The notes beneath the pieces were generated by a model. That model was not told where the DNA came from. It saw nothing but the letters and a program-made list of their open reading frames with translations, and made no database searches. Below are positions 1 through 64,000 of a DNA stretch of 64,000 bases, one piece after another (within the stretch, counting starts at the first letter, position 1; each line of letters opens with the position of its first letter). Both the position numbers and the translations under genes were made by a program. The stretch covers positions 7,440 to 71,439 of the forward strand of contig DYSB01000001.1 of NCBI GenBank assembly GCA_020726405.1, written 5' to 3'. The stretch is from Acetofilamentum sp. Lineage in GTDB: Bacteria; CAIWAD01.

Positions 1-19
1 CCCTGCGAGTGGTCCAAAT

Positions 20-215
20 AAAAGAAACCTCTATACGTCACGGTGGGTGCCCGCCTGAATGCGTCTGGAATCCGCCGGTCCCGAAGGACTCCTCACCGAA
101 ATGAGGCGCGGCCTGTCATCGGCACTCGTGAGAGACAAGCTCCCATGTTCATTCTTATACGGTTCTTTTATAAAGGTTGGCACCCGCAGGGGCATTCTTG
201 TGAAAGAACGCCCGC
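20..215 (-). ncRNA. possible 6S RNA (SsrS)-like structured RNA 3' of zapA (approximate boundaries)
   Basis: About 200 nt with no convincing ORF and visibly lower G+C than the flanks. It lies directly downstream of zapA on the same strand; zapA-ssrS synteny is established in E. coli. The minus-strand transcript contains CACAAGAAUG, a 10-mer also present in the central-bubble region of E. coli 6S RNA. GC-rich segments that could pair are present (CCUGCGGGUGCC with GGCGGGCACCCACCG). Not folded computationally. Confidence 0.25.
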
Positions 216-221
216 CGCGTC

Positions 222-512
222 TCAAACGCCGCCGGCCTCCTTGGTCATCAAGTGATTCTCGATCCGCTTGCTTAGAACATCCAATGCGCCGGAGTCCCGG
301 CCGCCCTCGCACTCCCGTCCCAGCAGTTCTCCCGCCAAGTTCAGGGCCACCAGGGCCGCCACAATAGCCGGCTCGCGATGCGTCGCGCCGTGGGCGACCT
401 GATCCATGCGCTGGCGCACCAGCAACACGGCGGCGTCCAAGTCCATGTCGGACAACTCGGTCCGCAGGGGTACCCGGATCCCATGCAAGGTCACGGTTCG
501 GCTGACACTCAT
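222..512 (-). CDS. zapA: cell division protein ZapA
   Basis: ORF 222..698 contains a 96-aa product starting at the internal ATG (512): MSVSRTVTLHGIRVPLRTELSDMDLDAAVLLVRQRMDQV...AALVALNLAGELL. This has ZapA-like length and N-terminal strand / C-terminal helix pattern. Its position after pheT matches the pheST-zapA synteny seen in many bacteria. The upstream extension in the track is Cys/Arg/Trp-rich junk. Confidence 0.7.
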   Translation of the reverse strand: MSVSRTVTLHGIRVPLRTELSDMDLDAAVLLVRQRMDQVAHGATHREPAIVAALVALNLAGELLGRECEGGRDSGALDVLSKRIENHLMTKEAGGV

Positions 513-573
513 GTTGTTTCGCTCGCGGGATTCGGTCCCGTCATCTATGGCCACGACCCGCATCCGGGTCTGT

Positions 574-876
574 TCAGATCTCCAGGGTCTCGAGCAGAGC
601 CTGCAACCGGCGCCGGGCCTCGTCCAGGCTGGCCGGATCGGGCAGGGCCGCCAGACGCTCGCGCAGGAGGCCCCGCTCCTGCTCCAGTTCATGCACACGT
701 TTCAGGGCCTGGGCCAGGCGCTCTTCCAGTTGACGCAGCTTCTGCTGGGCCTCGCCGCGTTCCCGATCACTGCGCAGCAGCTCCTGCAGCGTCCCGCCGT
801 GGGCGGTCAGCAGACGATCCACTTGCTCTTCGAGCCGCGCCAGGGGATCCACGTCAACTCCGCAGCCTGGCTCCAT
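574..876 (-). CDS. hypothetical all-helical coiled-coil protein (ZapB-like?)
   Basis: 100-aa ORF made entirely of heptad-like Leu/Glu/Arg/Gln repeats (LARLEEQVDRLL...QKLRQLEERLAQALKRVHELEQERGLLRERLAAL). It sits between pheT and zapA on the same strand. Start uncertain; it overlaps the pheT end by ~20 nt if it starts at 876. Confidence 0.4.
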   Translation of the reverse strand: MEPGCGVDVDPLARLEEQVDRLLTAHGGTLQELLRSDRERGEAQQKLRQLEERLAQALKRVHELEQERGLLRERLAALPDPASLDEARRRLQALLETLEI

Positions 877-3256
877 GCCGCTGTTCCGCCTGCTTGAGCA
901 GGTCCGTCACCACCGGGTCCACGTCGGCGTCCGACAGGCTGCGCTCCCGGTCGTTGAAGCGCAGCCGGTAGCTGCGGCTCACGCAACCGTCGGGCACACC
1001 CTTGCCCTGATACACGTCCACCACCTGGACCTGCTGCAAGAGCGGACGTCCGGCTTCCAGCAACGTGTCCGCCAAGGCGCCGGCCGGCAACTCCGCGGGG
1101 CTGATCAGGCTCAAGTCCCGCAGGACCGAAGGCTGGCGGGAGAAGGGCTGGTAGCGGGGCAGCCCCGGCGCCAGGCGCGCCACGGACTCCAGGTCCAGAT
1201 CCAAGGCGAAGACCGGCCACTCCGTGCCCATCCGTTCGCACAGACGGGGTTCCAGCTGGCCGAACACGCCCAGACGCTCCCCGTCCCGCTCGATGGCCAG
1301 CGAATTGGCCGAAAAGACGCCGTCAAGGTAGGGAAGCAAGCGGAGGCCTTCAAGGTGAAGATGGCTCAGCAACAGCAGGACGACTTCCTTGAGATCGTGG
1401 AAGCCATAGGCCTCGGCCGGGCCCTGCCAGCTTTCCGGGCGCAGCTGGCCCACCAGCAGCAGGGCCAGGTGCAGGGACTCGCGGCAGCCGGTGGCGCAGG
1501 CGGGGTCGGGATGGAACTCCCGGTCCAGTTCGAAGAGCCGCTGGCCCTCCGCGCGCCGGTTCAGGTTGTAGACGGCGGTCTCCAGCAGACTGGGCAGCAG
1601 GCTGGGCCGCAGCACGGACATCTCCTGGGAGAGCGGATTGCGGATTTGTAGCACCGGGCGCTCGGGCAGCACGCGCTCCAGCTGGCGCGGGTCCGTCATG
1701 CTGTAGCTCATCACTTGGCGGAAGCCCAGGCCGACGGCCTCCCGGCGCACGCGCTCCAGCAGCTCGCGCCGCGGGTTGCCGCGCTGGCCCAGCGGCACGC
1801 GGGCGGAATCCGGCTGGGGCACCTGCTCGTAGCCCTCCAGCCGCACGACTTCCTCGATCAGGTCGATCTCACGCTCCAGATCGTGGCGCCAGCTCGGCGG
1901 TGTCACGCGGAGGCCTTCGGCGCTGGTTTCGCACTCGCAGCCCAGCGCCTCCAGATGCGCGCGCATGCGCTCCGCGCTCAGGGCCAGGCCCAGCACGGCG
2001 TTGCAGCGCGCGCTGCGCAGAGTCAGCGGTTGGGGCTGCCAGGGCCGGGGATCGGCGTCGGCGCAGCCGCCGGCCAATTGGCCGCCGGCAGTCAGGGCCA
2101 CCAGCGAGCTGGCCCGCCGCAGCACGGCCTCCACATCCCGGGGATCCACGCCGCGCTCGAAGCGCCGACTGGAATCCGAGGACAGGCCCGCCCGCCGGGC
2201 GCCCATCCGGATGCCGACGGAATCGAAGACCGCGCACTCCAGCAGGATCTCCGTGGTGTCCGCGGCGATGCCCGAGTTCAGGCCGCCCATGATGCCCGCC
2301 AGGGCCACCGGGCGCTCGCCGTCGCAGATCAGCGTGTGCTCCACGTCCAGCGTGCGCTCCTGGCCATCCAGGGTGGTGAAACGCTCGCCCGCCGCGGCGT
2401 TCCGCACGTGGATGCGCCGACCCCGGACCTCGCGCAGGTCGAAGGCGTGGAGGGGATGGCCCAGCTCCCACATCACGTAGTTGGTCACGTCCACCACGTT
2501 GGAGATGGAGCGCAGCCCGACGGCCTCCAGGCGGTTCACCAGCCAGCGCGGACTGGGGCCCACGCGCACGCCGCTCATCCGCTGGCCCGCGTAGCGCGAA
2601 CAATCGGCGCAGGCGGGGTCGAGCACGATCTCCACGCGCTCGTCGCCATCCGCTGCCGGGGCGGCCGGCGCCTCCGGCCGGCTCAGCGGGACGCCGCGCA
2701 GGGCGGCCAGATCCCGGGCGATGCCCAGGATGGAATAAGCGTCGCCGCGGTTCTGGGTGATCTCCAGATCCAGCACCACGTCCTGCAGGTTGTAGTCCCG
2801 GGCCAGCGGATCGCCGGGCTTCCAGTCCGCTGGGTCGAGGAGTTTCAGTCCGCTGTGGTCGTCGGAAAGGCCCAGCTCCACCTCGCTGCAGAGCATGCCC
2901 TCGCTGTCCACGCCACGGATGCGGGCCTTCTTGAGCGGCTGCTCCACTCCCGGCAACACGGCGCCCAGTTGCGCCAGGGGTACGGTGAGCCCTTCGGCCA
3001 CGTTGGGCGCGCCACAGACCAAGGTCAGCCGACCTGCGCCGTGATTCACCGTGACCAGCCGCAGGCGGTCGGCGTTGGGATGGGGCTCCACCTTCTCCAC
3101 GAAGGCCGCCACCACGCCGATCAACTCACGCCCGATGCGCTGCACGCTCTCCACCTCGAACCCCAGCATGGTGAGTTCGTGGGTCAGCGCCGCCACGCCC
3201 GCCGGGCTGGTGTCCACCGGCAGGAAATCGTTCAGCCAGGAAAGGGAGATCTTCAT
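854..3256 (-). CDS. pheT: phenylalanine--tRNA ligase beta subunit
   Basis: ORF 854..3319. Conserved PheT N-terminus MKISLSWLNDF begins at the internal start (3256). Product ~800 aa with B3/4 and tRNA-binding regions. Confidence 0.95.
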   Translation of the reverse strand: MKISLSWLNDFLPVDTSPAGVAALTHELTMLGFEVESVQRIGRELIGVVAAFVEKVEPHPNADRLRLVTVNHGAGRLTLVCGAPNVAEGLTVPLAQLGAVLPGVEQPLKKARIRGVDSEGMLCSEVELGLSDDHSGLKLLDPADWKPGDPLARDYNLQDVVLDLEITQNRGDAYSILGIARDLAALRGVPLSRPEAPAAPAADGDERVEIVLDPACADCSRYAGQRMSGVRVGPSPRWLVNRLEAVGLRSISNVVDVTNYVMWELGHPLHAFDLREVRGRRIHVRNAAAGERFTTLDGQERTLDVEHTLICDGERPVALAGIMGGLNSGIAADTTEILLECAVFDSVGIRMGARRAGLSSDSSRRFERGVDPRDVEAVLRRASSLVALTAGGQLAGGCADADPRPWQPQPLTLRSARCNAVLGLALSAERMRAHLEALGCECETSAEGLRVTPPSWRHDLEREIDLIEEVVRLEGYEQVPQPDSARVPLGQRGNPRRELLERVRREAVGLGFRQVMSYSMTDPRQLERVLPERPVLQIRNPLSQEMSVLRPSLLPSLLETAVYNLNRRAEGQRLFELDREFHPDPACATGCRESLHLALLLVGQLRPESWQGPAEAYGFHDLKEVVLLLLSHLHLEGLRLLPYLDGVFSANSLAIERDGERLGVFGQLEPRLCERMGTEWPVFALDLDLESVARLAPGLPRYQPFSRQPSVLRDLSLISPAELPAGALADTLLEAGRPLLQQVQVVDVYQGKGVPDGCVSRSYRLRFNDRERSLSDADVDPVVTDLLKQAEQRHGARLRS

Positions 3257-3286
3257 CGTCACACCGCCATCTGGATTTTTCCGGAC

Positions 3287-3413
3287 GGTCACGAAGTTCA
3301 GGAAGAGGCCGAAGAACACGAAGACGAATCAGGGTGTCACCCGACTGCCGCTTCTCTTCGATCGGTCTCCCGCTTCCTGATCTTCGTTCCGCTTCGTGTG
3401 CTTCGTGTCCCGC
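3287..3413. repeat. palindromic intergenic repeat element, copy A (CGAAG-decamer arms)
   Basis: pheS-pheT spacer is unusually long (168 bp). Left arm 3287-3330: GGTCACGAAGTTCAGGAAGAGGCCGAAGAACACGAAGACGAATC. Right arm 3379-3413: GATCTTCGTTCCGCTTCGTGTGCTTCGTGTCCCGC. The arms are inverted relative to each other and each has ~10-nt periodic CGAAG/CTTCG units. Copy B at 12291-12472 shares GGTCACGAAG and the terminal CTTCGTGTCCCGC. Confidence 0.6.
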
Positions 3414-3424
3414 TCCGGGTCCGC

Positions 3425-4426
3425 TCAGAATTGTTCGAGGAAGCGCCAGTCGTTTTCGTAGAAGAGCCGGATGTCGTCCACACCGTAGAGCAGCATGGCC
3501 ATGCGCTCCACGCCCAGGCCGAAGGCGAAGCCCGTCCACTCCTCCGGGTCCAGGTCCACACCGGTCAGCACGGCGGGGTCCACCAGGCCGCTGCCGCCCA
3601 TCTCCAGCCAGCCCGAGTGCTTGCAGACCCGGCAGCCCGCGCCGCCGCAGAAGATGCAGCTCACGTCCACCTCGGCGCTGGGCTCGGTGAAGGGGAAGAA
3701 GTGCGGCCGGAAGCGCAGGCGCGTGTCCGGCCCGAACATGCGGCGGTAGAACTCCAGCAGCGTACCCTTCAGGTCGGCGAAAGTCACGCCGTGATCCACG
3801 TAGAGGCCCTCCACCTGCATGAACATCGGGCTGTGGCTGGCGTCCGGCTTGTCGTTGCGGTAGACGCGGCCCGGCGCAATGATCCGCACCGGCGGCTTGA
3901 CCTGCTCCAGCACGCGGATCTGCACCGGGCTGGTCTCCGTGCGCAGCATGTGGCCCTGCTGCAGGTAGAGGCTGTCGGACTCCATTCGCGCCGGATGCCA
4001 GAAAGGCGTGTTGAGCATGTCGAAGTTGTAGCGCTCGGTCTCCACTTCCGGGCCGTCCTCCACGGTGAAACCCATCCGCGTGAAGATGCCCGTGATGCGG
4101 TCCAGGATCTGCTGCAGCGGGTGCAGGGAGCCCGTCCGGACGGGGTGGCCCGGCAGGGTGAGGTCCACACGGGCCACGCCCTCGCGGTTCAGCAGCTCCT
4201 CCTGGCGGGCCATGAAGACGGCCTCCAGTTCCTCCTTCAGCACGTTGATCTGCGCGCCAAAGGCCGGGCGCTCTTCGGCAGGCAGCTCGCGCATCTGCTT
4301 GAAGAGGTCCTGCAGCCGCCCCTTGCGGCCCAGCCAGCCCTGATGCACGGCCGCCAGGGCCTCGCGGTCCGCGGCGGCGGCCAGGGCGGCGAGGAACTCG
4401 GCGCGCAGGCTGTCGAGGGTGTTCAT
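3425..4426 (-). CDS. pheS: phenylalanine--tRNA ligase alpha subunit
   Basis: ORF 3425..4618. The PheS-like product starts at the internal ATG (4426): MNTLDSLRAEF. Class II aaRS motifs FRPHFFPFTEPS and GLGVERMAMLLYGVDDIRLF are present. Confidence 0.95.
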   Translation of the reverse strand: MNTLDSLRAEFLAALAAAADREALAAVHQGWLGRKGRLQDLFKQMRELPAEERPAFGAQINVLKEELEAVFMARQEELLNREGVARVDLTLPGHPVRTGSLHPLQQILDRITGIFTRMGFTVEDGPEVETERYNFDMLNTPFWHPARMESDSLYLQQGHMLRTETSPVQIRVLEQVKPPVRIIAPGRVYRNDKPDASHSPMFMQVEGLYVDHGVTFADLKGTLLEFYRRMFGPDTRLRFRPHFFPFTEPSAEVDVSCIFCGGAGCRVCKHSGWLEMGGSGLVDPAVLTGVDLDPEEWTGFAFGLGVERMAMLLYGVDDIRLFYENDWRFLEQF

Positions 4427-4583
4427 GGTGTGCTCCACGTCCGTTGAAAACTCAAGCTCCCGGGATCGACCGGTTTTCCAGGTCCGCACTTTGCCGGGCC
4501 ACTCGTCTGCACTGCGCTCCGCGCGCCCCGACAAGGAAAAGTCCCCGCGCGGGGGACATTTCCAGGTGCGATTCCGGGCTGCG

Positions 4584-4934
4584 CTAGCGCAAGGATCGCA
4601 CCAGCTCGCCAAAGGCATCCGGTTCCCGGACGGCCAGGTCGGCCAGCTGGCGGCGGTCCAGCGTGACGCCCTTCACATCCAGCAGATGGATGAACGTGCT
4701 GTAGTTCATCTCGGTGTCGTGGATGCGCACCGCGGCGTTGATGCGGGCGATCCACAAGCGGCGGAACTCGCCCTTGCGAACCTTGCGGTGCATGGTCGAG
4801 GTGGCCAGGGCGCGATCCACGGCTTGCAGCGTCTGGCGCAGCAGGTTCTTGCGACCGCCGCGGAAGCCCTTGGCCAGGGCGAAGACGCGCTTGCGACGAG
4901 CCTTGGAGGCGGGATTGTTTGTTGCTCTCGGCAT
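4584..4934 (-). CDS. rplT: 50S ribosomal protein L20
   Basis: 116 aa, MPRATNNPASKARRKRVFALAKGFRGGRKNL...; typical L20. Confidence 0.97.
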   Translation of the reverse strand: MPRATNNPASKARRKRVFALAKGFRGGRKNLLRQTLQAVDRALATSTMHRKVRKGEFRRLWIARINAAVRIHDTEMNYSTFIHLLDVKGVTLDRRQLADLAVREPDAFGELVRSLR

Positions 4935-4947
4935 CTGTCAGGCCTCC

Positions 4948-5142
4948 TTAGCAGGTCAACATGCGCTTCACGCGCGGCTCATCGGCTTCCGAAACCAGGC
5001 CGGCGTGGCGCAGATTGCGCTTGCGGCCCGGGGACTTGCTGGTCAGAATGTGGCTGGCGTAGGCCTTGTGGCGCTTCACCCGACCGGTGCCGGTCAGTTT
5101 GAAGCGCTTGGCCGCGGCGCGGTTGGTCTTCATCTTGGGCAT
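4948..5142 (-). CDS. rpmI: 50S ribosomal protein L35
   Basis: 64 aa, [37 protein letters not shown]... Confidence 0.95.
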
Positions 5143-5144
5143 CT

Positions 5145-5678
5145 CTATTCCTCCGTCTTCTTCTTCATCACTTTCTTGGGTGAAAGCAGGGCGCTCATGC
5201 TGCGCGGACCGTCCATCTTGGGCTCCTGCTCGACCAGGGCCACGTCCTTGAGGATCTCGATGAACTTGTCCAGCGTGTCCTGGCCGAATTCCTTGTGCGT
5301 GATCATGCGCCCCCGGAACACCACGAAGGCCTTCACCTTGTGCCCGTCGTCCAGGAACTCCCGACCCTGCGCCGCCTTGGTCTCCAGATCGTGCCCGCTG
5401 ATCTTGGGGGTCAGGCGCACACCCTTCACCGTGATGGTGTGCTGCTTGACCTTGGCTGCCTTGTCCTTCTTGGACTGCTGGTAGAGGAACTTCCCGTAAT
5501 CCATGATCTTGCAGACCGGCGGGTCTGCATTGGGCGCGATCTCCACCAGATCCAGCCCGTCCTGGAGTGCCATCTCCCGGGCCACCTGTGTGTCCACGAC
5601 ACCCGCCTGGGAACCATCCGCCGCGATCAGCCGGACATTGGGAATGCGGATGTGCTCGTTGATCCGGTGCTTGGGCAC
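5145..5678 (-). CDS. infC: translation initiation factor IF-3
   Basis: 177 aa with GTG start (cac at 5676-5678). [16 protein letters not shown] resembles the IF3 N-domain, and a C-domain follows. Classic thrS-infC-rpmI-rplT order. Confidence 0.92.
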
Positions 5679-5799
5679 CAGGATCGTCGGGCGTTGCAGG
5701 AATTTCCTTCTGGCGATGATGGGCTCCTTGTGCTGTGCCTGCGCGGTTCAGGCGTTCGCCGTTCCCATGACCGGCGTCCCGCGACGGGATCAGGCGCGA

Positions 5800-7731
5800 C
5801 TACGCCGTCACCGACTCCTCCAGGCGGCGGCCGTCGACCAGGCCCCGCAGTTCGCTGACCAGTTCCGCCACCGGACGCACGCCCAGGTCGCCCTGGCCAT
5901 GCCGGCGCACCGCCACCAGGCCCTGCTCGGCCTCGCGCGCGCCCACCACCAGGATCCAGGGGATCTTGCGCAGCTCGGCGGCGCGGATCTTGTAGCCGAT
6001 CTTCTCCGAGCGCGTCTCCAGCTGGGCCCGCAGGCCCGCCTTGAGCAGCTCCTGTTGCACGCTCCGCGCGGCCTCCAGCTGCCCCTCGGTGATGGGCAGC
6101 ACGATGGCCTGGACGGGCGCCAGCCAGGTGGGCAGGTTGCCGGCGAAGTGCTCGATCAGGATCCCGATGAAGCGCTCGAAGGAGCCGAAGATCGCGCGGT
6201 GGATCATCACGGGGCGCTGGCGGCTGCCATCCTCCGCCGTGTACTCCAGCTCAAAGCGCTCGGGCATGCTGAAGTCCAGCTGGATGGTGGCGCACTGCCA
6301 GCGGCGCCCCAGGCAGTCCTTGATGTGGAAGTCAATCTTCGGACCGTAGAAAGCGCCGTCGCCGGGGTTCAGCTTGTAGGCGGCGCCCACCCGCGCCAGG
6401 GCCGCCTTGAGGGCGCCCTCGGCCTGCTCCCAGACTTCCAGGCTGCCGATGAACTTCTCCTCCGGCCGGGTGGAGAGTTCCATCTCGTAGCCGAAGCCGA
6501 AAGTCGAGTAGATCCAGTCCACCAGCTGGATGACCTTGACGATCTCGTCCTCGATCTGGGGCGGGGTGCAGAAGATGTGCGCGTCGTCCTGGGTGAACAT
6601 GCGCACGCGGAACAGGCCCTGGAGCACGCCGGACTTCTCGTGGCGATGCACCTGGCCCAACTCCGCCAGCTTGAGCGGCAGTTCCTTGTAGGAGTGCGGC
6701 TGGCTGCCGAAGATCGTGCAGCAGCCCGGGCAGTTCATGGGCTTGACCGCGTAGTCCTGCTCGTCGATCTGCGTGAAATACATGTTCTCGCGGTAGTGCT
6801 CCCAGTGGCCGCTCTTGTGCCAGAGACTCTCCGAGAGGATCATGGGCGTGCGGATCTCGCTGTAGCCGGCCTCGCGGTGCAGCTCGCGCCAGAAACGCAC
6901 CAGCTCGTCGTAGACCACGGTGCCGTTGGGATGCCAGAAGGGGAAGCCCGGCCCCACCTCGTGGAAGGAGAACAACTCCAGCTCGCGGCCCAGTTTGCGG
7001 TGGTCGCGCTTCTTGGCTTCCTCGATCAGGAACAGGTGCTGGTCCAGCTCCGCCTGGCTGGGGAAGCTGATGGCGCGCACGCGCTGCAGCTGCTCGTTCT
7101 TCTCGTCCCCGTGCAGGTAGGCGCCGGCCACGCTGAGCACCTTGACGGCCTTGATCTTGCCCGTATCCAACAGGTGCGGACCGCGGCAGAGGTCGGCCCA
7201 GGCGCCCTGCTCGTAGACGCTGATCGACTCGCCGCGCGCCGCGATGGCGTCGATGAGTTCCAGCTTGAAGCGCTCGCCCCGGGCCGCGAAAAAACTGCGG
7301 GCCTCGTCGGCGCAGAGCTCGCGCCGGACCAAGCGCTCCTTGCGTTTGAGCACCTCGCGCATCTTCTCTTCGATGCGGGTGAGGTCCTCTTCGCCGATGG
7401 GAGTGGGGAACTTGATGTCGTAGAAGAAGCCGGCCTCGGTGGCAGGGCCGTCGTCCAGCAGGGCCGCGGGCCACAATTCTTTGACGGCCTGGGCCAGCAC
7501 GTGGGCCGAACTGTGCCAATACACGGTCTTGCCCGCCTCGTCTTCCCAAGTCAGGAAGCGAATGCGGGCATCCTTGTGGATCGGATGGACCAAGGAAACA
7601 AGCTCGCCGTCCAAATCAGCCGCGAGGGCGGCCTTGGCGAGGGAAGGGCTGATTTCCTTGGCGACTTCCAGCGGCGTGGCGCCAGGTTGAACCTGACGCT
7701 GGGCGCCGTCCGGAAAGGTTAGGGTGAACAT
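5800..7731 (-). CDS. thrS: threonine--tRNA ligase
   Basis: 643 aa; TGS-like N-term MFTLTFPDGAQRQV, class II catalytic core (HRAIFGSFERFIGILIEHFAGNLPTWLAPVQAIVLP) and anticodon-binding C-term. Confidence 0.97.
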   Translation of the reverse strand: MFTLTFPDGAQRQVQPGATPLEVAKEISPSLAKAALAADLDGELVSLVHPIHKDARIRFLTWEDEAGKTVYWHSSAHVLAQAVKELWPAALLDDGPATEAGFFYDIKFPTPIGEEDLTRIEEKMREVLKRKERLVRRELCADEARSFFAARGERFKLELIDAIAARGESISVYEQGAWADLCRGPHLLDTGKIKAVKVLSVAGAYLHGDEKNEQLQRVRAISFPSQAELDQHLFLIEEAKKRDHRKLGRELELFSFHEVGPGFPFWHPNGTVVYDELVRFWRELHREAGYSEIRTPMILSESLWHKSGHWEHYRENMYFTQIDEQDYAVKPMNCPGCCTIFGSQPHSYKELPLKLAELGQVHRHEKSGVLQGLFRVRMFTQDDAHIFCTPPQIEDEIVKVIQLVDWIYSTFGFGYEMELSTRPEEKFIGSLEVWEQAEGALKAALARVGAAYKLNPGDGAFYGPKIDFHIKDCLGRRWQCATIQLDFSMPERFELEYTAEDGSRQRPVMIHRAIFGSFERFIGILIEHFAGNLPTWLAPVQAIVLPITEGQLEAARSVQQELLKAGLRAQLETRSEKIGYKIRAAELRKIPWILVVGAREAEQGLVAVRRHGQGDLGVRPVAELVSELRGLVDGRRLEESVTA

Positions 7732-7824
7732 GGTCCCCAGCCTTTCTGTTTGACCGGAGTGACGTGCGCCAGGACGTCATCTCCTTGTCGCGGAATGATT
7801 TCGGTCCTTCAGGACCTCCGCGAG

Positions 7825-7899
7825 TGGGCGACACGGGATTTGAACCTGTGACCTCTTGCGTGTCGAGCAAGCGCTCTAACCAACTGAGCTAGCCGCCCC
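7825..7899 (-). tRNA. tRNA-Val (anticodon GAC)
   Basis: Reverse complement reads GGGCGGCUAGCUCAGUUGGUUAGAGCGCUUGCUCGACACGCAAGAGGUCACAGGUUCAAAUCCCGUGUCGCCCA. 7-bp acceptor stem, D arm GCUC/GAGC, anticodon stem CUUGC/GCAAG with loop UCGACAC (GAC), T loop UUCAAAU. One A-C mismatch in the T stem. CCA not encoded. Confidence 0.85.
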
Positions 7900-7986
7900 C
7901 AGAAGCCGCGAAATGTAGAGTTGCCCGAGGCTGGAGTCAAGAACTCAGGTAGATTTCTCGTTGACTTTGTCGTTGGGGAGGAGATG

Positions 7987-8174
7987 TCCACAGATTACAC
8001 AAATTACACGGATCAAAAACTGTTTTCATCTGAAACCAAATTTTGTCGCAATTGATGGTCATTCTAAATACCTGCAACTTTCAAACCTATTGACAGATAA
8101 TATGAGTTTAACGATGCAGTGTAGCATTTATTCAATTTATTGCCTTAATTCGTGAAATTTGTGTAATCTGTGGA
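7987..8174. mobile_element. MITE-like element with 19-bp perfect terminal inverted repeats
   Basis: TCCACAGATTACACAAATT at 7987-8005 and its exact reverse complement AATTTGTGTAATCTGTGGA at 8156-8174 flank ~150 bp of strongly AT-rich DNA in an otherwise GC-rich genome. The repeat extends to ~24 bp with one mismatch. No transposase-like ORF; track ORF 7961..8155 inside is low-complexity. No clear target-site duplication. Confidence 0.5.
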
Positions 8175-8193
8175 TACCTGGTTTTACCTAACT

Positions 8194-9618
8194 CTACCTC
8201 CCGGCGCCGCGCAGCACCGTGCGCACCGTATAGAGCAAAATGCGCAAGTCCAGGCCCAGGCTCATGTTCTCCAGGTAGAACAGGTCCAGGCTGAGCTTGT
8301 CCTCCAGCCGGGTCAGGCTCTGGTCGTAGCGCTGGCGCACCTGGGCCCAGCCCGTCAGGCCGGGTCGGACGTTGTGGCGGCGGGCGTAGAGCGGCCAGCG
8401 GCGGATGTATTCGTCCACCAGCGCCTTCTGCTCCGGGCGTGGCCCCACCAGCGACATCTGCCCGCGCAGCACGTTCCAGACCTGGGGCCACTCGTCCACC
8501 CGGTAGCGGCGCAGCACGCGGCCCAGCGGCGTCAGGCGCGGATCATGCTCGGTCACCGGGGGCGGGGCGCCGCTCTCCAGGGTCGCGACGGTGTCGGCGT
8601 GCAGCATGGCCACGTGTTCGGCCGGGTGCAGGGTGCGGAACTTGAGCAGCGTGAACTCCCGCCCGCCGCGCCCCACCCGGCGCTGGCGGAAGAGGGCGGG
8701 CGCCCCCGGGCTCTGCCAGTGGATCAGCGGCGGCAGGATGAGCAGCAGCGGCAGGCCGGCCAGCCCCAGCAGCAGGCCCGCGCCCAGATCCAGCCCGCGT
8801 TTGAGCAGGAACTGCCAGGGCGCCATCAGGTGCGGGAAGACCTGGATGACCGGCATGCCCCAGATGTCGAAGGCCTTGAGGTTGCCCAGCACCAAGTCGT
8901 AGAGGTCGGGCACGATGAGCACGTCGGCGCCCTGGCGCGTGGCACGCTGGATCACTTCGAAGAGCAGCTCGCGCTCGGGCTCCGTGACCACCACTTCCAC
9001 CACCTGGCGCTCGCGGATCAGCGGCTCCAGCTCGTCCAGGCCACCATCGGCGGCGGACAGGCCGGCGACCTCGCCCTGCCCGGGCGGCCGCACGCGGGCC
9101 ACCACGCGGTAACCCATCCCGGGATGGAGGCGGAACTGCTCCAGCAGCTGGCGGGCCCGCTCGCCGGAGCCCACCACCAAAGTGGCGCGCTGCCCCAGCC
9201 CGCGCTCCAGCAGGCGCTTCTGCACGGTGCGGAACAGCACGCGGCCGGTGCCCGCCCCCGCCGCCAACACCAGGCCGTAGCTAAGCAGCAGCAGGCGCGA
9301 GGCCGAGAGCGCCGGGCGGCCCGGCTCCAGCGTGATCACGAAGAGCAGGATCAGGCCCACCAGCACGGAGGCCGCCACCTCCTGCACGGCGCGGTAGCGG
9401 CTGACGTGGTAGAGCTTGCGGTACTGCCCGCGCAGGGCGAAGATCGCCAGCCAGAACAGGCTGAGCACCAGGTAGGCGGCCAGAGGTAGTTGGAAGGGCT
9501 CGGGCTCCGTGAACAGGCCCGAGCGGAAGCGCAGAAACCAGGTGAGCCAAGTGGAAGCCCAGATGCTGGCGAAGTCCACCACCACCAGGAACAGCCGTTC
9601 CCAGGACAGGCGTCTCAC
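8194..9618 (-). CDS. undecaprenyl-phosphate sugar phosphotransferase (WbaP/EpsB-like initiating EPS transferase)
   Basis: 474 aa with N-terminal TM helices and a C-terminal bacterial sugar-transferase domain (LVGPRPEQKALVDEYIRRWPLYARRHNVRPGLTGWAQV). Confidence 0.85.
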   Translation of the reverse strand: MRRLSWERLFLVVVDFASIWASTWLTWFLRFRSGLFTEPEPFQLPLAAYLVLSLFWLAIFALRGQYRKLYHVSRYRAVQEVAASVLVGLILLFVITLEPGRPALSASRLLLLSYGLVLAAGAGTGRVLFRTVQKRLLERGLGQRATLVVGSGERARQLLEQFRLHPGMGYRVVARVRPPGQGEVAGLSAADGGLDELEPLIRERQVVEVVVTEPERELLFEVIQRATRQGADVLIVPDLYDLVLGNLKAFDIWGMPVIQVFPHLMAPWQFLLKRGLDLGAGLLLGLAGLPLLLILPPLIHWQSPGAPALFRQRRVGRGGREFTLLKFRTLHPAEHVAMLHADTVATLESGAPPPVTEHDPRLTPLGRVLRRYRVDEWPQVWNVLRGQMSLVGPRPEQKALVDEYIRRWPLYARRHNVRPGLTGWAQVRQRYDQSLTRLEDKLSLDLFYLENMSLGLDLRILLYTVRTVLRGAGR

Positions 9619-9636
9619 GGCGGACTCCTTGCTCTC

Positions 9637-11280
9637 TCAGATACTGCGCGCCACCAGCACAACGGTCATGATCTGGGAGGCAACCAGCAGGCCTTCCTTG
9701 AACTTCTCCCAGGCGGTGAGATCCTCCCGCGGCACCAACATCAGGGCGTCGCCGGCGGCCATTACAGTTCCCAGGGAGGCAGGGCTGAACTGGTCCTCCC
9801 CCACGTGGCGCAGGCGCAGCTCGTTGAGCCGCGCGCCACGCAGCTTGCCGCCCGCGGCTTTCAGGTAGTCGCGGACCGTCCACCCATCCCGCCAAGCCTG
9901 GACACCCGGATGCTTGACGGCGCCCAGCACCTCCACGTCGTCGGAGCGGCGCAGCACGCGGACTTCGTCGCCGTCGGCCAGAATCAGGTGCGCGGCGTCC
10001 AGGCGTCCATTCTCGTAGACCACCGACACCCTGCCGCCCTCCTGGATGACGCGGGCCTTGAGGTATTCCCGTTCGAAGCGCGAGATGTCGCTCCCCGCAC
10101 TTCGCAGCTCCGCGAAGTTCCTCTCCAAGTCCATCTCCGGCCGGCGGGTGACCTTGATGGCCATGAGCGCGGCAGACTGGCTGTCCGGCTGGGCCCACTC
10201 CAGCAATTCCGCCAACGTCGTCTGACCCGGATTGATCGCGTAGGGCCCGGGCCGCAGCACGCGTCCGTTGATGGTCACCTGTTTGGACATGTCCTGGAGG
10301 TTGTCCGCCCGCATGTAAAGGCGGTCGTAGGCTTGAATGCTGATGCCCCGGTACTCGGGGGACTGCTCACTGAAGCGCCAATTGCCGACGAAATTGCCGA
10401 AGGGATCGAAGCGCACCAGTTCGTACGCCACGCCCGTCAGGCCGATGCGCGGCCCGCCCAGAATCTCCACGATGTCCGCCGGCGTATCGCCCTCGCGGAA
10501 CTCCACTTCGTCCTGGCCTTGCCGGAAGGAGCCAAACACGCGGACGATGGAATTGCGGAAGCTGAACAGGATCCGGTCACCGCTCTCCAGCACCGGGTCC
10601 TGCTCCAGATCACCCGTGCGCAGGTATCTGAGCAGGTCCACGTGTAGAGCGCTGTCGCCGCGAACCACTTCCACGTTGCGGAAGGCCAGCGGCATTTCCT
10701 GGGCCAGGGCCGAGACCTGCTGCAGGGCGCCACTGGTGCTGGTGGAAGGCACCATCATTTGCTGAGCCGCCGCGCCACGGAAGTTGGGCAGCCAAGTGGG
10801 CGGCTTGAGCACCGTGTGCAGGCGCGTGGTGTAATTCAACTCCAGAAACCGGGGCACCAGGTCGGCGCCGCTCACCGTCACCTGGATGCGGCGGGGGCGA
10901 GCCACCCACACATCCACGGAGTCGCACCCGTACATGATGGCCAGGCGCGGTCCCAGCCTGCGACGCAGTTCCAGCAGACTCAGTCCGGCCACAGACACGC
11001 GGCCCAGACCTGGCAGTTCCAGCCGGCCGTCCGTGTCCACCAAGTCTTCCTTGCGGTTCAGATCCACGTTGAAGGCCAGATGCCCCACCAGGTCGCCGGG
11101 ACCGAGGATGTACTCCGCCGGGTCCACGGGCTGGTCCAGGATCCAGTCCGCCATGGGGGTCGCCGTGGCGCCGGAGGCGGTGGTTGTTTTCTTGATCATG
11201 CCCAGATCGAACTGGGCGACGCCCGTTCCCACCCCGGCCAGCAGGGTCAGCAGCAGCCAGCAAACCGACATTCGCCTCAT
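9637..11280 (-). CDS. polysaccharide export outer-membrane protein (Wza-like, SLBB domains)
   Basis: Signal peptide MRRMSVCWLLLTLLAGVGTGVA starts at the internal ATG (11280), whose ATGA overlaps the stop of the upstream gene. PGDLV and ILGGPRIGLTGV-type soluble-ligand-binding beta-grasp repeats typical of Wza/KpsD-family exporters. Confidence 0.8.
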   Translation of the reverse strand: MRRMSVCWLLLTLLAGVGTGVAQFDLGMIKKTTTASGATATPMADWILDQPVDPAEYILGPGDLVGHLAFNVDLNRKEDLVDTDGRLELPGLGRVSVAGLSLLELRRRLGPRLAIMYGCDSVDVWVARPRRIQVTVSGADLVPRFLELNYTTRLHTVLKPPTWLPNFRGAAAQQMMVPSTSTSGALQQVSALAQEMPLAFRNVEVVRGDSALHVDLLRYLRTGDLEQDPVLESGDRILFSFRNSIVRVFGSFRQGQDEVEFREGDTPADIVEILGGPRIGLTGVAYELVRFDPFGNFVGNWRFSEQSPEYRGISIQAYDRLYMRADNLQDMSKQVTINGRVLRPGPYAINPGQTTLAELLEWAQPDSQSAALMAIKVTRRPEMDLERNFAELRSAGSDISRFEREYLKARVIQEGGRVSVVYENGRLDAAHLILADGDEVRVLRRSDDVEVLGAVKHPGVQAWRDGWTVRDYLKAAGGKLRGARLNELRLRHVGEDQFSPASLGTVMAAGDALMLVPREDLTAWEKFKEGLLVASQIMTVVLVARSI

Positions 11281-12275
11281 CGTGTCCCGTCCTCCATTCG
11301 TCGGTGCAGGCCGCCCGTCCAGGCCTTGTTGTCGGAGTACCAATCCAGGGTGCGGGCCAGTCCGTCCTCAAAATCGACGCGCGGGCGCCAGCCTAGTTCG
11401 CGTTCCAGTTTCGTGGCGTCGATGGCGTAGCGCAGGTCATGGCCCGGCCGGTCGCCCACGAAGCGGATCAGGCTCTCGGGCTTGCCCAGCTTGCGCAGCA
11501 GCAACCTGACGATCTCGATGTTCCGCCACTCGTTGTTGCCGCCCACGTTGTAGACGGCGCCATCCGCCGCGCGGGTGAAGACGGTCCAGAGCGCCTCCGC
11601 GTGGTCCTCCACGTAGAGCCAGTCGCGCACGTTGAGGCCCCGGCCGTAGACGGGCAGTTCCTCGTCGCGCGTGGCCTTCCAGATCATCAGCGGAATCAGC
11701 TTCTCGGGAAACTGGTAGGGCCCGTAATTGTTGCTGCAGCGCGTGAGCACGGCCTCCACGCCGAAGGTGCGGCGCCAGGCCTGGAGAAGCAGATCGCCCG
11801 CCGCTTTGCTGGCGCTGTAAGGACTGGAGGGCGCAAGCTGCGTCTCTTCCGTGAAGCGCCCGCCGCCCTCGCCCAGGTCGCCGTAGACCTCGTCCGTGGA
11901 CACCTGCAGGAGGCGCAGGCGCCGGCCCCGGGCCTGCTGGGCTCGCAGGCCGTCCAGCAGCACACGCAGCCCCAGGATGTTGGTGCGCAGGAAGACGTCG
12001 GGATCGTCGATGCTGCGGTCCACATGGCTCTCGGCCGCGAAGTTGATCAGGCCGTCCACGCGCTCCAGCAGGGAATTCACCAGCCTTAAGTCCAGGATGT
12101 CCCCGTGGACGAACTCGTAGCCTTCCCGGCCCTCCAGCTCCGCCAGACTCGCGCGGCAGCCGGCGTAGGTCAACGCGTCCAGGTTGACGACGGCGTGCTC
12201 CGGGTGTCGCGCCCGCAGCCAGCGGATGAAGTTGCAGCCGATGAATCCCGCCCCGCCGGTGACCAGCAGCCTCAT
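11277..12275 (-). CDS. rfbB: dTDP-glucose 4,6-dehydratase
   Basis: MRLLVTGGAGFIGCNF Rossmann start (internal ATG at 12275). YSASKA catalytic motif and NNYGPYQFPEKLIP are typical of RfbB. Confidence 0.85.
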   Translation of the reverse strand: MRLLVTGGAGFIGCNFIRWLRARHPEHAVVNLDALTYAGCRASLAELEGREGYEFVHGDILDLRLVNSLLERVDGLINFAAESHVDRSIDDPDVFLRTNILGLRVLLDGLRAQQARGRRLRLLQVSTDEVYGDLGEGGGRFTEETQLAPSSPYSASKAAGDLLLQAWRRTFGVEAVLTRCSNNYGPYQFPEKLIPLMIWKATRDEELPVYGRGLNVRDWLYVEDHAEALWTVFTRAADGAVYNVGGNNEWRNIEIVRLLLRKLGKPESLIRFVGDRPGHDLRYAIDATKLERELGWRPRVDFEDGLARTLDWYSDNKAWTGGLHRRMEDGTR

Positions 12276-12290
12276 GCGGCCTCCGCTCCA

Positions 12291-12472
12291 GAGGTCACGA
12301 AGAGCACGAAGGCCGGAGAAGCACACGAAGAGAAGAATCGAGTTGGGGATCGGATCATTGCGGCATCATCCATGCCATGCGTCAATTGTTCGCTTGCCAC
12401 CAGACAATCCAGTTCTCTCATGCTCTGGCCCTTCGTGCCCTTCTTCCGACTTCGTGAACTTCGTGTCCCGCC
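12291..12472. repeat. palindromic intergenic repeat element, copy B
   Basis: Left arm 12291-12340: GAGGTCACGAAGAGCACGAAGGCCGGAGAAGCACACGAAGAGAAGAATCG. Right arm 12429-12472: CCCTTCGTGCCCTTCTTCCGACTTCGTGAACTTCGTGTCCCGCC, ending 1 nt from the TAG stop of the 592-aa gene. Same architecture and shared end motifs as copy A. Confidence 0.6.
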
Positions 12473-14251
12473 CTAGACCCGCGCCCGGCGGCTCTCCAGG
12501 TAGAGGGCCACGATCAGCACCAGCAGCGCCGTGCCGGCCATCACGGGCCAGGCCAGCAGATCCTGGAAGCGGCCGATGGCCAGGCTGATGCGGCCCATCA
12601 CCGTGTAGCCGAAACTGGCGCCGAAACTCATCATCAGGAAGGCGATGCCCACCTTGGAGACCACGCCCAGCGCGCCCGTGTGCTTCTTGGAGAAGAAGAA
12701 ATAGAACACGCCCGCGCAGACGCCGATCACCACCAGCAGGTTGGAAAAGATCTCCACCAGCATGTTCACGCGCATCTGGGTGGGGCTGCCCGTCACGCCG
12801 TAGGGTTCGAGGAACCCCGCCGGATCCCGGCGGAAAGCGTCCAGTTGGAGCCGCGTGTAGGGCGTCACCCGGTCCGGGCTGGTGTGCAGCGCGATGGTGT
12901 GCCGCAGCCAGCCCTGGCGCAGCAGACGCAGCTCGCGCAACACGCCCGCGCGCCAGTAACTCAGGAAGGCCGCATCGGCCGCCCGCCGGGCGGAATCCGG
13001 CAGCCCGGCGAAGATCGCCAGCTGGGCCTGCAGTTCGGACCGGTACCCGCCGTCCAGCGGGGCCAGCCGCGCCAGCAGGTTCCGCACCTGCTCGGCCTTC
13101 CATTCACCCAGCAGCACGGGCCGCGGATTGACTTCACTCAAGAGCGAGTCCGCCAGCCGACGCGTGACGGGCAGGCTCCAATCGGGCTGGCGTTCCGCGG
13201 GAAAGCCCTCGCTCTTCAGCAGCTGAACCAGGGGCGGACGGCCCGCCGGGAAGGCCAAGGCCTCCGCGGCGACAGCCGGCGCCAAGTCGAGGTAGCGGCC
13301 GCAGGCCTCCAGCAAACCCGCGCGGCCGGCGGGCGACTCCAGCCAGACGCGCGTGGCCACGAGGACCAGCCGGTCCTGCCAGGGCGCCAGCTCCGTTGTG
13401 GGCAGCTGGCCCGGAGCGGGCAGGCTCTCCTCCACGGGCATGCCGCCCAGCCCAGCGCAGAGCAGGCGCTCGAACTCCGCGTCCGCGCCCACCACCGCGG
13501 CTTGGCCCACGCGCATGGCCTTGAAACCCTCGCGCACCCGGGACTCCGGGGCTTCGATGTCGCTCAGACCCGCCAGCCCGTTGAGGCGCTGCTCCAGCTC
13601 CCCTTGCCAGGCCAGTCCGGCAGCGGCGGCGCGGCTGGAATCCTCCCCCAGCGCTTGCAGCCAGTCGGCGATCCAGTCCACCTGGGCCTGGCGACGCGCG
13701 CCCATTTCCCCTTGCGGCAGCACGCCCGCCGACTCCATGGCCGTCACCACCGTCTCCTTGCCGGAGAAGTCCTTCATGGTGGCTTCCAACTGCGGCACCA
13801 GCGCGCCCTGGGCGGCCTGGATGATCTGGATCCCGGCGAAAGCGCCGATCACGTAGGCCAGCGGCCAGCGGCTCAGCCAGTGCAGTTTGCGGCTGATTTT
13901 GAACAGCATCAGGATGCCCAGAGCCAGGAAGACGTAGTAGATGAACTGCCCGTGGGCTAGCCGCTCCAGCAGGCTGACGGGGTGGTCCGGGTAGGCCTCG
14001 GGCGCCAGTTGGCCCGCGCGGAAGAGCTGCTGGCGCACCGCGTCCACGGGCGGCAGCAGGCGGTTGATCAGATTGGGCCGGAGGATCTGGAACCAGACCA
14101 GCACCACGCCGTAGCCCGTGGAGACGCCCACGAAGACGTGCTCGGCGAACTTGTAGAAGGGGTTGTCCTGGTAGAGGAAGCTGAAGATCATCAGCGTCGA
14201 GAAACAGACCAGGAAGGCCCCCAGGACCTCCACGGAGAAGAGCGCGCCCAT
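12473..14251 (-). CDS. uncharacterised integral membrane protein (592 aa); TM helices at both ends, long Ala/Leu/Arg-rich helical middle
   Basis: Hydrophobic N-terminus (MGALFSVEVLGAFLVCFSTLMIFSF..., VFVGVSTGYGVVLVWF). ~350-aa hydrophilic helical region. 3-4 C-terminal TM segments (LVVIGVCAGVFYFFF, IAFLMMSFGASFGY, AGTALLVLIVALYL). Start at 14251 shares a nucleotide with the stop of the upstream gene. No family recognised. Confidence 0.65.
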   Translation of the reverse strand: MGALFSVEVLGAFLVCFSTLMIFSFLYQDNPFYKFAEHVFVGVSTGYGVVLVWFQILRPNLINRLLPPVDAVRQQLFRAGQLAPEAYPDHPVSLLERLAHGQFIYYVFLALGILMLFKISRKLHWLSRWPLAYVIGAFAGIQIIQAAQGALVPQLEATMKDFSGKETVVTAMESAGVLPQGEMGARRQAQVDWIADWLQALGEDSSRAAAAGLAWQGELEQRLNGLAGLSDIEAPESRVREGFKAMRVGQAAVVGADAEFERLLCAGLGGMPVEESLPAPGQLPTTELAPWQDRLVLVATRVWLESPAGRAGLLEACGRYLDLAPAVAAEALAFPAGRPPLVQLLKSEGFPAERQPDWSLPVTRRLADSLLSEVNPRPVLLGEWKAEQVRNLLARLAPLDGGYRSELQAQLAIFAGLPDSARRAADAAFLSYWRAGVLRELRLLRQGWLRHTIALHTSPDRVTPYTRLQLDAFRRDPAGFLEPYGVTGSPTQMRVNMLVEIFSNLLVVIGVCAGVFYFFFSKKHTGALGVVSKVGIAFLMMSFGASFGYTVMGRISLAIGRFQDLLAWPVMAGTALLVLIVALYLESRRARV

Positions 14252-15105
14252 CAGTTTCTCCTCCCGCGGGTCATGAAGTAGGCCACGTTGCCCAGGGCGA
14301 TGAAGGCGATGATCAGCAGGTGCCCGAAACTCTGGGCGTCCATGCCGCGCGTGGCCAGCCCGGGCACGCCCACCAGCTGCTCATAGTCCGCGCTGCCTTT
14401 CATGCCGCCCGCCAGTCCGGCGAGCTGGCCGGCCTCGTAGTAGGGGATGTTGTCCGGCGCCATCACGGCCGTGCAGGCGGCCACCATCTTCAGCCCGAAG
14501 CGGCCCTGGGCCGTCTCCACCCACTCCTTGGTGCCCGGGCTGCCGCCCGAGACGTTCACGAACAGGTCGCTGTCCCCCAGTTTGCGCAGGCTCTGCATCA
14601 GCGAGATTTGTGACACGGGCGTGCCGTCGTAGCTCTGCGGAAACGTGGCGTGGATGTTCTCGCCCATCCCCAGCATGGCCAGCTGGCGGCCGTCCTTGTA
14701 GCCCAGGTTGACGTAGTCGATTTTCTCCCGCAGCCCCAGTGGCTTGACCTCTTCCGCCTGCAGGGCCTGCTCGATGGCCTGGTTGACCAGCGGCGGTGCG
14801 CCGGCCCACAGGCAGCTCACCACCACTTTCAACTTGCGGCGGAAGATGTGGCGGAACAGCGCTTCGGTAAAGGGCTGCAGCTCGGGTTTGGAGCCTGGAT
14901 CGTAATCGCACGAGACCAGCACCACGCTGCCCTCGTCCAGGTCCTCGATGGCCTGGTAGAGGTTCTCCACCGCGGGATCCGTGCTGAACGGCAGACCGAA
15001 GGGCACGATCAGCGGCGTGAGGATGCAGAGCGCCATCAAGAGGAAAATCCAGCGCCGGTCCAGGGCCAGGAAACGCTGCAGGCCGCGCAGGAGGGCGTTC
15101 ATCAC
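14251..15105 (-). CDS. uncharacterised membrane-anchored protein (284 aa)
   Basis: N-terminal TM (WIFLLMALCILTPLIV) and C-terminal TM (LLIIAFIALGNVAYFM) flank a ~200-aa hydrophilic domain. ATGA-type overlap with the next gene at 15102-15105. Confidence 0.65.
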   Translation of the reverse strand: MMNALLRGLQRFLALDRRWIFLLMALCILTPLIVPFGLPFSTDPAVENLYQAIEDLDEGSVVLVSCDYDPGSKPELQPFTEALFRHIFRRKLKVVVSCLWAGAPPLVNQAIEQALQAEEVKPLGLREKIDYVNLGYKDGRQLAMLGMGENIHATFPQSYDGTPVSQISLMQSLRKLGDSDLFVNVSGGSPGTKEWVETAQGRFGLKMVAACTAVMAPDNIPYYEAGQLAGLAGGMKGSADYEQLVGVPGLATRGMDAQSFGHLLIIAFIALGNVAYFMTRGRRN

Positions 15106-15722
15106 TCACCTCCCAGGTAGCTGCGCTCCAGACCCAGGATCACGCGCAGACCGGTGGAGATGGCCCCCAGCGAAGCGCCGATCATGATCGCCCGCTTGCC
15201 CGCCAGGTTGGGGAAATTCATGATCCAGTCGCTGATGCCCGGCAGCCCGCTCCAGATCTTCTCCCCCACCGGGATGCGCCCGATCATCACCAGCGTGGCG
15301 CAGCCCAGCAGCAGCGTGGCCTCCAGGCTGCGGGCCCGGAAGGCGCGGAAGGCCGCGCTGGCGATGTAAAAGGCCAACAGGCTGAACATGGTGGCCTGGA
15401 GCGGCACGTAGAGATTCAGGTAGAGCCAATTGAAGGGCGAGCCCTCGGCGATGCCGCGCCAGAAGCCCAGCCCCACCATCAGGGCCAGGGCGGCCAGCAG
15501 GGCGAGCTTGGGCACGACGTCCTGGCCGCGCTTGATCCGGGCCACGTTCACCGAGACGATGCTATAGATGCCCAGCACGTAGGTGAAGGCCATGATCACG
15601 ATGCCGCCGTTGGTGATGGCCTCCTTGGTGGTGCTGACCCAGGGAATTCCCGTCAGGAAATTCTCCAGGATCATCCAGGTGCCCAGCAGGAAGGCGATGA
15701 TCAGCGGGATTTCTTTTTTCAT
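15102..15722 (-). CDS. uncharacterised polytopic membrane protein (206 aa, ~6 TM)
   Basis: MKKEIPLIIAFLLGTWMILENF... with repeated hydrophobic stretches throughout; translationally coupled to both neighbours. Confidence 0.65.
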   Translation of the reverse strand: MKKEIPLIIAFLLGTWMILENFLTGIPWVSTTKEAITNGGIVIMAFTYVLGIYSIVSVNVARIKRGQDVVPKLALLAALALMVGLGFWRGIAEGSPFNWLYLNLYVPLQATMFSLLAFYIASAAFRAFRARSLEATLLLGCATLVMIGRIPVGEKIWSGLPGISDWIMNFPNLAGKRAIMIGASLGAISTGLRVILGLERSYLGGE

Positions 15723-15764
15723 GTCGGTGTGGACTCCTCGGCGCTGCGGGCGCGGTTGCCGGGC

Positions 15765-16598
15765 CTATTGGATCAGGAACCAGTCCCGGAAGCGCCCGGC
15801 GCCCTCCAGCCAGCCCAGGGAGTCCAGGGTGACCAAGAGGGAGCCCAGCAGCATCACGGCGATGCAGACGATCTTGTACCAGTCCGTGGCCTTGAGATTG
15901 GAGAGCAGCTTGGGGTCGCGGCTCAGGTAGGCCGAGGCGGCGAACAGCTCCTCGCCGATCAGCGTGTAGTCGCAGGCCGCGATGAAGAAGGGCAGTTGGG
16001 TGACCTCAGCCGTCCCCGCCACCTGGATGGCCTTGGCCTCGAAGCCCGTCTCCGAGAGGATCAGCGACTCGGCGAAGAAGCGCCCCAGCAGCAGGTTGGC
16101 GGCGGGGCGCTCGCGCAGCATGATGCCGTTGACGCCCGCCGTGTAGGCGAACTGCTCATCCGAGATGAAACTGATGTTGCCCGGCTTGTGGTCTTCCGGC
16201 ACGCCGGCGTTGTAGAAGCCCTGGCGCACCATCTCTTCGGCCACGCTCATGACGAACGGAATGCGGCAGGGCACGAAGATCTCGGTCTTGTAGCGGGCCG
16301 CTGTCTCGGCCACCTTCCCCAGGATCAGCATCGAGGCGATGGTCTGAATGTCCTGCATGTCCTCGATGCCCGGCACGTAGAGGATGGGCCGGCCCATCTC
16401 CGTGCAGCGGCCCACGGCCTCCTCGATGGCGTCGATGCCCGCGATGCGCCGGATGAACAGGGAGCCGGGATCGCGCTTGATCCGCTGGTAGAAGTAGAAG
16501 AGCAGGACCACCATCAGCACGATGGTGCAGAAGACCGTGATCTGCCCGGCGCTGAGTGTGAGCGACCCCAGGGCGACCTGGGCAAGGGAGACCGGCAT
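15765..16598 (-). CDS. uncharacterised membrane-anchored protein (278 aa)
   Basis: Track ORF 15765..16991 runs through tRNA-Ser, so it is trimmed to the internal ATG at 16598. MPVSLAQVALGSLTLSAGQITVFCTIVLMVVLLFYFY (TM), a soluble middle, and C-terminal TM IVCIAVMLLGSLLVTL. Confidence 0.6.
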   Translation of the reverse strand: MPVSLAQVALGSLTLSAGQITVFCTIVLMVVLLFYFYQRIKRDPGSLFIRRIAGIDAIEEAVGRCTEMGRPILYVPGIEDMQDIQTIASMLILGKVAETAARYKTEIFVPCRIPFVMSVAEEMVRQGFYNAGVPEDHKPGNISFISDEQFAYTAGVNGIMLRERPAANLLLGRFFAESLILSETGFEAKAIQVAGTAEVTQLPFFIAACDYTLIGEELFAASAYLSRDPKLLSNLKATDWYKIVCIAVMLLGSLLVTLDSLGWLEGAGRFRDWFLIQ

Positions 16599-16761
16599 GA
16601 GACCCCCGGATTGTCGGATCGGTGTGCGGCCGGTGCAGCCGAATCGGCGTCTCGGCACGGCTCCGTCAGTGGCCCGCGGGTGGGTGCGGGCGCCCGGCAG
16701 TGTAACGAATGGTCGGGGCCGGAGAAAGGCTGCAAGCGGCGCGGCGGGCTGCCGAACCGGC

Positions 16762-16793
16762 CGGAAACAACAAGCCCCGCCAGGGCGGGGCTT
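16762..16793 (-). terminator. intrinsic terminator 3' of tRNA-Ser
   Basis: GCCCCGC / GCGGGGC 7-bp GC stem with 4-nt loop at 16774-16791. On the minus strand it is followed by UUGUUGUUUCC. Confidence 0.55.
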
Positions 16794-16797
16794 GCGA

Positions 16798-16888
16798 CGG
16801 AGGAGGTGGGATTCGAACCCACGGTGCACAGTTAAGCACACAACGGATTTCGAGTCCGTCCGATTCAACCACTCTCGCACTCCTCCGG
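16798..16888 (-). tRNA. tRNA-Ser (anticodon CGA)
   Basis: Reverse complement: GGAGGAGUGCGAGAGUGGUUGAAUCGGACGGACUCGAAAUCCGUUGUGUGCUUAACUGUGCACCGUGGGUUCGAAUCCCACCUCCUCCG. Anticodon stem ACGGA/UCCGU with loop CUCGAAA, long variable arm, T arm GUGGG-UUCGAAU-CCCAC, 7-bp acceptor stem plus G discriminator. Confidence 0.85.
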
Positions 16889-17246
16889 GATGCTGGTCAA
16901 CTGGTTCGCCGGAGCCAACGGCCCCTGGACGAACCACGCCTAACCAATCACCGGCGTCAGGCCGGGTCGAACGGGCAGCAACGTAACACACGAGGCAGCC
17001 GGAGCCAAGCTGCGCCGGGCTGTCCGCCGGGCTGGACAGTTGGGACGTGGCGTGGGACAGGCGGCGAGCCCGGGTCCGCGCACCTTGACGCCAGCAAAAA
17101 ATAGTGGCTCTGGGACCCCACTTTACGGGGAACCTGAATAGGCCTAAGTTCTGTTCAGCCGCTCCCCAAGCCTTTGGGCGGGTGGGGGGCGGTGGGATGG
17201 CTCGTCAATACTTACTTCCGAACTCCCCCAACAAGCTCGGCAGCGC

Positions 17247-17567
17247 TCAGCGGAAGGCCACGGCGGTCCCGCTCACGCTCACCATCAGCATGCTGCCCGA
17301 ACTCCCCACCACTTCGTAGTCCAGGTCGACGCCCACCACGGCATCCGCGCCTTTGGCCCGGGCCTGCTCCTCCAGCTCGCGCAGGGCCACTTCGCGCGCC
17401 TTCTGCAGCTCCTTTTCATAGGCCTGGGCACGCCCGCCCACGATGTCGCGGATGTTGGCGAAAAAGTCCTGGATGATGTTGGCGCCCAGGATGGCCTCGC
17501 CCGTGACGATGCCCAGATAGCGGGCAATGGGCTGGCCTTCAATACTCGGGGTCGTCGTCACGATCAT
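17247..17567 (-). CDS. YbjQ/UPF0145 family protein
   Basis: [46 protein letters not shown]... is the hallmark YbjQ start (internal ATG at 17567) and length (~106 aa). Confidence 0.8.
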
Positions 17568-18060
17568 GGAGCACCTCCGGTTGTTCACGTGTCCTGGCCA
17601 GGCGGGCTTCCGCCCGGCGCTCCCGAAAAAACCCGCGTAGCAGCTCGCCGCACTCGAGCTCGCGCACGCCGCCCAGCAGTTCCACCCGGTGGTTCAGCTC
17701 CGATCGTTGGACCACGTTGTGGACGCTGCCGCAGGCCCCGGCCTTGGGATCCCAGGCGCCGAACACCACCAGCGGAATCCGCGCCAGCACGATGGCGCCG
17801 CCGCACATGGTGCAGGGCTCCAGCGTGACATAGAGCGTGCAGGCCTCCAGGCGCCAGGAACCCAACTGATTGGCCGCGGCGGTGATGGCCAGCACTTCGG
17901 CGTGCGCCGTGGGATCCTGCAGGCTCTCCGTGCGATTGTGGCCGCGGCCGATTACCTGACCTTGGTGGACGATCACGGCGCCCACGGGCACCTCGCCCAG
18001 TTCGGCCGCCCGGCGAGCCTCGCGCAGGGCCATGTCCAGAAAGAGCTCGTGTGGATTCAC
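17539..18060 (-). CDS. tadA: tRNA-specific adenosine deaminase
   Basis: CDA-fold zinc motifs HAEVLAI and PCTMCGGAI; 173 aa. Confidence 0.9.
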
Positions 18061-18656
18061 CGCGGCTTCCGGCGCTCTTCCGGCAATTCCGCACGATGCA
18101 GCCAGCCGCTGGTCCCAGCGGGGCTCTTCACCTGCAGGAAGCCCTGGCGGCTCTCCGGGGCCAGCACCGTCAGAACCTGGCGCCCGGGCAGCACCTGGTG
18201 TTCGCCCAGCAGATCCTGCTGCGAATAGAGCAGCGCTCCGGCCAGGCTCAGGGTGTCGCCGGCCACCGGCGGTCGGCAGGCCAGGCCCCGGGCCAGCTCG
18301 GCGGGCAGCGCCACGACGCGGCCGCCCGTCCCGCTCGCCCGGACTTCCAGCTCGCTACGGTAAACCCAGACGCGCCGCCGGGGCTGGGTGTCCAGCGCTT
18401 CCAGCTCCAAGTGGTAAAACCCGCCCTGGACCCCCAGCACCTTGGCCTTGCGGTCCTGCTTGAGGGATTGGGAGGAGTCCGCGAAGGACGGGGCCAGGAA
18501 GACCCGGGTGGGAGCCAGGGTGATGGTCTCGCCCGTCTGCAGAGGCGCGCGGCCGCCGACGGGGAGGTGATCCGGCAGCAGGACTTGGGCGCCGGCCGTC
18601 CCCAGCGCCAGCAATAGGTTCATGAGCAGGTGCAAGAGCAGGATGCGTGCGTACAT
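18057..18656 (-). CDS. hypothetical secreted protein
   Basis: Signal peptide MYARILLLHLLMNLLLALGTAGAQV starts at the internal ATG (18656). No family recognised. Lies between tadA and pilD on the same strand. Confidence 0.55.
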   Translation of the reverse strand: MYARILLLHLLMNLLLALGTAGAQVLLPDHLPVGGRAPLQTGETITLAPTRVFLAPSFADSSQSLKQDRKAKVLGVQGGFYHLELEALDTQPRRRVWVYRSELEVRASGTGGRVVALPAELARGLACRPPVAGDTLSLAGALLYSQQDLLGEHQVLPGRQVLTVLAPESRQGFLQVKSPAGTSGWLHRAELPEERRKPR

Positions 18657-18744
18657 GGTCGACCTTTCGTTGGGGATCCCGGGCGGGCTCAAGGTACGCA
18701 GCCCGGCAGGCCTCCGCCAGCGCCGTTGCGCACCGGCGGACCCG

Positions 18745-19545
18745 TTACAGGCCCAGGGCCCAGTCCAGATAGGCTCGGATCCACTCCGGCCCCTGCAGCA
18801 GGGCCAGCCAGCTGCCCAGAGTCAGCCAGGGGCCGAAGGCCAGCTCCACGCCGCGCCGTTTGAGCAGCAGGCCCCCGATGCTGCCGCCCAGCGCGGCCAG
18901 GAAGATGGCCAGCAGCGTGGACTGCCAGCCCAGCAGCAGGCCCAGCGCGGCCATCAGTTTCACATCGCCGGCGCCCATGCCTTCACGCTTGAAGAGCAGC
19001 CAGCCCAGCCAGGCGAAACCCCAGAGCAGACCGCCCCCCGCCAGAACTCCCAGGAGCGCGTCCGGCAGGGCAGGCAGGCGGCTCTCAGCGCCAGCCAGGC
19101 CGCTGGCGCTGAGGATCAGGCCCAGTCCGCCCAGCGCGCCCAGGGTCGCGGTCAGCGGGTTGGGCAGGCGGCGACAGTCCAAGTCGATCACCGCCAAGGC
19201 CACCAGCAGCGCCAGGGCCGGCAGCCAGACCAGCCAGGACCAGCCCAGCGGCACGCGCCAGGCCACGCTGAGGGCCGTGAGCGCCGTCAACAGCTCCACC
19301 AGCGGATAGCGGACGGGAATCCGCCAGCCGCAACCCGCGCAGCGTCCGCGCAGGCCCAGCCAACTCAGAACGGGCACGTTCTCCCAGGGCCGGATCCGCC
19401 GGCCGCAGGACGGACACGAGGATCCCGGCCGCACCAGGCTCAGGCCCTGGGGCACGCGGTGGATCAGCACGTTGTTGAAACTGCCCAGCGCCAGCCCCAG
19501 CAGAAGGGCCAGCCACCAGGGCGTCCAGAGAACGAGGGTCTCCAT
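18745..19545 (-). CDS. pilD: prepilin peptidase (A24 family)
   Basis: N-terminal CxxC...CxxC zinc-finger pairs (SCPSCGRR, CAGCGW), polytopic membrane body, GMGAGDVKLMAALGLLLGW. Confidence 0.92.
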   Translation of the reverse strand: METLVLWTPWWLALLLGLALGSFNNVLIHRVPQGLSLVRPGSSCPSCGRRIRPWENVPVLSWLGLRGRCAGCGWRIPVRYPLVELLTALTALSVAWRVPLGWSWLVWLPALALLVALAVIDLDCRRLPNPLTATLGALGGLGLILSASGLAGAESRLPALPDALLGVLAGGGLLWGFAWLGWLLFKREGMGAGDVKLMAALGLLLGWQSTLLAIFLAALGGSIGGLLLKRRGVELAFGPWLTLGSWLALLQGPEWIRAYLDWALGL

Positions 19546-19718
19546 CCTGTCTCCTCACGTGACGGTGTCGGGCCGGCTGTGGCGCCGCATGCTCCAACTC
19601 TCCGGCCGGCCGCTCGGGTCAAATCTCCGGCAGCCCGGGGCCCAATCCCACCTCCCCGCGCGCCAAAGAAAAGGGGCCGGAGCACGCTCCGACCCCTGGT
19701 CGTCGTCGTGCGCGGGGC

Positions 19719-20966
19719 TTAGTAGCCCAACTGCTGCACGGCCTGGCCAAACTCGAAGACCGGCAGGTAAATCACAATCACGATGGTGGCGATGACCACA
19801 CCGATGCCGATGATCATCATGGGTTCGATCAAGCTGGTCAAGCGCGTGATCACCGATTCCACCTGCTTCTGGTAGAACTCCGCCGCCTTCTTGAGCAGCG
19901 TGTCCAGCTCGCCTGTCTCCTCACCCGTCTGGGTGAGCTGGATCAGGGTGGGCGGGAAGATGCTGGTCTTGATCATGGCGTTGGAGAGCGAGTAGCCGTC
20001 CTTCAGCATCTCCTGCAGGTCGCCCACACCGCGGGAGACCACGGCGTTGCCCACCACGCCCTGCACCAGCTTCAGCGCCTCGGTCACCGTGACGCCCGAG
20101 CCGAACAGGATGCCCAGGGTCTTGGCATACTTGTTCATCACACTGTCGTGGATCAAGCCGCCAAAGACCGGCATCCTGAGCAGCATCTGATCCAGCGCCA
20201 ATTCGCCGCGATCCGTCAGGGTCAGCACCCAGAGCCAGAACGCGATGAACAGGATGCCGAAGACCGAAATGAAGAAGTTCTGCGCGATGATGTCGGAGAG
20301 CGTCACCATCAGGCGCGTGGGAGCGGGCAGCGTTGCCCCCAGCTGGGTGTAGATGTCCGTGAACTGGGGAATGATCTTCCAGAGCAGGATGAACACCACC
20401 ACCAGCAGGAAGCCGAACATGAAGATCGGGTAGTACATGGCGCCCTTGACTTCCTGGCGCGTGTCCTCCACGGTCTCCAGGTAGTCCGCCAGATCCTGCA
20501 GCACGGTGTGCAGCGAGCCCGACACCTCGCCGGCCTTGGTCAGCGCGACGTAGAGGCTGTTGAAGTGATAGGGGTAGTGGGCCATGGCGTCGGAGAGCTG
20601 CAGGCCCTGCTTGATCTCCATGTGGACGCCCATCAGGGTGCGCTTGAACTTCTTGTTGCGCTCCTCCCGGGCCAGGTTGCCAATCGCCTTCTCCAGGGTC
20701 AGGCCGGCGGAGAACATGGTGGAGAGCTGGCGCGTGAAGAAGACCATGACCTTGAGCGGCACGTGGTTCTTCAGGCTCTCCATGGCCGCGTTGATCTTGT
20801 CCAGCACGGTCACGCGCTGCACCTGATCGGCCTTGACCTCTTTGAGCTGGATCAAGGTGCCCTGGTTCTTCACCACCTCCAGGGCGGCGTCGAAATTGGC
20901 GGCCGTCAGCGAGGATTCCACCCGCTGCCCGGCGGCATTGCGAATCACATAATTGAATTTCGGCAT
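19719..20966 (-). CDS. pilC: type IV pilus inner-membrane platform protein
   Basis: 415 aa GspF-family protein with two repeated cytoplasmic domains plus 3 TM. Confidence 0.93.
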   Translation of the reverse strand: MPKFNYVIRNAAGQRVESSLTAANFDAALEVVKNQGTLIQLKEVKADQVQRVTVLDKINAAMESLKNHVPLKVMVFFTRQLSTMFSAGLTLEKAIGNLAREERNKKFKRTLMGVHMEIKQGLQLSDAMAHYPYHFNSLYVALTKAGEVSGSLHTVLQDLADYLETVEDTRQEVKGAMYYPIFMFGFLLVVVFILLWKIIPQFTDIYTQLGATLPAPTRLMVTLSDIIAQNFFISVFGILFIAFWLWVLTLTDRGELALDQMLLRMPVFGGLIHDSVMNKYAKTLGILFGSGVTVTEALKLVQGVVGNAVVSRGVGDLQEMLKDGYSLSNAMIKTSIFPPTLIQLTQTGEETGELDTLLKKAAEFYQKQVESVITRLTSLIEPMMIIGIGVVIATIVIVIYLPVFEFGQAVQQLGY

Positions 20967-20976
20967 TCAGACCTTC

Positions 20977-22677
20977 CTAGAAGTCTTCCACCGTGGCACG
21001 CTTCACTTCCGCCAGCGTCGTGATTCCATTCATGGCTCGGCTCAGGCCCGCGTAGCGCAGGGAGATCATGCCGTGTTCCTTGATGGCCACTTCGCGGATG
21101 CGCTCCTGGCTGGCATTGTCATAGATCAGCTTGCGGATGTCCTGCCGCACTTCCAGCACCTCGAAGATGCCGGTCCGGCCGCGATAGCCGGAATTGCGGC
21201 AATGCGGACAACCCTTGCCGGCGTAGATCGCCTTGCCCGTGAACTTGTCCGGATCCTCGTGGATGGCCAGCCAATCCTCGGGTGTGGAGATCTTCTCCTC
21301 TTTGCAGTGGGCGCAGATCCGGCGCACGAGGCGCTGGGCCATCACCAGGTTCAGGCAGCTGCCCACCAGGAAGGGCGGAACGCCCAGGTCGATGTAACGC
21401 GTGATGGTGGAGGGCGCGTCGTTGGCGTGCAGGGTGGTGAAGACCAGGTGGCCGGTCAAAGCGAACTTGATCGCGATGTCCGCCGTCTCCTGGTCGCGAA
21501 TTTCACCGATCAGCAGGGTGTCCGGGTCCTGACGCAGGATGGAGCGCAGCGAGGCGGCGAAGGTCAGGCCGATCTTCTCCCGCACTTGCACCTGGCTGAT
21601 GCCCTCCACCTGATACTCCACCGGGTCTTCCACCGTGGTGATGTTCGAGGTGATGGAACGCACCTCGCTCAGCGCGGCGTAGAGGGTGGTGGACTTGCCC
21701 GAGCCCGTCGGGCCGGAGATGATCACCATGCCGTAAGGCTGGGTGATCCAGTGGCTGAATTTGACGTGGTCGTCGTCGTTGAAACCCAAGTTGCGCAGGC
21801 TGAACATGAAGCCCGACTTGTCCAACAATCGCAGCACCACCTTCTCGCCGAAGACCGTGGGCAGGATGCTCACGCGGACGTCCACCAGGCGGTCCTGGGT
21901 CTTGATGGAGAGGCGGCCGTCCTGGGTCAAGCGCCGTTCGGCGATGTTGAGCTTGGAGATGATCTTGATGCGGCTGACGATGCCCGCATGGCTGCTGATG
22001 GGAATGCTCATGGCCTCCATCAACACGCCGTCGATGCGGTAGCGGATGCGCAGCACGTTTTCCTGGGGCTCCACGTGGATGTCCGTGGCGCGCTCCTGGA
22101 TGGCCTGGGTGAACATCTGGTTCACCAGGCGCACCACCGGGCTGTCCGCCAGGTCGCGCTCGACTTCCAGCCCGCCTTCCTTGTCGTCCGCGTCGGGATC
22201 GGCCACGAACTCCATCTTCGAGATGGTGTCATGGATTTCCGTCGAGCGCCGGATCTTGGTGTAGAGCCGGTCCACGGCTTCGTCGATGGTGCGTTCGCCG
22301 CCCAGCCGGGCCTGGATGGGCATGGTCACCGAGCGCTTGAGGCCGTCCAGCACCACCAGGTCGTCGGTGTCGGCCATGGCCACCACCAGCAGGCCGTTCT
22401 CGATGCAGATGGGCACCGCGCGATTGGCCTTGGCGAACTCCTCGCTGACCTTGATCAGCGCGTCGTCGTCCGCCAGCAGGATGCGCTCCGAGGAGACCCA
22501 GTCCACGCCCAACTGCTCGGCCAGGCCTTCCACCAACTGGTCCTCGCTGAGCAGGTTCAGGTCCAGCATGACCTGACCGATGCGCTTGCCCATGTAATTC
22601 TGGCTGATGGCTTGCCGGACCTGATCCTGGGTGACGTACCCCTTGCGGACCAGGATTTCGCCGATCTTTTCAAACAT
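20977..22677 (-). CDS. pilB: type IV pilus assembly ATPase
   Basis: 566 aa GspE-family: Walker A GPTGSGKSTT, Asp box, His box, tetracysteine CAHC...CPHC. Confidence 0.95.
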   Translation of the reverse strand: MFEKIGEILVRKGYVTQDQVRQAISQNYMGKRIGQVMLDLNLLSEDQLVEGLAEQLGVDWVSSERILLADDDALIKVSEEFAKANRAVPICIENGLLVVAMADTDDLVVLDGLKRSVTMPIQARLGGERTIDEAVDRLYTKIRRSTEIHDTISKMEFVADPDADDKEGGLEVERDLADSPVVRLVNQMFTQAIQERATDIHVEPQENVLRIRYRIDGVLMEAMSIPISSHAGIVSRIKIISKLNIAERRLTQDGRLSIKTQDRLVDVRVSILPTVFGEKVVLRLLDKSGFMFSLRNLGFNDDDHVKFSHWITQPYGMVIISGPTGSGKSTTLYAALSEVRSITSNITTVEDPVEYQVEGISQVQVREKIGLTFAASLRSILRQDPDTLLIGEIRDQETADIAIKFALTGHLVFTTLHANDAPSTITRYIDLGVPPFLVGSCLNLVMAQRLVRRICAHCKEEKISTPEDWLAIHEDPDKFTGKAIYAGKGCPHCRNSGYRGRTGIFEVLEVRQDIRKLIYDNASQERIREVAIKEHGMISLRYAGLSRAMNGITTLAEVKRATVEDF

Positions 22678-22711
22678 GCGGATTCATTCCAATGCTAGAA
22701 ATCGTGAAGCG

Positions 22712-22750
22712 TGATGAAAACGGCGGGGGCCCACCCGGTGGACCCCCGCC
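22712..22750 (-). terminator. strong hairpin plus U-tract between the Ig-domain lipoprotein gene and pilB (intra-locus attenuator/terminator)
   Basis: GGCGGGGG-C-CCAC...GTGG-A-CCCCCGCC at 22722-22750. On the minus strand it is followed by GUUUUCAUCACGCUUCACGAUUUCU; ~40 nt upstream of the pilB start. Confidence 0.5.
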
Positions 22751-22759
22751 GGAACTGCA

Positions 22760-25717
22760 TCAGTCGCAGGGACGCGTGACCTGAATGATGCCCACGTCCG
22801 AGGACGGGCCACCCGGCTGGCGGACGGCGCCCAGGCTCAGGTTGTAGGGATTGTACCGGTAGCAGGGCGGGGTGTCGTCGTCGCACAGCACGCCCGTGTT
22901 CTCCAGCACGTCCGGACAGATGGTCAGGGTGACGGTCACCTGGCCCATGATGTCCGTGATGCCTTCGGTGGGATCGAAGGTGCCGCCGTTGGAGCACCAG
23001 AACTGGATCAGCTGATTGCTCACCAGGCAGCCGTAGCCGTCGCGCAGCGTGGCGCGCACGGTCACATCCTGACAGGGCGGCATGCCCGGGCAGGGCAGCA
23101 TGGGGAACACCACCTGGTCCGTGCTGACCTCGATGGTCAGGTTGTCGTCGCGATCGCCGGGCTGGAAGGGCAGCTGGAATTCCGCCGTGCCGTCCGGGGT
23201 CTGCTTGAAGACGCAGACGTTGCCCGTGCGCCAACCCGTGATTTCTTCCGGATCGAAGGGATTCTCGAAGAGCGGGATCTCGCCGGCCGTGCAGGCCCAG
23301 GCCGTGTCGATGACGGCGCCGATGGCCTGGCAGTGGTACAGCATGTAATCCTTGGCCACGCCGTGCAGGTCTTCCTCGTCCTCGGCGTCAAAGCCCGTCA
23401 TGCCGAAGCCGTCCATGGAGGCCAGGTTCGGCGGATCCAGGAAGAAGTATACAGCCGTGCTGTCCTTGACGTCGTTGGAATAGCGATCCCAGAAGTGCGC
23501 GGCCCAGGTGACGCGCCACATGGAGGCGCCCACCTGATCGCCCGTGGGATCGAAGTCCAGCGTGCCGTAGGCCGGCGGACCGGCCACGATGGTCACCAGC
23601 GGATAGCTGGAATACACGTCGATGCCCATGTCGTTGATCACCGCGCCCACCTGGACCACGCCCGGCCGGCGGCCGGCGTTGATCACCATCTGGGCGATGC
23701 CGTTCTGGGACACCGCGACCAGCGTGTCACCCATGAAATGGACGTCCTCCATGCCCGGGGTGGACAGATAGCTCTCCGGCGGGCTGGCCTGCAGGAAGAA
23801 CTTGACCGGGATGTCCATGGTCACCAGCGAGCCCGAGGCGTCCACCACGCGGGCCTGCACCAGCGCCTGGGAGGCCGTGCCGAAGCCCAGGATCTGGATG
23901 CGCGGCGTGGCCGTGGCCATGGTGACGTTCACGGGCAGGCCTGAGTTCACGGTCACGGTGGAGACGTTGCTCCAGAGGGTGTCGGCCTGGGTGCCCGAAC
24001 CCGTCACGAAGTAGGCGCGCACGCTGCTCACGCCCGTCTGGTTGTTCATGCTGAAGATGGCCGAGGCCTGGCCCTGCTCGTTGGTGAAGGCACCCGCGGT
24101 GACCTGGCCGATGCCGTTGGTTTTGAAGCCCAGCGGGACGCCCGAGCCCAGGCGCTGGTTCTGGCTGTTGAAGACGGTGGCCAGCACGTTGCTCTGCAGG
24201 GAACCGTTGACGGGATTCGGCAGGGTCTGGTTGTCGATGCTGAGCGTGATGTGGTGCGGCGTGCCCAGCGGCAGGTCCACCGGGTAGTCCTGCACGTCCT
24301 GCAGGTTCGTGGCCGCGCCGTAGCCCACCAGCGCCACGCTGAGGGAGAGGGTCTGGCCGGCATGGCTCTCGTCGCAGTCATGCCAGGTCACGCTGGCCAC
24401 GCCGTTGGCGTCCGTCGTGGCCGTGGCGCCCATCTGGCCGAAGGTGGCGCTGAAGGTCACGGTCTTGCCCACGATGGCCGTGTTGGTGTCGTTGTACTTC
24501 AGCGACGCCCGCACGTTGGTAACGTTCTCTTCCAGGCACTCGCTGTCGATTTCCAGCTCGCCGCCCGGCACCGGATTGAAGATCACCAGGTCGATGGGCC
24601 GCGCGTCCGCCACCTCAAAGAGATAGTTGAAGGCCCGCCCGCTGGTGTGCACCATGGAGAGCATTAGGTCGCCGCCCTCGAGCTCGCAAGAGCGCCAGGC
24701 GAAGGTCAGGATGCCGGCGTCGTCGGTGACGAGGCTGTACATGCTCTGGTCGGTCAATTCGCCGAAGCTGGGCTCGATGTTGAAGCGCGCGCCGGCCACC
24801 GGGTTGTTGCTGCGGTCGCGGTACTGATAGACGAAACGGGTGGAATCCGAACAGAGCTGGTCGCCGCGCAGCTGCGGATTCTGGGGCAGCACGCGCTGCA
24901 GGCTGTAGCCGAAGTCGTTCAGCAGGTGGACGGTAGAGGTGGTGAAGAAATCCGAGCTGCCCGAGACGGCGGCCGTGAAGCGGATCCGCACCGAGTCCGT
25001 CGGCTGGTTCGAAGAATTGGCGTAATACACGTTGTTGGTGACGCCGTCGGCGCCCGTCACGCCCTGGGCGGAAACGACGCCCGCGATGCCCGGGCCCACG
25101 GAGGCGACACTGAAGTTGAGCGCCACGCCCTGCACGCCAACGCGCTGGGTCTCGTTGCCCACAACTACATCACGATAGGCGTAGACCTGCACGGGCAGGG
25201 TTTCAGCCGCATCCTCCATCCGATAGATGGTGCTGCCGTCCGCCGGGTTGAGGAAGGCCAGCTGGATGTCGCTCTGCTCGATCAGGGTCAGGCTGGCTGA
25301 GCCGGTCCGGTTGCCCGCCGTGGCCACGAAGGTGACGGTCTGTTCGCCCTCGAAGGCCTGGTCGCTGGGCAGCACGCGGAAGGCGTAGCGCGCCTCGCCG
25401 TTGTCGTCCGTCAGGTGGTTGGTCAGCGGAATCAGGGCGCCGCCGAACGCGGACTGCACCTGGCAGCTCACCGTCACACCGGCAATGGCCGTGCGTTCGG
25501 CGTCCAGCACCAGCACGGTGACCGTGTCGCGGATGGCCGTGCGCGAGGACTGGCTGTAGTAGACCTCGCCGTTCTGCACGCTGACTTCCACCTGTGCCAC
25601 TTGTCGGCCGCCCGCGCCCGTGTTGTCCTGGTTGGTCACCGTGCGACTGTCGCAGGCCGTCCACATGAGGGCAGCGAACGCCAGGAGCGCGGGGAGTAGG
25701 AATCTCAGACTCTTCAT
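22760..25717 (-). CDS. large secreted lipoprotein with tandem invasin-type Ig-like (Big) repeats and a Cys-rich C-terminal domain
   Basis: 985 aa. Signal MKSLRFLLPALLAFAALMWTAC. Repeated DxNGxAxx motifs (DDNGEARYAFRVL, TDANGVASVTWHD, TNEQGQASAIF) typical of Big_1 domains, and a Thr/Ser/Asn/Val-rich beta composition. The last ~200 aa contain 11 Cys (CPGMPPC, WCSNGG, LCDDDTPPC). Sits between pilQ and pilB. Confidence 0.8.
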   Translation of the reverse strand: MKSLRFLLPALLAFAALMWTACDSRTVTNQDNTGAGGRQVAQVEVSVQNGEVYYSQSSRTAIRDTVTVLVLDAERTAIAGVTVSCQVQSAFGGALIPLTNHLTDDNGEARYAFRVLPSDQAFEGEQTVTFVATAGNRTGSASLTLIEQSDIQLAFLNPADGSTIYRMEDAAETLPVQVYAYRDVVVGNETQRVGVQGVALNFSVASVGPGIAGVVSAQGVTGADGVTNNVYYANSSNQPTDSVRIRFTAAVSGSSDFFTTSTVHLLNDFGYSLQRVLPQNPQLRGDQLCSDSTRFVYQYRDRSNNPVAGARFNIEPSFGELTDQSMYSLVTDDAGILTFAWRSCELEGGDLMLSMVHTSGRAFNYLFEVADARPIDLVIFNPVPGGELEIDSECLEENVTNVRASLKYNDTNTAIVGKTVTFSATFGQMGATATTDANGVASVTWHDCDESHAGQTLSLSVALVGYGAATNLQDVQDYPVDLPLGTPHHITLSIDNQTLPNPVNGSLQSNVLATVFNSQNQRLGSGVPLGFKTNGIGQVTAGAFTNEQGQASAIFSMNNQTGVSSVRAYFVTGSGTQADTLWSNVSTVTVNSGLPVNVTMATATPRIQILGFGTASQALVQARVVDASGSLVTMDIPVKFFLQASPPESYLSTPGMEDVHFMGDTLVAVSQNGIAQMVINAGRRPGVVQVGAVINDMGIDVYSSYPLVTIVAGPPAYGTLDFDPTGDQVGASMWRVTWAAHFWDRYSNDVKDSTAVYFFLDPPNLASMDGFGMTGFDAEDEEDLHGVAKDYMLYHCQAIGAVIDTAWACTAGEIPLFENPFDPEEITGWRTGNVCVFKQTPDGTAEFQLPFQPGDRDDNLTIEVSTDQVVFPMLPCPGMPPCQDVTVRATLRDGYGCLVSNQLIQFWCSNGGTFDPTEGITDIMGQVTVTLTICPDVLENTGVLCDDDTPPCYRYNPYNLSLGAVRQPGGPSSDVGIIQVTRPCD

Positions 25718-25728
25718 CGTGGCACTCC

Positions 25729-27177
25729 TTACTTGTCGTTATCCATGATCAGGTCGTCCAGGCGCAGTTCGTCCTCGACCTCCTGGATGTTGGCCGGCAG
25801 CGGCTCGGTCCAGGTGCCTTCGGGCATGAGGATGTGCGGGGTGATCTGGATGACCAGGTCAGTCTTCGAGATGCGCTCCTCGTTGGAGCGGAACAGGCCG
25901 CCAAGGAAGGGCAGCTTGGAGAGAATGGGCATGCGATAGACCACGCGGGTCTTCTGGGTCTCCAGCAGGCCGGCGATGATGATGGACTCGCTGTCCTTCA
26001 CGCGTACCGTGGTGGTCGCCGTCCGGCGCTTGACCTGGGGGATGTCGGCGTTGACGCCCTTCCAGTCCACGATGGAACTGACTTCCGGGGAGACCTCGGT
26101 GGTGATCCAGCCTTCAGGGTTGATATGGGGCAGGATGCTCAGCTTGATGCCGACTTCCTGCTCCTTGACCGTGATCTGCTGGGTCTGGCCGCCGGCGTTG
26201 AACACGTAGCTGACCACGTCCACCACACTGATGTTGGCGGGGCGGTTGTTCAGGGTGGCCACGCGGCTGGCCGCCAGAACGCTGGCCTTGTTGTTGCGCA
26301 GCATGAAGTTCAGTGTGACGTCGAAGGCGGTCATCTGGCGGCTGAAGTGGCCGATGTTGTCCAGGTCCAGCGGCTGGAAGGGCGCCGTCTGGGGCAGGGA
26401 GCCCTGCGGGATCTGGATCTCATTCATCCACAGCCAGGGGCCGCCGGCGTTGTTCTTCCAGCCCTGGTTGGAGGTCGGATTCCCCCAATCGTCCGGGATC
26501 ATCCAGTCCTGCCGGACGGTCCCGTTCTCGGCCAGGATGTTGGTGATCTTGTTCAGCTTGCCCCAGTCCACGCCCATCAGTTCCTGGTCGCCCACGACCA
26601 CTTCGATGAGCTTGGCCTCAAGCATCACCTGGGGCGCCGGGCGGTCCACCCGGGCGACCACGTCGCGCACTTCCTCGAGCACCTTGGTGGAGGTGCGCAG
26701 GATCAGCGCGTTGCCGCTGGTGTCCACCTGGGCCAGCTTGGTCATGTCCTGGACCATCTTCAGCACTTCACTGGCCGAGACGTAGTTCAGCGGGATCACG
26801 TAGCTGTTGAGGCCCACCTGGGTCTGGATCTTGGCGGGATCGGCCACCAGGAAGCTGTTGCCCACTTTTTCGTAGGAAAGACCCGCCGCGCGCACCACCA
26901 GGTCCAGGGCTTCCTGAACCGGCGTGTCTTTGATGTGCAGCGAGATGCGGCCGAAGTCGTTCTCCTTTTCCTGGCTGAGCTCGGAGCCGGTGACAATGTT
27001 GTAGCCTGACTGGCGCGCCAGAATGGCCAGAATGTCCGCCAGATTGGCATCCTGGGCGTCAATGCTGACCCGGTTGTCCAGACTGGGAGTGACGGCCAGG
27101 GCCGTCGGCGCGAGCCAGCACGAGGATGCCAGCAGGATGCCTCCGCAGCAGATGGAAAGGAGGGATCGTTTGGTCAT
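25729..27177 (-). CDS. pilQ: type IV pilus secretin (short form)
   Basis: 482 aa. Signal MTKRSLLSICCGGILLASSCWLAPTALA, secretin-N domains, and a C-terminal secretin core (VVYRMPILSKLPFLGGLFRSNEERISKTDLVIQITPHIL). Confidence 0.88.
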   Translation of the reverse strand: MTKRSLLSICCGGILLASSCWLAPTALAVTPSLDNRVSIDAQDANLADILAILARQSGYNIVTGSELSQEKENDFGRISLHIKDTPVQEALDLVVRAAGLSYEKVGNSFLVADPAKIQTQVGLNSYVIPLNYVSASEVLKMVQDMTKLAQVDTSGNALILRTSTKVLEEVRDVVARVDRPAPQVMLEAKLIEVVVGDQELMGVDWGKLNKITNILAENGTVRQDWMIPDDWGNPTSNQGWKNNAGGPWLWMNEIQIPQGSLPQTAPFQPLDLDNIGHFSRQMTAFDVTLNFMLRNNKASVLAASRVATLNNRPANISVVDVVSYVFNAGGQTQQITVKEQEVGIKLSILPHINPEGWITTEVSPEVSSIVDWKGVNADIPQVKRRTATTTVRVKDSESIIIAGLLETQKTRVVYRMPILSKLPFLGGLFRSNEERISKTDLVIQITPHILMPEGTWTEPLPANIQEVEDELRLDDLIMDNDK

Positions 27178-27210
27178 CGGGGTCTATCTCCGTGTTTCAG
27201 TGAATTCGAC

Positions 27211-27744
27211 CTAGAATTCGAAGTTGCCCTGGGACAGGCGCTTGGCCAGATCCTTGGTGGCGGCTTCCACCTTGAGGGTCAGGGATTGGCCGTTGCCGTT
27301 CAAGCGGACTTGATCGCGACCAATGTCCGCCACCTGGTAGCCCTCGAAGCGGTCACCCGCGGACACCACGTGGTTTTTGTTGCGCAGCCGGATGATCGCC
27401 CGGGGCAGGTCGCCGCTGATGATGCAGGACAGCCGGGGCTTCTTCTCCAGGGCAGCGAGGAAGTTCTTGTCGTCCATCATGATGTTCTTGGAGATCACCA
27501 CGCGGGACAGTTCCAGCGGATCGATCCGGCTCTCGAAGACGAAGGTCTGGCGCTCCTTCAAGCGGGCCTCCAGTTCGTCCACCGTGCTTTGCAGGCGCTG
27601 GTCGCTGCCCACGGTGATGTCCGGCTTGGCCTTCAACTCGGCCACCTGCTGGTGCAGGCCCCAGGCCTGCCAGCCGAACCAGCCAATGGAGACGAAGAAG
27701 AGGGTGATCAGCAGATTCCAGAACAGCTGGTTGTAGGTTTTCAT
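27211..27744 (-). CDS. pilP: PilP-like pilus assembly protein
   Basis: 177 aa: N-terminal TM, a coiled-coil, and a C-terminal beta domain. Positioned between pilO and pilQ as in canonical pilMNOPQ operons. Confidence 0.55.
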   Translation of the reverse strand: MKTYNQLFWNLLITLFFVSIGWFGWQAWGLHQQVAELKAKPDITVGSDQRLQSTVDELEARLKERQTFVFESRIDPLELSRVVISKNIMMDDKNFLAALEKKPRLSCIISGDLPRAIIRLRNKNHVVSAGDRFEGYQVADIGRDQVRLNGNGQSLTLKVEAATKDLAKRLSQGNFEF

Positions 27745-28448
27745 TTGCCCGCCTCCTTGGGGCTCTTGCCGGTTGCCTGCCCGACAGCCTGTACGTCGGA
27801 ATCGACCTTGGCACTGCCGCCCGCGTTGGCGCGCGCGCTGGCGGCCGGCTGATTGCCCGGCTCGTCCCCGGAGGCAACGGCGTCCGTGTCCTGGTCACTG
27901 CGCACCAGCGTCAGGGTGGACATCTTGATGGTGAAGTCATGCTTCTTCAGGTCGTCGAAGGTCCGGGCGAAGTTCAGTTGGACCAGGTCGTTGCTGACCT
28001 TGAAGAACTCCATCGTCACCAGACGGCTGTCCTTCTCCAGTTCGTTGAGCAGTTTGCCGAACTGGGTGAAGTTGCCCTTGAAGGAGACCTGGTAGGGCGT
28101 GCGGATGTACTCGGAGATGTTCTTGTCCCGGGGATAGGTCTTCATGTCGGTGATTTCGCAGCCCAGGCTGTTGAGCCGGCCGATGAGGCTGTTGAGGAAA
28201 TCCAGGCTGGCCTCCTCGGTCAGGCCGTCGCGCGTGGATCCCGCCAGGTTCTCGGAGATCAGGTTGGACACGCTGCGCAGCTCGCTGGCCAGGATCTGGG
28301 CGCTGATGAGCTTTTCCTGATGGAATTTCAGCTCGGCGTCCAGTTCGGCGATGCGCTGCGGTTTGGCGATCACCACGCTGCCGAAGAGCCAGCTCATGAA
28401 CAGCGCGAAGCCAATCAGCAGCACGTATCCGGTGATGTTGCGTTTCAT
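27741..28448 (-). CDS. pilO: type IV pilus assembly protein PilO
   Basis: Single TM (ITGYVLLIGFALFMSWLFGSVVIA), a coiled coil, then a ferredoxin-like domain. Start taken at the internal ATG MKRNITGY (28448); the track ORF extends to 28526. Confidence 0.7.
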   Translation of the reverse strand: MKRNITGYVLLIGFALFMSWLFGSVVIAKPQRIAELDAELKFHQEKLISAQILASELRSVSNLISENLAGSTRDGLTEEASLDFLNSLIGRLNSLGCEITDMKTYPRDKNISEYIRTPYQVSFKGNFTQFGKLLNELEKDSRLVTMEFFKVSNDLVQLNFARTFDDLKKHDFTIKMSTLTLVRSDQDTDAVASGDEPGNQPAASARANAGGSAKVDSDVQAVGQATGKSPKEAGK

Positions 28449-28468
28449 TCGGGGCTTCCTTTGCTGTC

Positions 28469-29077
28469 CTAGGATTCCGGAGTGATCGAGGCGTCCTTCG
28501 CCAGGAAGCGCGGCAAGACCTTGCACTGGATTTCGAAGAGCAGGGCCTTCTGGTCATGGCTGATGATGTCTTGGCTGGAGGCGAACTGCACGCTCTCGAA
28601 GTCCTGGTTGAAGAGCTGGTTTGCCTTGAGCTGGTCCACAAAGGCCATGATGTTGTCGATGGGATCCTGTCCCTCGCGCACCTTGTGGATGCCCACGACG
28701 TACAGGTAGCCCTTTTCGAAGCGCACGCTGGTCAGGGCCATGTCACGGGAGACTTCCATGCCCAGGCCCATGACCTTCTGGGTCCAGAGCAGGCGGCTCT
28801 TCTCCAGCTTGGCCAGTTTCAGGATGTCCCGCTTGGACAGCTTGTTGCCCGTGTCCGTCAGCTGCTGCAGGTCGGCTTTGACCTTTTCAATCTTCGCCTG
28901 CTTGTCGGCGATCATCTGGTCCAGCTGCCGGTTCTCCGCCCAGGCCATCCAGCCCACGCCGATGGAGACCAGGGCAAACACGATGAGGAGGGCCCAGCGC
29001 TGGTTGTCCAGCTGCTGCGCGATGCGCGCGGCCTTGTCCTCGCCCTTGTTCAGGTTGATGCGATAGATGTGTTGCAA
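28469..29077 (-). CDS. pilN: type IV pilus assembly protein PilN
   Basis: 202 aa; N-terminal cytoplasmic tail MQHIYRINLNKGED, a TM helix and a periplasmic coiled coil. Confidence 0.8.
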   Translation of the reverse strand: MQHIYRINLNKGEDKAARIAQQLDNQRWALLIVFALVSIGVGWMAWAENRQLDQMIADKQAKIEKVKADLQQLTDTGNKLSKRDILKLAKLEKSRLLWTQKVMGLGMEVSRDMALTSVRFEKGYLYVVGIHKVREGQDPIDNIMAFVDQLKANQLFNQDFESVQFASSQDIISHDQKALLFEIQCKVLPRFLAKDASITPES

Positions 29078-29078
29078 C

Positions 29079-30137
29079 TCAGTCCCTCCTCAGCGCCAGG
29101 CCCACGCAATGGGCGAATTGCGGTCCTCGCGCCCCGGCCGGAGCGCCTTCCATTCCGGCCAGCGGATCCCAGATCTCCACGGGCAGGGCGAACTTGTCGG
29201 CCAAAAGCTCGGGCAGGCCGGGCATGGCCGCGCCGCCGCCCGTGAGCAGCACTTTGCCGAAGTCGCTCTTGCCGGTCTCCTTGGCGTAGAAGCGCAACGT
29301 GCGCCGCACTTCGTCCAGGAAGTCCTCGATGACCGTGCGCTGCTGCAGGGCCAGCGCGGGTTTGCCGTCACTGCCGGCGCCGTGGAAGGCTTCCACGCCC
29401 TGGCGGCACTTGCGGGTCTCGGCCTCTTCCAGGGTGATGGACTGCTGGCGGGCCAGGTCCTCGCTCAGGTGGAAGCCGCCGATGGGGATTTCGCGGTAGA
29501 ACACCCGGCTCTGGTGCCCGGTGACGATGAACTGCGTGCCGCGGGCGCCCAGGCTCAGGAAGAGCACCAGGCCCTGGTCGGGCAGTTCCTGCGTCATGTT
29601 GTAGCTGTTGAGCAGGGCCAGGGGCTCGAGGTCCACCACGCCTGGCTTGAAGCCCGAGTCCTTGAGGATGGCCTCGTGCCAGCCGTACATCTTGCGCGTG
29701 GTGGCCACCAGCAGGATCCGGGACTTCTGCGGATCCTCGGGATCCTCGCCCAGGCTCTGGTGGTCGATGATGGTGTCGGAATCGTCCAGGGGCAGGTGCT
29801 TGCGAGCTTCGAAGATCAGGCTGGAGGCCAGCTCCTCATCCGACATGCGCACTGAGACGATTTCCTTCATGCTGGTGGCCGGACCACCCAGCGCCGACAC
29901 CAGGAACTTCACCTTGCCGGGATTGATGCGCATTTCGCTCATCAGCTCACGCAGGGTGAGCAAGGTCTCGGCACGGCGCAGCTTCTTGGGCTCGTAGCCC
30001 GTCTCGCCGCGGATCTCCCGCACCCCGGCCTTGAGGATCCGGGGAGTTTTGTGATGGGACTCGCACAGCACCGCCTTGATGGAGTGCGTGCCGATGTCAA
30101 GCCCCAGCGTTTGATTGGACCTTCCACCGAAGAACAT
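29079..30137 (-). CDS. pilM: type IV pilus assembly protein PilM (actin-like ATPase fold)
   Basis: 352 aa; LGLDIGTHSIKAVL FtsA/actin-like start; typical PilM length. Confidence 0.92.
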   Translation of the reverse strand: MFFGGRSNQTLGLDIGTHSIKAVLCESHHKTPRILKAGVREIRGETGYEPKKLRRAETLLTLRELMSEMRINPGKVKFLVSALGGPATSMKEIVSVRMSDEELASSLIFEARKHLPLDDSDTIIDHQSLGEDPEDPQKSRILLVATTRKMYGWHEAILKDSGFKPGVVDLEPLALLNSYNMTQELPDQGLVLFLSLGARGTQFIVTGHQSRVFYREIPIGGFHLSEDLARQQSITLEEAETRKCRQGVEAFHGAGSDGKPALALQQRTVIEDFLDEVRRTLRFYAKETGKSDFGKVLLTGGGAAMPGLPELLADKFALPVEIWDPLAGMEGAPAGARGPQFAHCVGLALRRD

Positions 30138-30174
30138 GCGCAGTGTCCTTGCTATTGCTGATCGCCCGAAAAAC

Positions 30175-32052
30175 TTACTCGTTCAATTCCGTCTGCCGCA
30201 GGCTGCGCCAGCGGTCGTAATCCGGCACCACCATCTCCGTCGCCACATCCTGGGCGCCGCTGTCGTAGGTCACGCGGAACCAGACCGGCGGCCCGCCGGA
30301 GAGGAAATTCTCGTCGTAGCGGTAGTTCTTCTGCTGATAACCGATCCAGGCCTGGCCCCAGGGTCCCACCGGGTCGCGGAAGATGAAGCCGCGGTGGGTC
30401 TGGACGATGGAGCCGCAGATGTGGATCGTCCCGCGCCGGTCGGCCAGGTCGGTGGAGCCGAGGCAGTCCGGCCGGAAGCCGCCGGGCACGTTGTCCCAGA
30501 CGGTGACGTTCTGGTTGGCCAGGCCGAAACAGCCCTCCACTTGGGGTGAGGGCGCGGGCACCGTGGCCCCCCAGGCCGTGGTCTTCCAGAATTCCGCCTC
30601 GAAACTGCAGCCCACGGCGAAAATGGCCGCGGTGATGATCACGTCCCGCCGGCCCTGGCTGCAGAGGTTGCCGATGTTGCTGTCGATGCCCGGATCGAAG
30701 TCCAGGCCACACTCCACGCCCGGGGTCAGCATGCCGTTGGCGAAGCCGTTGGCCAGCGTAGCGGCCACGATGATGTCCTTCTCGCAGGCCAGCCCGATGC
30801 GGTTGGGGCTGCCCAGCGGGACCATGCCGAAGGGCGTGTTCTCCGCGGGCGGGTCGCCCGGGCAGGGCCCCAGCACCGTGTCCTCGGTGATGATGTTGTC
30901 CATGATGAACATGCTGTCGCTGGAGAGCACGGTGACCTTGCCGCGCACGATGCCTTCCAGCCGGCAGACGCCCTTGACGTAGATCAGCTCGCGGCCCGCC
31001 CCGGTGGGCAGGTACTTGGTCTGCCAGTCCAGCCCGCCGCCGAGGACGAAGAGCGTGTCGCCCCCCGGCCCCAGGCTGTCGGCGATGTACTGGGCCACGT
31101 GGTAGCGGCTGCGGTCGAACTTGAGGTAGGTGGTCACCGGATGCTCGTTGCCGCTGTCGAGGCGGATTTTGTCCTCGTAGGTGTGGCTGGGCTGGCGCTG
31201 TTCCTTGATCTGGTCGATGGCGCGATCCGGCGGCCAGGCGATGCGCTGGTAGGGAATGATCCAGCCGCCCTGGAAGACTGACGGGTACAGGCCCTCGACC
31301 AGATTGATCACCGCCGGCTCCGTCTGGCTGAACAGGCCGTAGAAGATCGGGTTGCCCGCCGGGGACATCTCGGCGGCGCCGTTGATGTGCACGCGGCCGT
31401 AGATGCGTTCGCCCACGCCGAAGCGGACGGGGTTGCCCTCCGGGCCGATCTCGCCGTTGGAGAAATACATGAAGCGCGAGAAGTCCCCGAAGGTGACGCC
31501 CACCGCGCTGCGGTGCATGACGGAATGGTCGCGGCCCCGGTCGTCGCGCCAGGTCACCTCGCCCTGGGCGGACACGAAGTAGTAGGGCTTGGAACTGGAG
31601 ACGTCGAAGACCTTGTCCATCTTCAAATCGCGGTAGTTGAAGCGGAAGCCGTGCGCCGAATTCCCCTCCATGTAGGCATCGGCGAGGATGTCGTTGAGGT
31701 CGTTGGGCTCGATCCGGTTGTCGTTTTCGGAGCCCGCATCGGCCAGCTCCGGGTTCTGCATGAAGCGCGGCAGTCCGTGAACGGCCACGGCGTACTCCGC
31801 CGTGTAGCGGGCGTAGACCTGGGCGCGCTCGCGCATCAGCTGGAAGCGGTGCGAGCGGTTCTGCATGAAGTGCGAGGTGGCGATGCTCAGGGCCACCATG
31901 CTGAGGATGGCCGTGAGCAGCAGGATGGCCACACCACTGTCGCCCGAGGCGGCCCAGCGCAGGCTGGGACGGCGCTGCTTGAGTTCCTTCATGGCGGATT
32001 CCTCCCTCGAGGTCGGATGGAAGGCGGTTCCGGGCCGGCGGGGCGCGCTCAT
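30175..32052 (-). CDS. large membrane-anchored pilus-locus protein with Cys-rich C-terminal domain (PilY1-position analogue?)
   Basis: 625 aa. Chosen over the overlapping Arg/Gly-rich alternative frame 30152..32062. ATGA overlap with the upstream pilin-like gene at 32049-32052. N-terminal TM (GVAILLLTAILSMVALSIATS); the last ~200 aa hold ~8 Cys (GPCPGD, GLACEKD, VECGLD, GNLCSQG, RPDCLG, HICGS). Confidence 0.65.
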   Translation of the reverse strand: MSAPRRPGTAFHPTSREESAMKELKQRRPSLRWAASGDSGVAILLLTAILSMVALSIATSHFMQNRSHRFQLMRERAQVYARYTAEYAVAVHGLPRFMQNPELADAGSENDNRIEPNDLNDILADAYMEGNSAHGFRFNYRDLKMDKVFDVSSSKPYYFVSAQGEVTWRDDRGRDHSVMHRSAVGVTFGDFSRFMYFSNGEIGPEGNPVRFGVGERIYGRVHINGAAEMSPAGNPIFYGLFSQTEPAVINLVEGLYPSVFQGGWIIPYQRIAWPPDRAIDQIKEQRQPSHTYEDKIRLDSGNEHPVTTYLKFDRSRYHVAQYIADSLGPGGDTLFVLGGGLDWQTKYLPTGAGRELIYVKGVCRLEGIVRGKVTVLSSDSMFIMDNIITEDTVLGPCPGDPPAENTPFGMVPLGSPNRIGLACEKDIIVAATLANGFANGMLTPGVECGLDFDPGIDSNIGNLCSQGRRDVIITAAIFAVGCSFEAEFWKTTAWGATVPAPSPQVEGCFGLANQNVTVWDNVPGGFRPDCLGSTDLADRRGTIHICGSIVQTHRGFIFRDPVGPWGQAWIGYQQKNYRYDENFLSGGPPVWFRVTYDSGAQDVATEMVVPDYDRWRSLRQTELNE

Positions 32053-32690
32053 TCCCCATCACCGAGGTTTTGCTGACGCATTTCCTGGATGTGCTTGTTG
32101 GGAACCGTGACGATGCGGCGGAAGGAGCGGCTGACCCGCTGCTCCTGCTCCCGATCCTCCACCTCCAGGGTCAGCAGCACTTCCGTCAGGATGTTGGTGA
32201 TGCGCGAATTGACGAAGGGCCGATCTTGATAGGGCCGCAGGCGGAAGTCCGTCACGTAGACGCGGAAGCGCTTGCCGTTGTTGATGCGCGGATCCAGCTG
32301 GGGGGGCGGAAAGTCGTCGATCCATTCCGGCCGGATGCCATTGTGCTGGATGATCACCTTGCGCTCGCCCTCCCGCGAGAGGGCGGTTTCCACCTGGCGG
32401 CCGGTGTTGAAGGAGCCCAGAAAGTTGAACTCGATGTCCTCCTTGGCCCGTCCGCCGGCATTGGCGTTGCGGGTGACCTCATGGGCCGCGCCGAAGGAGT
32501 CGCAGGCTTCGGTCAGGATCTGGTCCGCGTAGAAGTGGAGGTCGTTGAGGATCTTGTCGCGGGCCATCTGGCGGGCCTGGACGATCAACACGGTGGTCAG
32601 GCCCAGCACCATGACGCCCATCATGGAGATGGAGACCATCAGCTCCATCAGGTAGATGCCCCGCTCGGAACGCAGTCGACAGGGCTTCAT
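32049..32690 (-). CDS. type IV pilin-like protein (minor pilin), paralogue 1
   Basis: Starts at the internal ATG (32690): MKPCRLRSERG|IYLMELMVSISMMGVMVLGLTTVLIV. This is the prepilin peptidase motif (Gly, then Glu at +5, then a hydrophobic helix). The track's upstream extension is junk. Confidence 0.75.
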   Translation of the reverse strand: MKPCRLRSERGIYLMELMVSISMMGVMVLGLTTVLIVQARQMARDKILNDLHFYADQILTEACDSFGAAHEVTRNANAGGRAKEDIEFNFLGSFNTGRQVETALSREGERKVIIQHNGIRPEWIDDFPPPQLDPRINNGKRFRVYVTDFRLRPYQDRPFVNSRITNILTEVLLTLEVEDREQEQRVSRSFRRIVTVPNKHIQEMRQQNLGDGE

Positions 32691-33439
32691 GTGGACTCCC
32701 CTCTGACCCTGGACGGGTCGAATGAGCGGTTGAAGCGGTTCGTGGGGGGCCACAAGGCCGTATTGGGCCGGAGACGGTCCCGCTGCTCGCGCTCGCGTTC
32801 CCAGAGCGGGGTGCGCAGGCGCAGCAGGGCGGCGTTGGGCAGGGAGACCACGCGGCGGTACTCCCGGCTCAGGCGCTGACCGTTGTCGCGGTCCTCCAGC
32901 TCCAGCACCAGCCGGAGCTCCACCAGATCCTGCCAGAGCACGTAGGGCATGTGCCACTGGCGGTCCGGGTAATCGCCCACCGTCAGCTCCCGCACGCTGA
33001 CGCGCTGGCGCCGGCCATTGCCGCGCCGGGGATCCAGTTCGGCCGGCGGGAAGTCGTTGCACCAGTCCAGCCGCTGATTGTTGCGCAGGATCAGCACGTT
33101 GCGCCGCTGATTGAGCAGCAGGCGGGTCTCCAGGGTGCGGCCCAGGTTTCGGTAGGCGATGCCGCGGAACTCCAGCTCCTCCGAAAAGCGGGCACCGGTC
33201 AAGCTGTTGGGCAGCACGCGGCTGGCCTGGGCGGCGGCGGCGGCGGCTTCATCCAGCACGGCGTCGGCGTAGAAATACAGGTCGGTGAGCACTTTGTCCT
33301 GGGCCAGCTGCCGCGCTTGAACCACCAGCAGGGTGGCCATGCCCAGCACAACCACGCCGAGGAGCGCCACACCGGCCAGCATCTCCACCAGGGAGACACC
33401 GGCGTCGGAGCGCTGCGGAGCGTGGAGCCTCATGGTCAT
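32687..33439 (-). CDS. type IV pilin-like protein (minor pilin), paralogue 2
   Basis: MTMRLHAPQRSDAG|VSLVEMLAGVALLGVVVLGMATLLVV, again G/xxxxE. Shares QARQ(M/L)A(R/Q)DK(I/V)L(N/T)DL(H/Y)FYAD with paralogue 1, so it is a tandem duplicate. Confidence 0.75.
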   Translation of the reverse strand: MTMRLHAPQRSDAGVSLVEMLAGVALLGVVVLGMATLLVVQARQLAQDKVLTDLYFYADAVLDEAAAAAAQASRVLPNSLTGARFSEELEFRGIAYRNLGRTLETRLLLNQRRNVLILRNNQRLDWCNDFPPAELDPRRGNGRRQRVSVRELTVGDYPDRQWHMPYVLWQDLVELRLVLELEDRDNGQRLSREYRRVVSLPNAALLRLRTPLWEREREQRDRLRPNTALWPPTNRFNRSFDPSRVRGEST

Positions 33440-33444
33440 CCTTT

Positions 33445-33900
33445 CTAGCGCAACTGGTTCACGGCCGTGCGCAGGGTTTCGCGGCGCATGGCGGTGCCTT
33501 CGGGCCAGGTGATGGACACGGTGATCTGGAAGGCGTCGATTCCCGCCAGACGGATCAGGTCGATCTGCGGCGCCGGTGCGAATTCCGCCAGCACGTAGTC
33601 GCGCTCCCGGCGGTTGCCCGTGTCCAGGGCCACGAAGTGCCGCGCGCTGGGCCGTGGATGGTTGATGCCGAAGACATAGACCGAGGCTTTCCAGAACTCG
33701 ATCTCGCCCTGCAACTCCTCCAGGGCCCGCATGCGGCGGTATTCCTGCTTGGTCAGCTCGTGGGCCTGGTAGATGTTCTTCACCAGGGCCGTGGAGGTGA
33801 CCATCAGCAGCAGCACGGCGATGAGCAGCTGCGGGTAGAAGGCGATGCCCGTCTCCCCCAGGATCCAGGCCCGCCGGGCCGGCGTCTCGTGTGGCCGCAT
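33445..33900 (-). CDS. small membrane protein of the minor-pilin module
   Basis: 151 aa. One TM (IAFYPQLLIAVLLLMVTSTALV) but no canonical G/xxxxE motif. Located between pilT and the pilin-like genes. Confidence 0.45.
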   Translation of the reverse strand: MRPHETPARRAWILGETGIAFYPQLLIAVLLLMVTSTALVKNIYQAHELTKQEYRRMRALEELQGEIEFWKASVYVFGINHPRPSARHFVALDTGNRRERDYVLAEFAPAPQIDLIRLAGIDAFQITVSITWPEGTAMRRETLRTAVNQLR

Positions 33901-33924
33901 GGTCCCTCCTTCCCGTCGCCGGGA

Positions 33925-34992
33925 TCAGACGTAATGGTCGCCCAGCTCCAGATCGAAGACCTTGGGATTCTCCGCGATCTGGATGGCTTCCTGCCGGTCC
34001 ACCTTGCCCTCGCGCACCAGCCGCAGCAGGTCGCCGTCCAGCGTGTGCATGCCGGACTTGGACCCGCTCTGGATCACGTTGGGAATCTGGAAGATCTTGT
34101 CTTCGCGGATCAGGTTGCGCACCGCCGTGGTGGCCACCATCACCTCCGTCACCACCACGCGGCCCTTGCCGTCCTTGGTGGGCAGCAGGCGCTGGGCCAC
34201 CACCGCCTCCAGCGACTCGGACAGCATGGAGCGGACCTGCTGTTTCTGCGCACTGGGGAAGATGTCGATGATGCGGTCGATGGTCTTGGTCGCGCTGGAA
34301 GTGTGCAGGGTGGCCAGCACCAGGTGGCCGGTCTCGGCCGCTGTCAGCGCCAGCTGCACGGTCTCCAGGTCGCGCATCTCACCCACCAGGATCACGTCCG
34401 GGTCCTCGCGCAAGGCCACGCGCAGGGCGCTGGCGAAGGAATGCGTGTTGGCCCCCACTTCGCGCTGGTTGATCATGCAGTTGCGCGAGGTGTGGAAGAA
34501 CTCGATGGGATCTTCAATGGTGATGACGTGCTTCTCGTAGGCGTCGTTGATGATGTCCACCATGGCGGCCAGGGTGGTGGACTTGCCCGAGCCCGTGGGC
34601 CCGGTGAGCAGCACGAGGCCGCGGTCCTTGAGGGCCAGTTCCGTCAGCACCTTGGAGGGCAGCCCCAACTCGTCCAGGGACTTCAGGGATTCCGGGATGG
34701 TGCGGAAGACGGCCGAGGTGCCGAGGATCTGCTGAAAGAAGTTGACGCGGAAGCGCGCCACGCCTTCCAGCTTGTAGGAGAAGTCCACCTCGTACTTCTC
34801 CTCGAAAACCTGCTTCATGCGGGAGTTCATCACCCGGGAGCCGTAGGCGTCCATCTCCTCCTGGGTCATCACTCCCATGTTCAGCTTCTTCAGCGAGCCG
34901 TGCAGGCGGATCATGGGCGTGTTGCCCACCGACAGGTGCAGGTCAGAGGCGCCCTGCTCCACCGCAAAAGTCAACAGCTGGTCGATTTCCAC
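33925..34992 (-). CDS. pilT: twitching motility retraction ATPase
   Basis: 355 aa; Walker A GPTGSGKSTT, PilT signature AIRNLIREDKIFQIPNVIQSG. Confidence 0.95.
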   Translation of the reverse strand: MEIDQLLTFAVEQGASDLHLSVGNTPMIRLHGSLKKLNMGVMTQEEMDAYGSRVMNSRMKQVFEEKYEVDFSYKLEGVARFRVNFFQQILGTSAVFRTIPESLKSLDELGLPSKVLTELALKDRGLVLLTGPTGSGKSTTLAAMVDIINDAYEKHVITIEDPIEFFHTSRNCMINQREVGANTHSFASALRVALREDPDVILVGEMRDLETVQLALTAAETGHLVLATLHTSSATKTIDRIIDIFPSAQKQQVRSMLSESLEAVVAQRLLPTKDGKGRVVVTEVMVATTAVRNLIREDKIFQIPNVIQSGSKSGMHTLDGDLLRLVREGKVDRQEAIQIAENPKVFDLELGDHYV

Positions 34993-35100
34993 GCGGACCC
35001 CAGTGCTTGGTCAGGATTGAGAAGTGGCATGTCCGGCGGTCCGGGCATTCCAGCCACTTGCCCCGATGTGTGGTCGGGAACGGTCAGGTTGAGCGTGCCG

Positions 35101-35136
35101 ATCCGGCAAACGGCCAGCCGTCCCGAAGGACGGCCG
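35101..35136 (-). terminator. GC hairpin 3' of pilA (weak U-tract)
   Basis: GCCGTCC-CGAA-GGACGGC 7-bp stem at 35117-35134. On the minus strand it is followed by UGGCCGUUUGCC. Confidence 0.35.
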
Positions 35137-35150
35137 GCCCGTGCGAATCG

Positions 35151-35558
35151 CTACTCGCCGGCAGTCTTGGGGAAGCCGTAGCCTTCCCAGCGCCCTTCCT
35201 GGATGTTGAAGGTGACCACGTTGCCCGCGCCGCCCTTCATTTCGGCGGTGGAGGTGGCCTGGATCTGCTGGTCGCCAACCAACTGGAAGGTCCACTGACG
35301 CAAGGTGGCGTTGTCCAGCTCCAGGTAGCCGCCCTCGGACATGATCGTCAAGTCCGACGGCCACGAGCCCGTCTCCTGCTCGTAGATCTTGGCCGCGTTC
35401 AGGATGGCGTTGATCTGCACCTTGGCATCGGACGCGCGGGCGCCGCGAACGGCCTGGATGTACTTGGGCACGGCGATGGCAGCCAGAATGGCCACCAGGA
35501 TCACCACGATCAGCACTTCGACCAGGGTAAAGCCGCGTTCGTCTTTGCGGAACTTCAT
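35151..35558 (-). CDS. pilA: type IV major pilin
   Basis: Internal ATG at 35558 with GGGGAGA RBS: MKFRKDERG|FTLVEVLIVVILVAILAAIAVP. Textbook type IVa prepilin leader and N-terminal helix; 135 aa. Confidence 0.9.
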   Translation of the reverse strand: MKFRKDERGFTLVEVLIVVILVAILAAIAVPKYIQAVRGARASDAKVQINAILNAAKIYEQETGSWPSDLTIMSEGGYLELDNATLRQWTFQLVGDQQIQATSTAEMKGGAGNVVTFNIQEGRWEGYGFPKTAGE

Positions 35559-35816
35559 TCCATGTCTCCCCGAGTTGAAAGGTTTCTGAGTGGCCCGCCG
35601 GCCCTTGCAGGCCTGGCCCCATTGAACGATTTCCAAAGTAGGTACCTGCCCAGAGGCAGACAAGGACAAGGATTCGGAAGGGCGCTTTCCCCTCCCCCGG
35701 CCGCGTTCATCAAACCTTACACCTTGCCTTGGCCCTTAACATGCCGCCGCCCCAGCCTGACGGACGGGCGACCCGAATCAGGCTTTCAGCCCGGTTTTCG
35801 GCCATCCCGAAACAGG

Positions 35817-35832
35817 TGCAAGAATTCGGCCA
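35817..35832 (-). promoter_or_regulatory. candidate sigma-54 (-24/-12) promoter upstream of pilA
   Basis: Minus strand reads TGGCCGAATTCTTGCA, i.e. GG-N10-GC with TTGCA at -12. About 250 nt upstream of the pilA ATG. pilA is sigma-54 dependent in several bacteria. Confidence 0.25.
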
Positions 35833-35949
35833 ATAAATGCCCTTGTTGCTTCAGGAGCGGGAACCTGGGCCGGCCTCCAGAGCGCGGCGGCCCCGGGTCG
35901 GAACCGGGAGACGGGACGGGAATCGCGGCAACTTGGCGCGGGCAGACTC

Positions 35950-38238
35950 CTAGAATTCCAAGGTCAGCCCGTAGACCGGCATGATTTTCCAGCCATACCA
36001 GGTTTTGACTTCCCCATCCGTGTGGTGCCAATAGCGGTAGGCTACATTTTTCTGGCTGTAGGCGTTCTCGATGTCCCAGAACTGGACCAGGTTGAAGCGC
36101 CGGCCCTGGATCCGGTGGTCCAGCCGCAGATCCAGCCGGTGATAGACGGGCAGCCGCTCGCTCTGGTAGTCCGCCAGGTTCAGGCGCGTGTCCCCGGCCA
36201 ATGCACTGGCTGCCACATCCACGGGCGTCGTGGGCAAGCCGCCACTGATCCGCCATTTCAGACTCAGCTCCCAGCGATGGTTGGGAATCCAGCCCAGGAT
36301 CAGCGTGCCCATGTGCCGGCGGTCGAAGGGTCCGGGCAGCCAGGGGCCGCTCGGGGTTTTGTAGCCGGAGACGGACCAGGAGTAGCTGGCGCTGCCATAG
36401 GTTCCCGCACTCAGCTTTTTCTGCGCCAGCAGTTCGAGGCCGTGGCTGTGGCCCGTCCCGCTGGATTCCAGCCGCCCCAGGTAGGTGTAGCCGTAATAGC
36501 TGCCCGCGTCCGCCAGGGGCACGTCCGGGGAGAGCTGGCTGACGGGCAGGTCCAGGTAGCGGCGCACGAACAGATCCAGCGAGACCAGCCACTCCGGCCG
36601 GGGCCGCCACTCCAGCCCGGCCTGGGCATGCCGGCTTTTCATGCTGGTGACCGCGTCCCGCTCGGCGCTTTGCACGCGCCAGGAGACGGGCAGGCCCTGG
36701 GCGTAGCCGCCCGCCGCCAGGTTGAGGGCCCAGTTCGGCGCCAGCTCCTGGCGCAGGGAGGCGCGCGGCTGCAGGTCCAGGCTGCCCGTGTCGTCGTCGT
36801 GGTCCAGCCGCAGGCCCAGCCGCAGGGAGCGGCCGGGGGCGGGGCGCCATTCCGCCTGGGTCAGCGCCCAGAACCGCTGCTGGCCGTGGCGCAGATCCAG
36901 GCGTTGGTCGGGCAGGCTGTCGCCCCAGCTGGAGCGCATCTCCGCCAGGCGCACATCGTGGACGGAGACGCTGTGGTCCAAACCCAGCCCCCATGTCAGG
37001 TCCAGCCGCCGGCCCAGCCGGACCCGCTCGTGGGCCAGGCTGAGGGTCTGTTCGCGGGCCTCGTTGCGAATCCGGTTGCTGCCGTTCCAGGCGGAGAAGT
37101 CGTGGTTGAAATCCAGGTGGTTGAGGGTGAGGCGCCAGGACTGCAGCCGCCCCTCCGCCGAGCTCCGGCGCAGGGCCAGGCCGCCGGCCAGCGTGCGCTG
37201 CAACTGGTCCACGTTGTAGTTCTGGTCCGGGTCCTCGGCCGTGGTGAAGCGGATGCGGTTCACGCCGCTAAGCAGCAGGCCCGACAGCCGCCAAGCGGGC
37301 GCCACGTCCAGCGTGAACGAGCCGCCCAGGTCGGCCATCACCGGCACGTTGGAATAGCCGATCTGGCTCTTGAGCAACTCCAGATAGCTGCGCCGCGCCC
37401 CGGCCAGCCAGGAGCCACGCCCGCCGGCCAGCGGGCCTTCCAGCTCCAGACCCAGTCCGGCCATGCTGAGGAAGGCTTCTCCCTGGGTGCGCTCCCGGTC
37501 GCCCTCGCGGAAGCGGATCTCCATCACCGAGCTGAGCCGGTCGCCGTAGCGTGTGTCGAAGCCGCCCGGCGAGAAATGCACCTGGTCGATGAAGTCCACG
37601 TGGATCATGCCCATCGGGCCGCCCGTGCCGCCCTGGCTGCCGAAGTGGTTGAGGTTGTGGATGGGGTGGCCGTCCACCAGGAAGAGGTTTTCCAGCGGGT
37701 TGCCACCGCGGACGATGATGTCGTTGCGCTGGTCGTCGGCGCCCATCCCCACGGAGGGCAGCGACTGCACCAGGCGGTTGACGTCCTCCGCGCTGCCCGG
37801 CGCCCGGCGGATCTCTTCGCGCCCGAACTCCTGGGTGACGGCGCCCGTCTGCTGGCGCCCGGAGAAGTACTCGGGACGCACGGTGACGTCCGTCAGCCGC
37901 AGATCCGTGGGAGTCAGCCGCGCCAGCAGCGGATCCTCCCGCCCCGGCCGCGCCACCACGTCCGTCAGCACCACGCTGCCGTAGCCCAGCCGGCTCACCT
38001 GCAGGGAGTAGGTTCCGGCAGGCACCTGGAGGATGCGGAAACGCCCCGCCAGATCGGTGGCGGCGCCCAGGCGTAGGCCCAGCACTTCCACGTTGGCCCC
38101 GGCCAGGGGTTGTTCGGTGCGGGCGTCCAGCACGGTTCCCGCCAGGCTGCCGCGGGGATCCGCCTGCTGGGCGGCGGGCAGCGGGTGCCCACCCAACACA
38201 AGGAGCAGGCTCAAGAGGAAGAACAAGGCGCGCCGCAT
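35950..38238 (-). CDS. TonB-dependent-receptor-like outer-membrane protein with N-terminal carboxypeptidase-regulatory-like domain
   Basis: 762 aa. Signal MRRALFFLLSLLLVLGGHPLPAAQ, CarboxypepD_reg-like GTVLDARTEQPLAGANVEVLG, plug region, beta-barrel ending in aromatic ...YGLTLEF. Confidence 0.8.
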   Translation of the reverse strand: MRRALFFLLSLLLVLGGHPLPAAQQADPRGSLAGTVLDARTEQPLAGANVEVLGLRLGAATDLAGRFRILQVPAGTYSLQVSRLGYGSVVLTDVVARPGREDPLLARLTPTDLRLTDVTVRPEYFSGRQQTGAVTQEFGREEIRRAPGSAEDVNRLVQSLPSVGMGADDQRNDIIVRGGNPLENLFLVDGHPIHNLNHFGSQGGTGGPMGMIHVDFIDQVHFSPGGFDTRYGDRLSSVMEIRFREGDRERTQGEAFLSMAGLGLELEGPLAGGRGSWLAGARRSYLELLKSQIGYSNVPVMADLGGSFTLDVAPAWRLSGLLLSGVNRIRFTTAEDPDQNYNVDQLQRTLAGGLALRRSSAEGRLQSWRLTLNHLDFNHDFSAWNGSNRIRNEAREQTLSLAHERVRLGRRLDLTWGLGLDHSVSVHDVRLAEMRSSWGDSLPDQRLDLRHGQQRFWALTQAEWRPAPGRSLRLGLRLDHDDDTGSLDLQPRASLRQELAPNWALNLAAGGYAQGLPVSWRVQSAERDAVTSMKSRHAQAGLEWRPRPEWLVSLDLFVRRYLDLPVSQLSPDVPLADAGSYYGYTYLGRLESSGTGHSHGLELLAQKKLSAGTYGSASYSWSVSGYKTPSGPWLPGPFDRRHMGTLILGWIPNHRWELSLKWRISGGLPTTPVDVAASALAGDTRLNLADYQSERLPVYHRLDLRLDHRIQGRRFNLVQFWDIENAYSQKNVAYRYWHHTDGEVKTWYGWKIMPVYGLTLEF

Positions 38239-38506
38239 CCGGGGACATCCTCAGACATGATAACGTAGAATCCTCAGCCAAATTTCCCATTGACCGTCAA
38301 CGAGATAGGCTGGCCACCTCGCCCATTCGCGGTGTTCTCGGGAGCATGGAAGCTTTCAAATGCCCTTCGATTGTACATTTTCTGAACACGAGCGCAGAAT
38401 GGCCACTTTTACCGAATAACCGCAGGCTGCTTCTACTACGTATCATGTCCTCAGATTCCCGCCCCCGGGATTCACACCCACATCGAGACCCAGGTCCACC
38501 AGGTTG

Positions 38507-40111
38507 CTACAGCAGCTGCCGGAAGAAGTCGTTGCCCTTGTTGTCCACCAGGATGATCGCCGGGAAGTCGCGCACCTCGATCTCCCAGACCGCCTCCATC
38601 CCGAACTCGACGAAGTCCAGGACCTTCTGGCTGAAGATGTGCTCCTGGGCCAGCAGCGCGGCCGGTCCGCCCGGGCTGCCCAGATAGAAGCCGCCGTTGG
38701 CCTGGCAGGCGTCCGTGACAACCTGGCCGCGGTTGCCCTTGGCGATCATCACATGGCTGCCGCCGGCCTTCTGGAAAGCGTCCACGTAGGGATCCATCCG
38801 CTGGGCCGTGGTGGGGCCGAAGGAGCCGGTGGCCTTGCCGTTGGGCGTCTTGGCCGGGCCGGCGTAGTAGATCGGGTGGTCACGGAAGTAGGCGGGCAGC
38901 GGCTGGCCGGCCTGCAGCATCTCGAAGAGCCGGGCGTGGGCCATGTCCCGGGCGACGACCAGCTTGCCGCTCAGGCGCAGCAGGGTCTTCACCGGGTACT
39001 GCGAGAGTTCCTCGCGGATCTCCGTCATGGGCCGGTTCAGGTCCACGGGCACGCCCGCGGCGAAGTCCAGCTGGCGGCCCTTCAGGAAGCGGCCCGGATC
39101 CAGCTCCAGCTCCTCCAGCCAGACGCCCTCGGCGTCGATGCGCCCCTTGATGTTGCGGTCGGCGCTGCAGGAGACGCCCATCCCGATCGGGCAGCTGGCG
39201 CCATGGCGCGGCAGGCGGATCACCCGCACGTCGTGGCAGAAGTACTTGCCCCCGAACTGGGCGCCGATGCCCAGCCGGCGGGTCTCCTCCAACAGCTCGG
39301 CCTCCAGCTCCAGGTCGCGGAAGGCTTCGCCGCCGGGGCCGCCCTGGGTGGGCAGACTGTCATACCAGCCGCAGGTGGCCAGCTTGACGGTCTTCATCAC
39401 GGTCTCGGCGCTGGTCCCGCCGATCACGAAGCACAAGTGGTAGGGCGGGCAGGCCGCCGTGCCCAGGGTGCGCAGCTTGTCCACCAGGAAGGGTTTGAGC
39501 GCCGCCGGGGTGAGCACGGCCTTGGTCATCTGGAAGAGTTGGCTCTTGTTGGCGCTGCCGCCGCCCTTGGCCACGAACAGGAAGCGGTAATCCGTGCCGT
39601 GGGAGGCCACAATGTCGATCTGGGCGGGCAGGTTGCTGCCGCTGTTCCTCTCCTCGTACATGCTCAGGGGCAGCATCTGCGAATAGCGGAAACTCTCCTG
39701 GGTGTAGGCTCGGAAGACGCCGCGCGAGAGGGCCTCCTCGTCACGCCCGGAGGTGGCCACGTGGTGGCCCTTCTTGGCGAAGATGATGGCCGTGCCCGTG
39801 TCCTGGCAGAAGGGCAAATGGCGCTCGGCGGAGATGACCGCGTTGCGCAGCATGGCCTGGGCCACGTAGCGGTCATTGTCGCTGGCCTCGGGATCGTCCA
39901 GGATGCGCGCCACCAGTTCCTGATGGCTGGGGCGCAGCAGGTAGTTGACGTCGGAGAAGGCGCGGCGGGCCAGTAAGGAGAGGGCCTCATGCCCGACGTA
40001 GAGCAGTTCGTCACCCTGGAAAGCCTGCAACTTCACGTCGTCCTGGCCCAGCAGGGCGTAGGGCGCGGTGTCCGGGCCCAAAGGGAAAGGATTGTGGTAC
40101 TTGAATTCCAT
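38507..40111 (-). CDS. class I (Fe-S) fumarate hydratase, fused alpha/beta form
   Basis: Start MEFKYHNPF (internal, 40111). Cys ligands ([10 protein letters not shown] ... [12 protein letters not shown]), 534 aa, typical FumA/FumB size. Confidence 0.85.
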
Positions 40112-40239
40112 GGCTCCTCCTCTGATCAACATCTCGGTAAATTGCGATCGCCGGCACCGTCATCCAACGCCCGGCTTCCGGCGAAGCCGGATTCCCTCGG
40201 CCTTCGTTATCACTTCGGCGCAGGTTCGCGCAGCGACTT

Positions 40240-40264
40240 CTTCCCCCGCCCCCGGCGGGGGAAG
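40240..40264 (-). terminator. perfect 11-bp GC stem-loop 3' of folE (no U-tract)
   Basis: CTTCCCCCGCC-CCC-GGCGGGGGAAG at 40240-40264. A second hairpin, CCGGCTTC-CGGC-GAAGCCGG, lies ~70 nt further downstream. Confidence 0.35.
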
Positions 40265-40300
40265 GGACTCGGGCTTCGCCGGGATTACAGGTCCCCACCC

Positions 40301-40876
40301 TCAGATGGTTTTCATCCCGATGATCGACATGAATTCCGCCCGGGTCTCCTGGTCGTCGTGGAACTCGCCCAGCATGGCGCTGGTGGTGGCGTAGCTGTTC
40401 TGCTTCTCCACGCCGCGCATCTGCATGCACATGTGGCGGGCCTCCAGCACCACGGCCACGCCGCCCGGCTCCAGCACGTGCATCATGGTCTGGGCCACAT
40501 CGTGGGTGAGGCGCTCCTGCACCTGCAAGCGCCGGGCGTGCATGTCGAGGATCCGCGGAATCTTGGAAAGCCCGATGACTTTGCCGCGCGGCAGGTAGCC
40601 CACGTGGGCGCGGCCGAAGAAGGGCAGCAGGTGATGCTCGCACAGGCTGAAGAACTCCACGTCCTTGACGACCACCATCTCGCTGCAGTCCTCGTGGAAG
40701 ACCGCGTCGTTGAGCAGCTTGTCCAGATCCATCCGGTAGCCGTTGGAGAGGAACTCCCAGGCCTTGGCCACCCGCTGCGGTGTGCGCAACAAGCCTTCGC
40801 GCTCCGGGTTCTCCCCCAGCCGGGCCAGCAGCTCGCGGGTGAGTTCCTCCACCCGGGTCAGATCGGCAGGCGTCAT
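40301..40876 (-). CDS. folE: GTP cyclohydrolase I
   Basis: 191 aa. [21 protein letters not shown] and CMQMRGV motifs diagnostic of FolE. Confidence 0.93.
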
Positions 40877-40913
40877 GCCAGCGTCCTTTCGTTATCAGCC
40901 TGTCGGACTTGGT

Positions 40914-41570
40914 TCACGCGGTCGCCGCGGGGCACAGATCCGCCAGACCGCAGTCCGCGCAGCGCGGCCGCCGGGCCACACAGACCGCCCGGCCGTGATC
41001 GATGATCCGGTGGGTGAAGGCCACCCACTCCTCCGGCGGCAGCAGCTCCGTCACCTCGCACTCGATCTGCACCGGATCCCGGGACTCCGTCAAGCCCAGC
41101 AACCCCAGGATGCGGATCATGTGCGTGTCCACCACCACGGCGGGCTGGCCGTACCAGGTGCCCAGCACGCAGTTGGCCGTCTTGCGACCCACGCCGGGCA
41201 GCCGCACCAGTTCGTCCAGCCGGTCGGGCACGCGCCCCGCGTGCTCCTCGACGATCAGCCGGCAGCAGCCCTGGATGGCACGGGCCTTCTGGTTATGGTA
41301 GCCGCAGCTGTGCACGGCCCCGGCCAGCTCCTCCAGCCCGGCCCCGGCCAGGGCCGCGGCGTCGGGCCAGCGCCCGAACAGGTCCGGAGTCACCTGGTTG
41401 ACCCGGGCATCCGTGCACTGGGCGGACAGGATGGTTGAGACCAGCAGCTCCAGTGCCGAGGTATGCCGCAGCGCGCAGCCACTGTCCGGGTAGGCCTCCC
41501 GCAGCCGGCGCGCCACCGCCCGGGCCCGGGTCCGCCGGGCGGTCGCCGACTCTCCTGCCCGCCGACTCAC
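40914..41570 (-). CDS. nth: endonuclease III
   Basis: HhH-GPD motif LPGVGRKTANCVL and the [4Fe-4S] cluster C-x6-C-x2-C-x5-C (CVARRPRCADCGLADLC). Proposed GTG start at 41570, giving the usual ~219 aa and a GTGA overlap with the stop of the upstream gene; the track ORF extends further. Confidence 0.75.
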   Translation of the reverse strand: MSRRAGESATARRTRARAVARRLREAYPDSGCALRHTSALELLVSTILSAQCTDARVNQVTPDLFGRWPDAAALAGAGLEELAGAVHSCGYHNQKARAIQGCCRLIVEEHAGRVPDRLDELVRLPGVGRKTANCVLGTWYGQPAVVVDTHMIRILGLLGLTESRDPVQIECEVTELLPPEEWVAFTHRIIDHGRAVCVARRPRCADCGLADLCPAATA

Positions 41571-41959
41571 GGGGTCTCGCCCCGGAGTGATGTTTCCGTC
41601 CAAAGATCGGCAGGCCGGCTCTCCCAATTCGGCCTGGCCAGCCGTTCCAGCAGCAGGTGGGGCAGCGGCAAGCCCAGCCCCGTGGCCCACTCGGGTTCCT
41701 GGAATTCCGTCGTCATCAGGCGTCCCAGCTTGATCGTGGCCTTCTCCCGCAGACTCTGGGCGCCCGCGGTGTTGCCGCTCTCCCGGTGCAGCTGGGACAC
41801 AACCAGCTGGATCAGCGCCTGTAGCCAGAGCCGATCGTCTCCGGTCAATTCCAGCCACAGCTCCTCCCAGATCTCGTGGGCGGAATAGGTGTGGCCGCGG
41901 CGGGCCTGGCGCAGCCCGCGGGAGGCCAACGAGCGGCGCCGATCGGCGGGTGTGCTCAC
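41567..41959 (-). CDS. DUF309-like small protein
   Basis: C-terminal 130 aa of track ORF 41567..42814 (the rest is antisense to the kinase). YSAHEIWEELWLELTGDDRLWLQALIQLVVSQLH matches the DUF309 HE-x-WE-x-LW pattern. GTG at 41959 overlaps the TGA of the hybrid kinase (GTGA). Confidence 0.55.
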   Translation of the reverse strand: MSTPADRRRSLASRGLRQARRGHTYSAHEIWEELWLELTGDDRLWLQALIQLVVSQLHRESGNTAGAQSLREKATIKLGRLMTTEFQEPEWATGLGLPLPHLLLERLARPNWESRPADLWTETSLRGETP

Positions 41960-44385
41960 GCGCCGGACTCCCGCGCGCCGGCCGGCGTCTCCAGGGCCTG
42001 GCGCACACGCCGGCTCAGGGATTCCAGCGTGAAGGGTTTGCCCAGCAGGGGCGCGCCCTGAGCGGGACTGAGGTCGTGCCGACTGAGTTCGCCGTCCGTG
42101 TAGCCGCTGCAGAACAGCACGCGCGCGCCGGGCCAGATCTCCAGCAGACGCCGCACGGCGGCGGGCCCGCTCATTACGGGCATGATCACATCGCTGAAGA
42201 TGAGGTCGGCGGGCCGGAGCTGAGCGCGGGCCAGCTCCAGGGCCTCCATCCCGTCGGCGGCGGCCAGCACGTGGTAGCCACAGTGCTCCAGGAGGCGCAC
42301 GGTCAGTTCGCGCACGGCGGGGTCGTCCTCCAGCACCAGGATGGTCTCGCTGCCCCGGGGCAGCTCGCCGCTCTCCTGCGGCACCTCGACCTGGCGGACC
42401 TGCAGGGCCCCGATGGAGGGGAAGTAGAGCCGGAAGCGCGTGCCCGAGCCCGGCCGGCTCTCCACGGTAATGGCGCCGCCGCACTTCTTGACGATGGCGT
42501 AGACGATGGAGAGCCCCAGGCCCGTGCCCTTGCCCAGGGCCTTGGTGGTGAAGAAGGGTTCGAAGATCCGGCTGTGCAGGGTCTCCTCGATCCCGTGCCC
42601 CGTGTCGCTCACTTCCAGCTGGACGTAGGGACCGGGCGACAGACTCATCACGCGCCGGGCCTGGCCGGCACTGAGTTCCAGGTTGCGCACGCGCAGGCTC
42701 AGTTTGCCGCCGTCGGGCATGGCGTCCCGGGCGTTCACCACCAGGTTGATCACCACCTGCTCGATCTGGCCGGGATCCGCCCGGATGGCCCAGCCCTCGT
42801 CGCCCGGTATCCACTCCAGTTCCACCGACTCGCCGATCAGCCGGCGCAGCATGTTCTCCAGGTCATCCAGCAGGCGCTGCAGCATGAGCGGCCGGGGGGC
42901 CATCTCCTCCTGGCGGCTGAAGGTGAGCAGCCGGCGGGTCAAATCCGCGGCGCGCTGGCAGATCTGGATCTGGTCCTGCAGGTAGCGGCGCACAGAGTCC
43001 GGCTCGTCCATGTGCTGGAGCGCCAGCTCGGCGTTGCCGCTGATCCCCGTCAGCAGGTTGTTGAAGTCGTGGGCCAGGCCGCCCGCCAGGTTGCCGATGG
43101 CGTCCAGCTTCTGGGCCTGACGCAACTGCTGCTCCAGATTGCGCAGCTCCGTGACGTCCTGGACCATGAGGATCGCCCCGCTCACGCGGCCGACGGCGTC
43201 CGCGTGGGGTGAGATCTGCACCAGCAGCTGGCTGCGCACCCCGTAAATCGAGGTGTAGTCCAGCTCCAGGTTGCGCACCACCTCGCCGCGCCCCACCCGC
43301 TTGAGCAGGTCGTCGATGGGCACGCCATGCAGGCCGGGCAGCTCGGCCAGCGGCCGACCCAGCGCCCGGGACGCCGCCTGGCGCGGTACACCCATCATCT
43401 GCTCCATGGCGGGGTTTTCGTAGACCAGGACGCCGGAGAGATCCACGTACATCACGCCCATGGGTGCGTGCTGGATCAGGCCCCGGTTGAATTCCTCCGA
43501 GGCCTTCAGGACCGCCTCGGCGTACTTGCGGTCGGTGATGTCGCGCACGATGGCCAGCAGGAAGTGGCGTTCCCCCAGATCCAGGGGCGAGAGCAAGACC
43601 TCGGCGTCGAACGTGCTGCCGTCCACCCGGGCGTGCAGCCACTCGAAGAACTGGCGCTTGCCCGCCACGGCGGCGGAGATGTGCCGGGCGGCCTGCTGCT
43701 CGCTGGAGCGTCCGTTCCGCTGCAGGGGCGGCGACAGATCCAGCGGTCGCATGCCGGTCAGCGTCTCCGCGGCACGCCCGAGCATGCGCGCGGCGGCGGG
43801 ATTGCACTCGACGAAGCGCTCACCCTCCATCAGGAAGATGGCGTCCAGGGCCTCCTCAAACAGGCCGCGGTAGCGGATCTCGCTCTGGCGCAAAGCGCTC
43901 AGGGTCTCCAGCTGCGAACTCAGGTCCTGCACGCTGCCCAACAGGCCCAGCGCGCCTTGCTGCTCGTCGCGCAGGACGCAGAGCCGGACCTGGACCGGCA
44001 GTTCTCGACCGTCCGGTCGCTTCAGGTTAGTCGACAGCTCCAGGGGCCACTGCTCCACCCCGCCCGCCAGGACCTCATCCAGCCCGAATCCGGGCATGAA
44101 CTCCGTCACCAGCCGGCCTTCCACCTGACTGTGGGCCAGACCCAGCAGGTCGCCCAGGGCTTGGTTGCAATAGGTGATCCGCCCCAGCGGGTGGATAAAG
44201 AACAGGGGCGCGGGCACCAGATCGCCCATTTCCTGCAGCATCAGGGCCGTTTCGTGGCCGAGGCGCGGACTGAGCTCACTGCCGGCGCCCAGATCCTGGA
44301 AGCGCTTCCGTAGCATGTGTTCCAGGGCCAGCAGGCGCTCGCGCAGCTGACACAGGCTTTCCGCGCGGTCCGGGTGGATCGTCAT
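41956..44385 (-). CDS. PAS-domain hybrid sensor histidine kinase (multiple PAS, HisKA, HATPase_c, C-terminal receiver)
   Basis: 809 aa. PAS repeats, H-box [16 protein letters not shown], ATPase G-boxes, and a C-terminal REC ([13 protein letters not shown]...[10 protein letters not shown]). Confidence 0.9.
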
Positions 44386-44673
44386 GCCGCACTCCTTTCC
44401 GGGCTCCGTGGGCTCCAGTTCCTCTACAAGGGCGCGTCACCCTGTGGAAATCCGGGGCGCCGGCAAGCGGAAAGCTGGTCTGGAGACGCGCTGCGTTCGA
44501 ATCAGAACGTGATTCAAGGTACTCGACAAGGCCCGATCCCCCAAGGCCTGAGTTCAACTTAGGTTCAATCCAGGCGCAATCTCCCCCGCGCAACTGCCGA
44601 TAAGCCGGGGACCAACTGGCAAAGGAAGAGAAAAACGGGCGGACGGATCCACATCAGCCAGCATCCGGGCCGG

Positions 44674-45327
44674 GTGCGCAATTCCACTGAGGACTGGGCC
44701 GCCGGCGAGGAGCGGGCGGGCCGGCTGGCCTGCGCCATCTGCGATGGCATGGGGGGCATGCGCCACGGCGACCGGGCCTCCCGGGCAGTGGCCGACCGCT
44801 TCCTGGCCCTTTGTCTGCACGACGAGCGCAGCCTGAGTGCCGTCTGGCCGCCCAGCTCCCAGCGCGTGCAGTTGGAATTGGCCGTGGTGATGGCCCGCCT
44901 GCAGGCTGAGCTGCGGGAGCGCCGGGTGGCCACCACGTTCACGGGTCTGGCACTGGCCGGGTTGCGCGGACGGCTCTACCACGTGGGGGACAGCCGGGCG
45001 TACCTGCTGCGCGACGGGTTCGCGCACCAGCTTAGCCGCGACCACCGGGTGAGCGCGGACCAGCCCCAGCTGCTCAGCCAGGCCCTGGGCTCGCCCCAAC
45101 ACGACCGGCTGGAGTGCCTGGACCTGGAGCTGGACCCCGGCGACCGCTTGTTGCTCTGCAGCGACGGTTTCACTCAAACGGGGCTGGAATCCGAGGAACT
45201 GCTGCGCCTGCTGGCGTCGAACGAAGCGGACGCCCGTGTGCCGGAGCTGCTGTTGGAAGAGGCCCTGCGGCGCGGCGCGGAGGACAACCTGAGTCTGGTC
45301 TGGATCATTCCCGAGGCGGCGGCATGA
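44674..45327 (+). CDS. PP2C-family Ser/Thr phosphatase (compact)
   Basis: GTG start. Metal-binding motif CDGMGG, plus YHVGDSRAY and LLLCSDGF. TGA overlaps the ATG of the downstream kinase (ATGA at 45324-45327). Confidence 0.8.
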   Translation: MRNSTEDWAAGEERAGRLACAICDGMGGMRHGDRASRAVADRFLALCLHDERSLSAVWPPSSQRVQLELAVVMARLQAELRERRVATTFTGLALAGLRGRLYHVGDSRAYLLRDGFAHQLSRDHRVSADQPQLLSQALGSPQHDRLECLDLELDPGDRLLLCSDGFTQTGLESEELLRLLASNEADARVPELLLEEALRRGAEDNLSLVWIIPEAAA

Positions 45328-48300
45328 ACCCCCATCCGGCAGCCGATTCCCTGCGCTTCACGGAGCTTCGCCCCCAGGGCGAGGGCGCCAGTGCGCGGGT
45401 CAGTTGTGCGCGGGACCGCTGGACGGGCCGCGAGGTCGTGCTCAAAGAGGCCCGCTCGCTGGGCCAGGACGTCCACGGTTTCCTGAAGGAGGCGCGGCTG
45501 CTCCAGATGCTGCGCTCCCCGGTCTTCCCCGAACTGGTGGAATTCGATCCCGGCGACGACCAGCATCCCGCCCGGCTGGTGCTGGAGAAGCGCCCGGGAC
45601 TGGCCCTGGCCGAGCTGACGGACTCTCCGGCCTGGTCCTTGGCCGCCGGCGAAGCGGACTGGATCACCATCCAGGTCCTGCAGGGGCTGACGGAGTTGGC
45701 CGAGCGCGGCTGGGTCCACGGCGACCTGGGTCCGGCCAACCTGCTGCTGGACGGCAGCCGAGCCAGCCTGCTGGACCTGGGTCTGGCCCGCTCCACACGG
45801 GACCGCCACCGCGCCCGCTCGGGAACGCTCAGCGTGATGCCGCCGGAAATCCTCAGCGATGGGCTGCCCCATCCGCGCTCGGATATTTTCTCCCTGGGGG
45901 CCCTGCTCTTCCAACTGCTCTGCGGCGCCTCGCCCTTCCCGGACGATCCCGACGAGGCCGTGGGCGCCATCCTGGCCGGTCGTCTGCGCCCGGCCGGCCG
46001 CGCGGCCACGCATCCGCTCTTCCCCTTCATCCTGCGCTGCCTGCACACGGAGCCCGGCCGGCGGCCCGCCCCTCAGGAAGCCCTGGCCGAGCTGACGGCC
46101 GCCCTGTCACCTGCCCGCACGGCCCTGCTGCTGCCCCGGCGCGGCCCGGGGACCTGGGAGACCAGCCTGCTGAAGCAGGTGGTGTCACGGCTCGCCGCCG
46201 GCACCTGCGTGCGCCTGCATAGCGGCAGTGCGGGACCCTGGCGCGCCCGGCTGGAACAGCTCCAGGTAGAGGTATCCGCCCGGCGCGGCCCGCTGCTCAG
46301 CATCCGGCGCGCCGAGGGGGAGTCGCTGCTGGATTGGCTGGCCCGCCGCGTGGACCATCCCGGCCGCTTGCGGCACTACCCGGAACTGGCCGGCGCCCTG
46401 GAGCGCCGCCGGGGCGGACCGGACCTGCTGCGCCTGGTGCTGGGCTTCCTGGACGACCAACTGGGCCGGCCCCGCCAAGGCCTGTGCTGGCTGACCCGAC
46501 CCGGCGACCCCGACGCCGCCCGATTGCACGATCTCGTCGCCCTCTGCGAGCGGCAGGCCCGCCCGCTTTTAATCCTGGAACTGGACTCCGACCCGGCGGA
46601 CGCTCTGCGCTTGGAAGCACCCGGCCGGGAGACCTGGCAGGGCTGGCTGCGTCGGCCGGCCCCCGGTATCGAATTGAGCGCGCCAGCCGCCGCAGCCCTG
46701 GACTCCCTCACAGGCGGGCAGAGCGAGCGCATCCCGCCGCTGGTGGCCCGCTGCATCAGTGAAGAGCGCCTCCTGCGCCGGAACGGACTCTGGGAACTGG
46801 GTCCGCTGGGCCTGCCCGCCCAGGAAGCCCGCGGAGCCGCGGACCTGGCGGCTCTGGGCGGACCCGTCCGCCGAGCCCTGCTGCGGGCCTGTGCCTGGCT
46901 GGAGCCCGCACCAGCCGGTGCCTGGCGCTCCCAGGTCCAGCAAGGCCGCGAGCGCGAGCTGGAGAGCCTGGAAGGAGCCGGCTGGTTGCGCGACCGGGGT
47001 GACGGCCAGCTGGAGCCCCAGGCCGGTGTGCGCGAGCTGCTGGGCCCGGCCAGCCTGCAGCCCGAGCACCTGCAGATCCTGCACGAACTGTGGAAGCTCC
47101 CCGAGCCGCCCGCCGAGCTCTGCCTTTTGCACCTGGGCCGCTGCGAACTGGGGCTGGCCGATCCGCTGGTGGCGCGCGACGTCCTGCTGGCCGCCCACGG
47201 GCTGGTGGATCCGGCGCGCCGGGTTCGGCTGATCCAGGAGTTGCTGCCTTTTTTGGCCCTGGGCGAGGTGGACGAACTGGAGACCCTGCTGGCCACGGGC
47301 CTGCTGGCCCAGGGCCGCCCGGCAGAGGCCCGGCGTCTGTTGCGCCGCCTGTTGCGCCGTGCCCGGGGCGAGTTCGTACTGCCGCTGATCAGCCGCCTGG
47401 CCTTCGTCTACATTTTGTTGGGCCGCCACCGGCTGGCCCTGCGCCTGCTGGACCGGGCCCGGCAACTCGCCGCCGATCCATTGGACCGCCTGCTGCTGCG
47501 GGTGACGGCGCTGGATCCGCTGCTGCGCAGCGGACAACAGGCCCGGGCAGTGGCGGAGCTGGCGGCCTGCCTGCCCGAGCTGCTGGACTGCGATCCGGCC
47601 GCCGGGCCCCAACAGGCCCACGCGCTCAATTCCGCCGGGGCCGCGGCCTTCCAACTAGGCCGCATGGACGATGCCGCGCGCCTCTGGACCCAGCTCGACC
47701 GGGCCGGCCGACAGCAGCTCCAGGTCCAGCAGCGGGTTTGGCTGGCCAACAATCTGGGCATTCTGCACCTGCAGGCCGGGCGGATCGAGCAGGCCCGCGG
47801 GGAACTGGAGCAGGCCGGACGCGAGGCCGCGCTCTACCACCTGGAACGCTACGAACTGATGGCCCGGGTCAACCTGGCGCTGGCCCAACTGCGGCGCGGT
47901 GCGGCGGACCAGGCCGTGCGCGAGCTGGAGCCGGCCTTGCAACAGGCCCGCGATCTCCAGGAGCCGGTGACGGAACTGGCCGTGCTGGATCATCTGGGGG
48001 ACTCCTGGGCCGCCCTGGGCGACCTGGAGGGTGCCGAGCGCGTCTGGCACGAGGAGCTGGCCAAGGCCCGGGAACTGGACAGCCCCAAGGACGAGCTGGA
48101 CCCATTGGCCCAGCTACTGCGCCTGGATCTGGACCTGGGGCTGGCGCCGCGCGGCGACCTACTGGCACGGTTTGAGGAATTGGCCGCGCTCCACGATTCG
48201 CCTCCGGCCCGCCAGTGGCGCCTGCTCAAGAACCTGCAGGACTGCCTGGCGCCGGAGCGGAGCAAGAGCCCAAGTCCCGGAACCGATTGGCCCGCGGACC

Positions 48301-48758
48301 TTGCCCCCGCGCTACGTTTGCAGGCCGCCGGCCGCGAGGTGCCCCGGGATGAACTGTTGCACGCGCTGCTCGAGCTGGATCCCCGCCTGGACGGCGTCCG
48401 GGTGGCGCTGGCCATGCTGGAGCACCGCCTGGCCTGGCTGGCCGACTGGTCCACGCCCTTGCGCGAGGAGCGCGAGATGCACCGACTGCAGCAGATCCGT
48501 CTGCTGGCCCTGGAAGGCGAGCTGGCCGCGCGGCGCGAGAATTGGCCCGAAGCGGGCCAGCGGCTGGGCCGCGCTGTTCGCATGCTGCACGGCATGGTCC
48601 AGGACCTGTCGCCCGCCTGGCAGGCCCGGCTGAAGGAATCACCCTGGCTGAGCCACTTGCTGACCCGGGCCGAGGATTGTCTGCATCGAGTGAACGAACT
48701 GGAGAGGAGAGACCATGGCCACACTGCTGGAACAGTTGGCCGCGCTGCAGGAGCTTGA
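45324..48758 (+). CDS. Ser/Thr protein kinase with ~850-aa C-terminal TPR-like helical repeat region
   Basis: Track ORF starts at 45114, but the ATG at 45324 (MNPHPAAD) is translationally coupled to the phosphatase. Kinase motifs: VVLKEA (beta-3 Lys), HGDLGPANLLL (HRD variant, non-RD), DLGLA (DFG variant), SVMPPE (APE-like). A long Leu/Ala/Arg-rich repeat tail follows. Confidence 0.85.
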   Translation: MNPHPAADSLRFTELRPQGEGASARVSCARDRWTGREVVLKEARSLGQDVHGFLKEARLLQMLRSPVFPELVEFDPGDDQHPARLVLEKRPGLALAELTDSPAWSLAAGEADWITIQVLQGLTELAERGWVHGDLGPANLLLDGSRASLLDLGLARSTRDRHRARSGTLSVMPPEILSDGLPHPRSDIFSLGALLFQLLCGASPFPDDPDEAVGAILAGRLRPAGRAATHPLFPFILRCLHTEPGRRPAPQEALAELTAALSPARTALLLPRRGPGTWETSLLKQVVSRLAAGTCVRLHSGSAGPWRARLEQLQVEVSARRGPLLSIRRAEGESLLDWLARRVDHPGRLRHYPELAGALERRRGGPDLLRLVLGFLDDQLGRPRQGLCWLTRPGDPDAARLHDLVALCERQARPLLILELDSDPADALRLEAPGRETWQGWLRRPAPGIELSAPAAAALDSLTGGQSERIPPLVARCISEERLLRRNGLWELGPLGLPAQEARGAADLAALGGPVRRALLRACAWLEPAPAGAWRSQVQQGRERELESLEGAGWLRDRGDGQLEPQAGVRELLGPASLQPEHLQILHELWKLPEPPAELCLLHLGRCELGLADPLVARDVLLAAHGLVDPARRVRLIQELLPFLALGEVDELETLLATGLLAQGRPAEARRLLRRLLRRARGEFVLPLISRLAFVYILLGRHRLALRLLDRARQLAADPLDRLLLRVTALDPLLRSGQQARAVAELAACLPELLDCDPAAGPQQAHALNSAGAAAFQLGRMDDAARLWTQLDRAGRQQLQVQQRVWLANNLGILHLQAGRIEQARGELEQAGREAALYHLERYELMARVNLALAQLRRGAADQAVRELEPALQQARDLQEPVTELAVLDHLGDSWAALGDLEGAERVWHEELAKARELDSPKDELDPLAQLLRLDLDLGLAPRGDLLARFEELAALHDSPPARQWRLLKNLQDCLAPERSKSPSPGTDWPADLAPALRLQAAGREVPRDELLHALLELDPRLDGVRVALAMLEHRLAWLADWSTPLREEREMHRLQQIRLLALEGELAARRENWPEAGQRLGRAVRMLHGMVQDLSPAWQARLKESPWLSHLLTRAEDCLHRVNELERRDHGHTAGTVGRAAGA

Positions 48759-50433
48759 ACTCAGGAGCGAGGGGTTGGCCCAGCGCCAGGAACGCTTCTC
48801 CCGCCGGGAGTTGGACCTGGTGATGGGCCTGGCCCGCGAACTGAACACCTGCACCACGCCGGGCGAGGCCCTGCACTTCCTGCTCCACCAGGCCATCCGC
48901 CTGGCGGGGGCCCAGCGCGGCGCCATCGTGGAACTGGACGAGCAGGCCGAGGGCGGCCTGCGCTTCACGCTGGGCGCGGATCGCGATGGCTTCCCCCTGG
49001 CGCGACCCGAGACCCAGGTCTCGCACTCCATCATCCATCTGGTGCTGGAGAGCGGCCAACCCCTGCGCAGCTCCAACCTCTCCCAGCTGGAGGAGCTGGC
49101 CCAGGCCCGCTCGGTGATCGACCTGGACTTGAAGAGCAGCCTCTGCGCGCCCCTGCGTCGCCATGGCCGGGTCTTCGGCGCGCTCTACGTGGACAGCTCC
49201 AGCACCACGCTCTACAGCGAGCACATGCTGGTCCTGCTGGACGGCTTCTGCGAATTGTGCTCGCTGACCCTGACCCAACTGCAGCTGCGCCGCTCCGAAC
49301 AAGCCCAGCAGAAGCGCTTCGACCACTTCGAGCGCCTGCACCTGCACATCGTGGACTCGCTGCCCAATGCGCTGGCGCTCTACGACGACCAGCAGCGCCT
49401 GCACTTCGCCAACCTGACCTTCCGGCGCGAGCTGGGCTCGCTCTCCCTCGTCCAGCCGGACGCCGAGTCCCCGCTGGGCTGGCGCTTCGAGAACACCTTT
49501 GCCCGCTTCCTCGCCACACTGGGCGAGCGGCAGGAGCGCACGGCGGATTGGTCCGTGGACGGCCGCCGGCTGCGTTGCCGGCCCTTTCCCCTGGCGCCGG
49601 AGGAGGGCGGCGACGCGGTCTGGGGCCTGATCCTCAGCGACGTCACCACCGAGGTGCGCATGCAGCAGGAGCTGTTGGAGAGCGAGAAGTTCGCCATGAT
49701 GAGCCGCACGGCCGGCTCCATCGCCCATGAGATCCGCAACGCGCTGGCACCTTTGCACGGCCACGTGCAGCTGGCCCGCCTGACGTTGCAGGAGCGGCCC
49801 TCCGTCCTGGACGATCTGGATCCCGACCTCCAGGTGGTGGAGGAGATGGCCGGCCGCATCGAGCGCATCGTGCGCACGCTCTCCGACCTCTCCCGTCCGC
49901 CCCAGCGCCAACTGGGGGAGGTGGACCTCAACGCCCTGGCCGCGGGCACTGTCACCCTGCTCAAGGAAATGGGCGGCAAGATCAAGCGCTTCGACCTGTC
50001 CGTGGGCGGCCCGGAACCCGACATCGACGACCGCGCCGGCCTGCGCATCCGGCTGGACGCCATGCCGCGCCTGCCCAAGTTGCTGGCCGATCAGGAGCAG
50101 CTGCAGCAGATGCTGCTCAACCTGCTGATCAACGCGGCGCACGCCGTGGAGGCTGTGGGCGGCGGCTGGGTGCAGTGCCGCACGCGCGTGATGGGCGACC
50201 AGCTGTTGCTGACGGTGGAGGACACGGGCTGCGGGATGGATGAACAGGTGCTGGCGCGGCTCTGGGAGCCCTACTACACGACCAAGGGCGAGGGCGGCTC
50301 GGGGCTGGGCATGCCCCTGGTCCGGCAGGTGGTGGAGGCACACCAGGGACTGATCCAGGTCCAGAGCAAGCCCGGCGTGGGCACCACGTTCCGCATTCTC
50401 TTCCCCGTGGCCAACCCGCGCAACCCGGCCTGA
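48715..50433 (+). CDS. cytoplasmic GAF/PAS sensor histidine kinase
   Basis: ATG preceded by GGAGAGGAGAGACC; overlaps the kinase gene by 44 nt. GAF-like N-terminal region, H-box SIAHEIRNALAPL, HATPase_c (GCGMDEQVLARLWEPYYTTKGEGGSGLGM). No TM segments. Confidence 0.9.
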   Translation: MATLLEQLAALQELELRSEGLAQRQERFSRRELDLVMGLARELNTCTTPGEALHFLLHQAIRLAGAQRGAIVELDEQAEGGLRFTLGADRDGFPLARPETQVSHSIIHLVLESGQPLRSSNLSQLEELAQARSVIDLDLKSSLCAPLRRHGRVFGALYVDSSSTTLYSEHMLVLLDGFCELCSLTLTQLQLRRSEQAQQKRFDHFERLHLHIVDSLPNALALYDDQQRLHFANLTFRRELGSLSLVQPDAESPLGWRFENTFARFLATLGERQERTADWSVDGRRLRCRPFPLAPEEGGDAVWGLILSDVTTEVRMQQELLESEKFAMMSRTAGSIAHEIRNALAPLHGHVQLARLTLQERPSVLDDLDPDLQVVEEMAGRIERIVRTLSDLSRPPQRQLGEVDLNALAAGTVTLLKEMGGKIKRFDLSVGGPEPDIDDRAGLRIRLDAMPRLPKLLADQEQLQQMLLNLLINAAHAVEAVGGGWVQCRTRVMGDQLLLTVEDTGCGMDEQVLARLWEPYYTTKGEGGSGLGMPLVRQVVEAHQGLIQVQSKPGVGTTFRILFPVANPRNPA

Positions 50434-50484
50434 AAAGGAACCGCCCCGGCGGGGCCGGGGCGGCAGGTTCCAGTCGCGGAACTC

Positions 50485-51075
50485 CTACCGGTTGCCACCA
50501 GCAGGTCTGTCGTCGGGCGGCGGGCCCGTGGCGATGAGATACTTGGAGAAGTGTTCGAGGCGGACGTCCACGCGGGCTTCCTCGTCCGCGCTCATCCAGT
50601 GCACCTCGTTGGACACCACTTCATACCAGCCATCCTGGAGGTCGTAGACCACCAGCAGTTCGTCGCCAGCGGGCAGGTCGGCTTCGCTGAGCGGCAGCAC
50701 CAGCTCGAATTCCAGCGGCGCCAGAAATTCCTGGCCCTCCGGCCCGAACTCGAAGCCGATGGCCGGCGTGGCTTCGTCGCCCTGCCAGTTGGCTACGATG
50801 GTCACCGGCGCGCTCACCGCACCGGCCGGCGCCTTCAAACTGAAGCCCGCACCCGTGTACTCGGACGCCGCGCCCGGAGTCACCACCAAGGTGAAATCCG
50901 TCATGGCATCCAGGTCGTGGGCTTTGGCGGGGAGGTCCGCCGGCGTGAGCAGGCGGATTTGGTCGCGGGACAGCAGCCGTCCGCTCGACTCAGGCGCACG
51001 GCTCCCGTCAGTGGAGCAACCGAGCGCGAGAAGCAGGGCCAGACCGGCTGCACCAAGGGGCAGGAAGCGTCTCAT
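50485..51075 (-). CDS. lipoprotein of unknown function (paralogue A)
   Basis: MRRFLPLGAAGLALLLALGCS lipobox (internal ATG at 51075). Acidic beta-rich body. C-terminus HFSKYLIATGPPPD is shared with the neighbouring paralogue. Confidence 0.7.
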   Translation of the reverse strand: MRRFLPLGAAGLALLLALGCSTDGSRAPESSGRLLSRDQIRLLTPADLPAKAHDLDAMTDFTLVVTPGAASEYTGAGFSLKAPAGAVSAPVTIVANWQGDEATPAIGFEFGPEGQEFLAPLEFELVLPLSEADLPAGDELLVVYDLQDGWYEVVSNEVHWMSADEEARVDVRLEHFSKYLIATGPPPDDRPAGGNR

Positions 51076-51223
51076 GAACACCTCGTTCTGTTGTGGGGTG
51101 GTACAACTGCTTGCTCCGGAGGACACGTCCTCAGTGGAACGCTCAGAGTTTAGTCAACGAGGTGGCTGGGAAAAAGCAAAAAGTGTGTAAAAAACAACTA
51201 CTTGCTCTCAGAAACAGGAAAGA

Positions 51224-51245
51224 CCCGTTCCAGGTGAGGAACGGG
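51224..51245 (-). terminator. hairpin plus U-rich tail 3' of lipoprotein paralogue B
   Basis: CCCGTTCC-AGGTGA-GGAACGGG. On the minus strand it is followed by CUUUCCUGUUUCUG. Confidence 0.4.
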
Positions 51246-51270
51246 CCAGGCAATGCGGCGCGGGTTTCGG

Positions 51271-51866
51271 TCAGCGCGTGGTGGTGTTGTCCGGCGGCGG
51301 GCCGGTGGCGATCAGGTAGCGGCAGAAATGGTCGATCTCGGCCCGGATCTTGACTCCGTGGGGATTGTCCAGATCCCCCTCCGGCATCGCTTCCACGACA
51401 CTGGGAATGATCTCATAGGTGCCATCCTCGTGATCGAGCACCACCAACAGGCAAGCTGGATCCAGCCCTTCCAGATCGCGCGCCTTGAGTTTAAACTCCA
51501 CCTGCAGGGGCAGCAAGAACTCCTGCAAGAACTCCAGGCCGTCGGGACCGTAGTTGTAGCCGATGACCGGATTCTCGTTCTCATCCCCCAACCAGTCGCC
51601 CGTGATGGTGGCTTCCTGGCCAACGCAGCCCCGCGGGGCACGCAGACGGAAGCCCGGCAGATCCAGCGCGGCCGATCGCTGGGGGGTCAAGTCCAGGCTG
51701 AAGTCGCCGCCCAGGTCCGCGTTCATATCCTTGGCAACCGCTGGTACCAGGATCTGCAGCTGATCGGCCTGCAGCAGTCGGGTGGCGGGTTCGTCGTCGG
51801 TGTTGGCGCAACCGCTGAAGAAGGCAGGGGCAACAGCAGCGCGAGCAAGTATCTGGGGTGACTCAT
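51271..51866 (-). pseudogene. lipoprotein paralogue B, disrupted by a -1 frameshift between signal peptide and mature domain
   Basis: ATG at 51866 (AAGGAA RBS) encodes MSHPRYLLALLLPLPSSAVA... then stops after 47 codons. The lipobox and mature domain (FFSGCANTDDEPATRLLQADQLQIL...DHFCRYLIATGPPPD) continue in the -1 frame and align well to paralogue A. No start codon exists in that frame upstream of the lipobox. The switch lies near a CCCC run. Confidence 0.55.
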
Positions 51867-52100
51867 CGGTCTGTTCCTTCGTTTAGGATTCCTACCCGTC
51901 CTCGCTGCAGACTGAGGCCAATGTCGTGCCAGAAAACTCCTGCCATATGCTTTCCACACCGTAAGGATACTTCACGACTAGAGCTGGGCCGGTCCCCATT
52001 TCGGTGCATTTACCCCACCCAATCCCGTTTGCTGGCAATTGACGCACCAAGAAAACGGGCGGCCCGGGCCGCCCGCTTCACATGCTGTTGCTGATTGCGC

Positions 52101-52556
52101 TCAGTTGCCTTCCAGCACGCGCTCGTCGTACTCGGCCTCGAAGCGCCGCTTGTGCAGGCCCTCCTCCTCTGCCAGGCGCTCGAAGAGCGCGCGCAGGGAA
52201 TCGCCGGGCGCCACGCGGGCCAGATCCAGGTAGAGCTGGCGGGCCGCCGCCTCGCGCTTCATGGCCACGATCAGGGCCTGGGCGTAGTCCAGGTCGGTGG
52301 TGATCTCCGGCATCTCCACATAGTCGGAGATCTTCAGGTCCGCGAAGGCGGCCGCCGCGGCCTGTTCGAAACCGCCCTGGTCGCGCACGGCGATCAGCCG
52401 GTCGCGGTGGCTCTTCTCTTCCTCGGCCATCTCCAGCAGGGCGTCGCGCATCTCGCGCCTCTGCATCTTCACCGAGAGCTGGGTGTAGAAGCGCGCGGCC
52501 TCGATCTCCCGCTTGATGGCGAAGTTCAGGGCCTCTTCGGCGTTGGCGAATTGCAT
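52101..52556 (-). CDS. rubrerythrin/ferritin-like diiron protein
   Basis: 151 aa, all-helical, with paired E-x-x-H-like motifs (EMAEEEKSHRDRL ... AEEEGLHKRRFEAEYDE). Confidence 0.65.
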   Translation of the reverse strand: MQFANAEEALNFAIKREIEAARFYTQLSVKMQRREMRDALLEMAEEEKSHRDRLIAVRDQGGFEQAAAAAFADLKISDYVEMPEITTDLDYAQALIVAMKREAAARQLYLDLARVAPGDSLRALFERLAEEEGLHKRRFEAEYDERVLEGN

Positions 52557-52602
52557 CGGTCGATCTCCTGCCTGCTCGCTTCTACTACATCAACCCGAGA
52601 CT

Positions 52603-52713
52603 CAACACAGAGACACAGCATCAGAGATGGCTTGGAAACGAATCGGATCCTGCACTTTCCGCCGCGCCTGTTTCTCATTCAATCTTCGTCTCTGTGCCTC
52701 TGTGCCTCTGTGG
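52603..52713. repeat. diverged third copy of the palindromic intergenic repeat (CACAGAG/CTCTGTG arms) with an 8-bp tandem repeat
   Basis: Left arm AACACAGAGACACAGCATCAGAGA (52604-52627). Right arm AATCTTCGTCTCTGTGCCTCTGTGCCTCTGTGG (52681-52713), containing TCTGTGCC x2.9. Arm ends AACAC...ATCAG and ATCTTCGT match copy A (AACACGAAGACGAATCAG and GATCTTCGT). Lies 26 nt 3' of the nfnB stop and ~45 nt 5' of the rubrerythrin start. Confidence 0.45.
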
Positions 52714-52741
52714 TGAGAGGCCTCCCCCGGTCGAATCCCCC

Positions 52742-54181
52742 TCAGGCGGCGGATCCTTCCTTGCCCATCAGGTCCTCGTGGATGGCCAGGGCCGCGCTCT
52801 TGCCAGCGCCCATGGCCAGGATCACCGTCGCCGCGCCGATCACGATGTCGCCGCCAGCGTAGACGCCGGGCATGCTCGTGCGGCCCGTGCTGTCCTCGGC
52901 CACAATGTTGCCCCACTTGTTGAGCTTCAGTTCGGGCGTGACCTCGGTTAGCAGCGGGTTGGCCCCGTTGCCGATGCTGACCACCACCGTGTCCGCTTCC
53001 ACCACGAATTCGCTGCCCTCCACGGGCACCGGCCGGCGCCGCCCACTGGCGTCGGGCTCGCCCAGCTCCATGCGCAGGCAGGTCACGCCGCTCACGTTGC
53101 CCTGGCCGTCCCCCAGGATGTTGACCGGGTTGCAGAGCAGGCGCATGTGGATGCCCTCCTCCTCGGCGTGGTGGATCTCCTCGCGCCGGGCGGGCATCTC
53201 CTCCATCGAGCGCCGGTAGATGACGCTGACTTCCGCGGCGCCCAGGCGCAGCGCGGTGCGGGCCGCGTCCATGGCCACGTTGCCGCCGCCGAAGACGGCC
53301 ACCCGCTGACCGGGCCGGACGGGCGTGTCGTTGCGGGGAAAATCGTAGGCCTTCATCAGGTTGACGCGGGTGAGATATTCGTTGGCGCTGTAGACGCCGT
53401 TGAGGTTCTCCCCGGGGATGTTCATGAAGTAGGGCAGGCCGGCGCCCAGGCCCAGGAAGACGGCCTGGAAGCCCTCCTCCTCCAGCAGCTCCTGGACGGT
53501 GATCATCTTGCCGATCACGGCATTGTAGACGATCTCCACGCCCAGTTTGCGCACGTAGTCCACCTCCGCCTCCACGATGTCCTTGGGCAGGCGGAATTCG
53601 GGGATGCCGTACATCAGCACGCCGCCGGGCTTGTGCAGCGCCTCGAAGATGGTCACCGAGTGGCCGCGCAGGGCCAGTTCGCCAGCCACCGTCAGGCCGG
53701 CCGGCCCGCTGCCCACCACGGCGATGCGCTTGCCTGTGGACGGGGCCAATGCCGGGGCCTTGACCTCGCCCTGCTCGCGCTCCCAGTCGGCCGCGAAGCG
53801 CTCCAGCCGGCCGATGGCCACGGGCGTGTGCTTGCGGCCCACCACGCAGACCTGCTCGCATTGGGTCTCCTGGGGGCAGACCCGGCCGCAGACGGCGGGC
53901 AGGGCGTTGTCGTGCTTGATCAGGTCGATGGCGCCCTGGAAATCGCCCTGGCGGATCTTCACCACGAAGCCGCGGATGTCGATGCCCACCGGGCAGCCCT
54001 GGATGCAGGCGGGATCCTTGCACTCCAGGCAGCGGCTGGCCTCCACCATGGCCGTCTCCGGCGAATAGCCGATGGGCACCTCGAGAAAATTGCGGGCCCG
54101 CACCTGGGGATCCTGCTCGGGCATGGGCTGCCGCGTCACGGCGCCTAGTTTGGCCTTGGGCAGGGCGGCGTACTCGCTCAT
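52742..54181 (-). CDS. NADPH-dependent glutamate-synthase-beta-like oxidoreductase, large subunit (NfnB/SudA/GltD family)
   Basis: Start MSEYAALPK (internal, 54181). N-terminal 2x[4Fe-4S] Cys motifs (CLECKDPACIQGCP, CGRVCPQETQCEQVC). FAD and NAD(P) Rossmann folds (VAVVGSGPAGL, VAVFGGGNVAMD). Confidence 0.85.
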   Translation of the reverse strand: MSEYAALPKAKLGAVTRQPMPEQDPQVRARNFLEVPIGYSPETAMVEASRCLECKDPACIQGCPVGIDIRGFVVKIRQGDFQGAIDLIKHDNALPAVCGRVCPQETQCEQVCVVGRKHTPVAIGRLERFAADWEREQGEVKAPALAPSTGKRIAVVGSGPAGLTVAGELALRGHSVTIFEALHKPGGVLMYGIPEFRLPKDIVEAEVDYVRKLGVEIVYNAVIGKMITVQELLEEEGFQAVFLGLGAGLPYFMNIPGENLNGVYSANEYLTRVNLMKAYDFPRNDTPVRPGQRVAVFGGGNVAMDAARTALRLGAAEVSVIYRRSMEEMPARREEIHHAEEEGIHMRLLCNPVNILGDGQGNVSGVTCLRMELGEPDASGRRRPVPVEGSEFVVEADTVVVSIGNGANPLLTEVTPELKLNKWGNIVAEDSTGRTSMPGVYAGGDIVIGAATVILAMGAGKSAALAIHEDLMGKEGSAA

Positions 54182-55050
54182 GACGTCCTCCCGGCATAGG
54201 GCTGGTCGCGGCCGATGTGGCAGACGTGGTCGGCCTCGAGGGCCTGGCGTTCCTGGGTCAGATAGGCGCGCTGGCGCTGCTGCAGCTCGGCGAAATCCAC
54301 CGCGTGGCCGTCGAATTCCGGGCCGTCCACGCAGACGAAGCGGCTGCGGCCGTCCACTGTCACGCGGCAGCCGCCGCACATGCCCGTGCCATCCACCATG
54401 GTGGCGTTGAGGCTGACCACCGTGGGAATGCCGTGGGCGCGGGTGACTTCGCTCACCGCGCGCATCATCACCACCGGGCCGATGGCCACCACCTCGTGGA
54501 TGGTCTCGCCGCGGTCGATGAGATCCTGCAGCACGTTGGTGACGAAGCCCTGGCGGCCCTTGCTGCCGTCGTCCGTGCAGATCAGCAGCTCGTCGCTGGT
54601 GGCGCCCATCTCATCTTCCATGATCAGCAGCTCGGCCGTGCGGGCGCCGAGGATCGAAATCACGCGGTTGCCCGCGGCCTTCATGGCGCAGGCGATGGGA
54701 TGGACCGGCGCGGTGCCGATGCCGCCGCCCACGCAGACCACCGTGCCCTTGTTCTCGATGTGGGTGGGGCGACCCAGCGGTCCGGCCAGGTCGAGGATGG
54801 AGTCCCCCACCTCCAGGCGGCCCAGCTCCAGGGTGGAGTGGCCGACTTCCTGGAAGATCAGGCGGATCCAGCCCGCCTCCGGATCGGCGTCGGCAATGGT
54901 GAGCGGAATGCGCTCGCCCGTTTCGCTGACCCGCAGCATGACGAACTGGCCGGCCTGGCGCTTCCGGGCGATGCGCGGAGTTTCCACCAGCAGGTCCTTC
55001 ACGCCGGGCGAGAGGATCCGTTTGCGTAGAATTTTGTTCATGTTCTCCAT
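54178..55050 (-). CDS. FAD/NAD(P)-binding [2Fe-2S] oxidoreductase small subunit (PyrK/NfnA/SudB-like)
   Basis: 290 aa with a ferredoxin-NADP reductase-like fold and C-terminal GMCGGCRV Cys cluster. Stop overlaps the start of the large subunit. Confidence 0.85.
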   Translation of the reverse strand: MENMNKILRKRILSPGVKDLLVETPRIARKRQAGQFVMLRVSETGERIPLTIADADPEAGWIRLIFQEVGHSTLELGRLEVGDSILDLAGPLGRPTHIENKGTVVCVGGGIGTAPVHPIACAMKAAGNRVISILGARTAELLIMEDEMGATSDELLICTDDGSKGRQGFVTNVLQDLIDRGETIHEVVAIGPVVMMRAVSEVTRAHGIPTVVSLNATMVDGTGMCGGCRVTVDGRSRFVCVDGPEFDGHAVDFAELQQRQRAYLTQERQALEADHVCHIGRDQPYAGRTS

Positions 55051-55340
55051 CCGTATATGGGGCGTCCTGCGGAAAAGATTAACAGCTACCGGGCGGAACT
55101 CAAAGCTCCCAGGAGACTGTTTTGCCTTTGAACTACATGCGCGCCCGCTCCGCCGGCCCTCCCGACCTCAACCTGTGCGCCTTGACATTCAATTGGCAAT
55201 CTGGCGGGAGATCAATCCGGCCGCAGAGTTGTGTTGGAAATCTACCATGAATTCCCAACCGAATGACCCCGACCCAACTGATCTGCCTCCACTGAATCCA
55301 CCCCCTGCTTTGGTCGATAGGACGGGGAAAGGAGCACGCC

Positions 55341-56125
55341 ATGAGCCAGATCCTGCGCATCCGCCTGGAAAGCCAAGGTCCCCGTGTCCTGCGCGGACGA
55401 CGGGCCGAACGCCGGCACGCGCATCCTCCCATCCAGCCGGAGGGCCGCAGCTCCACCTACGAGCTGGGCATGTATGACGTCCAGGGCCGTGAGCGCACCC
55501 TCTTGGTGACCGGCAACCCGCTGCGCAATCGTCAGGGCGGGATCGTCGGCTCCTTCGGCGTGCTCAAGGACATCACCGAGCGCAAGGCCCGGGAGCAGGC
55601 CCTGGAGACGCGCCTGCTGCTGGACCAGGCCGTCTCGGATCCGTCCGGGCCCTGGTGCGGCCGGGGCAATTCGCCGAGGCCCTGAACGTGGCCCTGGGAG
55701 GCCTGGGCATCCTGCTCAACGCCGACTGCGTGCGTGTGTACCAGCTGAATCCGGCCCGGCACGAACTGAGCTGCACCCAGGAGTGGCCGCCCCTGCGCGG
55801 CGAGCGCAGCGTGCTGGGACGCCCCTTCTCCGCGGGCCACTATCAGTGGTGGATGTCATCCTTGCGCAGCGGCGAGATCCTCTACATCAAGCAGCTGAGC
55901 GACGTCCCCGCCACGGCCACCGAGGAGCGGGAGACGATGGAGGCGCTGGCCATCCGCAGCCTGCTGGCCATCCCCCTGCTGCAGAACGGCGTCCTGCTGG
56001 GCTTCGTTTCGCTGGAGAATCCCGATCCCTTCGGCGAAGTGTTGAGCGGCGACCTGGGCAGCCTGCTGGTGTTCGGCGACGTGCTGGCCGCCGCCCTGGC
56101 CCAGCGCGAGCCATCGTCGGCCTGA
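55341..56125 (+). pseudogene. PAS-GAF sensory-domain remnant, frameshifted, with no output domain
   Basis: ORF 55341..55685 holds only the C-terminal half of a PAS fold (YELGMYDVQGRERTLLVTG...GIVGSFGVLKDITERKAREQALE). A GAF-like segment continues in the -1 frame (55655..56125: ...LLGFVSLENPDPFGEVL). No kinase or other output domain follows. Confidence 0.5.
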
Positions 56126-56327
56126 TCAGCGCCCGGTTACCCGGCCAGTTGTCAACTCTTATCTTGGACTATAATGGTTCAAGATCAATCTTCGTCGGCC
56201 CGGCAGGGCCGAGCCTGCCCGGCGCAGCGACGCCTGCCAACACGGGCGACTCCGGCCATGAGCAATGGCCTGACGGGACCACTCCTGCCGCTGGACCGAC
56301 CCCCAGTGGCCCCGCAGGAGGTGTGAG

Positions 56328-57024
56328 ATGTGGCCCTTCCTGATCGTCCACTGGTTCACCTCGCTGTTCTTCCAGACCTTCTACCATCACCGCTACGCGT
56401 CGCATCAAATGTTCAGCCTGACGCCGCGCACGGAGCGCGTGATCCACGTGCTGGCCTTCCTGGCCCAGAGTCCGTCCTTCCTCTAACCCCCGGGCCTACG
56501 CCATCCTGCACCGCCAGCACCACGCCTACAGCGACACGGCGCGCGACCCGCACAGCCCCGTCCGGCACCGCACGGTGATCGGCATGCTGCGCGACACCCT
56601 GACCCACTTCGACGCGGCCCGCCGGCGGGACAACCCCGAGATGGAGCGCCTGGCCGCCCACACGCCGGACTGGCCGGCCTTCGACCGCTTCGCGGACACC
56701 TGGACCACGCGCATCGCGTTGGGCGGCGTCTGGACACTTGTCTACCTGCTCTGGGCGCCCTCTCCCTGGTGGCTGCTGGCCCTGCCTGTCCACTGGCTGA
56801 TGGGGCCGATCCACGGCGCCATCGTCAACTGGGCGGGCCACAAGTACGGCTACGTCAACCACGGGGACACGGACGACCATTCCCGCAACACGCTGCCCGT
56901 GGACCTGCTGCTGCTGGGGGAACTCTACCAGAACCACCACCACCACGCGCCCACCCGGCTGAACTTCGCCCACCGCTGGTTCGAGCTGGATCCGGCCTAC
57001 TGGATCATCCGGCTGCTGGGCTGA
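56328..57024 (+). pseudogene. fatty-acid desaturase (membrane diiron, His-box family) interrupted by +1 frameshift and in-frame TAA
   Basis: ATG 56328 with AGGAGG RBS. His box 1 (FYHHRYASH), then TAA at 56484-56486 after 52 codons. The +1 frame continues through His box 2 (ILHRQHHAYSDTARDPHSP) and His box 3 (YQNHHHHAPTRLN) to 57024. Removing one nucleotide near CTCTAACCCCC would restore ...SPSFSNPRAYAILHRQHH. Confidence 0.6.
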
Positions 57025-57077
57025 CTGGGCGTGGTGCGGGCCCGACCCGGCGCCCGGTGAACCGCAGGGCGTCCCTG

Positions 57078-57113
57078 CAAAGAAAAAGCGGGGCGCGCTT
57101 CCGCGCACCCCGC
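57078..57113 (-). terminator. intrinsic terminator 3' of OMP paralogue 1
   Basis: Minus strand: GCGGGGUGCGCG-GAAG-CGCGCCCCGC followed by UUUUUCUUUG. Confidence 0.65.
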
Positions 57114-57139
57114 CTGGGTCCAACCGGCTGGACTGCCGC

Positions 57140-58192
57140 TTAGATCTTGAACTCGAAGTTGACGCGATAGTACGTCACCGCGTCTCGGTCGGAATCTTCA
57201 AAACTGGTCAGCCGCAGGTTGGGCGCGATGACCAGGCCCTTCACCGGGGACAACTTCACGCCCGCCAGGATGGTGGTCTCGTTGTTCTCGTCATCAGAGT
57301 CCGTGTCGGGGTCGTAGCGATCCAGCCGGGTGAAGGCCTCGAGGCCCGCCACCGGCAACTTGTAGTTGACCGTCACGCCCAGGATACTCTGGACCACGTC
57401 CGTCGCCCCCGTGGTGGTCTTGGTGTCATACTCCAGGCCCAGCCGAGCGCCCATTCCGGCCCAGCCTCCGAAGAGGCCCAGGACGGTCTTGTTCTCCACA
57501 TCATCCGCCGCCTGGAAGGGCTCCAGCGAGTAGGCCACGCCCGCGTTCCAGCCGTCCTTCTTGTTCAGCGCCTGCTCGCCGACGGACAGGTTGACTGAGT
57601 ACTTCTTGAATCGATCGTTCTCGGCCTTTTTGTAGCCACCCCCGTTGGCAATCATCGCGCTGGCCTTCACCAAGCCGAAATCCCTGCCCCAGCGCATGCC
57701 CAGGTCGGCGCTGCAGACGAAGTCGTGGGCGTCCATCAACGGCAGGTCCAGGAAACGGTTGCAGAAGGTGGCGTCCTGGGTGTAGTTCAGGTTGGTGGGC
57801 TGCACGCCGAATGTCCAGGTGCCCCAGTCCGTGCTCCAGTCCACGCAGGCATTCTTCACGTAGAGGTAGAAGCCCGCGTTCGAGCTGCTCAGGCTGTAGG
57901 TGTTGACGTCCACCACGTCGCCGTCGGAGTCCGTGAGCGTCGTGCTGCCGCTGGCCAGCGTGTAGCTCTTCAGCTGGCCGGCGTCGAACTGCACGCGGTA
58001 GGCCAGGTTGTCCGCTGGCTTGTCCGTCACGGTCAGGTAACTGCGGACGAAGTTGAATGCCCCGTCGCTGGTCCCGCCCTGGGTGGCATCATGGGTGTAG
58101 TCGAAGTAGATCAGGCTGCTGATGTCCGCCGCCAACAGGCCGCCTGCGGCCATGGACGAGAACACGACACTCAAGAGAATGCGCTTGGTCAT
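57140..58192 (-). CDS. outer-membrane beta-barrel protein of unknown function (paralogue 1, intact)
   Basis: 350 aa. Signal MTKRILLSVVFSSMAAGGLLAA. Alternating-hydrophobic beta composition rich in G/Y/T/N/D. C-terminal aromatic signature YYRVNFEFKI. Confidence 0.75.
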   Translation of the reverse strand: MTKRILLSVVFSSMAAGGLLAADISSLIYFDYTHDATQGGTSDGAFNFVRSYLTVTDKPADNLAYRVQFDAGQLKSYTLASGSTTLTDSDGDVVDVNTYSLSSSNAGFYLYVKNACVDWSTDWGTWTFGVQPTNLNYTQDATFCNRFLDLPLMDAHDFVCSADLGMRWGRDFGLVKASAMIANGGGYKKAENDRFKKYSVNLSVGEQALNKKDGWNAGVAYSLEPFQAADDVENKTVLGLFGGWAGMGARLGLEYDTKTTTGATDVVQSILGVTVNYKLPVAGLEAFTRLDRYDPDTDSDDENNETTILAGVKLSPVKGLVIAPNLRLTSFEDSDRDAVTYYRVNFEFKI

Positions 58193-58410
58193 GGTCGGCT
58201 CCTTTGTGGATGGGTGAGTTAGAATCCTGTTAAGCGCTCAGTCCCACCAGTTATCGGCAGAACTGTGGCCAATCTTCCAACCGCACGAATCCCGGTGGAA
58301 GCACCGGGCCAGGAGGCCGATTCCGGCACCTCCGTCCACAGGCAACAGGGAAACGCTCCCCCTCCCGCTCCCTGCCAGGGCCGGCCCGCCCGCCGCGCAA
58401 GGCTGGACGC

Positions 58411-58420
58411 GGGGGGGGGG
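58411..58420. repeat. homopolymeric G10 tract (C10 on the gene strand) in the OMP intergenic region
   Basis: gggggggggg at 58411-58420 flanked by c on both sides. ~220 bp upstream of the OMP paralogue 1 start and ~100 bp 3' of the degraded OMP paralogue 2. Confidence 0.9.
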
Positions 58421-58465
58421 CGAAAACTGCCCAGTGGAGGTGGCGGCCCGGCCGGACACACGAAC

Positions 58466-58489
58466 GGGGTGCGCGTCGCCGCGCACCCC
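58466..58489 (-). terminator. 10-bp GC hairpin 3' of OMP paralogue 2 (duplicate of the paralogue-1 terminator stem)
   Basis: GGGGTGCGCG-TCGC-CGCGCACCCC. The same GGGGUGCGCG...CGCGC(A)CCCC stem occurs in the terminator after paralogue 1. Confidence 0.45.
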
Positions 58490-58519
58490 GCAAGGCAATC
58501 GGACGGATCCGGCTGTGCG

Positions 58520-59527
58520 TCAGATCTTCAATTCGAAGTTGATCCGGTAGTAGGTCAGGGCGTCGCGGTCGGAGTCCTCGTAGGGAATGGTCTTCAGGTT
58601 CGGGGCGATGATCAGGCCCTTCACTGGCGCGTACTTCAGACCCAGGATGATCCCCGTCTCGTTGTTCTTGCTCTCGTCCAGGGGCGTGCCGGCGTTGTCG
58701 GTCACGTCGTCCGTGTTGGGATCGTATATGTCCAGGCTGCCGAAAACGGACAGGCCGGGGCGAAGGAGAGTTTGTAGTCGCCGTAGAGGCCGATGATCTG
58801 CTCGGTCAGGTCGGTGGCGCCCGTGGTGGTCTTGGTGTCGAACTCGGCCCCCATGCGCACACCCATGCCCGCCCAGCCGCCGAACAAACCCAGCACGGCC
58901 CGACCATCGTCGGCGTTGATGGCCTCGGTGCTGAAGGCCAGGCCGGCGTTCCACCCGTCGTTCTTGCCCAGGGCGGGTTCGCCGGCCACCAGCTGCAGGC
59001 TGAGCTTCTTGTACTTGTCGTCCTCGGCCTTCTTGTAGCCCACGCCGTTGGTGAACAGCAGGCTGGCCTGAATCAGCCCACCAAACCCGTTGCCGTAGCC
59101 GATGCCCAGTCCGCGCTGCTGGAGAAGCCGTTGGCATCCATCAGGGGCTTGGCCAGGACCGGTAACCCGAGGTGTTCTCCTGCACGTTGAACATGTTCAT
59201 GCCCTGCATGCCGAAGGTGAACTTGCCGTAGTCGGTCATCCAGTCCACGCAGGCGTTCTTGAGGAAGACTTCGAGGAACTTGTCGTTGTCGTCGGCCCCG
59301 TCCTTCATCCGCCCGACGTCGAACTGCAGCTTGTAGGACAGGTTGTCCGCCGGCTTGTCCGTGATCGTCAGGTAGGCGCGGGTGGTCTCGAAGGAACTGT
59401 CCTAGTCAACGCCTTGCGTGGCGTTGTGGGTGTATTCGTAGAAGATCAGGCTGCTGATCTCCGCCGCAACGGCACTGCCGGCGGCCAGGGTCGCGCTGGC
59501 GACACACACGAGTAAGCGATTGGTCAT
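58520..59527 (-). pseudogene. outer-membrane beta-barrel protein paralogue 2, degraded (in-frame amber plus frameshifts)
   Basis: ATG 59527 with AAGGAG RBS. MTNRLLVCVASATLAAGSAVAAEISSLIFYEYTHNATQGVD, then TAG at codon 42 (59402-59404). Homology to paralogue 1 continues in pieces across three frames (e.g. 58702..59043 GYKKAEDDKYKK...GLFGGWAGMG; 58520.. ...YAPVKGLIIAPNLKTIPYEDSDRDALTYYRINFELKI). Confidence 0.6.
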
Positions 59528-59572
59528 GGTCGACTCCTTGGTCAACGGGTGATTCAAGCTCCGCTTCGTCGG

Positions 59573-60298
59573 TCAGCATGACTGGTCCCCGGCACGATCA
59601 TCGCGATCCTTCCACACGCGCAGATCGCGCAGGGCGCCGTGGCGCGGGATTTCTCCTGTCGCCATGTAGATCACGTCTTCGGCGATGTTGGTGGCGTGGT
59701 CGGCGATGCGCTCCAGGCTGCGGCTGACGCTGATCGCGCGCATCAGGCACTCGATGCGCTCCAGGCTGCGGGCGCCCTGATCCGCCGCCAGGGTATCCTG
59801 GATCGTCGAGCGGAACAGCGAGTACAGGTGGTCCACGTCGTCGTCGGCGGCGCAGACCCGCAAGGCCAGCTGGCTGTCCTGGCGCATCAGGCTGTCCAGG
59901 CCCTGGTGCAGCATGTCCTGGCTGCGGCCGGCCAGCCGCAGCAGGATCTCCGTCAGGCGCGGGTCGCCGTCCAGGTTGATCTTGCCCGCGTTGCCGGCGA
60001 TGTTCACGGCCAGGTCGCCGATGCGCTCCAGGTCGTTGTTGAGCTTGAGCACGCCCACCAGCAGGCGCAGGTCCGTGGCGACGGGCTGATGCAGTGCCAG
60101 CACCTTCAGGCACTCCTCCTCCACCTCCACCTCGGCCAGGTCGATGGCCCGGTCGCCTTCGATCACGCGCACGGCCAGGGTCTCATCGCGGGTCATCACG
60201 CTCTGCAAAGAGTCGGCCACGGCGCGCTGCACCGTGCGGCCCAGCTCCTCCACGCGCTCCTTGAGCCGGTCCAGGGCGTGCAGCATGTGCTTGGTCAT
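59573..60298 (-). CDS. phoU: phosphate-transport regulator PhoU
   Basis: 241 aa, two PhoU repeats (ERIGDLAVNIAGNA and ERIADHATNIAEDV). Confidence 0.9.
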   Translation of the reverse strand: MTKHMLHALDRLKERVEELGRTVQRAVADSLQSVMTRDETLAVRVIEGDRAIDLAEVEVEEECLKVLALHQPVATDLRLLVGVLKLNNDLERIGDLAVNIAGNAGKINLDGDPRLTEILLRLAGRSQDMLHQGLDSLMRQDSQLALRVCAADDDVDHLYSLFRSTIQDTLAADQGARSLERIECLMRAISVSRSLERIADHATNIAEDVIYMATGEIPRHGALRDLRVWKDRDDRAGDQSC

Positions 60299-60316
60299 GG
60301 TCTCCTCCGCGCGGAA

Positions 60317-61120
60317 TCAGCCGAAGCGGCCGGTAATGTAGTCATTGGTCTGGGCGTGTTCGGGCTTGGTGAACAGGCGCCGGGTCTCGTTGAATTCGAT
60401 CAGGTTGCCCTCGTAGAGGAAGGCCGTGTAGTCCGAGACGCGCGCCGCCTGCTGCATGTTGTGGGTCACGATCACGATGGTGTAGAGGTCGCGCAGCTCG
60501 GTGATCAGGTCCTCGATGCGCGAGGTGGAGCGCGGGTCCAGGGCCGAGGCGGGCTCGTCCATCAGCAGGACGGTGGGCCCCACGGCCAGGGCGCGGGCGA
60601 TGCAGAGGCGCTGCTGCTGTCCGCCGGAGAGATCCAGCGCGCTGGACTTCAGCCGGTCCTTCACCTCGTCCCAGAGCGCCACGCGCTTCAGGCAGGTCTC
60701 GACAATCCCGTCCAGCTGTTGGCGCTCACTCTGGCCGTGCACGCGCGGCCCGTAGGCCACGTTGTCGTAGATCGACTTGCTGAAGGGATTGGATTTCTGG
60801 AAGACCATGCCCACTTCGCGGCGCAGGTCTTCCAGGGCCGTCTCCGGCGCATGGATATCCTTGCCGTGGACCTCGATCCGGCCCTTCACGCGGCAGTCGG
60901 GAATCAGGTCGTTCATGCGGTTGAAGCAACGCAGCAACGTGCTCTTGCCGCAGCCCGAGGGGCCGATGAAGGCCGTCACCCGGCGGACCGGGATGCGCAG
61001 GTCGATGCCGTGCACGCTGCGCGCGGGTCCGTACCAGACCTCCACGCCAGTGGCCAGTACAGCGGTCTCCGTCTCCTCCAGTGCCGCGCGCTCGATCACT
61101 TGCGGTTTCATCAGTTCCAT
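60317..61120 (-). CDS. pstB: phosphate ABC transporter ATP-binding protein
   Basis: Track ORF 60317..62761 is chimeric; only the last 267 aa from the ATG at 61120 (MELMKPQV) form PstB. Walker [10 protein letters not shown], signature [14 protein letters not shown], Walker B LLMDEP. TAATG overlap with the pstA stop. Confidence 0.93.
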
Positions 61121-62727
61121 TAAAACGCCGCCTGTTTGTAGCGCTTGCGCAGATGGTTGCGCAGCAGGATGGCCGTCAGGTTGAGCAGCAGCACGATGCC
61201 GATCAGCAGCAGGGCCGTGCCAAAGAGCATGGGCTTGGCCGCCTCCACGTTGGGGCTCTGGAAGCCCAGGTCGTAAATGTGGAAGCCCAGGTGCATGAAC
61301 TTGCGGTCCAGGTGCAGGAAAGGCGCGTCGCCGTCCAGGGCCAGGCTGGGCGCCAGCTTGACCACGCCCGTGATCATCAGCGGGGCCACTTCGCCAGCGG
61401 CGCGGCTGACCGCCAGAATCAGGCCCGTCAGGATGCCCGGCATGGCATTGGGCAGCACCACCTGGCGGATCATCTGCCAGCGCGTGGCGCCCAGCGCCAG
61501 GGCGGCCATGCGCGTGGTGCGCGAGACGGCGCCCAGGCCTTCCAGCGTGGCCACCACCACCACGGGCAACGTGAGCAGCGCCAGGGTCAGGCTGGCCCAG
61601 AGGATGCCGCCCGTGCCGAAGGTGGGCTCGGGCAGGCGCTCCGGAAAGAAGGCCGCGTCCAGCGTGCCACCGGTGAAGTAGATGAAGAATCCCAGCCCGA
61701 AGATGCCGAACACGATGGAGGGCACGCCGGCCAGGTTGTTGACGGAGAGCCGGATCAGCCGCACCACCAGGCCCTGGCGCGCGTAGTCGTGCAGGTAGAC
61801 GGCGGTCATCACGCCCAGCGGCGCGGCGGCCAGGGACATCAGCAGGACCATCAGCACTGTGCCGAACATGGCCGGCCAGATGCCGCCCGCGGTGTTGGAT
61901 TCCCGCGGGTCCTCCGTCAGGAAGCCCCAGAACCGGCGGCCGTACAAGCGTAAGCGGCCCAGCATGCCGAGTTCGTTGGTCGGCACCCAGCGCACCACTT
62001 GCAAAAGCGGCAGATCGGATTGCGAGCCGTCCGCCGTGTTCAGTCGCAGGGTCCAAAGGTTGGCGGCGGCGCGCAGGCTGTCCAGGCTGCGCTCCAGCCC
62101 GCTCAGGCGCAGCGCGCTGGCGTCCAGCTTCTCCTGCAAGGCCGCGACCCCGGCCGGACTCGCCTGCCGGCGTTCCAGCTCTTCTTCCCAGCGGCCGCGC
62201 TTGAGGGACAGGCGCCGGGCCCGCTCCTGCTCGCGCAACAGTTGTTCGTCCAGTTCCCCCACCCGCTCCACGGCCAAGTCCAACTGGCGGCGCAGGCGGG
62301 GCGAGTCGCCCTGGATCTCCACGCCCGGCCCGGACAGGCCGTCCAGCCAACCCAGGAAGACGCCGTTCTCGTTGCGTTCCACCAGCACGGCGTCCCGGGG
62401 CCGCGTGATGGCGGCGATCTCCGACTGGTCCAGCAGGATGATGTCCTGGCCCGTCAGTTCGCGGTTGCCCACCCGCAGCCGCAGGCGGCCGCCCTCCGGC
62501 GTCTCCAGCCGCTCCCAGATCTCGCCCAGCAGCACAGTGCCGTCCTTCAGCTCGAAGCGCTCCAGCCGCTGAGGCCAGAAGGCCGCCAGCCCGCGGGAGA
62601 GAATCAACCAGAGCACGAGGAGCAGCATCAGCAGGATCAGCACCAGGCCCAGCCCGGTGACCATCACGGGCACGCTGTCCCGCGAGCCGGAGCGGCCCTT
62701 GACCGGATGCGGCGTGCGCGCGCTCAC
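61120..62727 (-). CDS. pstA: phosphate ABC transporter permease PstA (long form with large periplasmic loop)
   Basis: 535 aa. TM1, then a ~230-aa periplasmic insert, then a C-terminal PstA core ([31 protein letters not shown]). Confidence 0.88.
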
Positions 62728-64000
62728 GAGATCCTCCCGTGGCTCTTGCGCAGGCGCTCACCGATCCAGCTGGCCGCGCTGTTGATGACGAACGTGAACA
62801 GGAAGAGCAGCAGGGCTGTCAGGAAGAGCAGGCGGTAGAGCGTGCTGCCCATGGGCGCCTCGGGGATCTCCACGGCGATGCACGCGCTCATGGCGCGGAA
62901 GCCGTTGAGTGGACTGATGTCCATCACGGGCGTGTTGCCCGTGGCCATCAGCACGATCATTGTCTCGCCGATGGCCCGGCCCAGGCCGATCATGATGGCC
63001 GCGAACACGCCCGCCGCGGCGCCGGGCAATACCACGCGGGCCACGGTGGTCCAGCGCGAGGCCCCCAGAGCCAGCGAGGCGCTCACCAGCGCGTCCGGCA
63101 CGTTGGAGAGGGCGTCCTCGGCCATGGTGAAGATGATCGGGATGACCGCGAAGCCCAGCGCGAAACCCACCACCAGGCTGTTGCGCTGATCGTAGACCAC
63201 GCCGGCCTTCTCCTGCAGCCAGACGATCAGGTTGCCTCCGAAGACCACAGAGTCCAGCCAGGGCGCCAGGCCATAGGCCAGGCCCAGGGCGAGCAGACTC
63301 AGCACTAGGCCCTGGGCCAGCTGCGGCAGGCCTTTGGGGCCCAGCCTGTGGCCCGGGATCCGCGCCCAGACGGGGACCATCGCCAGGATCAGCAGGGGCA
63401 GCAGCACCACGAAGGCCAGCAGGGCCGTGAAATGCAGCTCGAGATAGGGGGCGAAGACCAGTCCCGCCAGGAAGCCGATGATCACGCTGGGCAGCGCGGC
63501 CATGATCTCGATGGCGGGTTTGATGCTGCGCGCCAGCCAGGTGGGCGCGAACTGGGAGATGTAGATCGCCCCCAGCAGGGCCAGCGGCACGCTGATGAGC
63601 AGCGCGAAGAACGTGCCCTTGAGAGTGCCGAAGATCAGTGGCAGCAGGCTGAACTTGGGCTCGAAATCGTCCCCGCCGCCCGTGGACTGCCAGACGGACT
63701 GGCGGCCCTCGTAGGATTCGTACTGCAGGCGCCCGAACAGCGCGCGCCAACTGACTTCCGGGTGCGGGTTGGCGAGTTCCACGGCCTGCAGCAGGCCCGG
63801 TCCCGCCAGTACCAGCGCGTCGCCCCGCGGCCCGAACGAGGCGGTCGTCGCGCCCAGCTCCGCTTCCAGCAGCGTGCGGCCGGTGGTCACGTAGTGCAGG
63901 ATCCCGTGACCCGCGGCGTCCAGCGACACCAGGCTGCGGTCCCGCGGGCCGGGCAGCAGGCGCGTGATCGCCGCCGTGTGGCCCGTCAGGGATTCGCCGG
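62724..64000 (-). CDS. pstC: phosphate ABC transporter permease PstC, long form (5' end beyond window)
   Basis: Permease core at the C-terminus ([51 protein letters not shown]). The reading frame stays open upstream of the GTG at 63929 to the window edge with no stop, and the first ~110 residues are non-membrane, so the true start with TM1 lies beyond 64000. Confidence 0.85.

Follow-up and report, generated by a model that had tools for sequence, protein, structure and literature searches.

What keeps the gene for a large multi-Ig lipoprotein between the secretin and extension ATPase genes of a type IV pilus cluster? The question is raised by the window analyzed here, a 64,000-nt stretch of DNA in which an ATG-initiated open reading frame at 22760..25717 encodes a 985-aa multi-Ig lipoprotein (BIG, a label used for both protein and gene). 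BIG and all other features given below lie on the minus strand. The reading frame and its translation agree with the first-pass annotation, which had placed the gene between pilQ and pilB on the same strand, 11 nt past the pilQ stop codon. That stop codon is overlapped by a Shine-Dalgarno sequence (AAGGAG, 25725..25730), followed by the BIG ATG across the 11-nt spacer.

The surrounding genes include pilB (20977..22677), whose product has an MshEN c-di-GMP-binding N-terminus, the platform protein gene pilC (19719..20966; a second hairpin follows it at 19697-19672) and the prepilin peptidase gene pilD (18745..19545). On the other side of BIG are pilQ (25729..27177), a PilP/GspC-like gene whose product starts with a membrane helix and not a lipobox (27211-27744), pilO (within 27741-28526), a pilN-like gene (28469-29077) and pilM (29079-30137); the synteny of these pilMNOP-type genes holds in all related loci. 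Farther along are two paralogous minor-pilin-like genes (32049-32690 and 32687-33439), a 151-aa open reading frame (33445-33900), pilT (33925-34992) and the major pilin gene (35151-35558; MKFRKDERG/FTLVEV). Given PilT, PilM, PilN/O/P-like genes and a PilB-type ATPase, the cluster encodes a type IVa pilus system, which is retractile; it does not match a type II secretion system (GspC-M without a retraction ATPase), and a GspN/AsmA-like gene is not a regular member of these pilus clusters. PilQ is unusually short, as had been noticed at first reading: its 482 aa hold the STN/N0, Secretin_N/N1 and Secretin domains and cover the whole TIGR02515 core, with no N-terminal extension, and neither AMIN domains nor other extensions occur in PilQ across all BIG-bearing clusters examined.

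Residues 1-22 of BIG (25652..25717) were read from the sequence as a signal peptide with lipobox, MKSLRFLLPALLAFAALMWTA-C, and Cys22 is invariant in all alignments of relatives, which upholds the earlier lipoprotein call. Behind this anchor, BIG is, according to the structure models, all-beta and built from some eight Ig domains of the Big_1 (intimin/invasin) type. The anchor-proximal stalk consists of Ig-like domains D1-D4 (residues 38-482; 24272..25606), which AF2 models as all-beta with pLDDT of ~80 and which carry the invariant cysteines C289-C344 and C394-C448. This half could not be aligned with remote relatives, whose match covers residues 400-987 only, and two homologues (P0008 and P0028) have a duplicated domain pair within it. 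All remote relatives match the conserved Big_1 core D5-D7 (residues 487-856; 23150..24259), where most of the invariant or near-invariant family-wide columns are located, together with an AGPPAYG linker and a W-D-x-Y-S-N-x-V-x-D-S-T-x-V-x-F motif. The distal Ig-like domain D8 (residues 857-985; 22763..23149) is Cys-rich and is the fastest-evolving and least conserved domain of the protein. Taken together, the three domains at the C-terminus form a rigid, conserved module (model pTM, 0.78).

The first-pass annotation had confined the Ig repeats to the N-terminal ~700 aa and proposed a disulfide-knotted domain at the C-terminus. The Big_1 repeats are real, but they extend beyond this boundary, with the best Pfam Big_1 stretch at residues 885-932 within D8; the recurring D-x-N-G-x-A motif occurs in strict form only twice, while a more relaxed Big_1 signature, T-[DN]-x-x-G, is found six times. 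The count of 11 C-terminal cysteines was correct (11 of the 17 cysteines of BIG fall within residues 796-984), and only four of them (C876, C945, C952, and C984) are invariant. Because the best Big_1 stretch lies in this Cys-rich part and both models are all-beta throughout, the C-terminus is better described as Big_1 Ig-like with extra disulfides than as a separate knot.

Searches of Pfam with BIG returned Big_1 (1.4e-20) and sub-threshold MG3/MG4 matches, those of NCBIfam returned no family, and the 16 close homologues are all unnamed or hypothetical; no description of BIG was found in family libraries, protein names, or papers. No PDB sequence was matched by profile search at E values up to 1. 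Foldseek with the full-length model retrieved only generic Ig/MG arrays (ciliary proteins, complement, alpha-2-macroglobulin, and S-layer proteins) at TM-scores of ≤0.18, which are uninformative on function. By fold, BIG comes closest to the solved structures of intimin, invasin, InvE, and FdeC, all surface adhesins, a resemblance that we count in favor of an adhesin.

The position of the gene is strongly conserved. The order pilQ-BIG-pilB was present in 6/6 close orthologous loci, in all five remote relatives carrying the C-D-x-R motif described below (picked by protein similarity only), and in 49/49 metagenome loci with enough flank, which had been found by protein-derived patterns; the locus scan was run on the remote-group alignment (A4), the 20-sequence alignment (A3) being too diverse. 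The slot holds down to ~20 to 25% identity, with unrelated flanking genes and a GC content of 33 to 64%, and the spacer from pilQ to BIG is 11 to 35 nt across loci. Elsewhere, this slot is occupied by a Wza-like gene. The discovery of orthologues scattered away from pilus genes had been set beforehand as evidence against a pilus link, and none was found in the loci examined. Accordingly, the earlier description of the gene as "inserted" is misleading: since the gene order is ancestral, a recent insertion is rejected, and BIG is a fixed, ancestral member of this cluster type. The host MAGs are labelled Delongbacteria, Cloacimonetes, Calditrichaeota, or Marinimicrobia; as the NCBI labels of near-identical proteins disagree (Cloacimonetes, Calditrichaeota, Delongbacteria), we give the lineage only as candidate phyla of the FCB (Fibrobacterota-Chlorobiota-Bacteroidota) group. 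As judged by gene order and sequence conservation, BIG is an ancestral dedicated accessory of the type IVa pilus cluster in uncultured FCB phyla.

The protein itself is far more variable than its position. Family members are 650 to 1781 aa long; the gene is mostly single copy, with tandem or extra copies in two loci (L013 and L012). At equal divergence, identity was 41% for BIG versus 65 to 69% for PilQ, PilB, and PilC, making BIG the fastest-evolving large protein of its pilus cluster. The size range, the tandem or extra copies, the domain duplications, the low identity, and the variable distal domain resemble the evolution of adhesins and are counted for such a function. In the giant Big_1 relatives P0031, P0044, P0045, and P0055, no type IX secretion C-terminal domains, which would have hinted at an extracellular location, were found.

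Directly at the lipobox, a C-D-x-R motif (Cys22-Asp23-Ser24-Arg25; 25643..25654) is made up of invariant columns: C22, D23 (+2), and R25 (+4) account for 3 of the 17 columns that do not vary across 20 sequences of 20 to 53% identity, and the motif is carried by 43/45 metagenome relatives with an intact N-terminus. The mature N-terminus of BIG reads CDSRTV. Two relatives (P0032 and P0065) lack the Arg, and both lie outside pilus clusters; the motif therefore follows pilus-cluster location and not the class of Big_1 lipoproteins as a whole. A check for C-D-x-R in unrelated lipoproteins of these genomes drew on three non-family lipoproteins in ~1 Mb of loci and was underpowered. We regard C-D-x-R as a candidate sorting or hand-over signal.

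Precedents for such a signal come from the type II secretion system, the sister machine of the type IV pilus. Among its lipoprotein substrates, SslE has Asp at +2, and the PulA and SslE genes adjoin the genes of their machines. The Asp(+2) retention rule comes from work on Enterobacteria and may fail to hold for FCB phyla. PulA and InvL are lipoproteins that type II secretion moves through its secretin onto the cell surface, and InvL of Acinetobacter baumannii is an Ig adhesin of invasin type that has no beta-barrel; a motif right after the lipobox Cys is required for export, and in PulA the Asp at +2 blocks Lol sorting (PMC9245377, PMC12802150). BIG shares with InvL, PulA, and SslE a lipobox anchor and a secretin-containing type IV filament machine, and its conserved C-D-x-R, directly after the acylated Cys, is a candidate counterpart of their required motif; with InvL it also shares invasin-like Ig domains in the absence of a barrel, and with PulA the Asp at +2. 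On the other hand, those proteins belong to type II secretion systems, whereas the machine of BIG is a type IVa pilus that has PilT and PilMNOP; its motif is C-D-x-R rather than the GGG or ND(N/D) of Acinetobacter, it has no lectin-like tip, and its gene has a fixed intra-operon place. Export of BIG by its machine is a prediction from sequence.

The reading that we tentatively place first, at a little short of an even chance, is that BIG is a surface lipid-anchored adhesin handed through PilQ by the pilus machine, with C-D-x-R as its sorting signal. All four of its elements are inferred: that BIG lies at the surface, that it passes through PilQ, that the motif acts in sorting, and that the protein is an adhesin. 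BIG would be exported by Sec and then acylated at Cys22; the invariant Asp(+2) and Arg(+4) would divert it from the default lipoprotein route and mark it for the pilus machine; it would cross the adjacent PilQ secretin, powered by pilus or pseudopilus extension; and it would finally be lipid-anchored at the cell surface on an Ig stalk of variable length, where the conserved D5-D7 core and the fast-evolving D8 tip may serve adhesion beside the retractile pilus. To our knowledge, there is no direct precedent for lipoprotein export by a type IVa pilus machine of this retractile kind. The wider claim, that the type IVa pilus machine doubles as a lipoprotein surface-display system with BIG as its dedicated cargo recognized via acyl-Cys-Asp-x-Arg, and that such retractile machines are common among Marinimicrobia-like bacteria and related uncultured phyla of the FCB group, is put forward as doubtful at present. 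If true, no type IVa pilus would have been credited before with lipoprotein export in the style of type II secretion, and the sorting code for lipoproteins would be new as well.

The same loci also allow BIG to be a periplasmic structural accessory of the secretin, its C-terminal module docking on the short PilQ or on PilP/PilO so as to stabilize, align, or gate the channel in a manner comparable to TsaP, pilotins, or GspB. We consider this possible, though rather unlikely. It would account for a gene that always directly follows pilQ at a short spacer (in the window, with the ribosome-binding site overlapping the pilQ stop codon) and that no cluster of the clade lacks, as sampled through the BIG protein itself; the lack of PilQ extensions in all BIG clusters, the rigid and conserved C-terminal module, and the fact that the bacterial alpha-2-macroglobulins, also structural matches, are periplasmic lipoproteins agree with it as well. 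Indeed, the pilQ adjacency, the 11- to 35-nt spacer, the mostly single copy, and the rigid module would equally suit a stoichiometric machine part. However, a threefold length range, tandem copies, and domain duplications are unusual for a fixed periplasmic geometry, BIG evolves fastest among the large cluster proteins, and neither Pfam nor NCBIfam shows in it a LysM, a TPR, or any other domain known from secretin partners. Moreover, a Zixibacteria pilus cluster has an equally short PilQ and no BIG gene, so the secretin does not need BIG, and the suggestion that BIG offsets the shortness of PilQ is weakened. We favor the surface adhesin over the secretin scaffold, a choice that sequence does not settle; if the scaffold model is true, BIG is a new kind of secretin partner.

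Among known secretin accessories, SlkA and SlkB are small plug proteins acting on the secretin (PMC13392014). TsaP, the pilotins PilF/PilW/Tgl and GspS, and SlkA/SlkB act on the secretin of a type IV pilus or type II secretion system, as BIG may, and some of them are lipoproteins, but they have LysM/FlgT-like folds, TPR folds, or small plug folds, small constant sizes, and no sequence similarity to it. For instance, TsaP combines LysM and FlgT-like domains, and BIG has no LysM or related Pfam match; pilotins, AspS among them, are small outer-membrane lipoproteins of TPR or pilotin fold, while BIG has 985 aa and is all-beta Ig-like. The pilotin role suggested by the first-pass annotation does not fit a protein of this size and fold without a TPR match, because pilotins are small and constant in size, whereas the BIG family runs from 650 to 1781 aa and includes tandem copies.

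A further possibility is that BIG is a surface or outer-membrane adhesin that cooperates with the pilus but is exported independently of PilQ, for example by a lineage-specific lipoprotein export pathway, its place in the operon serving co-expression only. Bacteroidota and their relatives display many lipoproteins via signals right after the lipobox Cys (PMC12802150), and the fold and evolution of BIG are adhesin-like. Nevertheless, co-expression alone rarely fixes one exact slot over such divergence, and the motif tracks pilus clusters, the relatives outside them being without the Arg; we therefore judge this version improbable. Finally, an alpha-2-macroglobulin-like periplasmic protease trap, or a mere neighbor functionally unconnected to the pilus, is highly improbable. 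In its favor are the sub-threshold MG3/MG4 matches and the Foldseek matches to the alpha-2-macroglobulins of Escherichia coli and Salmonella, which are lipoproteins. However, the TM-scores of these Foldseek matches (≤0.18, and ≤0.12 in the test of BIG as a bacterial alpha-2-macroglobulin) are no higher than those of generic Ig matches, BIG is ~600 aa shorter than these proteins of ~1600 aa or more with MG domains, it has no thioester or bait region and no CxEQ thioester motif (on which ground the thioester alpha-2-macroglobulin identity is rejected), and the gene order is kept despite unrelated flanks.

Returning to the adhesin displayed by the pilus machine, two other groups of proteins invite comparison. 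The intimin/invasin inverse autotransporters (including FdeC, InvD, and InvE) have tandem Big_1 Ig-like domains, as BIG does, but BIG is anchored by lipid and has neither LysM nor an N-terminal beta-barrel: no barrel was matched in Pfam or NCBIfam, and the 22-residue signal peptide is followed by Ig domains. The C-type-lectin-like tip of intimin and invasin (not present in all members) was looked for in BIG and not found. TcpF and CofJ are small soluble proteins encoded in type IVb pilus operons and secreted by those machines; they parallel BIG as non-pilins encoded inside a type IV pilus operon, and their exit depends on that machine, but they are not lipoproteins or Ig arrays, and the systems are type IVb.

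A location at the pilus tip had also been proposed for BIG. A better candidate for this role is the 625-aa product of the gene upstream of pilM (30175..32052), which has an N-terminal membrane helix, a Cys-rich C-terminus, and a conserved position and is a candidate pilus-tip partner. Its match to DUF4900 is weak, and the proteins in the same position in two related loci (L065 and L066) match DUF4900 clearly. A listed 636-aa open reading frame at 30152-32062 is a wrong-frame shadow of this gene. A PilY1-like tip adhesin was rejected as an identity for BIG, whose model consists of beta-sandwich domains only, with no propeller and no Neisseria_PilC match.

Although type IV pili are among the best-studied machines, their part lists rest on a few proteobacterial, myxobacterial, and Thermus models. 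BIG is an extra, strictly conserved pilus-cluster member in uncultured lineages that are abundant in the environment, marine Marinimicrobia-like bacteria among them, and its C-D-x-R lipobox, its Big_1 array, and its slot between pilQ and pilB can together be used now as an annotation signature. If the export model is true, pilus machines would be connected with type II-style lipoprotein display, and a mutable sorting motif would be at hand to probe how acylated proteins cross a secretin, a question that is open even for PulA and InvL.

A terminator-like hairpin with TTTT (22717..22751) separates BIG from pilB. Its stem region (22751-22721) forms 14 base pairs, of which 12 are G-C; the folding energy is -35.6 kcal/mol. 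Counterparts whose stems differ in sequence are found in five close loci (L001 to L005), and a T-run follows in four of them (not in L004). The hairpin and T-run reported past the BIG stop codon are therefore real, and the structure, not the sequence, is kept in the close lineage, which fits a possible transcriptional break ahead of pilBCD.

The gene encoding the 985-aa lipoprotein (positions 22760 to 25717, minus strand, ATG start; here BIG) begins 11 nt 3' of the stop codon of a pilQ-type secretin gene (25729 to 27177, minus strand; 482 aa, with STN, Secretin_N, and Secretin domains), as the first-pass annotation had noted and the window coordinates confirm. The BIG ribosome-binding site, AAGGAG, and the secretin stop codon overlap. 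PilQ is indeed short and devoid of an N-terminal extension, with the entire core of the PilQ model TIGR02515 covered. On the same strand, a PilP/GspC-like gene, pilO, a pilN-like gene, and pilM follow upstream, going outward from pilQ; beyond pilM lie a 625-aa gene, two paralogous minor-pilin-like genes, a 151-aa ORF, pilT, and the gene for a 135-aa major pilin, and pilB, pilC, and pilD are located downstream of BIG. The presence of PilT and PilMNOPQ identifies the cluster as that of a type IVa pilus. The tandem minor-pilin-like genes (32687 to 33439 and about 32049 to 32690, minus strand) overlap by 4 nt, and related loci hold only a single gene of ~200 to 220 aa at this position. The N terminus of PilB (20977 to 22677, minus strand) contains a cyclic-di-GMP-binding motif of the MshEN type (NF053729, 1.5e-12), suggesting that pilus extension may be under c-di-GMP control. 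The hairpin and T-run previously reported 3' of BIG and before pilB were recovered (14 bp, 12 of them G-C, folding energy of -35.6 kcal/mol, then TTTT); such a post-stop hairpin recurs in the high-GC close lineage with differing stem sequences and usually an adjacent T-run, and the low-GC group has spacers of 13 to 48 nt without a hairpin. The pilC-pilD interval contains a second terminator-like hairpin (19672 to 19697, minus strand), with 11 pairs and an adjoining TTTCTTT on its 3' side.

Gene order is conserved among relatives. A word-indexed search returned only 16 close homologues (41 to 100% identity, all ~980 to 1,000 aa), whose source names were absent or nothing beyond "hypothetical protein," and every close locus with context showed the order pilin, pilT, three ORFs, pilMNOPQ, BIG, pilBCD, ~200-aa gene, and deaminase gene, with variable outer flanking genes. 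Profile searching of 1.84 billion representatives gave 766 matches, mostly generic Big_1 arrays. Five remote relatives were chosen solely by protein similarity, which was restricted to residues 400 to 987 (P0033, P0034, and P0037) or about 430 to 810 (P0051 and P0058), and all five occupied the pilQ-pilB slot of a like cluster type with unrelated flanks. Moreover, a metagenome scan using patterns derived from remote proteins only revealed 49 loci, and in all those with enough flank, pilQ ended at most ~200 nt upstream and pilB started at most ~100 nt downstream. GC content across loci ranged from 33% to 64%; PilQ proteins labeled by submitters as Marinimicrobia/Neomarinimicrobiota were 71 to 75% identical to remote-locus PilQ, and near-identical copies of one window-lineage orthologue were labeled variously as Cloacimonetes, Calditrichaeota, or Delongbacteria. 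Orthologues scattered away from pilus genes, which would speak against the proposed pilus association, were looked for, and this was clearly not the pattern found. These results firmly establish BIG, a Big_1 Ig lipoprotein gene, as a conserved lineage-wide accessory of the type IVa pilus cluster.

Clusters reached via PilQ rather than via BIG extended this picture. In L065 and L066 (sister clusters on 4.5- and 4.1-Mb contigs), pilQ is followed by a Wza-like Poly_export/SLBB gene, the gene for a 1156-aa Big_1 lipoprotein (CDDS or CDEG start; 32% identity to residues 670 to 798), and pilB, and in a Zixibacteria cluster (L067) with an equally short PilQ, the slot holds the Wza-like gene only. The Wza-like genes lie directly 3' of pilQ (L065, 10442 to 12124; L066, 10376 to 12121; L067, 10500 to 12248), and their products (560 to 582 aa, Poly_export and SLBB domains, hydrophobic C-terminal helix) may connect the pilus with the export of polysaccharide. 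Across this set of pilus clusters, the pilQ-pilB interval is an accessory slot.

The 985-aa protein, strongly acidic and lysine-poor, begins with a signal peptide and lipobox (…LMWTA-C22). Big_1 was above the Pfam threshold (1.4e-20), MG3/MG4 matches were sub-threshold only, and an NCBIfam search found no family. The earlier assignment of the N-terminal ~700 aa to Ig repeats therefore stands as to Big_1 identity but not as to confinement, since the best Pfam stretch (residues 885 to 932) falls in the Cys-rich part; likewise, the D-x-N-G-x-A motif said to recur is present in strict form only twice, and it is T-[DN]-x-x-G, the typical signature of Big_1, that occurs six times. The full-length AlphaFold model was all-beta, with about eight beta-sandwich domains in a string (pLDDT 74, pTM 0.36), and residues 585 to 985, remodeled from a 32-sequence alignment, gave, with high confidence, a rigid module of three domains (pLDDT 91.8, pTM 0.78). 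Structure matches comprised GH2 C-terminal Ig domains (12.4), intimin D0-D1 (12.4), invasin (11.8), InvE (11.4), FdeC (10.6), and MG domains (about 10); the model contained no lectin-like tip, and the protein has no thioester motif. Eleven of the 17 cysteines do lie in residues 796 to 984, but the model predicts no disulfide knot there, and only C876, C945, C952, and C984 of that region are invariant, as are C289, C344, C394, and C448 in the middle domains.

BIG also evolves rapidly. Between L001 (a related locus) and the window, identity was 41% for the lipoprotein, compared with 46% for PilD, 52 to 55% for PilN, PilO, and PilP, 62% for PilM, 65% for PilQ, 68% for PilC, 69% for PilB, and 77% for PilT. 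Among close family members, D8, the Cys-rich distal domain (residues 857 to 985), was the least conserved (mean, 44.5%; other domains' means, 54 to 65%), and in the wider family the anchor-proximal half was unalignable and lengths ranged from 650 to 1781 aa. A domain pair is duplicated in two relatives (P0008 and P0028). Two tandem BIG copies occur in locus L013, the second (688 aa; 12595 to 14661) between the first and pilB, and locus L012 has an extra C-D-x-R Big_1 lipoprotein copy after pilD (853 aa; 17600 to 20161). In P0004 (986 aa, JGI), the second half repeats N-terminal-type sequence in place of the normal C-terminal module; this orthologue, which looks rearranged or chimeric and may be an assembly artifact, was excluded from the alignments used for modeling.

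We tentatively favor the possibility that BIG is a cell-surface adhesin, which would pass through the neighboring PilQ secretin, moved by the pilus machine. Variable length and copy number, fast evolution, and a most variable tip, together with surface adhesins as the nearest structures, point to such a surface role. Delivery by the secretin is suggested by type II secretion, the sister machine, which places the lipoproteins PulA and InvL, the latter an invasin-like, Ig-domain protein that lacks a barrel, on the cell surface (PMC9245377, PMC12802150). Type II lipoprotein display requires a motif that immediately follows the acylated Cys, and Asp(+2) holds PulA off the Lol pathway (PMC12802150). 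Among 20 aligned family members (20 to 53% identity), only 17 columns were invariant, including Cys22, Asp23, and Arg25. This C-D-x-R motif was found in 43 of 45 metagenome loci with an intact N terminus, mostly as CDDR[ILVT]P or CDTRxP (the two exceptions, reading CDEQ, represent a single locus recovered in duplicate); of the top 150 profile matches, about 65 carried it. Outside pilus clusters, P0032 (L010, 428 to 1750), a 440-aa stand-alone C-terminal module, starts CDTAPP, and P0065 starts CEDEII, without the Arg. The motif thus tracks pilus-cluster location, as a sorting signal would. Asp(+2) is its deepest conserved feature, because the L065/L066 lipoproteins keep CD without Arg. P0032, P0040, and P0041 are all stand-alone lipoproteins of 424 to 440 aa consisting of the C-terminal module only (residues 617 to 988), and they begin C-D or C-E without Arg at +4.

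The main rival, in which BIG would act in the periplasm as a partner of the short secretin, would fit the strict pilQ adjacency and the rigid, conserved C-terminal module; the size variation of the family and the Zixibacteria cluster without BIG speak against it, and we consider it somewhat less likely. Export of a co-expressed adhesin by another route seems improbable, and an alpha-2-macroglobulin-like protein or an unrelated neighbor very improbable indeed. For the pilus tip, a role earlier suggested for BIG, the 625-aa protein is a better candidate; its gene (30175 to 32052, minus strand, ATG ORF) is conserved at this position, 5' of pilM, in every related cluster, and the protein, which gives a weak DUF4900 match, has a membrane helix at its N terminus and a C terminus rich in Cys. 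A 636-aa GTG ORF (30152 to 32062, minus strand) was rejected as an Arg/Pro/Gly-rich, wrong-frame shadow of this gene.

For the lipoprotein as a whole, Pfam and NCBIfam yielded no family, sequence searching recovered no related solved structure, and the one literature library searched yielded no paper describing it. Neither the Big_1 domains nor the broad concept of an adhesin encoded with its machine is new; what is new is the combination, namely, a fixed pilQ-pilB slot, a C-D-x-R lipid anchor, and a type IVa pilus machine.

Farther downstream, a ~200-aa gene with a weak SH3_3 match is followed by a TadA-like deaminase gene (17539 to 18692, minus strand), a pair that follows pilD in the close lineage (also in L001 and L002) and in locus L015 adjoins the non-pilus Big_1 relative P0065. 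In addition, a tRNA-Ser(CGA) gene (16796 to 16887, minus strand) lies within the 5' part of the longest DUF6754 ORF (15765 to 16991); the Pfam match of this protein begins at residue 150, and therefore its true start must be further downstream.

What the first reader, a model, noticed from the sequence alone, without database searches (positions are those of the whole stretch)
30175..33900. Non-canonical minor-pilin module upstream of pilM: two tandem pilin-like paralogues, a small TM protein and a 625-aa Cys-rich membrane protein
Both pilin-like ORFs carry textbook prepilin-peptidase sites (RG|IYLMEL and AG|VSLVEM, Glu at +5). They share an internal block (QARQxAxDKxLxDLxFYAD), so they are tandem duplicates, yet at 213 and 250 aa they are longer than major pilins.

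Downstream, coupled by an ATGA overlap, is a 625-aa protein with one N-terminal TM and a C-terminal region holding ~8 Cys. It occupies the position that PilY1-type tip adhesins take in other organisms but shares no obvious motif with them.

Together with the 151-aa TM protein this looks like a priming or tip complex of unusual composition. Two large Cys-rich proteins in the locus (this one and the 985-aa lipoprotein) would be compatible with a disulfide-dependent extracellular assembly.
Basis: partly seen in the sequence, partly recalled or inferred. Interest (0 to 1): 0.62.

Follow-up and report, generated by a model that had tools for sequence, protein, structure and literature searches.

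The report
Minor-pilin tip set with solenoid cap
The four genes upstream of pilM all appear to encode minor pilins of a type IV pilus, including a large tip subunit carrying a beta-solenoid domain like Thermus ComZ, so this is a divergent member of a known design in an uncultured phylum, not a new kind of machine.

Summary
The ORFs, the prepilin motifs, the paralogy (43% identity over 203 aa, E 5e-45) and the Cys cluster are real. All four genes lie in a complete type IV pilus locus of a Candidatus Delongbacteria genome and are under purifying selection.

The reading "non-canonical" does not hold.
- The "151-aa TM protein" belongs to a pilin family. A remote relative has a canonical RRG|VTLLEL site.
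- The order small, J-like, solenoid pilin matches Thermus TTHA1218-1219-1220 (ComZ).
- The same three-gene set recurs in distant lineages.
- The 250-aa gene is a lineage-specific extra copy.

Most likely this is a GspI/J/K-like priming and tip complex whose solenoid cap replaces PilY1. One side observation may deserve follow-up: the solenoid is 46% identical to tandemly arrayed T9SS cargo proteins of the same phylum.

The parts
33445..33900 (-). 151-aa small minor pilin, in the GspI/PilV position. Degenerate prepilin leader ...GETG|IAFYPQLL, with Pro rather than Glu at +5.
   Evidence: In 17 homologues, Gly18 (-1) and Phe21 (+3) are invariant and Gln24 (+6) is at least 90% conserved. The family is homologous over 125 columns (hhalign 96.5%, E 7e-10) to the 171-aa protein at the same position of remote locus L012. 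That protein has a canonical RRG|VTLLEL site and a weak precomputed Pfam N_methyl hit. There are no Pfam or PDB sequence hits. Three of 17 members weakly match ComGE. No structure model was made. dN/dS is 0.02.
32687..33439 (-). 250-aa GspJ-like minor pilin. Lineage-specific extra paralogue with leader ...SDAG|VSLVEM and a roughly 40-aa C-terminal extension.
   Evidence: 43% identical to the 213-aa protein. Pfam N_methyl E 5e-4. Present only in the window and in the 91%-identical sister contig L004. Five more distant loci have a single J-like gene that is closer to the 213-aa copy. dN/dS is 0.23.
32049..32690 (-). 213-aa GspJ/PilW-class minor pilin, the conserved orthologue. Leader ...SERG|IYLMEL.
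30175..31992 (-). Tip pilin of ComZ/PilX/GspK type: 605 aa from M21. The longest ORF reaches 32052 (625 aa). The residue numbers below use the 625-aa numbering.
31483..31932 (-). Pilin-like domain of the tip pilin (residues 41-190): alpha1 helix and three long beta strands.
30268..31482 (-). Beta-solenoid domain (residues about 191-595). It holds all 9 Cys and begins with the DUF4900-like segment.
30178..30267 (-). C-terminal tail (residues 596-625): a last beta strand plus a helix. Specific to the pilin-borne form.
   Evidence: The model has a strand at 603-609 and a helix at 612-623. D611, Y612, W615 and R619 are invariant. Clear similarity to the T9SS paralogue fades after about residue 592. 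This fits a domain inserted before the last pilin strand, but it was not verified on coordinates.
35151..35558 (-). Context: major pilin PilA, 135 aa from MKFRKDERG|FTLVEV.
   Evidence: Pfam N_methyl 7.5e-9. Homologues of 135-137 aa start at this Met.
33925..34992 (-). Context: PilT-type retraction ATPase.
   Evidence: Pfam T2SSE 2.7e-53 over 355 aa.
25729..30137 (-). Context: pilM, pilN, pilO, a pilP-like gene and the secretin pilQ, immediately downstream.
   Evidence: PilM_2 1.4e-35, weak PilO, Secretin 3.7e-38.

Best explanation
The four genes encode the minor pilins that prime and cap the type IV pilus of this Candidatus Delongbacteria bacterium. They form a GspI/J/K-type (PilV/W/X-type) set built like the Thermus thermophilus TTHA1218-TTHA1219-ComZ group.

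Proposed mechanism (inferred by analogy, not shown here):
1. Each protein inserts into the inner membrane through its hydrophobic N-terminal helix.
2. A prepilin peptidase cleaves each after the conserved Gly.
3. The helices of the small pilin (151 aa), one or both GspJ-like pilins (213 and 250 aa) and the large pilin bundle on the PilMNOP/PilC platform.
4. The large pilin lacks Glu5 and carries a roughly 400-residue, probably disulfide-stabilised beta-solenoid too bulky for the filament body, so it sits on top.
5. PilA subunits are then added underneath by PilB, and PilT retracts the fibre.

The solenoid cap would act as the tip plug or adhesin. It takes the role that PilY1/PilC has in proteobacteria. 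Its ligand is unknown.

The 250-aa gene is a recent extra copy of the J-like subunit, either an alternative or an additional subunit.
For: Shown:
- The locus is a complete T4aP set: pilA, pilT, pilMNOPQ, pilB, pilC.
- The large protein's leader keeps Gly-1 and lacks Glu5 in the orthologues with a complete N-terminus and in most of the remote relatives aligned in A3.
- The 151-aa family keeps Gly-1 and is homologous to a canonical prepilin in remote locus L012.
- The gene order small, J-like, solenoid pilin, followed by pilM, is conserved in Delongbacteria loci L001 and L003-L008 and in L012. The small/J-like/large order also appears on short contig L013, and a pilin-like gene precedes the large gene on L014.
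- All four genes are under purifying selection.

From the literature:
- Thermus TTHA1218 is GspI-like and TTHA1219 is GspJ-like. They lie next to TTHA1220, which is ComZ (PMC5131608).
- ComZ is a GspK-like pilin with an inserted ice-binding-like solenoid and was argued to be a tip pilin (PMC6561018).
- Cyanobacterial PilX proteins carry the same solenoid, which was proposed to replace PilY1 (bioRxiv 10.64898/2026.02.12.705559).
Against: - Both models are of only moderate confidence (pLDDT 71-72, from 18-20 closely related sequences).
- Profile searches against PDB sequences found nothing: no ComZ, GspK, GspJ or GspI.
- Pfam PilX_N, T2SSK and T2SSJ do not match.
- The 151-aa protein was not modelled, and it lacks Glu5. 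Two subunits would then lack Glu5, whereas known sets have one.
- No GspH/FimU-type adaptor pilin is seen in the window.
- Cleavage, assembly and tip location are all inferred.
Confidence: 0.75

Rival explanations
1. The same architecture serves as a competence pilus tip. The solenoid pilin would be a DNA receptor, as ComZ is in Thermus, and the module would serve DNA uptake rather than adhesion or motility.
For: ComZ is the best structural match. ComZ binds DNA together with the neighbouring pilin PilA2 (PMC6561018). In cyanobacteria one solenoid-PilX set is dedicated to competence (bioRxiv 10.64898/2026.02.12.705559).
Against: There is no sequence similarity to ComZ, so the DNA-binding lysines cannot be mapped. 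This is the only pilin set seen next to the only pilMNOPQ in the window. The solenoid is 46% identical to T9SS-secreted surface proteins, which points more to surface or ligand adhesion.
Confidence: 0.15
2. The large protein is not part of the pilus. It would be a membrane-anchored (signal-anchor) surface adhesin or carbohydrate-active beta-helix enzyme that merely sits in the operon.
For: Its solenoid domain also occurs as ordinary T9SS cargo with a cleavable signal peptide. Beta-solenoids are often hydrolases or lyases (noted in PMC6561018). Foldseek and the sequence libraries give no pilin assignment.
Confidence: 0.08
3. The locus encodes a type II secretion-like pseudopilus, a secretion piston, rather than a surface pilus. 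The four genes would then be true GspI/J/K pseudopilins.
For: The best structural matches of the J-like and pilin-like domains are T2SS pseudopilins. PilA gives sub-threshold GspG hits, and PilC and PilB also score well on the GspF and GspE models.
Against: A PilT retraction ATPase and the PilM/N/O/P-like/Q arrangement are present, and no GspC/L/M-type matches were seen. Thermus T4P minor pilins are likewise closer to T2SS pseudopilins (PMC5131608). A 400-residue solenoid cap is known on pili (ComZ, cyanobacterial PilX); I know of none on a T2SS pseudopilus (my own knowledge).
Confidence: 0.07

Closest known systems
Thermus thermophilus pilA2 (TTHA1218), pilA3 (TTHA1219) and comZ (TTHA1220) group; ComZ structure 6QVI
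   Different: No detectable sequence similarity. Here the set sits between pilT and pilM rather than next to the major pilin gene. The small pilin has lost Glu5. The J-like gene is duplicated. The solenoid is Cys-rich, whereas the word disulfide does not occur in the main text of the ComZ paper. DNA binding is unknown.
Cyanobacterial PilX families with a beta-solenoid (PilX-Com, PilX-EPS/HpsA), bioRxiv 10.64898/2026.02.12.705559
   Same: A Glu5-less PilX-type pilin with a bulky solenoid. In cyanobacteria the solenoid is inserted before the last beta strand and was proposed to replace the PilY1 plug. It works with PilV/PilW-type partners.
   Different: Different phylum, and no sequence link was tested. 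The cyanobacterial sets include FimT/U-type adaptors, and none is seen here.
T2SS GspI-GspJ-GspK tip complex (3CI0) and P. aeruginosa FimU-PilV-PilW-PilX
   Different: GspK carries an alpha-helical insert rather than a solenoid. The Pfam/NCBIfam models for these families do not reach threshold. There is no GspH/FimU homologue and no PilY1.
Pfam DUF4900 (PF16241)
   Same: Weak matches at the start of the solenoid in 19 of 20 orthologues (best E 1e-5) and in 18 of 50 remote relatives (best E 2e-11).
   Different: The window protein scores 13.6 bits against a cut-off of 29.4. The family has no described function.
PilY1/PilC tip adhesins
   Same: A large protein encoded with the minor pilins. Its presumed role is tip plug or adhesin.
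   Different: PilY1/PilC are not pilins. They have a beta-propeller C-terminal domain, often with a vWA domain. Neither gives any match here, and the fold found is a solenoid.

Membership tests
Type IV pilin-like proteins (class III signal peptide) | Gly at -1 of the cleavage site, followed by a hydrophobic helix of about 20 residues | tested here: met
   213 aa: RG|IYLMEL. 250 aa: AG|VSLVEM. 151 aa: TG|IAFYPQLL, with Gly invariant in 17 sequences. Large protein: SG|VAILLL, with Gly at least 90% conserved.
Type IV pilin-like proteins (class III signal peptide) | Glu at +5 (absent only in cap subunits such as GspK and PilX) | tested here: inconclusive
   Present in the 213-aa and 250-aa proteins. 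Absent in the large protein, as expected for a cap. Also absent in the 151-aa protein (Pro or Ala at +5), although its remote homologue in L012 has it.
Type IV pilin-like proteins (class III signal peptide) | Long alpha1 helix packed on an antiparallel beta sheet | tested here: met
Type IV pilin-like proteins (class III signal peptide) | Cleavage and N-methylation by a prepilin peptidase | not testable with these tools
   Needs biochemistry. The window was not scanned for a prepilin peptidase gene.
GspJ / PilW-class minor pilin (213-aa and 250-aa proteins) | GspJ fold: pilin core plus a second beta sheet | tested here: met
GspJ / PilW-class minor pilin (213-aa and 250-aa proteins) | Sequence match to the T2SSJ, PilW or GspJ family models | tested here: not met
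   Only N_methyl and sub-threshold pilin-like hits in Pfam and NCBIfam.
GspK / PilX-type cap pilin (large protein) | Pilin leader without Glu5, and encoded last after I-like and J-like genes | tested here: met
GspK / PilX-type cap pilin (large protein) | Sequence match to the T2SSK, GspK or PilX_N models | tested here: not met
   Only an NCBIfam GspK hit at E 0.025 (14 bits against a cut-off of 130), limited to the N-terminal helix. No such Pfam hit.
ComZ-type solenoid pilin | Large triangular beta-solenoid resembling DUF3494 ice-binding proteins, fused to a GspK-like pilin domain | tested here: met
ComZ-type solenoid pilin | [quoted passage not shown] | tested here: inconclusive
   The order of elements fits: helix, three strands, solenoid, a last strand at 603-609. 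The pilin-specific tail is invariant and is not matched in the T9SS paralogue P0026.
ComZ-type solenoid pilin | Binds the neighbouring small pilin and DNA | not testable with these tools
   Needs biochemistry or a complex prediction.
PilY1 / PilC tip adhesin | C-terminal beta-propeller (Pfam Neisseria_PilC), often with an N-terminal vWA domain, and no pilin leader | tested here: not met
   No such Pfam match at E up to 1. The fold is a solenoid with a pilin leader.
Pfam DUF4900 (PF16241) | Score above the gathering threshold (29.4 bits) | tested here: not met
   The window protein scores 13.6 bits, E 0.09. Weak hits occur in 19 of 20 orthologues and reach E 2e-11 in remote relatives, so the relationship is likely but formal membership is not met.

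The most novel reading that the evidence does not exclude
The pilus-tip solenoid and the tandemly arrayed T9SS cargo proteins of Delongbacteria are one adhesin module deployed through two export routes. One copy sits on the retractile pilus tip, and four to seven paralogues per array are displayed on the cell surface by the T9SS. The T9SS copies would probably derive from the ancient pilin-borne solenoid. If so, pilus tip and cell surface would recognise the same ligand, or each other, coupling T4P retraction to T9SS-displayed adhesins. In addition, the small subunit's loss of Glu5 would mean a tip complex with two non-salt-bridging subunits.
Probability: 0.15. Interest if true: 0.55.

Novelty: new member of a known kind. 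Interest (0 to 1): 0.3.

Why it matters
It turns four "hypothetical proteins" of an uncultured candidate phylum into an interpretable pilus priming and tip set.

It also extends the ComZ/cyanobacterial-PilX design, a solenoid-capped pilus without PilY1, to another deep lineage. The design appears in a wider family of at least 532 protein clusters at 50% identity, of which the 50 I inspected mostly begin with a Glu5-less pilin-like leader.

It gives a likely role to the DUF4900-type proteins found in the same pilA-pilT-...-pilM position.

The practical value is for annotation and for comparative work on how pili are primed when PilY1 is absent. It does not change the current picture of type IV pili.

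Tried and rejected
- Pfam and NCBIfam scans of the four proteins and of their whole families gave only N_methyl and sub-threshold pilin-like hits.
- Profile searches of the three families and of the remote-homologue alignment against PDB sequences found nothing relevant.
- Foldseek of the large model against PDB gave no hit with E below 0.2.
- The afdb50 library was not available.
- PilY1/PilC/vWA membership was rejected: no domain match, and the fold is a solenoid.
- An enzyme or transporter reading was rejected as the primary one, because the leader, the pilin-like domain and the conserved position argue for a pilin.
- The genome-contig scan returned only five loci, all Delongbacteria-like, so it added little on taxonomic range.
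- The promoter/terminator scan of 29000-36200 found nothing above chance.
- A literature search found no prior description of Delongbacteria pili or of DUF4900 function.
- hhalign of the 151-aa family against the 213-aa and large families aligned only the leader and helix. That is too weak on its own. The link to a canonical prepilin came from L012 instead.
Full report
**What is in the sequence**

All genes of interest are on the minus strand, in this order:
- pilA: 35151-35558, 135 aa from MKFRKDERG|FTLVEV
- pilT: 33925-34992
- a 151-aa ORF: 33445-33900
- a 250-aa ORF: 32687-33439
- a 213-aa ORF: 32049-32690
- a large ORF: 30175-32052
- pilM, pilN, pilO, a pilP-like gene and the secretin pilQ: 25729-30137
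- a 985-aa protein with Big_1 repeats
- pilB and pilC

No other ORF in the 64-kb window carries a canonical G-x4-E prepilin motif. The closest public relatives are annotated as Candidatus Delongbacteria MAGs.

**Check of the observation**

The two pilin-like ORFs have Gly at -1 and Glu at +5. Both positions are at least 90% conserved in an 18-sequence family alignment. The two proteins are 43% identical over 203 residues (E 5e-45) and share the QARQ...FYAD block. They overlap by ATGA.

The large ORF has 9 Cys, all between residues 363 and 546. Four are invariant, and eight are present in at least 16 of 20 orthologues.

One point needs correction. Most orthologues begin near M21 of the 625-aa ORF (P0002 and the JGI 627-aa call carry a longer N-terminus). 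The exact 605-aa M21 form is the one deposited in public data, and GGGAGGA precedes M21. The ATGA overlap with the 213-aa gene is therefore probably not the real junction.

Compared with a 91%-identical sister contig (L004), all four genes show purifying selection. dN/dS is 0.02, 0.23, 0.15 and 0.32 for the 151-aa, 250-aa, 213-aa and large genes. For comparison, pilM is 0.11 and pilT is 0.04.

**The 213-aa and 250-aa proteins**

Sequence libraries give only the N-terminal methylation motif.

TTHA1219 was described as a GspJ-like type IV pilin (PMC5131608). Lengths of 213 and 250 aa are therefore normal for this class and are not an anomaly.

tblastn over nine related loci shows that only the window and L004 have two copies. 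Loci L001, L003/L008, L005, L006 and L007 have a single gene, which is closer to the 213-aa copy. The 250-aa gene is thus a lineage-specific duplicate.

**The large protein**

Its orthologues share a leader of the form (D/E)RG|(V/A)AILLLT, with Gly-1 conserved and no Glu at +5.

The model (pLDDT 71, pTM 0.64) has these elements in order:
- a helix at residues 39-99
- three long strands between residues 137 and 188
- a beta-rich region at residues 190-600
- a last strand at 603-609
- a helix at 612-623

ComZ is described as a GspK-like pilin domain with an ice-binding-like solenoid inserted before the last strand. It was argued to sit at the pilus tip and to bind the neighbouring pilin PilA2 (PMC6561018). 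Cyanobacterial PilX proteins have the same design and were proposed to replace the PilY1 plug (bioRxiv 10.64898/2026.02.12.705559).

Several caveats apply:
- Foldseek gave no significant PDB hit.
- Profile searches against PDB sequences found nothing.
- Only a weak GspK hit on the N-terminal helix (E 0.025) and weak DUF4900 hits are seen.
- There is no PilY1, PilC or vWA signal.

**The 151-aa protein**

It has no family hit. Across its 17 homologues, Gly18 and Phe21 (+3) are invariant, Gln24 (+6) is at least 90% conserved, and +5 is Pro or Ala.

The decisive link came from a remote relative. The profile search over 1.8 billion representatives found 532 relatives of the large protein. Most of the 50 I aligned (A3) start with a Glu5-less pilin-like leader.

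One of these, P0092, lies in a locus (L012) with this order: pilA, pilT, a 171-aa gene, a 218-aa gene, a 526-aa gene (weak DUF4900), then pilM, pilN, pilO, a fourth gene and the secretin. The 171-aa protein there has a canonical RRG|VTLLEL site. It aligns with the 151-aa family over 125 columns (hhalign 96.5%, E 7e-10).

Short contig L013 shows the same small/J-like/large order. L014 has a canonical pilin-like gene just before the large gene.

The 151-aa protein is therefore a minor pilin whose Delongbacteria members have lost Glu5. I did not model it, so assigning it to the GspI/PilV class rests on size, position and this homology.

**Interpretation**

The conserved module has three genes: a small pilin, a J-like pilin and a solenoid cap pilin. 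This order is the same as GspI-J-K and as Thermus TTHA1218-TTHA1219-ComZ.

Most likely these proteins form the priming and tip complex of the pilus, with the solenoid as cap and adhesin in place of PilY1. The steps of membrane insertion, peptidase cleavage, helix bundling, tip location and ligand binding are all inferred by analogy. None is shown here.

I considered these rivals:
- a DNA-receptor role like that of ComZ (possible)
- a non-pilus membrane-anchored adhesin or enzyme (unlikely given the leader, fold and synteny)
- a T2SS-type pseudopilus (unlikely given PilT and PilMNOPQ)

**Departures from the known examples**

- The small subunit lacks Glu5, so two subunits of the set would lack it.
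- The J-like gene is duplicated in this lineage.
- No GspH/FimU-type adaptor is seen in the window.
- The solenoid carries eight conserved Cys.
- Residues 191-606 are 46% identical to proteins consisting of a signal peptide, the same solenoid, a spacer and a T9SS C-terminal sorting domain.
- Those T9SS proteins sit in tandem arrays of four to seven similarly sized genes, per the gene calls, in Delongbacteria contigs.

The last two points are the most interesting lead. The pilin-plus-solenoid architecture is widespread, so the T9SS copies probably derive from it.

**Verdict**

The functional guess of a tip or priming complex is right. The claim of a non-canonical composition is not.

This is a divergent new member of a known kind. 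It is useful for annotation and for comparative study of PilY1-less pili, but it is not surprising to a specialist. Interest is 0.3.

Noticed in passing
window 30268-31482 (-); loci L010 1-13795 and L011 4102-11859: The solenoid domain of the tip pilin is 46% identical to proteins built as signal peptide, solenoid, a spacer of about 140 aa and a T9SS Por_Secre_tail. Per the gene calls, these sit in tandem arrays of 4-7 similarly sized genes of about 630 aa in Delongbacteria contigs. Only P0030 and P0029 (and, by contig name, P0027 and P0031) are confirmed paralogues. The conserved Cys are retained in P0026.
   Followed up: partly
window 22760-25717 (-): A 985-aa protein with a lipoprotein-type signal (LMWTAC|D), 17 Cys and Big_1 repeats lies between pilQ and pilB. 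A protein of about 990-1000 aa holds the same position in L001, L003 and L004, and a Big_1 protein lies downstream in L012. It may be a conserved outer-membrane accessory of this pilus type.
   Followed up: partly
window 20977-22677 (-): The PilB N-terminus matches the MshEN domain and the MshE-type cyclic-di-GMP-binding motif (NF053729, E 1.5e-12). This suggests c-di-GMP control of pilus extension.
   Followed up: no
locus L012 4937-14315: A distant lineage, whose large protein P0092 is a remote relative found only by the profile search (E 6e-27), has the same locus plan: pilA, pilT, a 171-aa pilin, a 218-aa pilin, a 526-aa weak-DUF4900 protein, then pilM, pilN, pilO, a fourth gene and the secretin. 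This plan therefore extends beyond Delongbacteria.
   Followed up: partly
locus L009 5956-7691: A second, solitary copy of the large pilin gene, in the same MAG as L007, is split into 433-aa and 261-aa ORFs by a frameshift and has no pilus genes around it. It is either a pseudogene or an assembly error.
   Followed up: no
window 35151-35669 (-): The longest pilA ORF (172 aa, TTG start) overextends the gene. Homologues are 135-137 aa and start at MKFRKDERG, which gives a 9-residue leader. The mature pilin has no Cys and gives sub-threshold GspG-like hits.
   Followed up: partly
window 35950-38238 (-): A TonB-dependent-receptor-like protein (CarboxypepD_reg plus Plug domains, 762 aa) lies directly upstream of pilA, and also in sister contig L004. 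More distant relatives instead have a 1640-aa Peptidase_C25/FlgD_ig protein near pilA.
   Followed up: no

Follow-up and report, generated by a model that had tools for sequence, protein, structure and literature searches.

A conserved gene trio encoding a PP2C phosphatase, an atypical Ser/Thr kinase with a STAND-like tail and a GAF histidine kinase, with apparent translational coupling

As judged from gene order, junctions and substitution patterns, the genes for a PP2C phosphatase, a Ser/Thr kinase and a GAF histidine kinase, all on the plus strand of the window (the whole 64-kb stretch of DNA that was analysed), form a genuine operon whose members appear to be translationally coupled, co-inherited and under purifying selection (Table 1). 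The trio overlaps or abuts in 11 of 11 related loci examined, over an identity range from 90% down to ~30%. dN/dS values lie at 0.05-0.18 for all genes (PP2C, 0.125; kinase domain, 0.14; GAF histidine kinase, 0.046), indicative of purifying selection. The originally predicted three-gene unit of coupled Ser/Thr and His-Asp signalling is borne out by this retention of order and overlaps.

Table 1. Coordinates of the operon, its protein domains and its flanks
Feature	Position	Strand	Remarks
Hybrid histidine kinase, CckA-like	41956..44385	-	809 aa; three PAS, HisKA, HATPase_c, C-terminal receiver (Pfam)
Divergent intergenic region	44386..44634	.	includes two conserved blocks, 60-90% identical among relatives (alignment)
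PP2C/PPM Ser/Thr phosphatase	44635..45327	+	from probable start ACG 44635, 230 aa; listed ORF 44674-45327 from GTG, 217 aa
Ser/Thr kinase, full ORF	45324-48758	+	1144 aa
Hanks-type kinase domain, residues 1-260	45324..46103	+	non-RD, without catalytic-loop Lys (HGDLGPAN; DLG)
Degenerate STAND/AAA+-like NOD, residues ~280-568	46161..47027	+	predicted α/β NTPase-like domain, helical domain, winged helix
TPR superhelix, residues ~569-975	47028..48248	+	TPR profiles; all-helical hairpins in model
C-terminal helical bundle, residues ~995-1134, and stop	48306..48758	+	model secondary structure; last 44 nt overlap histidine kinase gene
Sensor histidine kinase	48715..50433	+	572 aa; GAF residues 47-186, PAS-like ~205-320, HisKA 329-395, HATPase_c 459-566 (Pfam)
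Hairpin, GC-rich	50440..50464	.	11 pairs; between histidine kinase stop and convergent gene

Gene junctions, phosphatase and distribution of the trio

Both junctions within the operon agree with the original prediction. The phosphatase stop and the kinase start share an ATGA at 45324-45327, with GAGG located 8 nt upstream. The kinase ends with TGA at 48756-48758, beyond the histidine kinase ATG at 48715, which results in a 44-nt overlap, and GGAGAGGAG ahead of this ATG provides a good ribosome-binding site. The start Met and the N-terminal leucines of the histidine kinase are conserved in 10 orthologues, and thus the overlap is real. No internal terminator was found within the trio, and the strong hairpin behind the histidine kinase stop marks the end of the operon.

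Across the loci compared (L001, which is the window's own contig, L003-L010, L089, and two JGI contigs), the gene junctions range from overlaps of 1-44 nt to a 14-nt gap. The relative frame of kinase and histidine kinase varies by locus, being +1 for the overlaps of 44 and 17 nt and -1 for those of 34, 4, and 1 nt. This variability favours coupling, and a programmed frameshift that would fuse the two proteins was rejected. The family is small (about 8 clusters at 50% identity) and the trio is confined to a small lineage of uncultured MAGs in a Delongbacteria-like candidate phylum. A search of the literature on signalling in Delongbacteria found nothing relevant.

The phosphatase matches the PP2C_2 profile with 43.4 bits (cut-off 24; Pfam) and misses the equivalog cut-off of Stp1/IreP (102 vs 230; NCBIfam). 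It contains the metal-binding motifs STED, CDGMGG, SDG, and EDN, whose ED, DGMGG, SDG, and DN elements are shared by the closest relatives; DN is replaced by DQ in L006 and DG by EG in L008. Its true start is probably ACG 44635, upstream of the listed GTG 44674. This in-frame codon sits 6-8 nt after the SD-like AAGGAAGAG (44622-44630), and in the alignment it falls on the ATG at which the L005 orthologue starts. The peptide encoded upstream, RIHISQHPG, which forms β1, is conserved. Moreover, the stretch between ACG and GTG differs from L003 at 1 of 39 positions, compared with 11 of 60 just upstream. No ATG, GTG, or TTG start for the phosphatase is present upstream of 44674.

The gap between the ATG of the divergent hybrid kinase gene and the phosphatase GTG measures 288 bp. 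Its two conserved blocks lie at ~44509-44527, with the core TCAAGGTACT, and at 44574-44615 (CGCAAT...CTGCCGATAAG). A promoter scan of the intergenic region for the sigma-70 consensus gave no matches.

The kinase domain and its tail

The kinase domain is recognized by the Pkinase profile with 86.3 bits (gathering cut-off 31.7; Pfam). PknB is among the best PDB sequence matches of the kinase, and the fold of the domain resembles the CaMKII and DCLK1 domains (Foldseek TMt 0.65-0.78). Invariant in 10 family members are K41, E56, H132-G133-D134, N139, D151-L152-G153, R165-S166-G167-T168, P174-E175, D187, and R247. The VAIK Lys (K41), the αC Glu (E56), the catalytic Asp (D134), the catalytic-loop Asn (N139), and the DFG Asp (D151) are thus all kept. 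The HRD Arg and the catalytic-loop Lys are absent in all members, which read HGDL(G/S)P(A/G)N at this position; in the window, HGDLGPAN aligns against HRDLKPEN of a CDPK. Residues 121-160, comprising the catalytic loop and DLG, form the best-conserved block, and the Gly-rich loop is weak and imperfect. The kinase had been described as a non-RD variant with HGD and DLG, and both motifs prove invariant in the family. The accompanying motif assignment was right on the catalytic and the Mg-binding Asp, both of which are kept, and had overlooked the missing catalytic-loop Lys.

Despite this dual loss, the atypical kinase is probably active, as suggested by its sequence motifs. The HGDL[GS]P[AG]N loop is found in many bacterial kinases and resembles the HGDLxxxN loops of the active Rio, Bud32, and APH kinases. 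Further, weak RIO1 and ABC1 matches occur in 7-8 of the 10 family members.

In the structural model, the tail behind the kinase domain consists of a degenerate STAND NOD, a TPR region, and a helical bundle, an architecture that resembles PknK and in which the link between NOD and AAA_16 lies in the predicted structure. The predicted structure matches the NOD layout of a P-loop-type α/β domain, a helical domain, a winged helix, and a C-terminal repeat sensor. At the Walker A position (β1-loop-α1), the window has HSGSAGPWR in place of GxxxxGK[ST], and the sequence there varies freely among family members. None of the 10 members has an AAA_16, NB-ARC, or NACHT match at E<=1 (Pfam), and hhalign of the NOD to two AAA_16 kinases returned a probability below 1%, though a TGGxxxxIPxL / GGNPxF motif aligns. 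A functional Walker A and membership of AAA_16 by sequence were rejected, since there is neither a P-loop motif nor a significant profile match. The NOD profile retrieved only 11 proteins among 1.84 billion. TPR_12 and TPR_2 match in all or most members and TPR_MalT in 2. Conservation of the tail peaks in the TPR region at residues ~800-880, with an identity of 0.59 to distant members for residues 801-840. Consequently, the earlier notion of a TPR-like tail of ~850 aa holds for the TPR itself and falls short of the whole, which also includes the degenerate STAND NOD with its winged helix and the helical bundle.

The histidine kinase, its surroundings, and readings of the mechanism

In the histidine kinase, H338 of HisKA, N469/N473, DxGxG (503-507), and GxGxG (528-532) are invariant in the family; its PAS match is weak (Pfam). 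Among curated models, AtoS, ZraS, and EspC come nearest, without reaching cut-off. A word-index search with the GAF domain alone gave no matches, missing even the family itself, and so carries no information. Hydropathy analysis detected no TM segments in the histidine kinase or the kinase (maximum KD19 1.44 and 1.65, respectively), in line with the predicted soluble GAF histidine kinase. Equally as predicted, a response regulator is not encoded next to it: the window harbours no stand-alone receiver, and none of the 11 related loci has a response regulator gene beside the trio. The receiver of the PAS hybrid kinase, already noted as the only one nearby, is the only one in the 64 kb, and no second receiver domain or NtrC-like regulator was found in the whole window.

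The hybrid kinase is a facultative neighbour of the trio, adjacent only in closer relatives. Its gene heads a run on the minus strand, in which the DUF309 and endonuclease III (nth) genes are co-oriented with it and overlapping. It is directly divergent from the trio in the four closest independent loci (five including L001) and lies three genes off in L006 and L089, with pntAB in between. L009, L010, and the P0244 contig have no hybrid kinase gene within 5-6 kb of the trio, and nth abuts the phosphatase gene there. After the phospho-acceptor His, the DHp reads HDFNNLL in the hybrid kinase vs HEIRNAL in the GAF histidine kinase, differing at most positions. Taken together, the loci do not uphold its proposed place in the signalling node.

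The relation to the pilus and EPS loci, which the node had been said to lie next to, turned out to be loose. The pilus cluster ends at 35669, 9 kb from the trio and separated from it by six unrelated genes; the EPS genes at 8194-12326 are more than 32 kb away, with unrelated housekeeping genes intervening. A link to either locus was rejected, since distance is the sole relation. A role like that of the cascades controlling motility and EPS in social bacteria, which had been suggested, is likewise not supported, and no developmental or motility link was apparent.

We favour, at a probability of about 0.5, a reading in which kinase and phosphatase would set the Ser/Thr phosphorylation of the histidine kinase, the tail would dock it, and the histidine kinase would signal to an unlinked regulator. 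The STAND/TPR tail would have given up nucleotide switching for docking and sensing, forming a scaffold to which the co-translated GAF histidine kinase is bound. The atypical kinase would phosphorylate the histidine kinase, or the complex, on Ser/Thr, and PP2C would reverse this modification, which may gate either the autokinase or the phosphatase output. With its AtoS/ZraS/NtrB-like transmitter core, the histidine kinase might target an unlinked response regulator, plausibly a member of the NtrC family. In function, the whole unit would then correspond to the fused STK-GAF-HK “dual kinases”, split into separate genes. More tentatively, and with the odds against it, the three proteins may form an obligate complex, in which a STAND module without switching serves as a permanent TPR dock for the GAF histidine kinase and Ser/Thr phosphorylation by the Arg- and Lys-less kinase, erased by PP2C, is the primary on/off switch of the His-Asp pathway.

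The absence of a linked regulator also bears on a somewhat unlikely alternative, in which the kinase/PP2C pair and the GAF histidine kinase would not modify each other and would both act on a shared regulator through Ser/Thr and Asp, like PknK with MtrA and PrrA. PknK-type STAND kinases do phosphorylate response regulators (PMC9045387), and co-inheritance and coupling fit two inputs to one target equally well. However, the regulator gene is linked in 0 of 11 loci, and the tight translational coupling together with the fused analogues points to a physical unit of kinase and histidine kinase. In the four-gene node originally proposed, the GAF histidine kinase, the kinase, or both would feed the receiver of the hybrid kinase in a relay like that of EspA and EspC. 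EspA phosphorylates the EspC receiver (PMC4320627), and the only receiver in the window has an intact DD-D-S-K signature. The hybrid kinase is also directly divergent from the trio in four other independent loci and near it in L006 and L089. This remains improbable given the three loci that lack the hybrid kinase near the trio, its own CckA-type transmitter with a dissimilar DHp, and its overlap with the co-oriented DUF309 and nth genes.

The catalytic loop itself invites another reading, in which the domain is a pseudokinase that would bind nucleotide without phosphotransfer and assemble histidine kinase and PP2C, the latter acting on another phosphoprotein. The missing Arg and Lys, for which no compensating Arg as in Tyr kinases is present, the imperfect Gly-rich loop, and the clearly decayed adjoining NTPase would fit such a scaffold. 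Yet the VAIK Lys, catalytic Asp, and DFG Asp, which are the usual losses in pseudokinases, are invariant down to 30% identity, as are N139 and E56. In view of these residues, the loop common among bacterial kinases, the RIO1 and ABC1 matches, and the co-inheritance of a dedicated PP2C, we consider this scaffold quite improbable. Matches of the STAND fold to Avs5 and NLRs, and of the kinase domain to PADLOC kinase models such as MAD6 and PD-T4-6, would suit a “STAND kinase” module with a role in anti-phage or stress defence and no part in two-component signalling. PADLOC recognizes no more than the generic kinase domain; the tail and the histidine kinase have no match, and PP2C has one marginal RmrA match (E 0.0066). 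STAND switching needs a P-loop, which the protein has lost, and the trio keeps a stable place among housekeeping genes over a range of about 36-90% identity. A defence system is highly improbable and was rejected.

Comparison with known signalling systems

The trio is a split-gene, translationally coupled variant of known signalling architectures and no new kind of system. The original claim of an unreported arrangement cannot be sustained, as PP2C-STK gene pairs are commonplace, the same domain chain (STK ... GAF-HisKA-HATPase) exists in fused form in HstK-type dual kinases, and P0082 from a deltaproteobacterial MAG fuses kinase, AAA_16, TPR, and GAF to another output. New here are the splitting into coupled genes, the decay of the NTPase, and the restriction to one lineage. 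Most of what is known about cross-talk between Ser/Thr kinases and two-component systems comes from a few model bacteria, in which the genes are unlinked. Here, a single coupled operon encodes the kinase, its phosphatase, and a histidine kinase, so that the likely partners are indicated beforehand and reconstitution in vitro would be simple. The locus further exemplifies a STAND module retained after loss of its NTPase motifs and a Hanks catalytic loop without both Arg and Lys that is conserved under selection. As the organisms are uncultured and the parts familiar, its value is incremental, not conceptual.

The proposed mode of action, a Hanks kinase with partner PP2C that modulates a histidine kinase by Ser/Thr phosphorylation, corresponds to IreK/IreP-CroS and YbdM-DegS. 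IreK phosphorylates CroS at Thr346 in Enterococcus (PMC12189002), and YbdM phosphorylates DegS in Bacillus (PMC3033389). These kinases are membrane PASTA or unrelated soluble proteins encoded apart from the histidine kinase, in contrast to the coupled operon and the STAND/TPR scaffold in the window. The Esp system of Myxococcus xanthus, with the hybrid histidine kinases EspA and EspC and the Ser/Thr kinases PktA5 and PktB8, is likewise a mixed Ser/Thr and His-Asp node that uses a hybrid receiver as phospho-acceptor (PMC4320627). This system is the analogue that the original prediction had in view. Domain layouts and gene order in the window differ, and neither the EspA score (95 vs 1400) nor the EspC score (133 vs 1200) comes near the equivalog cut-off (NCBIfam).

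According to the model, the kinase shares with PknK of M. tuberculosis and other kinase-STAND(AAA_16/MalT-like)-TPR proteins the N-terminal Hanks kinase, the NOD α/β domain, the helical and winged-helix part, and the TPR arm. PknK is also a cytoplasmic STAND kinase that interfaces with two-component proteins (PMC9045387). Unlike PknK, the window kinase has no Walker A and no AAA_16 or NB-ARC match, its NOD is highly diverged, its kinase domain is non-RD and lacks the catalytic Lys, and its gene invariably lies between those of a PP2C and a GAF histidine kinase. P0082, found by our own search, is a Pkinase-AAA_16-TPR-GAF-sigma54 activator fusion, in which kinase-STAND-TPR is directly followed by a GAF domain that matches that of the window histidine kinase (24% identity, E 2e-10 pairwise). 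It differs from the trio as a single polypeptide with a sigma54 enhancer-binding output and a retained AAA_16 signature.

The closest parallel in module order, and in module order alone, is offered by HstK/cbSTKIII of filamentous cyanobacteria, which joins STK, GAF, and HisKA/HATPase in one chain (PMC2176072). The same succession of STK, GAF, and histidine kinase transmitter is distributed here over two ORFs that differ in frame. Every locus keeps the stop and the overlapping restart between them, and a PP2C gene is added upstream. This stop excludes a single-polypeptide dual kinase of the HstK type. Moreover, neither the histidine kinase homologues nor an exhaustive NOD profile search yielded a fused kinase-histidine kinase form of the family, and no protein of ~1700 aa occurs among the relatives. 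If the three proteins do act as a complex, the trio would represent a “split HstK” and, particular to its candidate-phylum lineage, a genetically compact natural model of two-component signalling gated by Ser/Thr phosphorylation.

The trio is a co-inherited coupled operon

The genes for a PP2C phosphatase, a protein kinase, and a GAF histidine kinase (GAF-HK), here termed the trio, form a co-inherited coupled operon. The gene map, drawn from ORFs showing coding-type GC3, came out clean at a window G+C of 62-74%, and the junctions are as originally predicted. The PP2C stop and kinase start share ATGA (45324-45327), preceded by GAGG, while the kinase gene (TGA at 48756-48758) overlaps the GAF-HK gene (ATG at 48715) by 44 nt, with GGAGAGGAG immediately 5' of this ATG as its RBS. 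The GAF-HK start is genuine, since Met1 and the next leucines align across ten orthologues. No credible terminator was found within the trio, and neither the GAF-HK, as predicted, nor any other of the proteins carries a TM segment.

Genomic features and kinase domains (AlphaFold model for the kinase tail; dN/dS against the 90% relative, dS 0.23-0.33 over the genes compared)
Feature	Position	Strand	dN/dS	Remarks
Polysaccharide genes	8194-12326
Type IV pilus cluster	~18745-35669	-		PilD (prepilin peptidase), PilC, PilB, 985-aa Big_1 protein, secretin, PilO-like, PilM, 625-aa unknown, minor pilins, PilT, pilin
Endonuclease III (nth)	40914-41570	-
DUF309	41567-41959	-
Three-PAS hybrid kinase	41956-44385	-	0.17	intact receiver; divergent from trio
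Intergenic block	44509-44527			TCAAGGTACT core
Intergenic block	44574-44615			CGCAAT...CTGCCGATAAG
PP2C phosphatase	44674-45327	+	0.125	PP2C_2, 43 bits (cut-off 24)
Protein kinase, 1144 aa	45324-48758	+	0.14 (kinase domain), 0.18 (tail)	Pkinase, 86 bits (cut-off 31.7); weak TPR matches, residues 654-718
Kinase: alpha/beta domain	residues ~280-430
Kinase: helical part and winged helix	up to residue ~568
Kinase: long TPR superhelix	residues 569-975
Kinase: helical bundle	C-terminus
GAF-HK, 572 aa	48715-50433	+	0.046	GAF, weak PAS, HisKA, HATPase_c
GC hairpin, 11 pairs	50440-50464			between GAF-HK stop and convergent gene
Paralogous small protein	50485-51126	-		lipoprotein-like signal LLALGCST
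Paralogous small protein	51271-51726	-
PAS fragment and GAF ORFs	55341-56125	+		114 aa and ~150 aa

The three genes co-occur in relatives, with the PP2C-kinase-GAF-HK order kept wherever the context is readable, i.e., on the window's own contig (L001, MAG assembly GCA_973787295.1) and at the related loci L003/L004, L005, L006, L007, L008, L089, L009, and L010 and the P0004 and P0244 contigs. The nearest relative, annotated Candidatus Delongbacteria, shares 90% identity, and L009 and L010 are two GTDB genomes at 33%. Full-length kinase relatives are scarce (12 in a word-indexed search). Moreover, an exhaustive search of 1.84 billion representatives with a profile of the kinase-to-TPR intervening region matched 11 proteins; the eight strong matches are all 1118-1153 aa long with an identical layout. 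The kept gene order, together with the low dN/dS, establishes the trio as a real unit under selection.

Kinase-HK overlaps in the contexts read measure 44, 44, 44, 17, 17, 8, 4, 1, 1, and 34 nt, and PP2C-kinase junctions overlap by 4-8 nt in nearly all, with a 14-nt gap in L008. The relative reading frame of kinase and HK varies from locus to locus, which rules out a conserved frameshift site and argues for translational coupling at this overlap.

The phosphatase retains the ED, DGMGG, SDG, and DN motifs, yet would lose its first strand with the listed GTG start (44674). Its frame is open for 37 codons 5' of this GTG (44563-44674) with no ATG, GTG, or TTG, and encodes a peptide conserved among relatives, RIHISQHPG. 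An in-frame ACG at 44635, 6-8 nt after AAGGAAGAG, lines up with the start ATG of the orthologue in L005; the 90% relative has this ACG too, across independent assemblies. From ACG to GTG, 1 of 39 nt differs from L003, compared with 11 of 60 directly upstream. Either translation begins at a weak non-canonical codon, or the protein made is truncated; the ACG region possibly marks such a start or a down-tuned phosphatase. Conservation of two blocks in the divergent intergenic region (table) extends as far as the 60% relative L005. Neither matches the sigma-70 consensus, and they may be regulator or alternative-sigma sites.

An atypical kinase with a composite tail

The kinase is the predicted non-RD, DLG variant. 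In the family alignment, K41, E56, H132-G133-D134, N139, D151-L152-G153, the R-S-G-T activation-loop motif, P174-E175, D187, and R247 are invariant. The catalytic-loop lysine is missing too in every member (HGDL(G/S)P(A/G)N), and alignment to a CDPK and EGFR revealed no compensating arginine as in tyrosine kinases. Weak RIO1 and ABC1 matches occur in 7-8 of 10 members. The same pattern, without HRD arginine and loop lysine, is found in many kinases of Actinomycetota (Janibacter, Knoellia, Arsenicicoccus), Planctomycetota, and Myxococcota (loci L011-L088), suggesting a widespread, little-discussed Hanks-kinase variant. Active kinases of the Rio, Bud32, and APH types normally carry HGDLxxxN loops. 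Because of this precedent, the recurrence of the pattern, the retention of all residues whose loss usually flags pseudokinases, and the catalytic loop plus DLG being the best-conserved block of the protein, the kinase is probably an active enzyme of atypical Hanks type.

The tail had been described as ~850 aa of TPR-like sequence. It is more than that: besides the TPR superhelix, the AlphaFold model (pLDDT 81) shows alpha/beta, helical, winged-helix, and bundle parts. The Walker A position reads HSGSAGPWR and varies freely across the family, its block sharing only 17% identity with distant members. AAA_16 or NB-ARC profiles match no family member, even at E<=1. Profile-profile comparison with two AAA_16 kinases was not significant, although STAND-typical GGNPxF nonetheless aligned with LTGGQSERIPPLV. 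The modelled layout, the variable Walker A, and the missing profile matches identify the predicted NTPase-like region as a decayed STAND module that has lost its P-loop. TPR repeats at residues ~800-880 are conserved nearly as well as the catalytic loop, as expected of a candidate partner-binding surface.

Hybrid kinase, histidine kinase, and neighbourhood

As predicted, the sole receiver domain is that of the hybrid kinase: a search of all six frames across the 64-kb window detected no other, and no NtrC-like protein, PilS/PilR pair, or stand-alone response regulator was found there. The directly divergent position of the hybrid kinase seen in L001 recurs at four further independent loci (L003/L004, P0004 contig, L005). 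A pntAB insertion separates it from the trio in L006 and L089. L009, L010, and the P0244 contig have no hybrid kinase gene in the flanks, and endonuclease III directly adjoins the phosphatase gene there. The association of the hybrid kinase with the trio thus varies between loci. In the window, the stop of the hybrid kinase gene overlaps DUF309 and the series continues into nth, so that the hybrid kinase heads its own minus-strand run. DUF309 in turn overlaps endonuclease III, an odd operon partnership that is kept in relatives. In L005 (4542-8121, minus strand), the receiver is out of frame with the transmitter, the cause being a frameshift or else an error in the assembly.

In the soluble GAF-HK, boxes H, N, G1, and G2 are invariant. 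Its transmitter is nearest to AtoS, ZraS, EspC, and NtrB-type models, all far under equivalog cut-offs, and this likeness hints that its partner may be an NtrC-family protein with a gene elsewhere. Full-length HK relatives belong to the trio's own clade only, and none of them is fused to a kinase.

The proposed link to the pilus and EPS loci, described as adjacent, is not supported, as nothing connects the trio to either. Six genes, including a TonB-dependent receptor, fumarase, GTP cyclohydrolase I, endonuclease III, and DUF309, lie between the pilus cluster and the hybrid kinase. Of the genes downstream of the trio, relatives keep those for two small unknown proteins, for rubrerythrin, and for an NfnAB/GltD-like oxidoreductase, joined in one relative by peroxiredoxin and desulfoferrodoxin, a weak hint of redox physiology. 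The paralogous small proteins share a C-terminal HF(S/C)(K/R)YLIATGPPPD, and match no Pfam or NCBIfam model; most relatives have counterparts of them on the downstream side of the trio. The two short ORFs at 55341-56125 comprise only a PAS fragment and a GAF domain; a 650-aa CHASE4-HAMP histidine kinase occupies this position in L003, L005, and the P0004 contig, and the sensor gene may have been broken or replaced here.

Candidate mechanism and known systems

In the most likely reading, the kinase and PP2C would gate a scaffolded HK through Ser/Thr phosphorylation. The STAND/TPR scaffold would hold the co-translated HK, kinase and PP2C would set its Ser/Thr phosphorylation state, and this state would gate the HK's His-Asp signalling to a regulator not linked to the trio. 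A rival reading lets kinase/PP2C and HK converge on a shared regulator, and another takes the kinase for a pseudokinase scaffold, against which its invariant catalytic residues speak. The original prediction of a four-gene node, with signalling through the hybrid kinase receiver, is weakened by the variable synteny and by the different DHp helices of hybrid kinase and GAF-HK. A defence system is rejected, since the PADLOC matches reflect a generic kinase domain and the trio sits in a stable setting of housekeeping genes.

Known systems lend the gating mechanism support by analogy, two-component proteins being targets of Ser/Thr kinases: IreK phosphorylates CroS (PMC12189002), YbdM phosphorylates DegS (PMC3033389), and the STAND kinase PknK acts on two-component proteins (PMC9045387). 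A literature search found no paper on this trio. The arrangement, originally called unreported, is new as a split, translationally coupled form with attached PP2C. Further new features are the predicted STAND module with lost P-loop, the conserved catalytic loop without R and K, and the confinement to a small uncultured lineage. All parts are of known kinds, however, and the logic as a whole has analogous precedents in fused proteins: HstK-type dual kinases show the module order of the trio's kinase-HK within one protein (PMC2176072), and a deltaproteobacterial kinase-AAA_16-TPR-GAF-sigma54 activator (P0082) is likewise fused, its GAF matching that of this HK.
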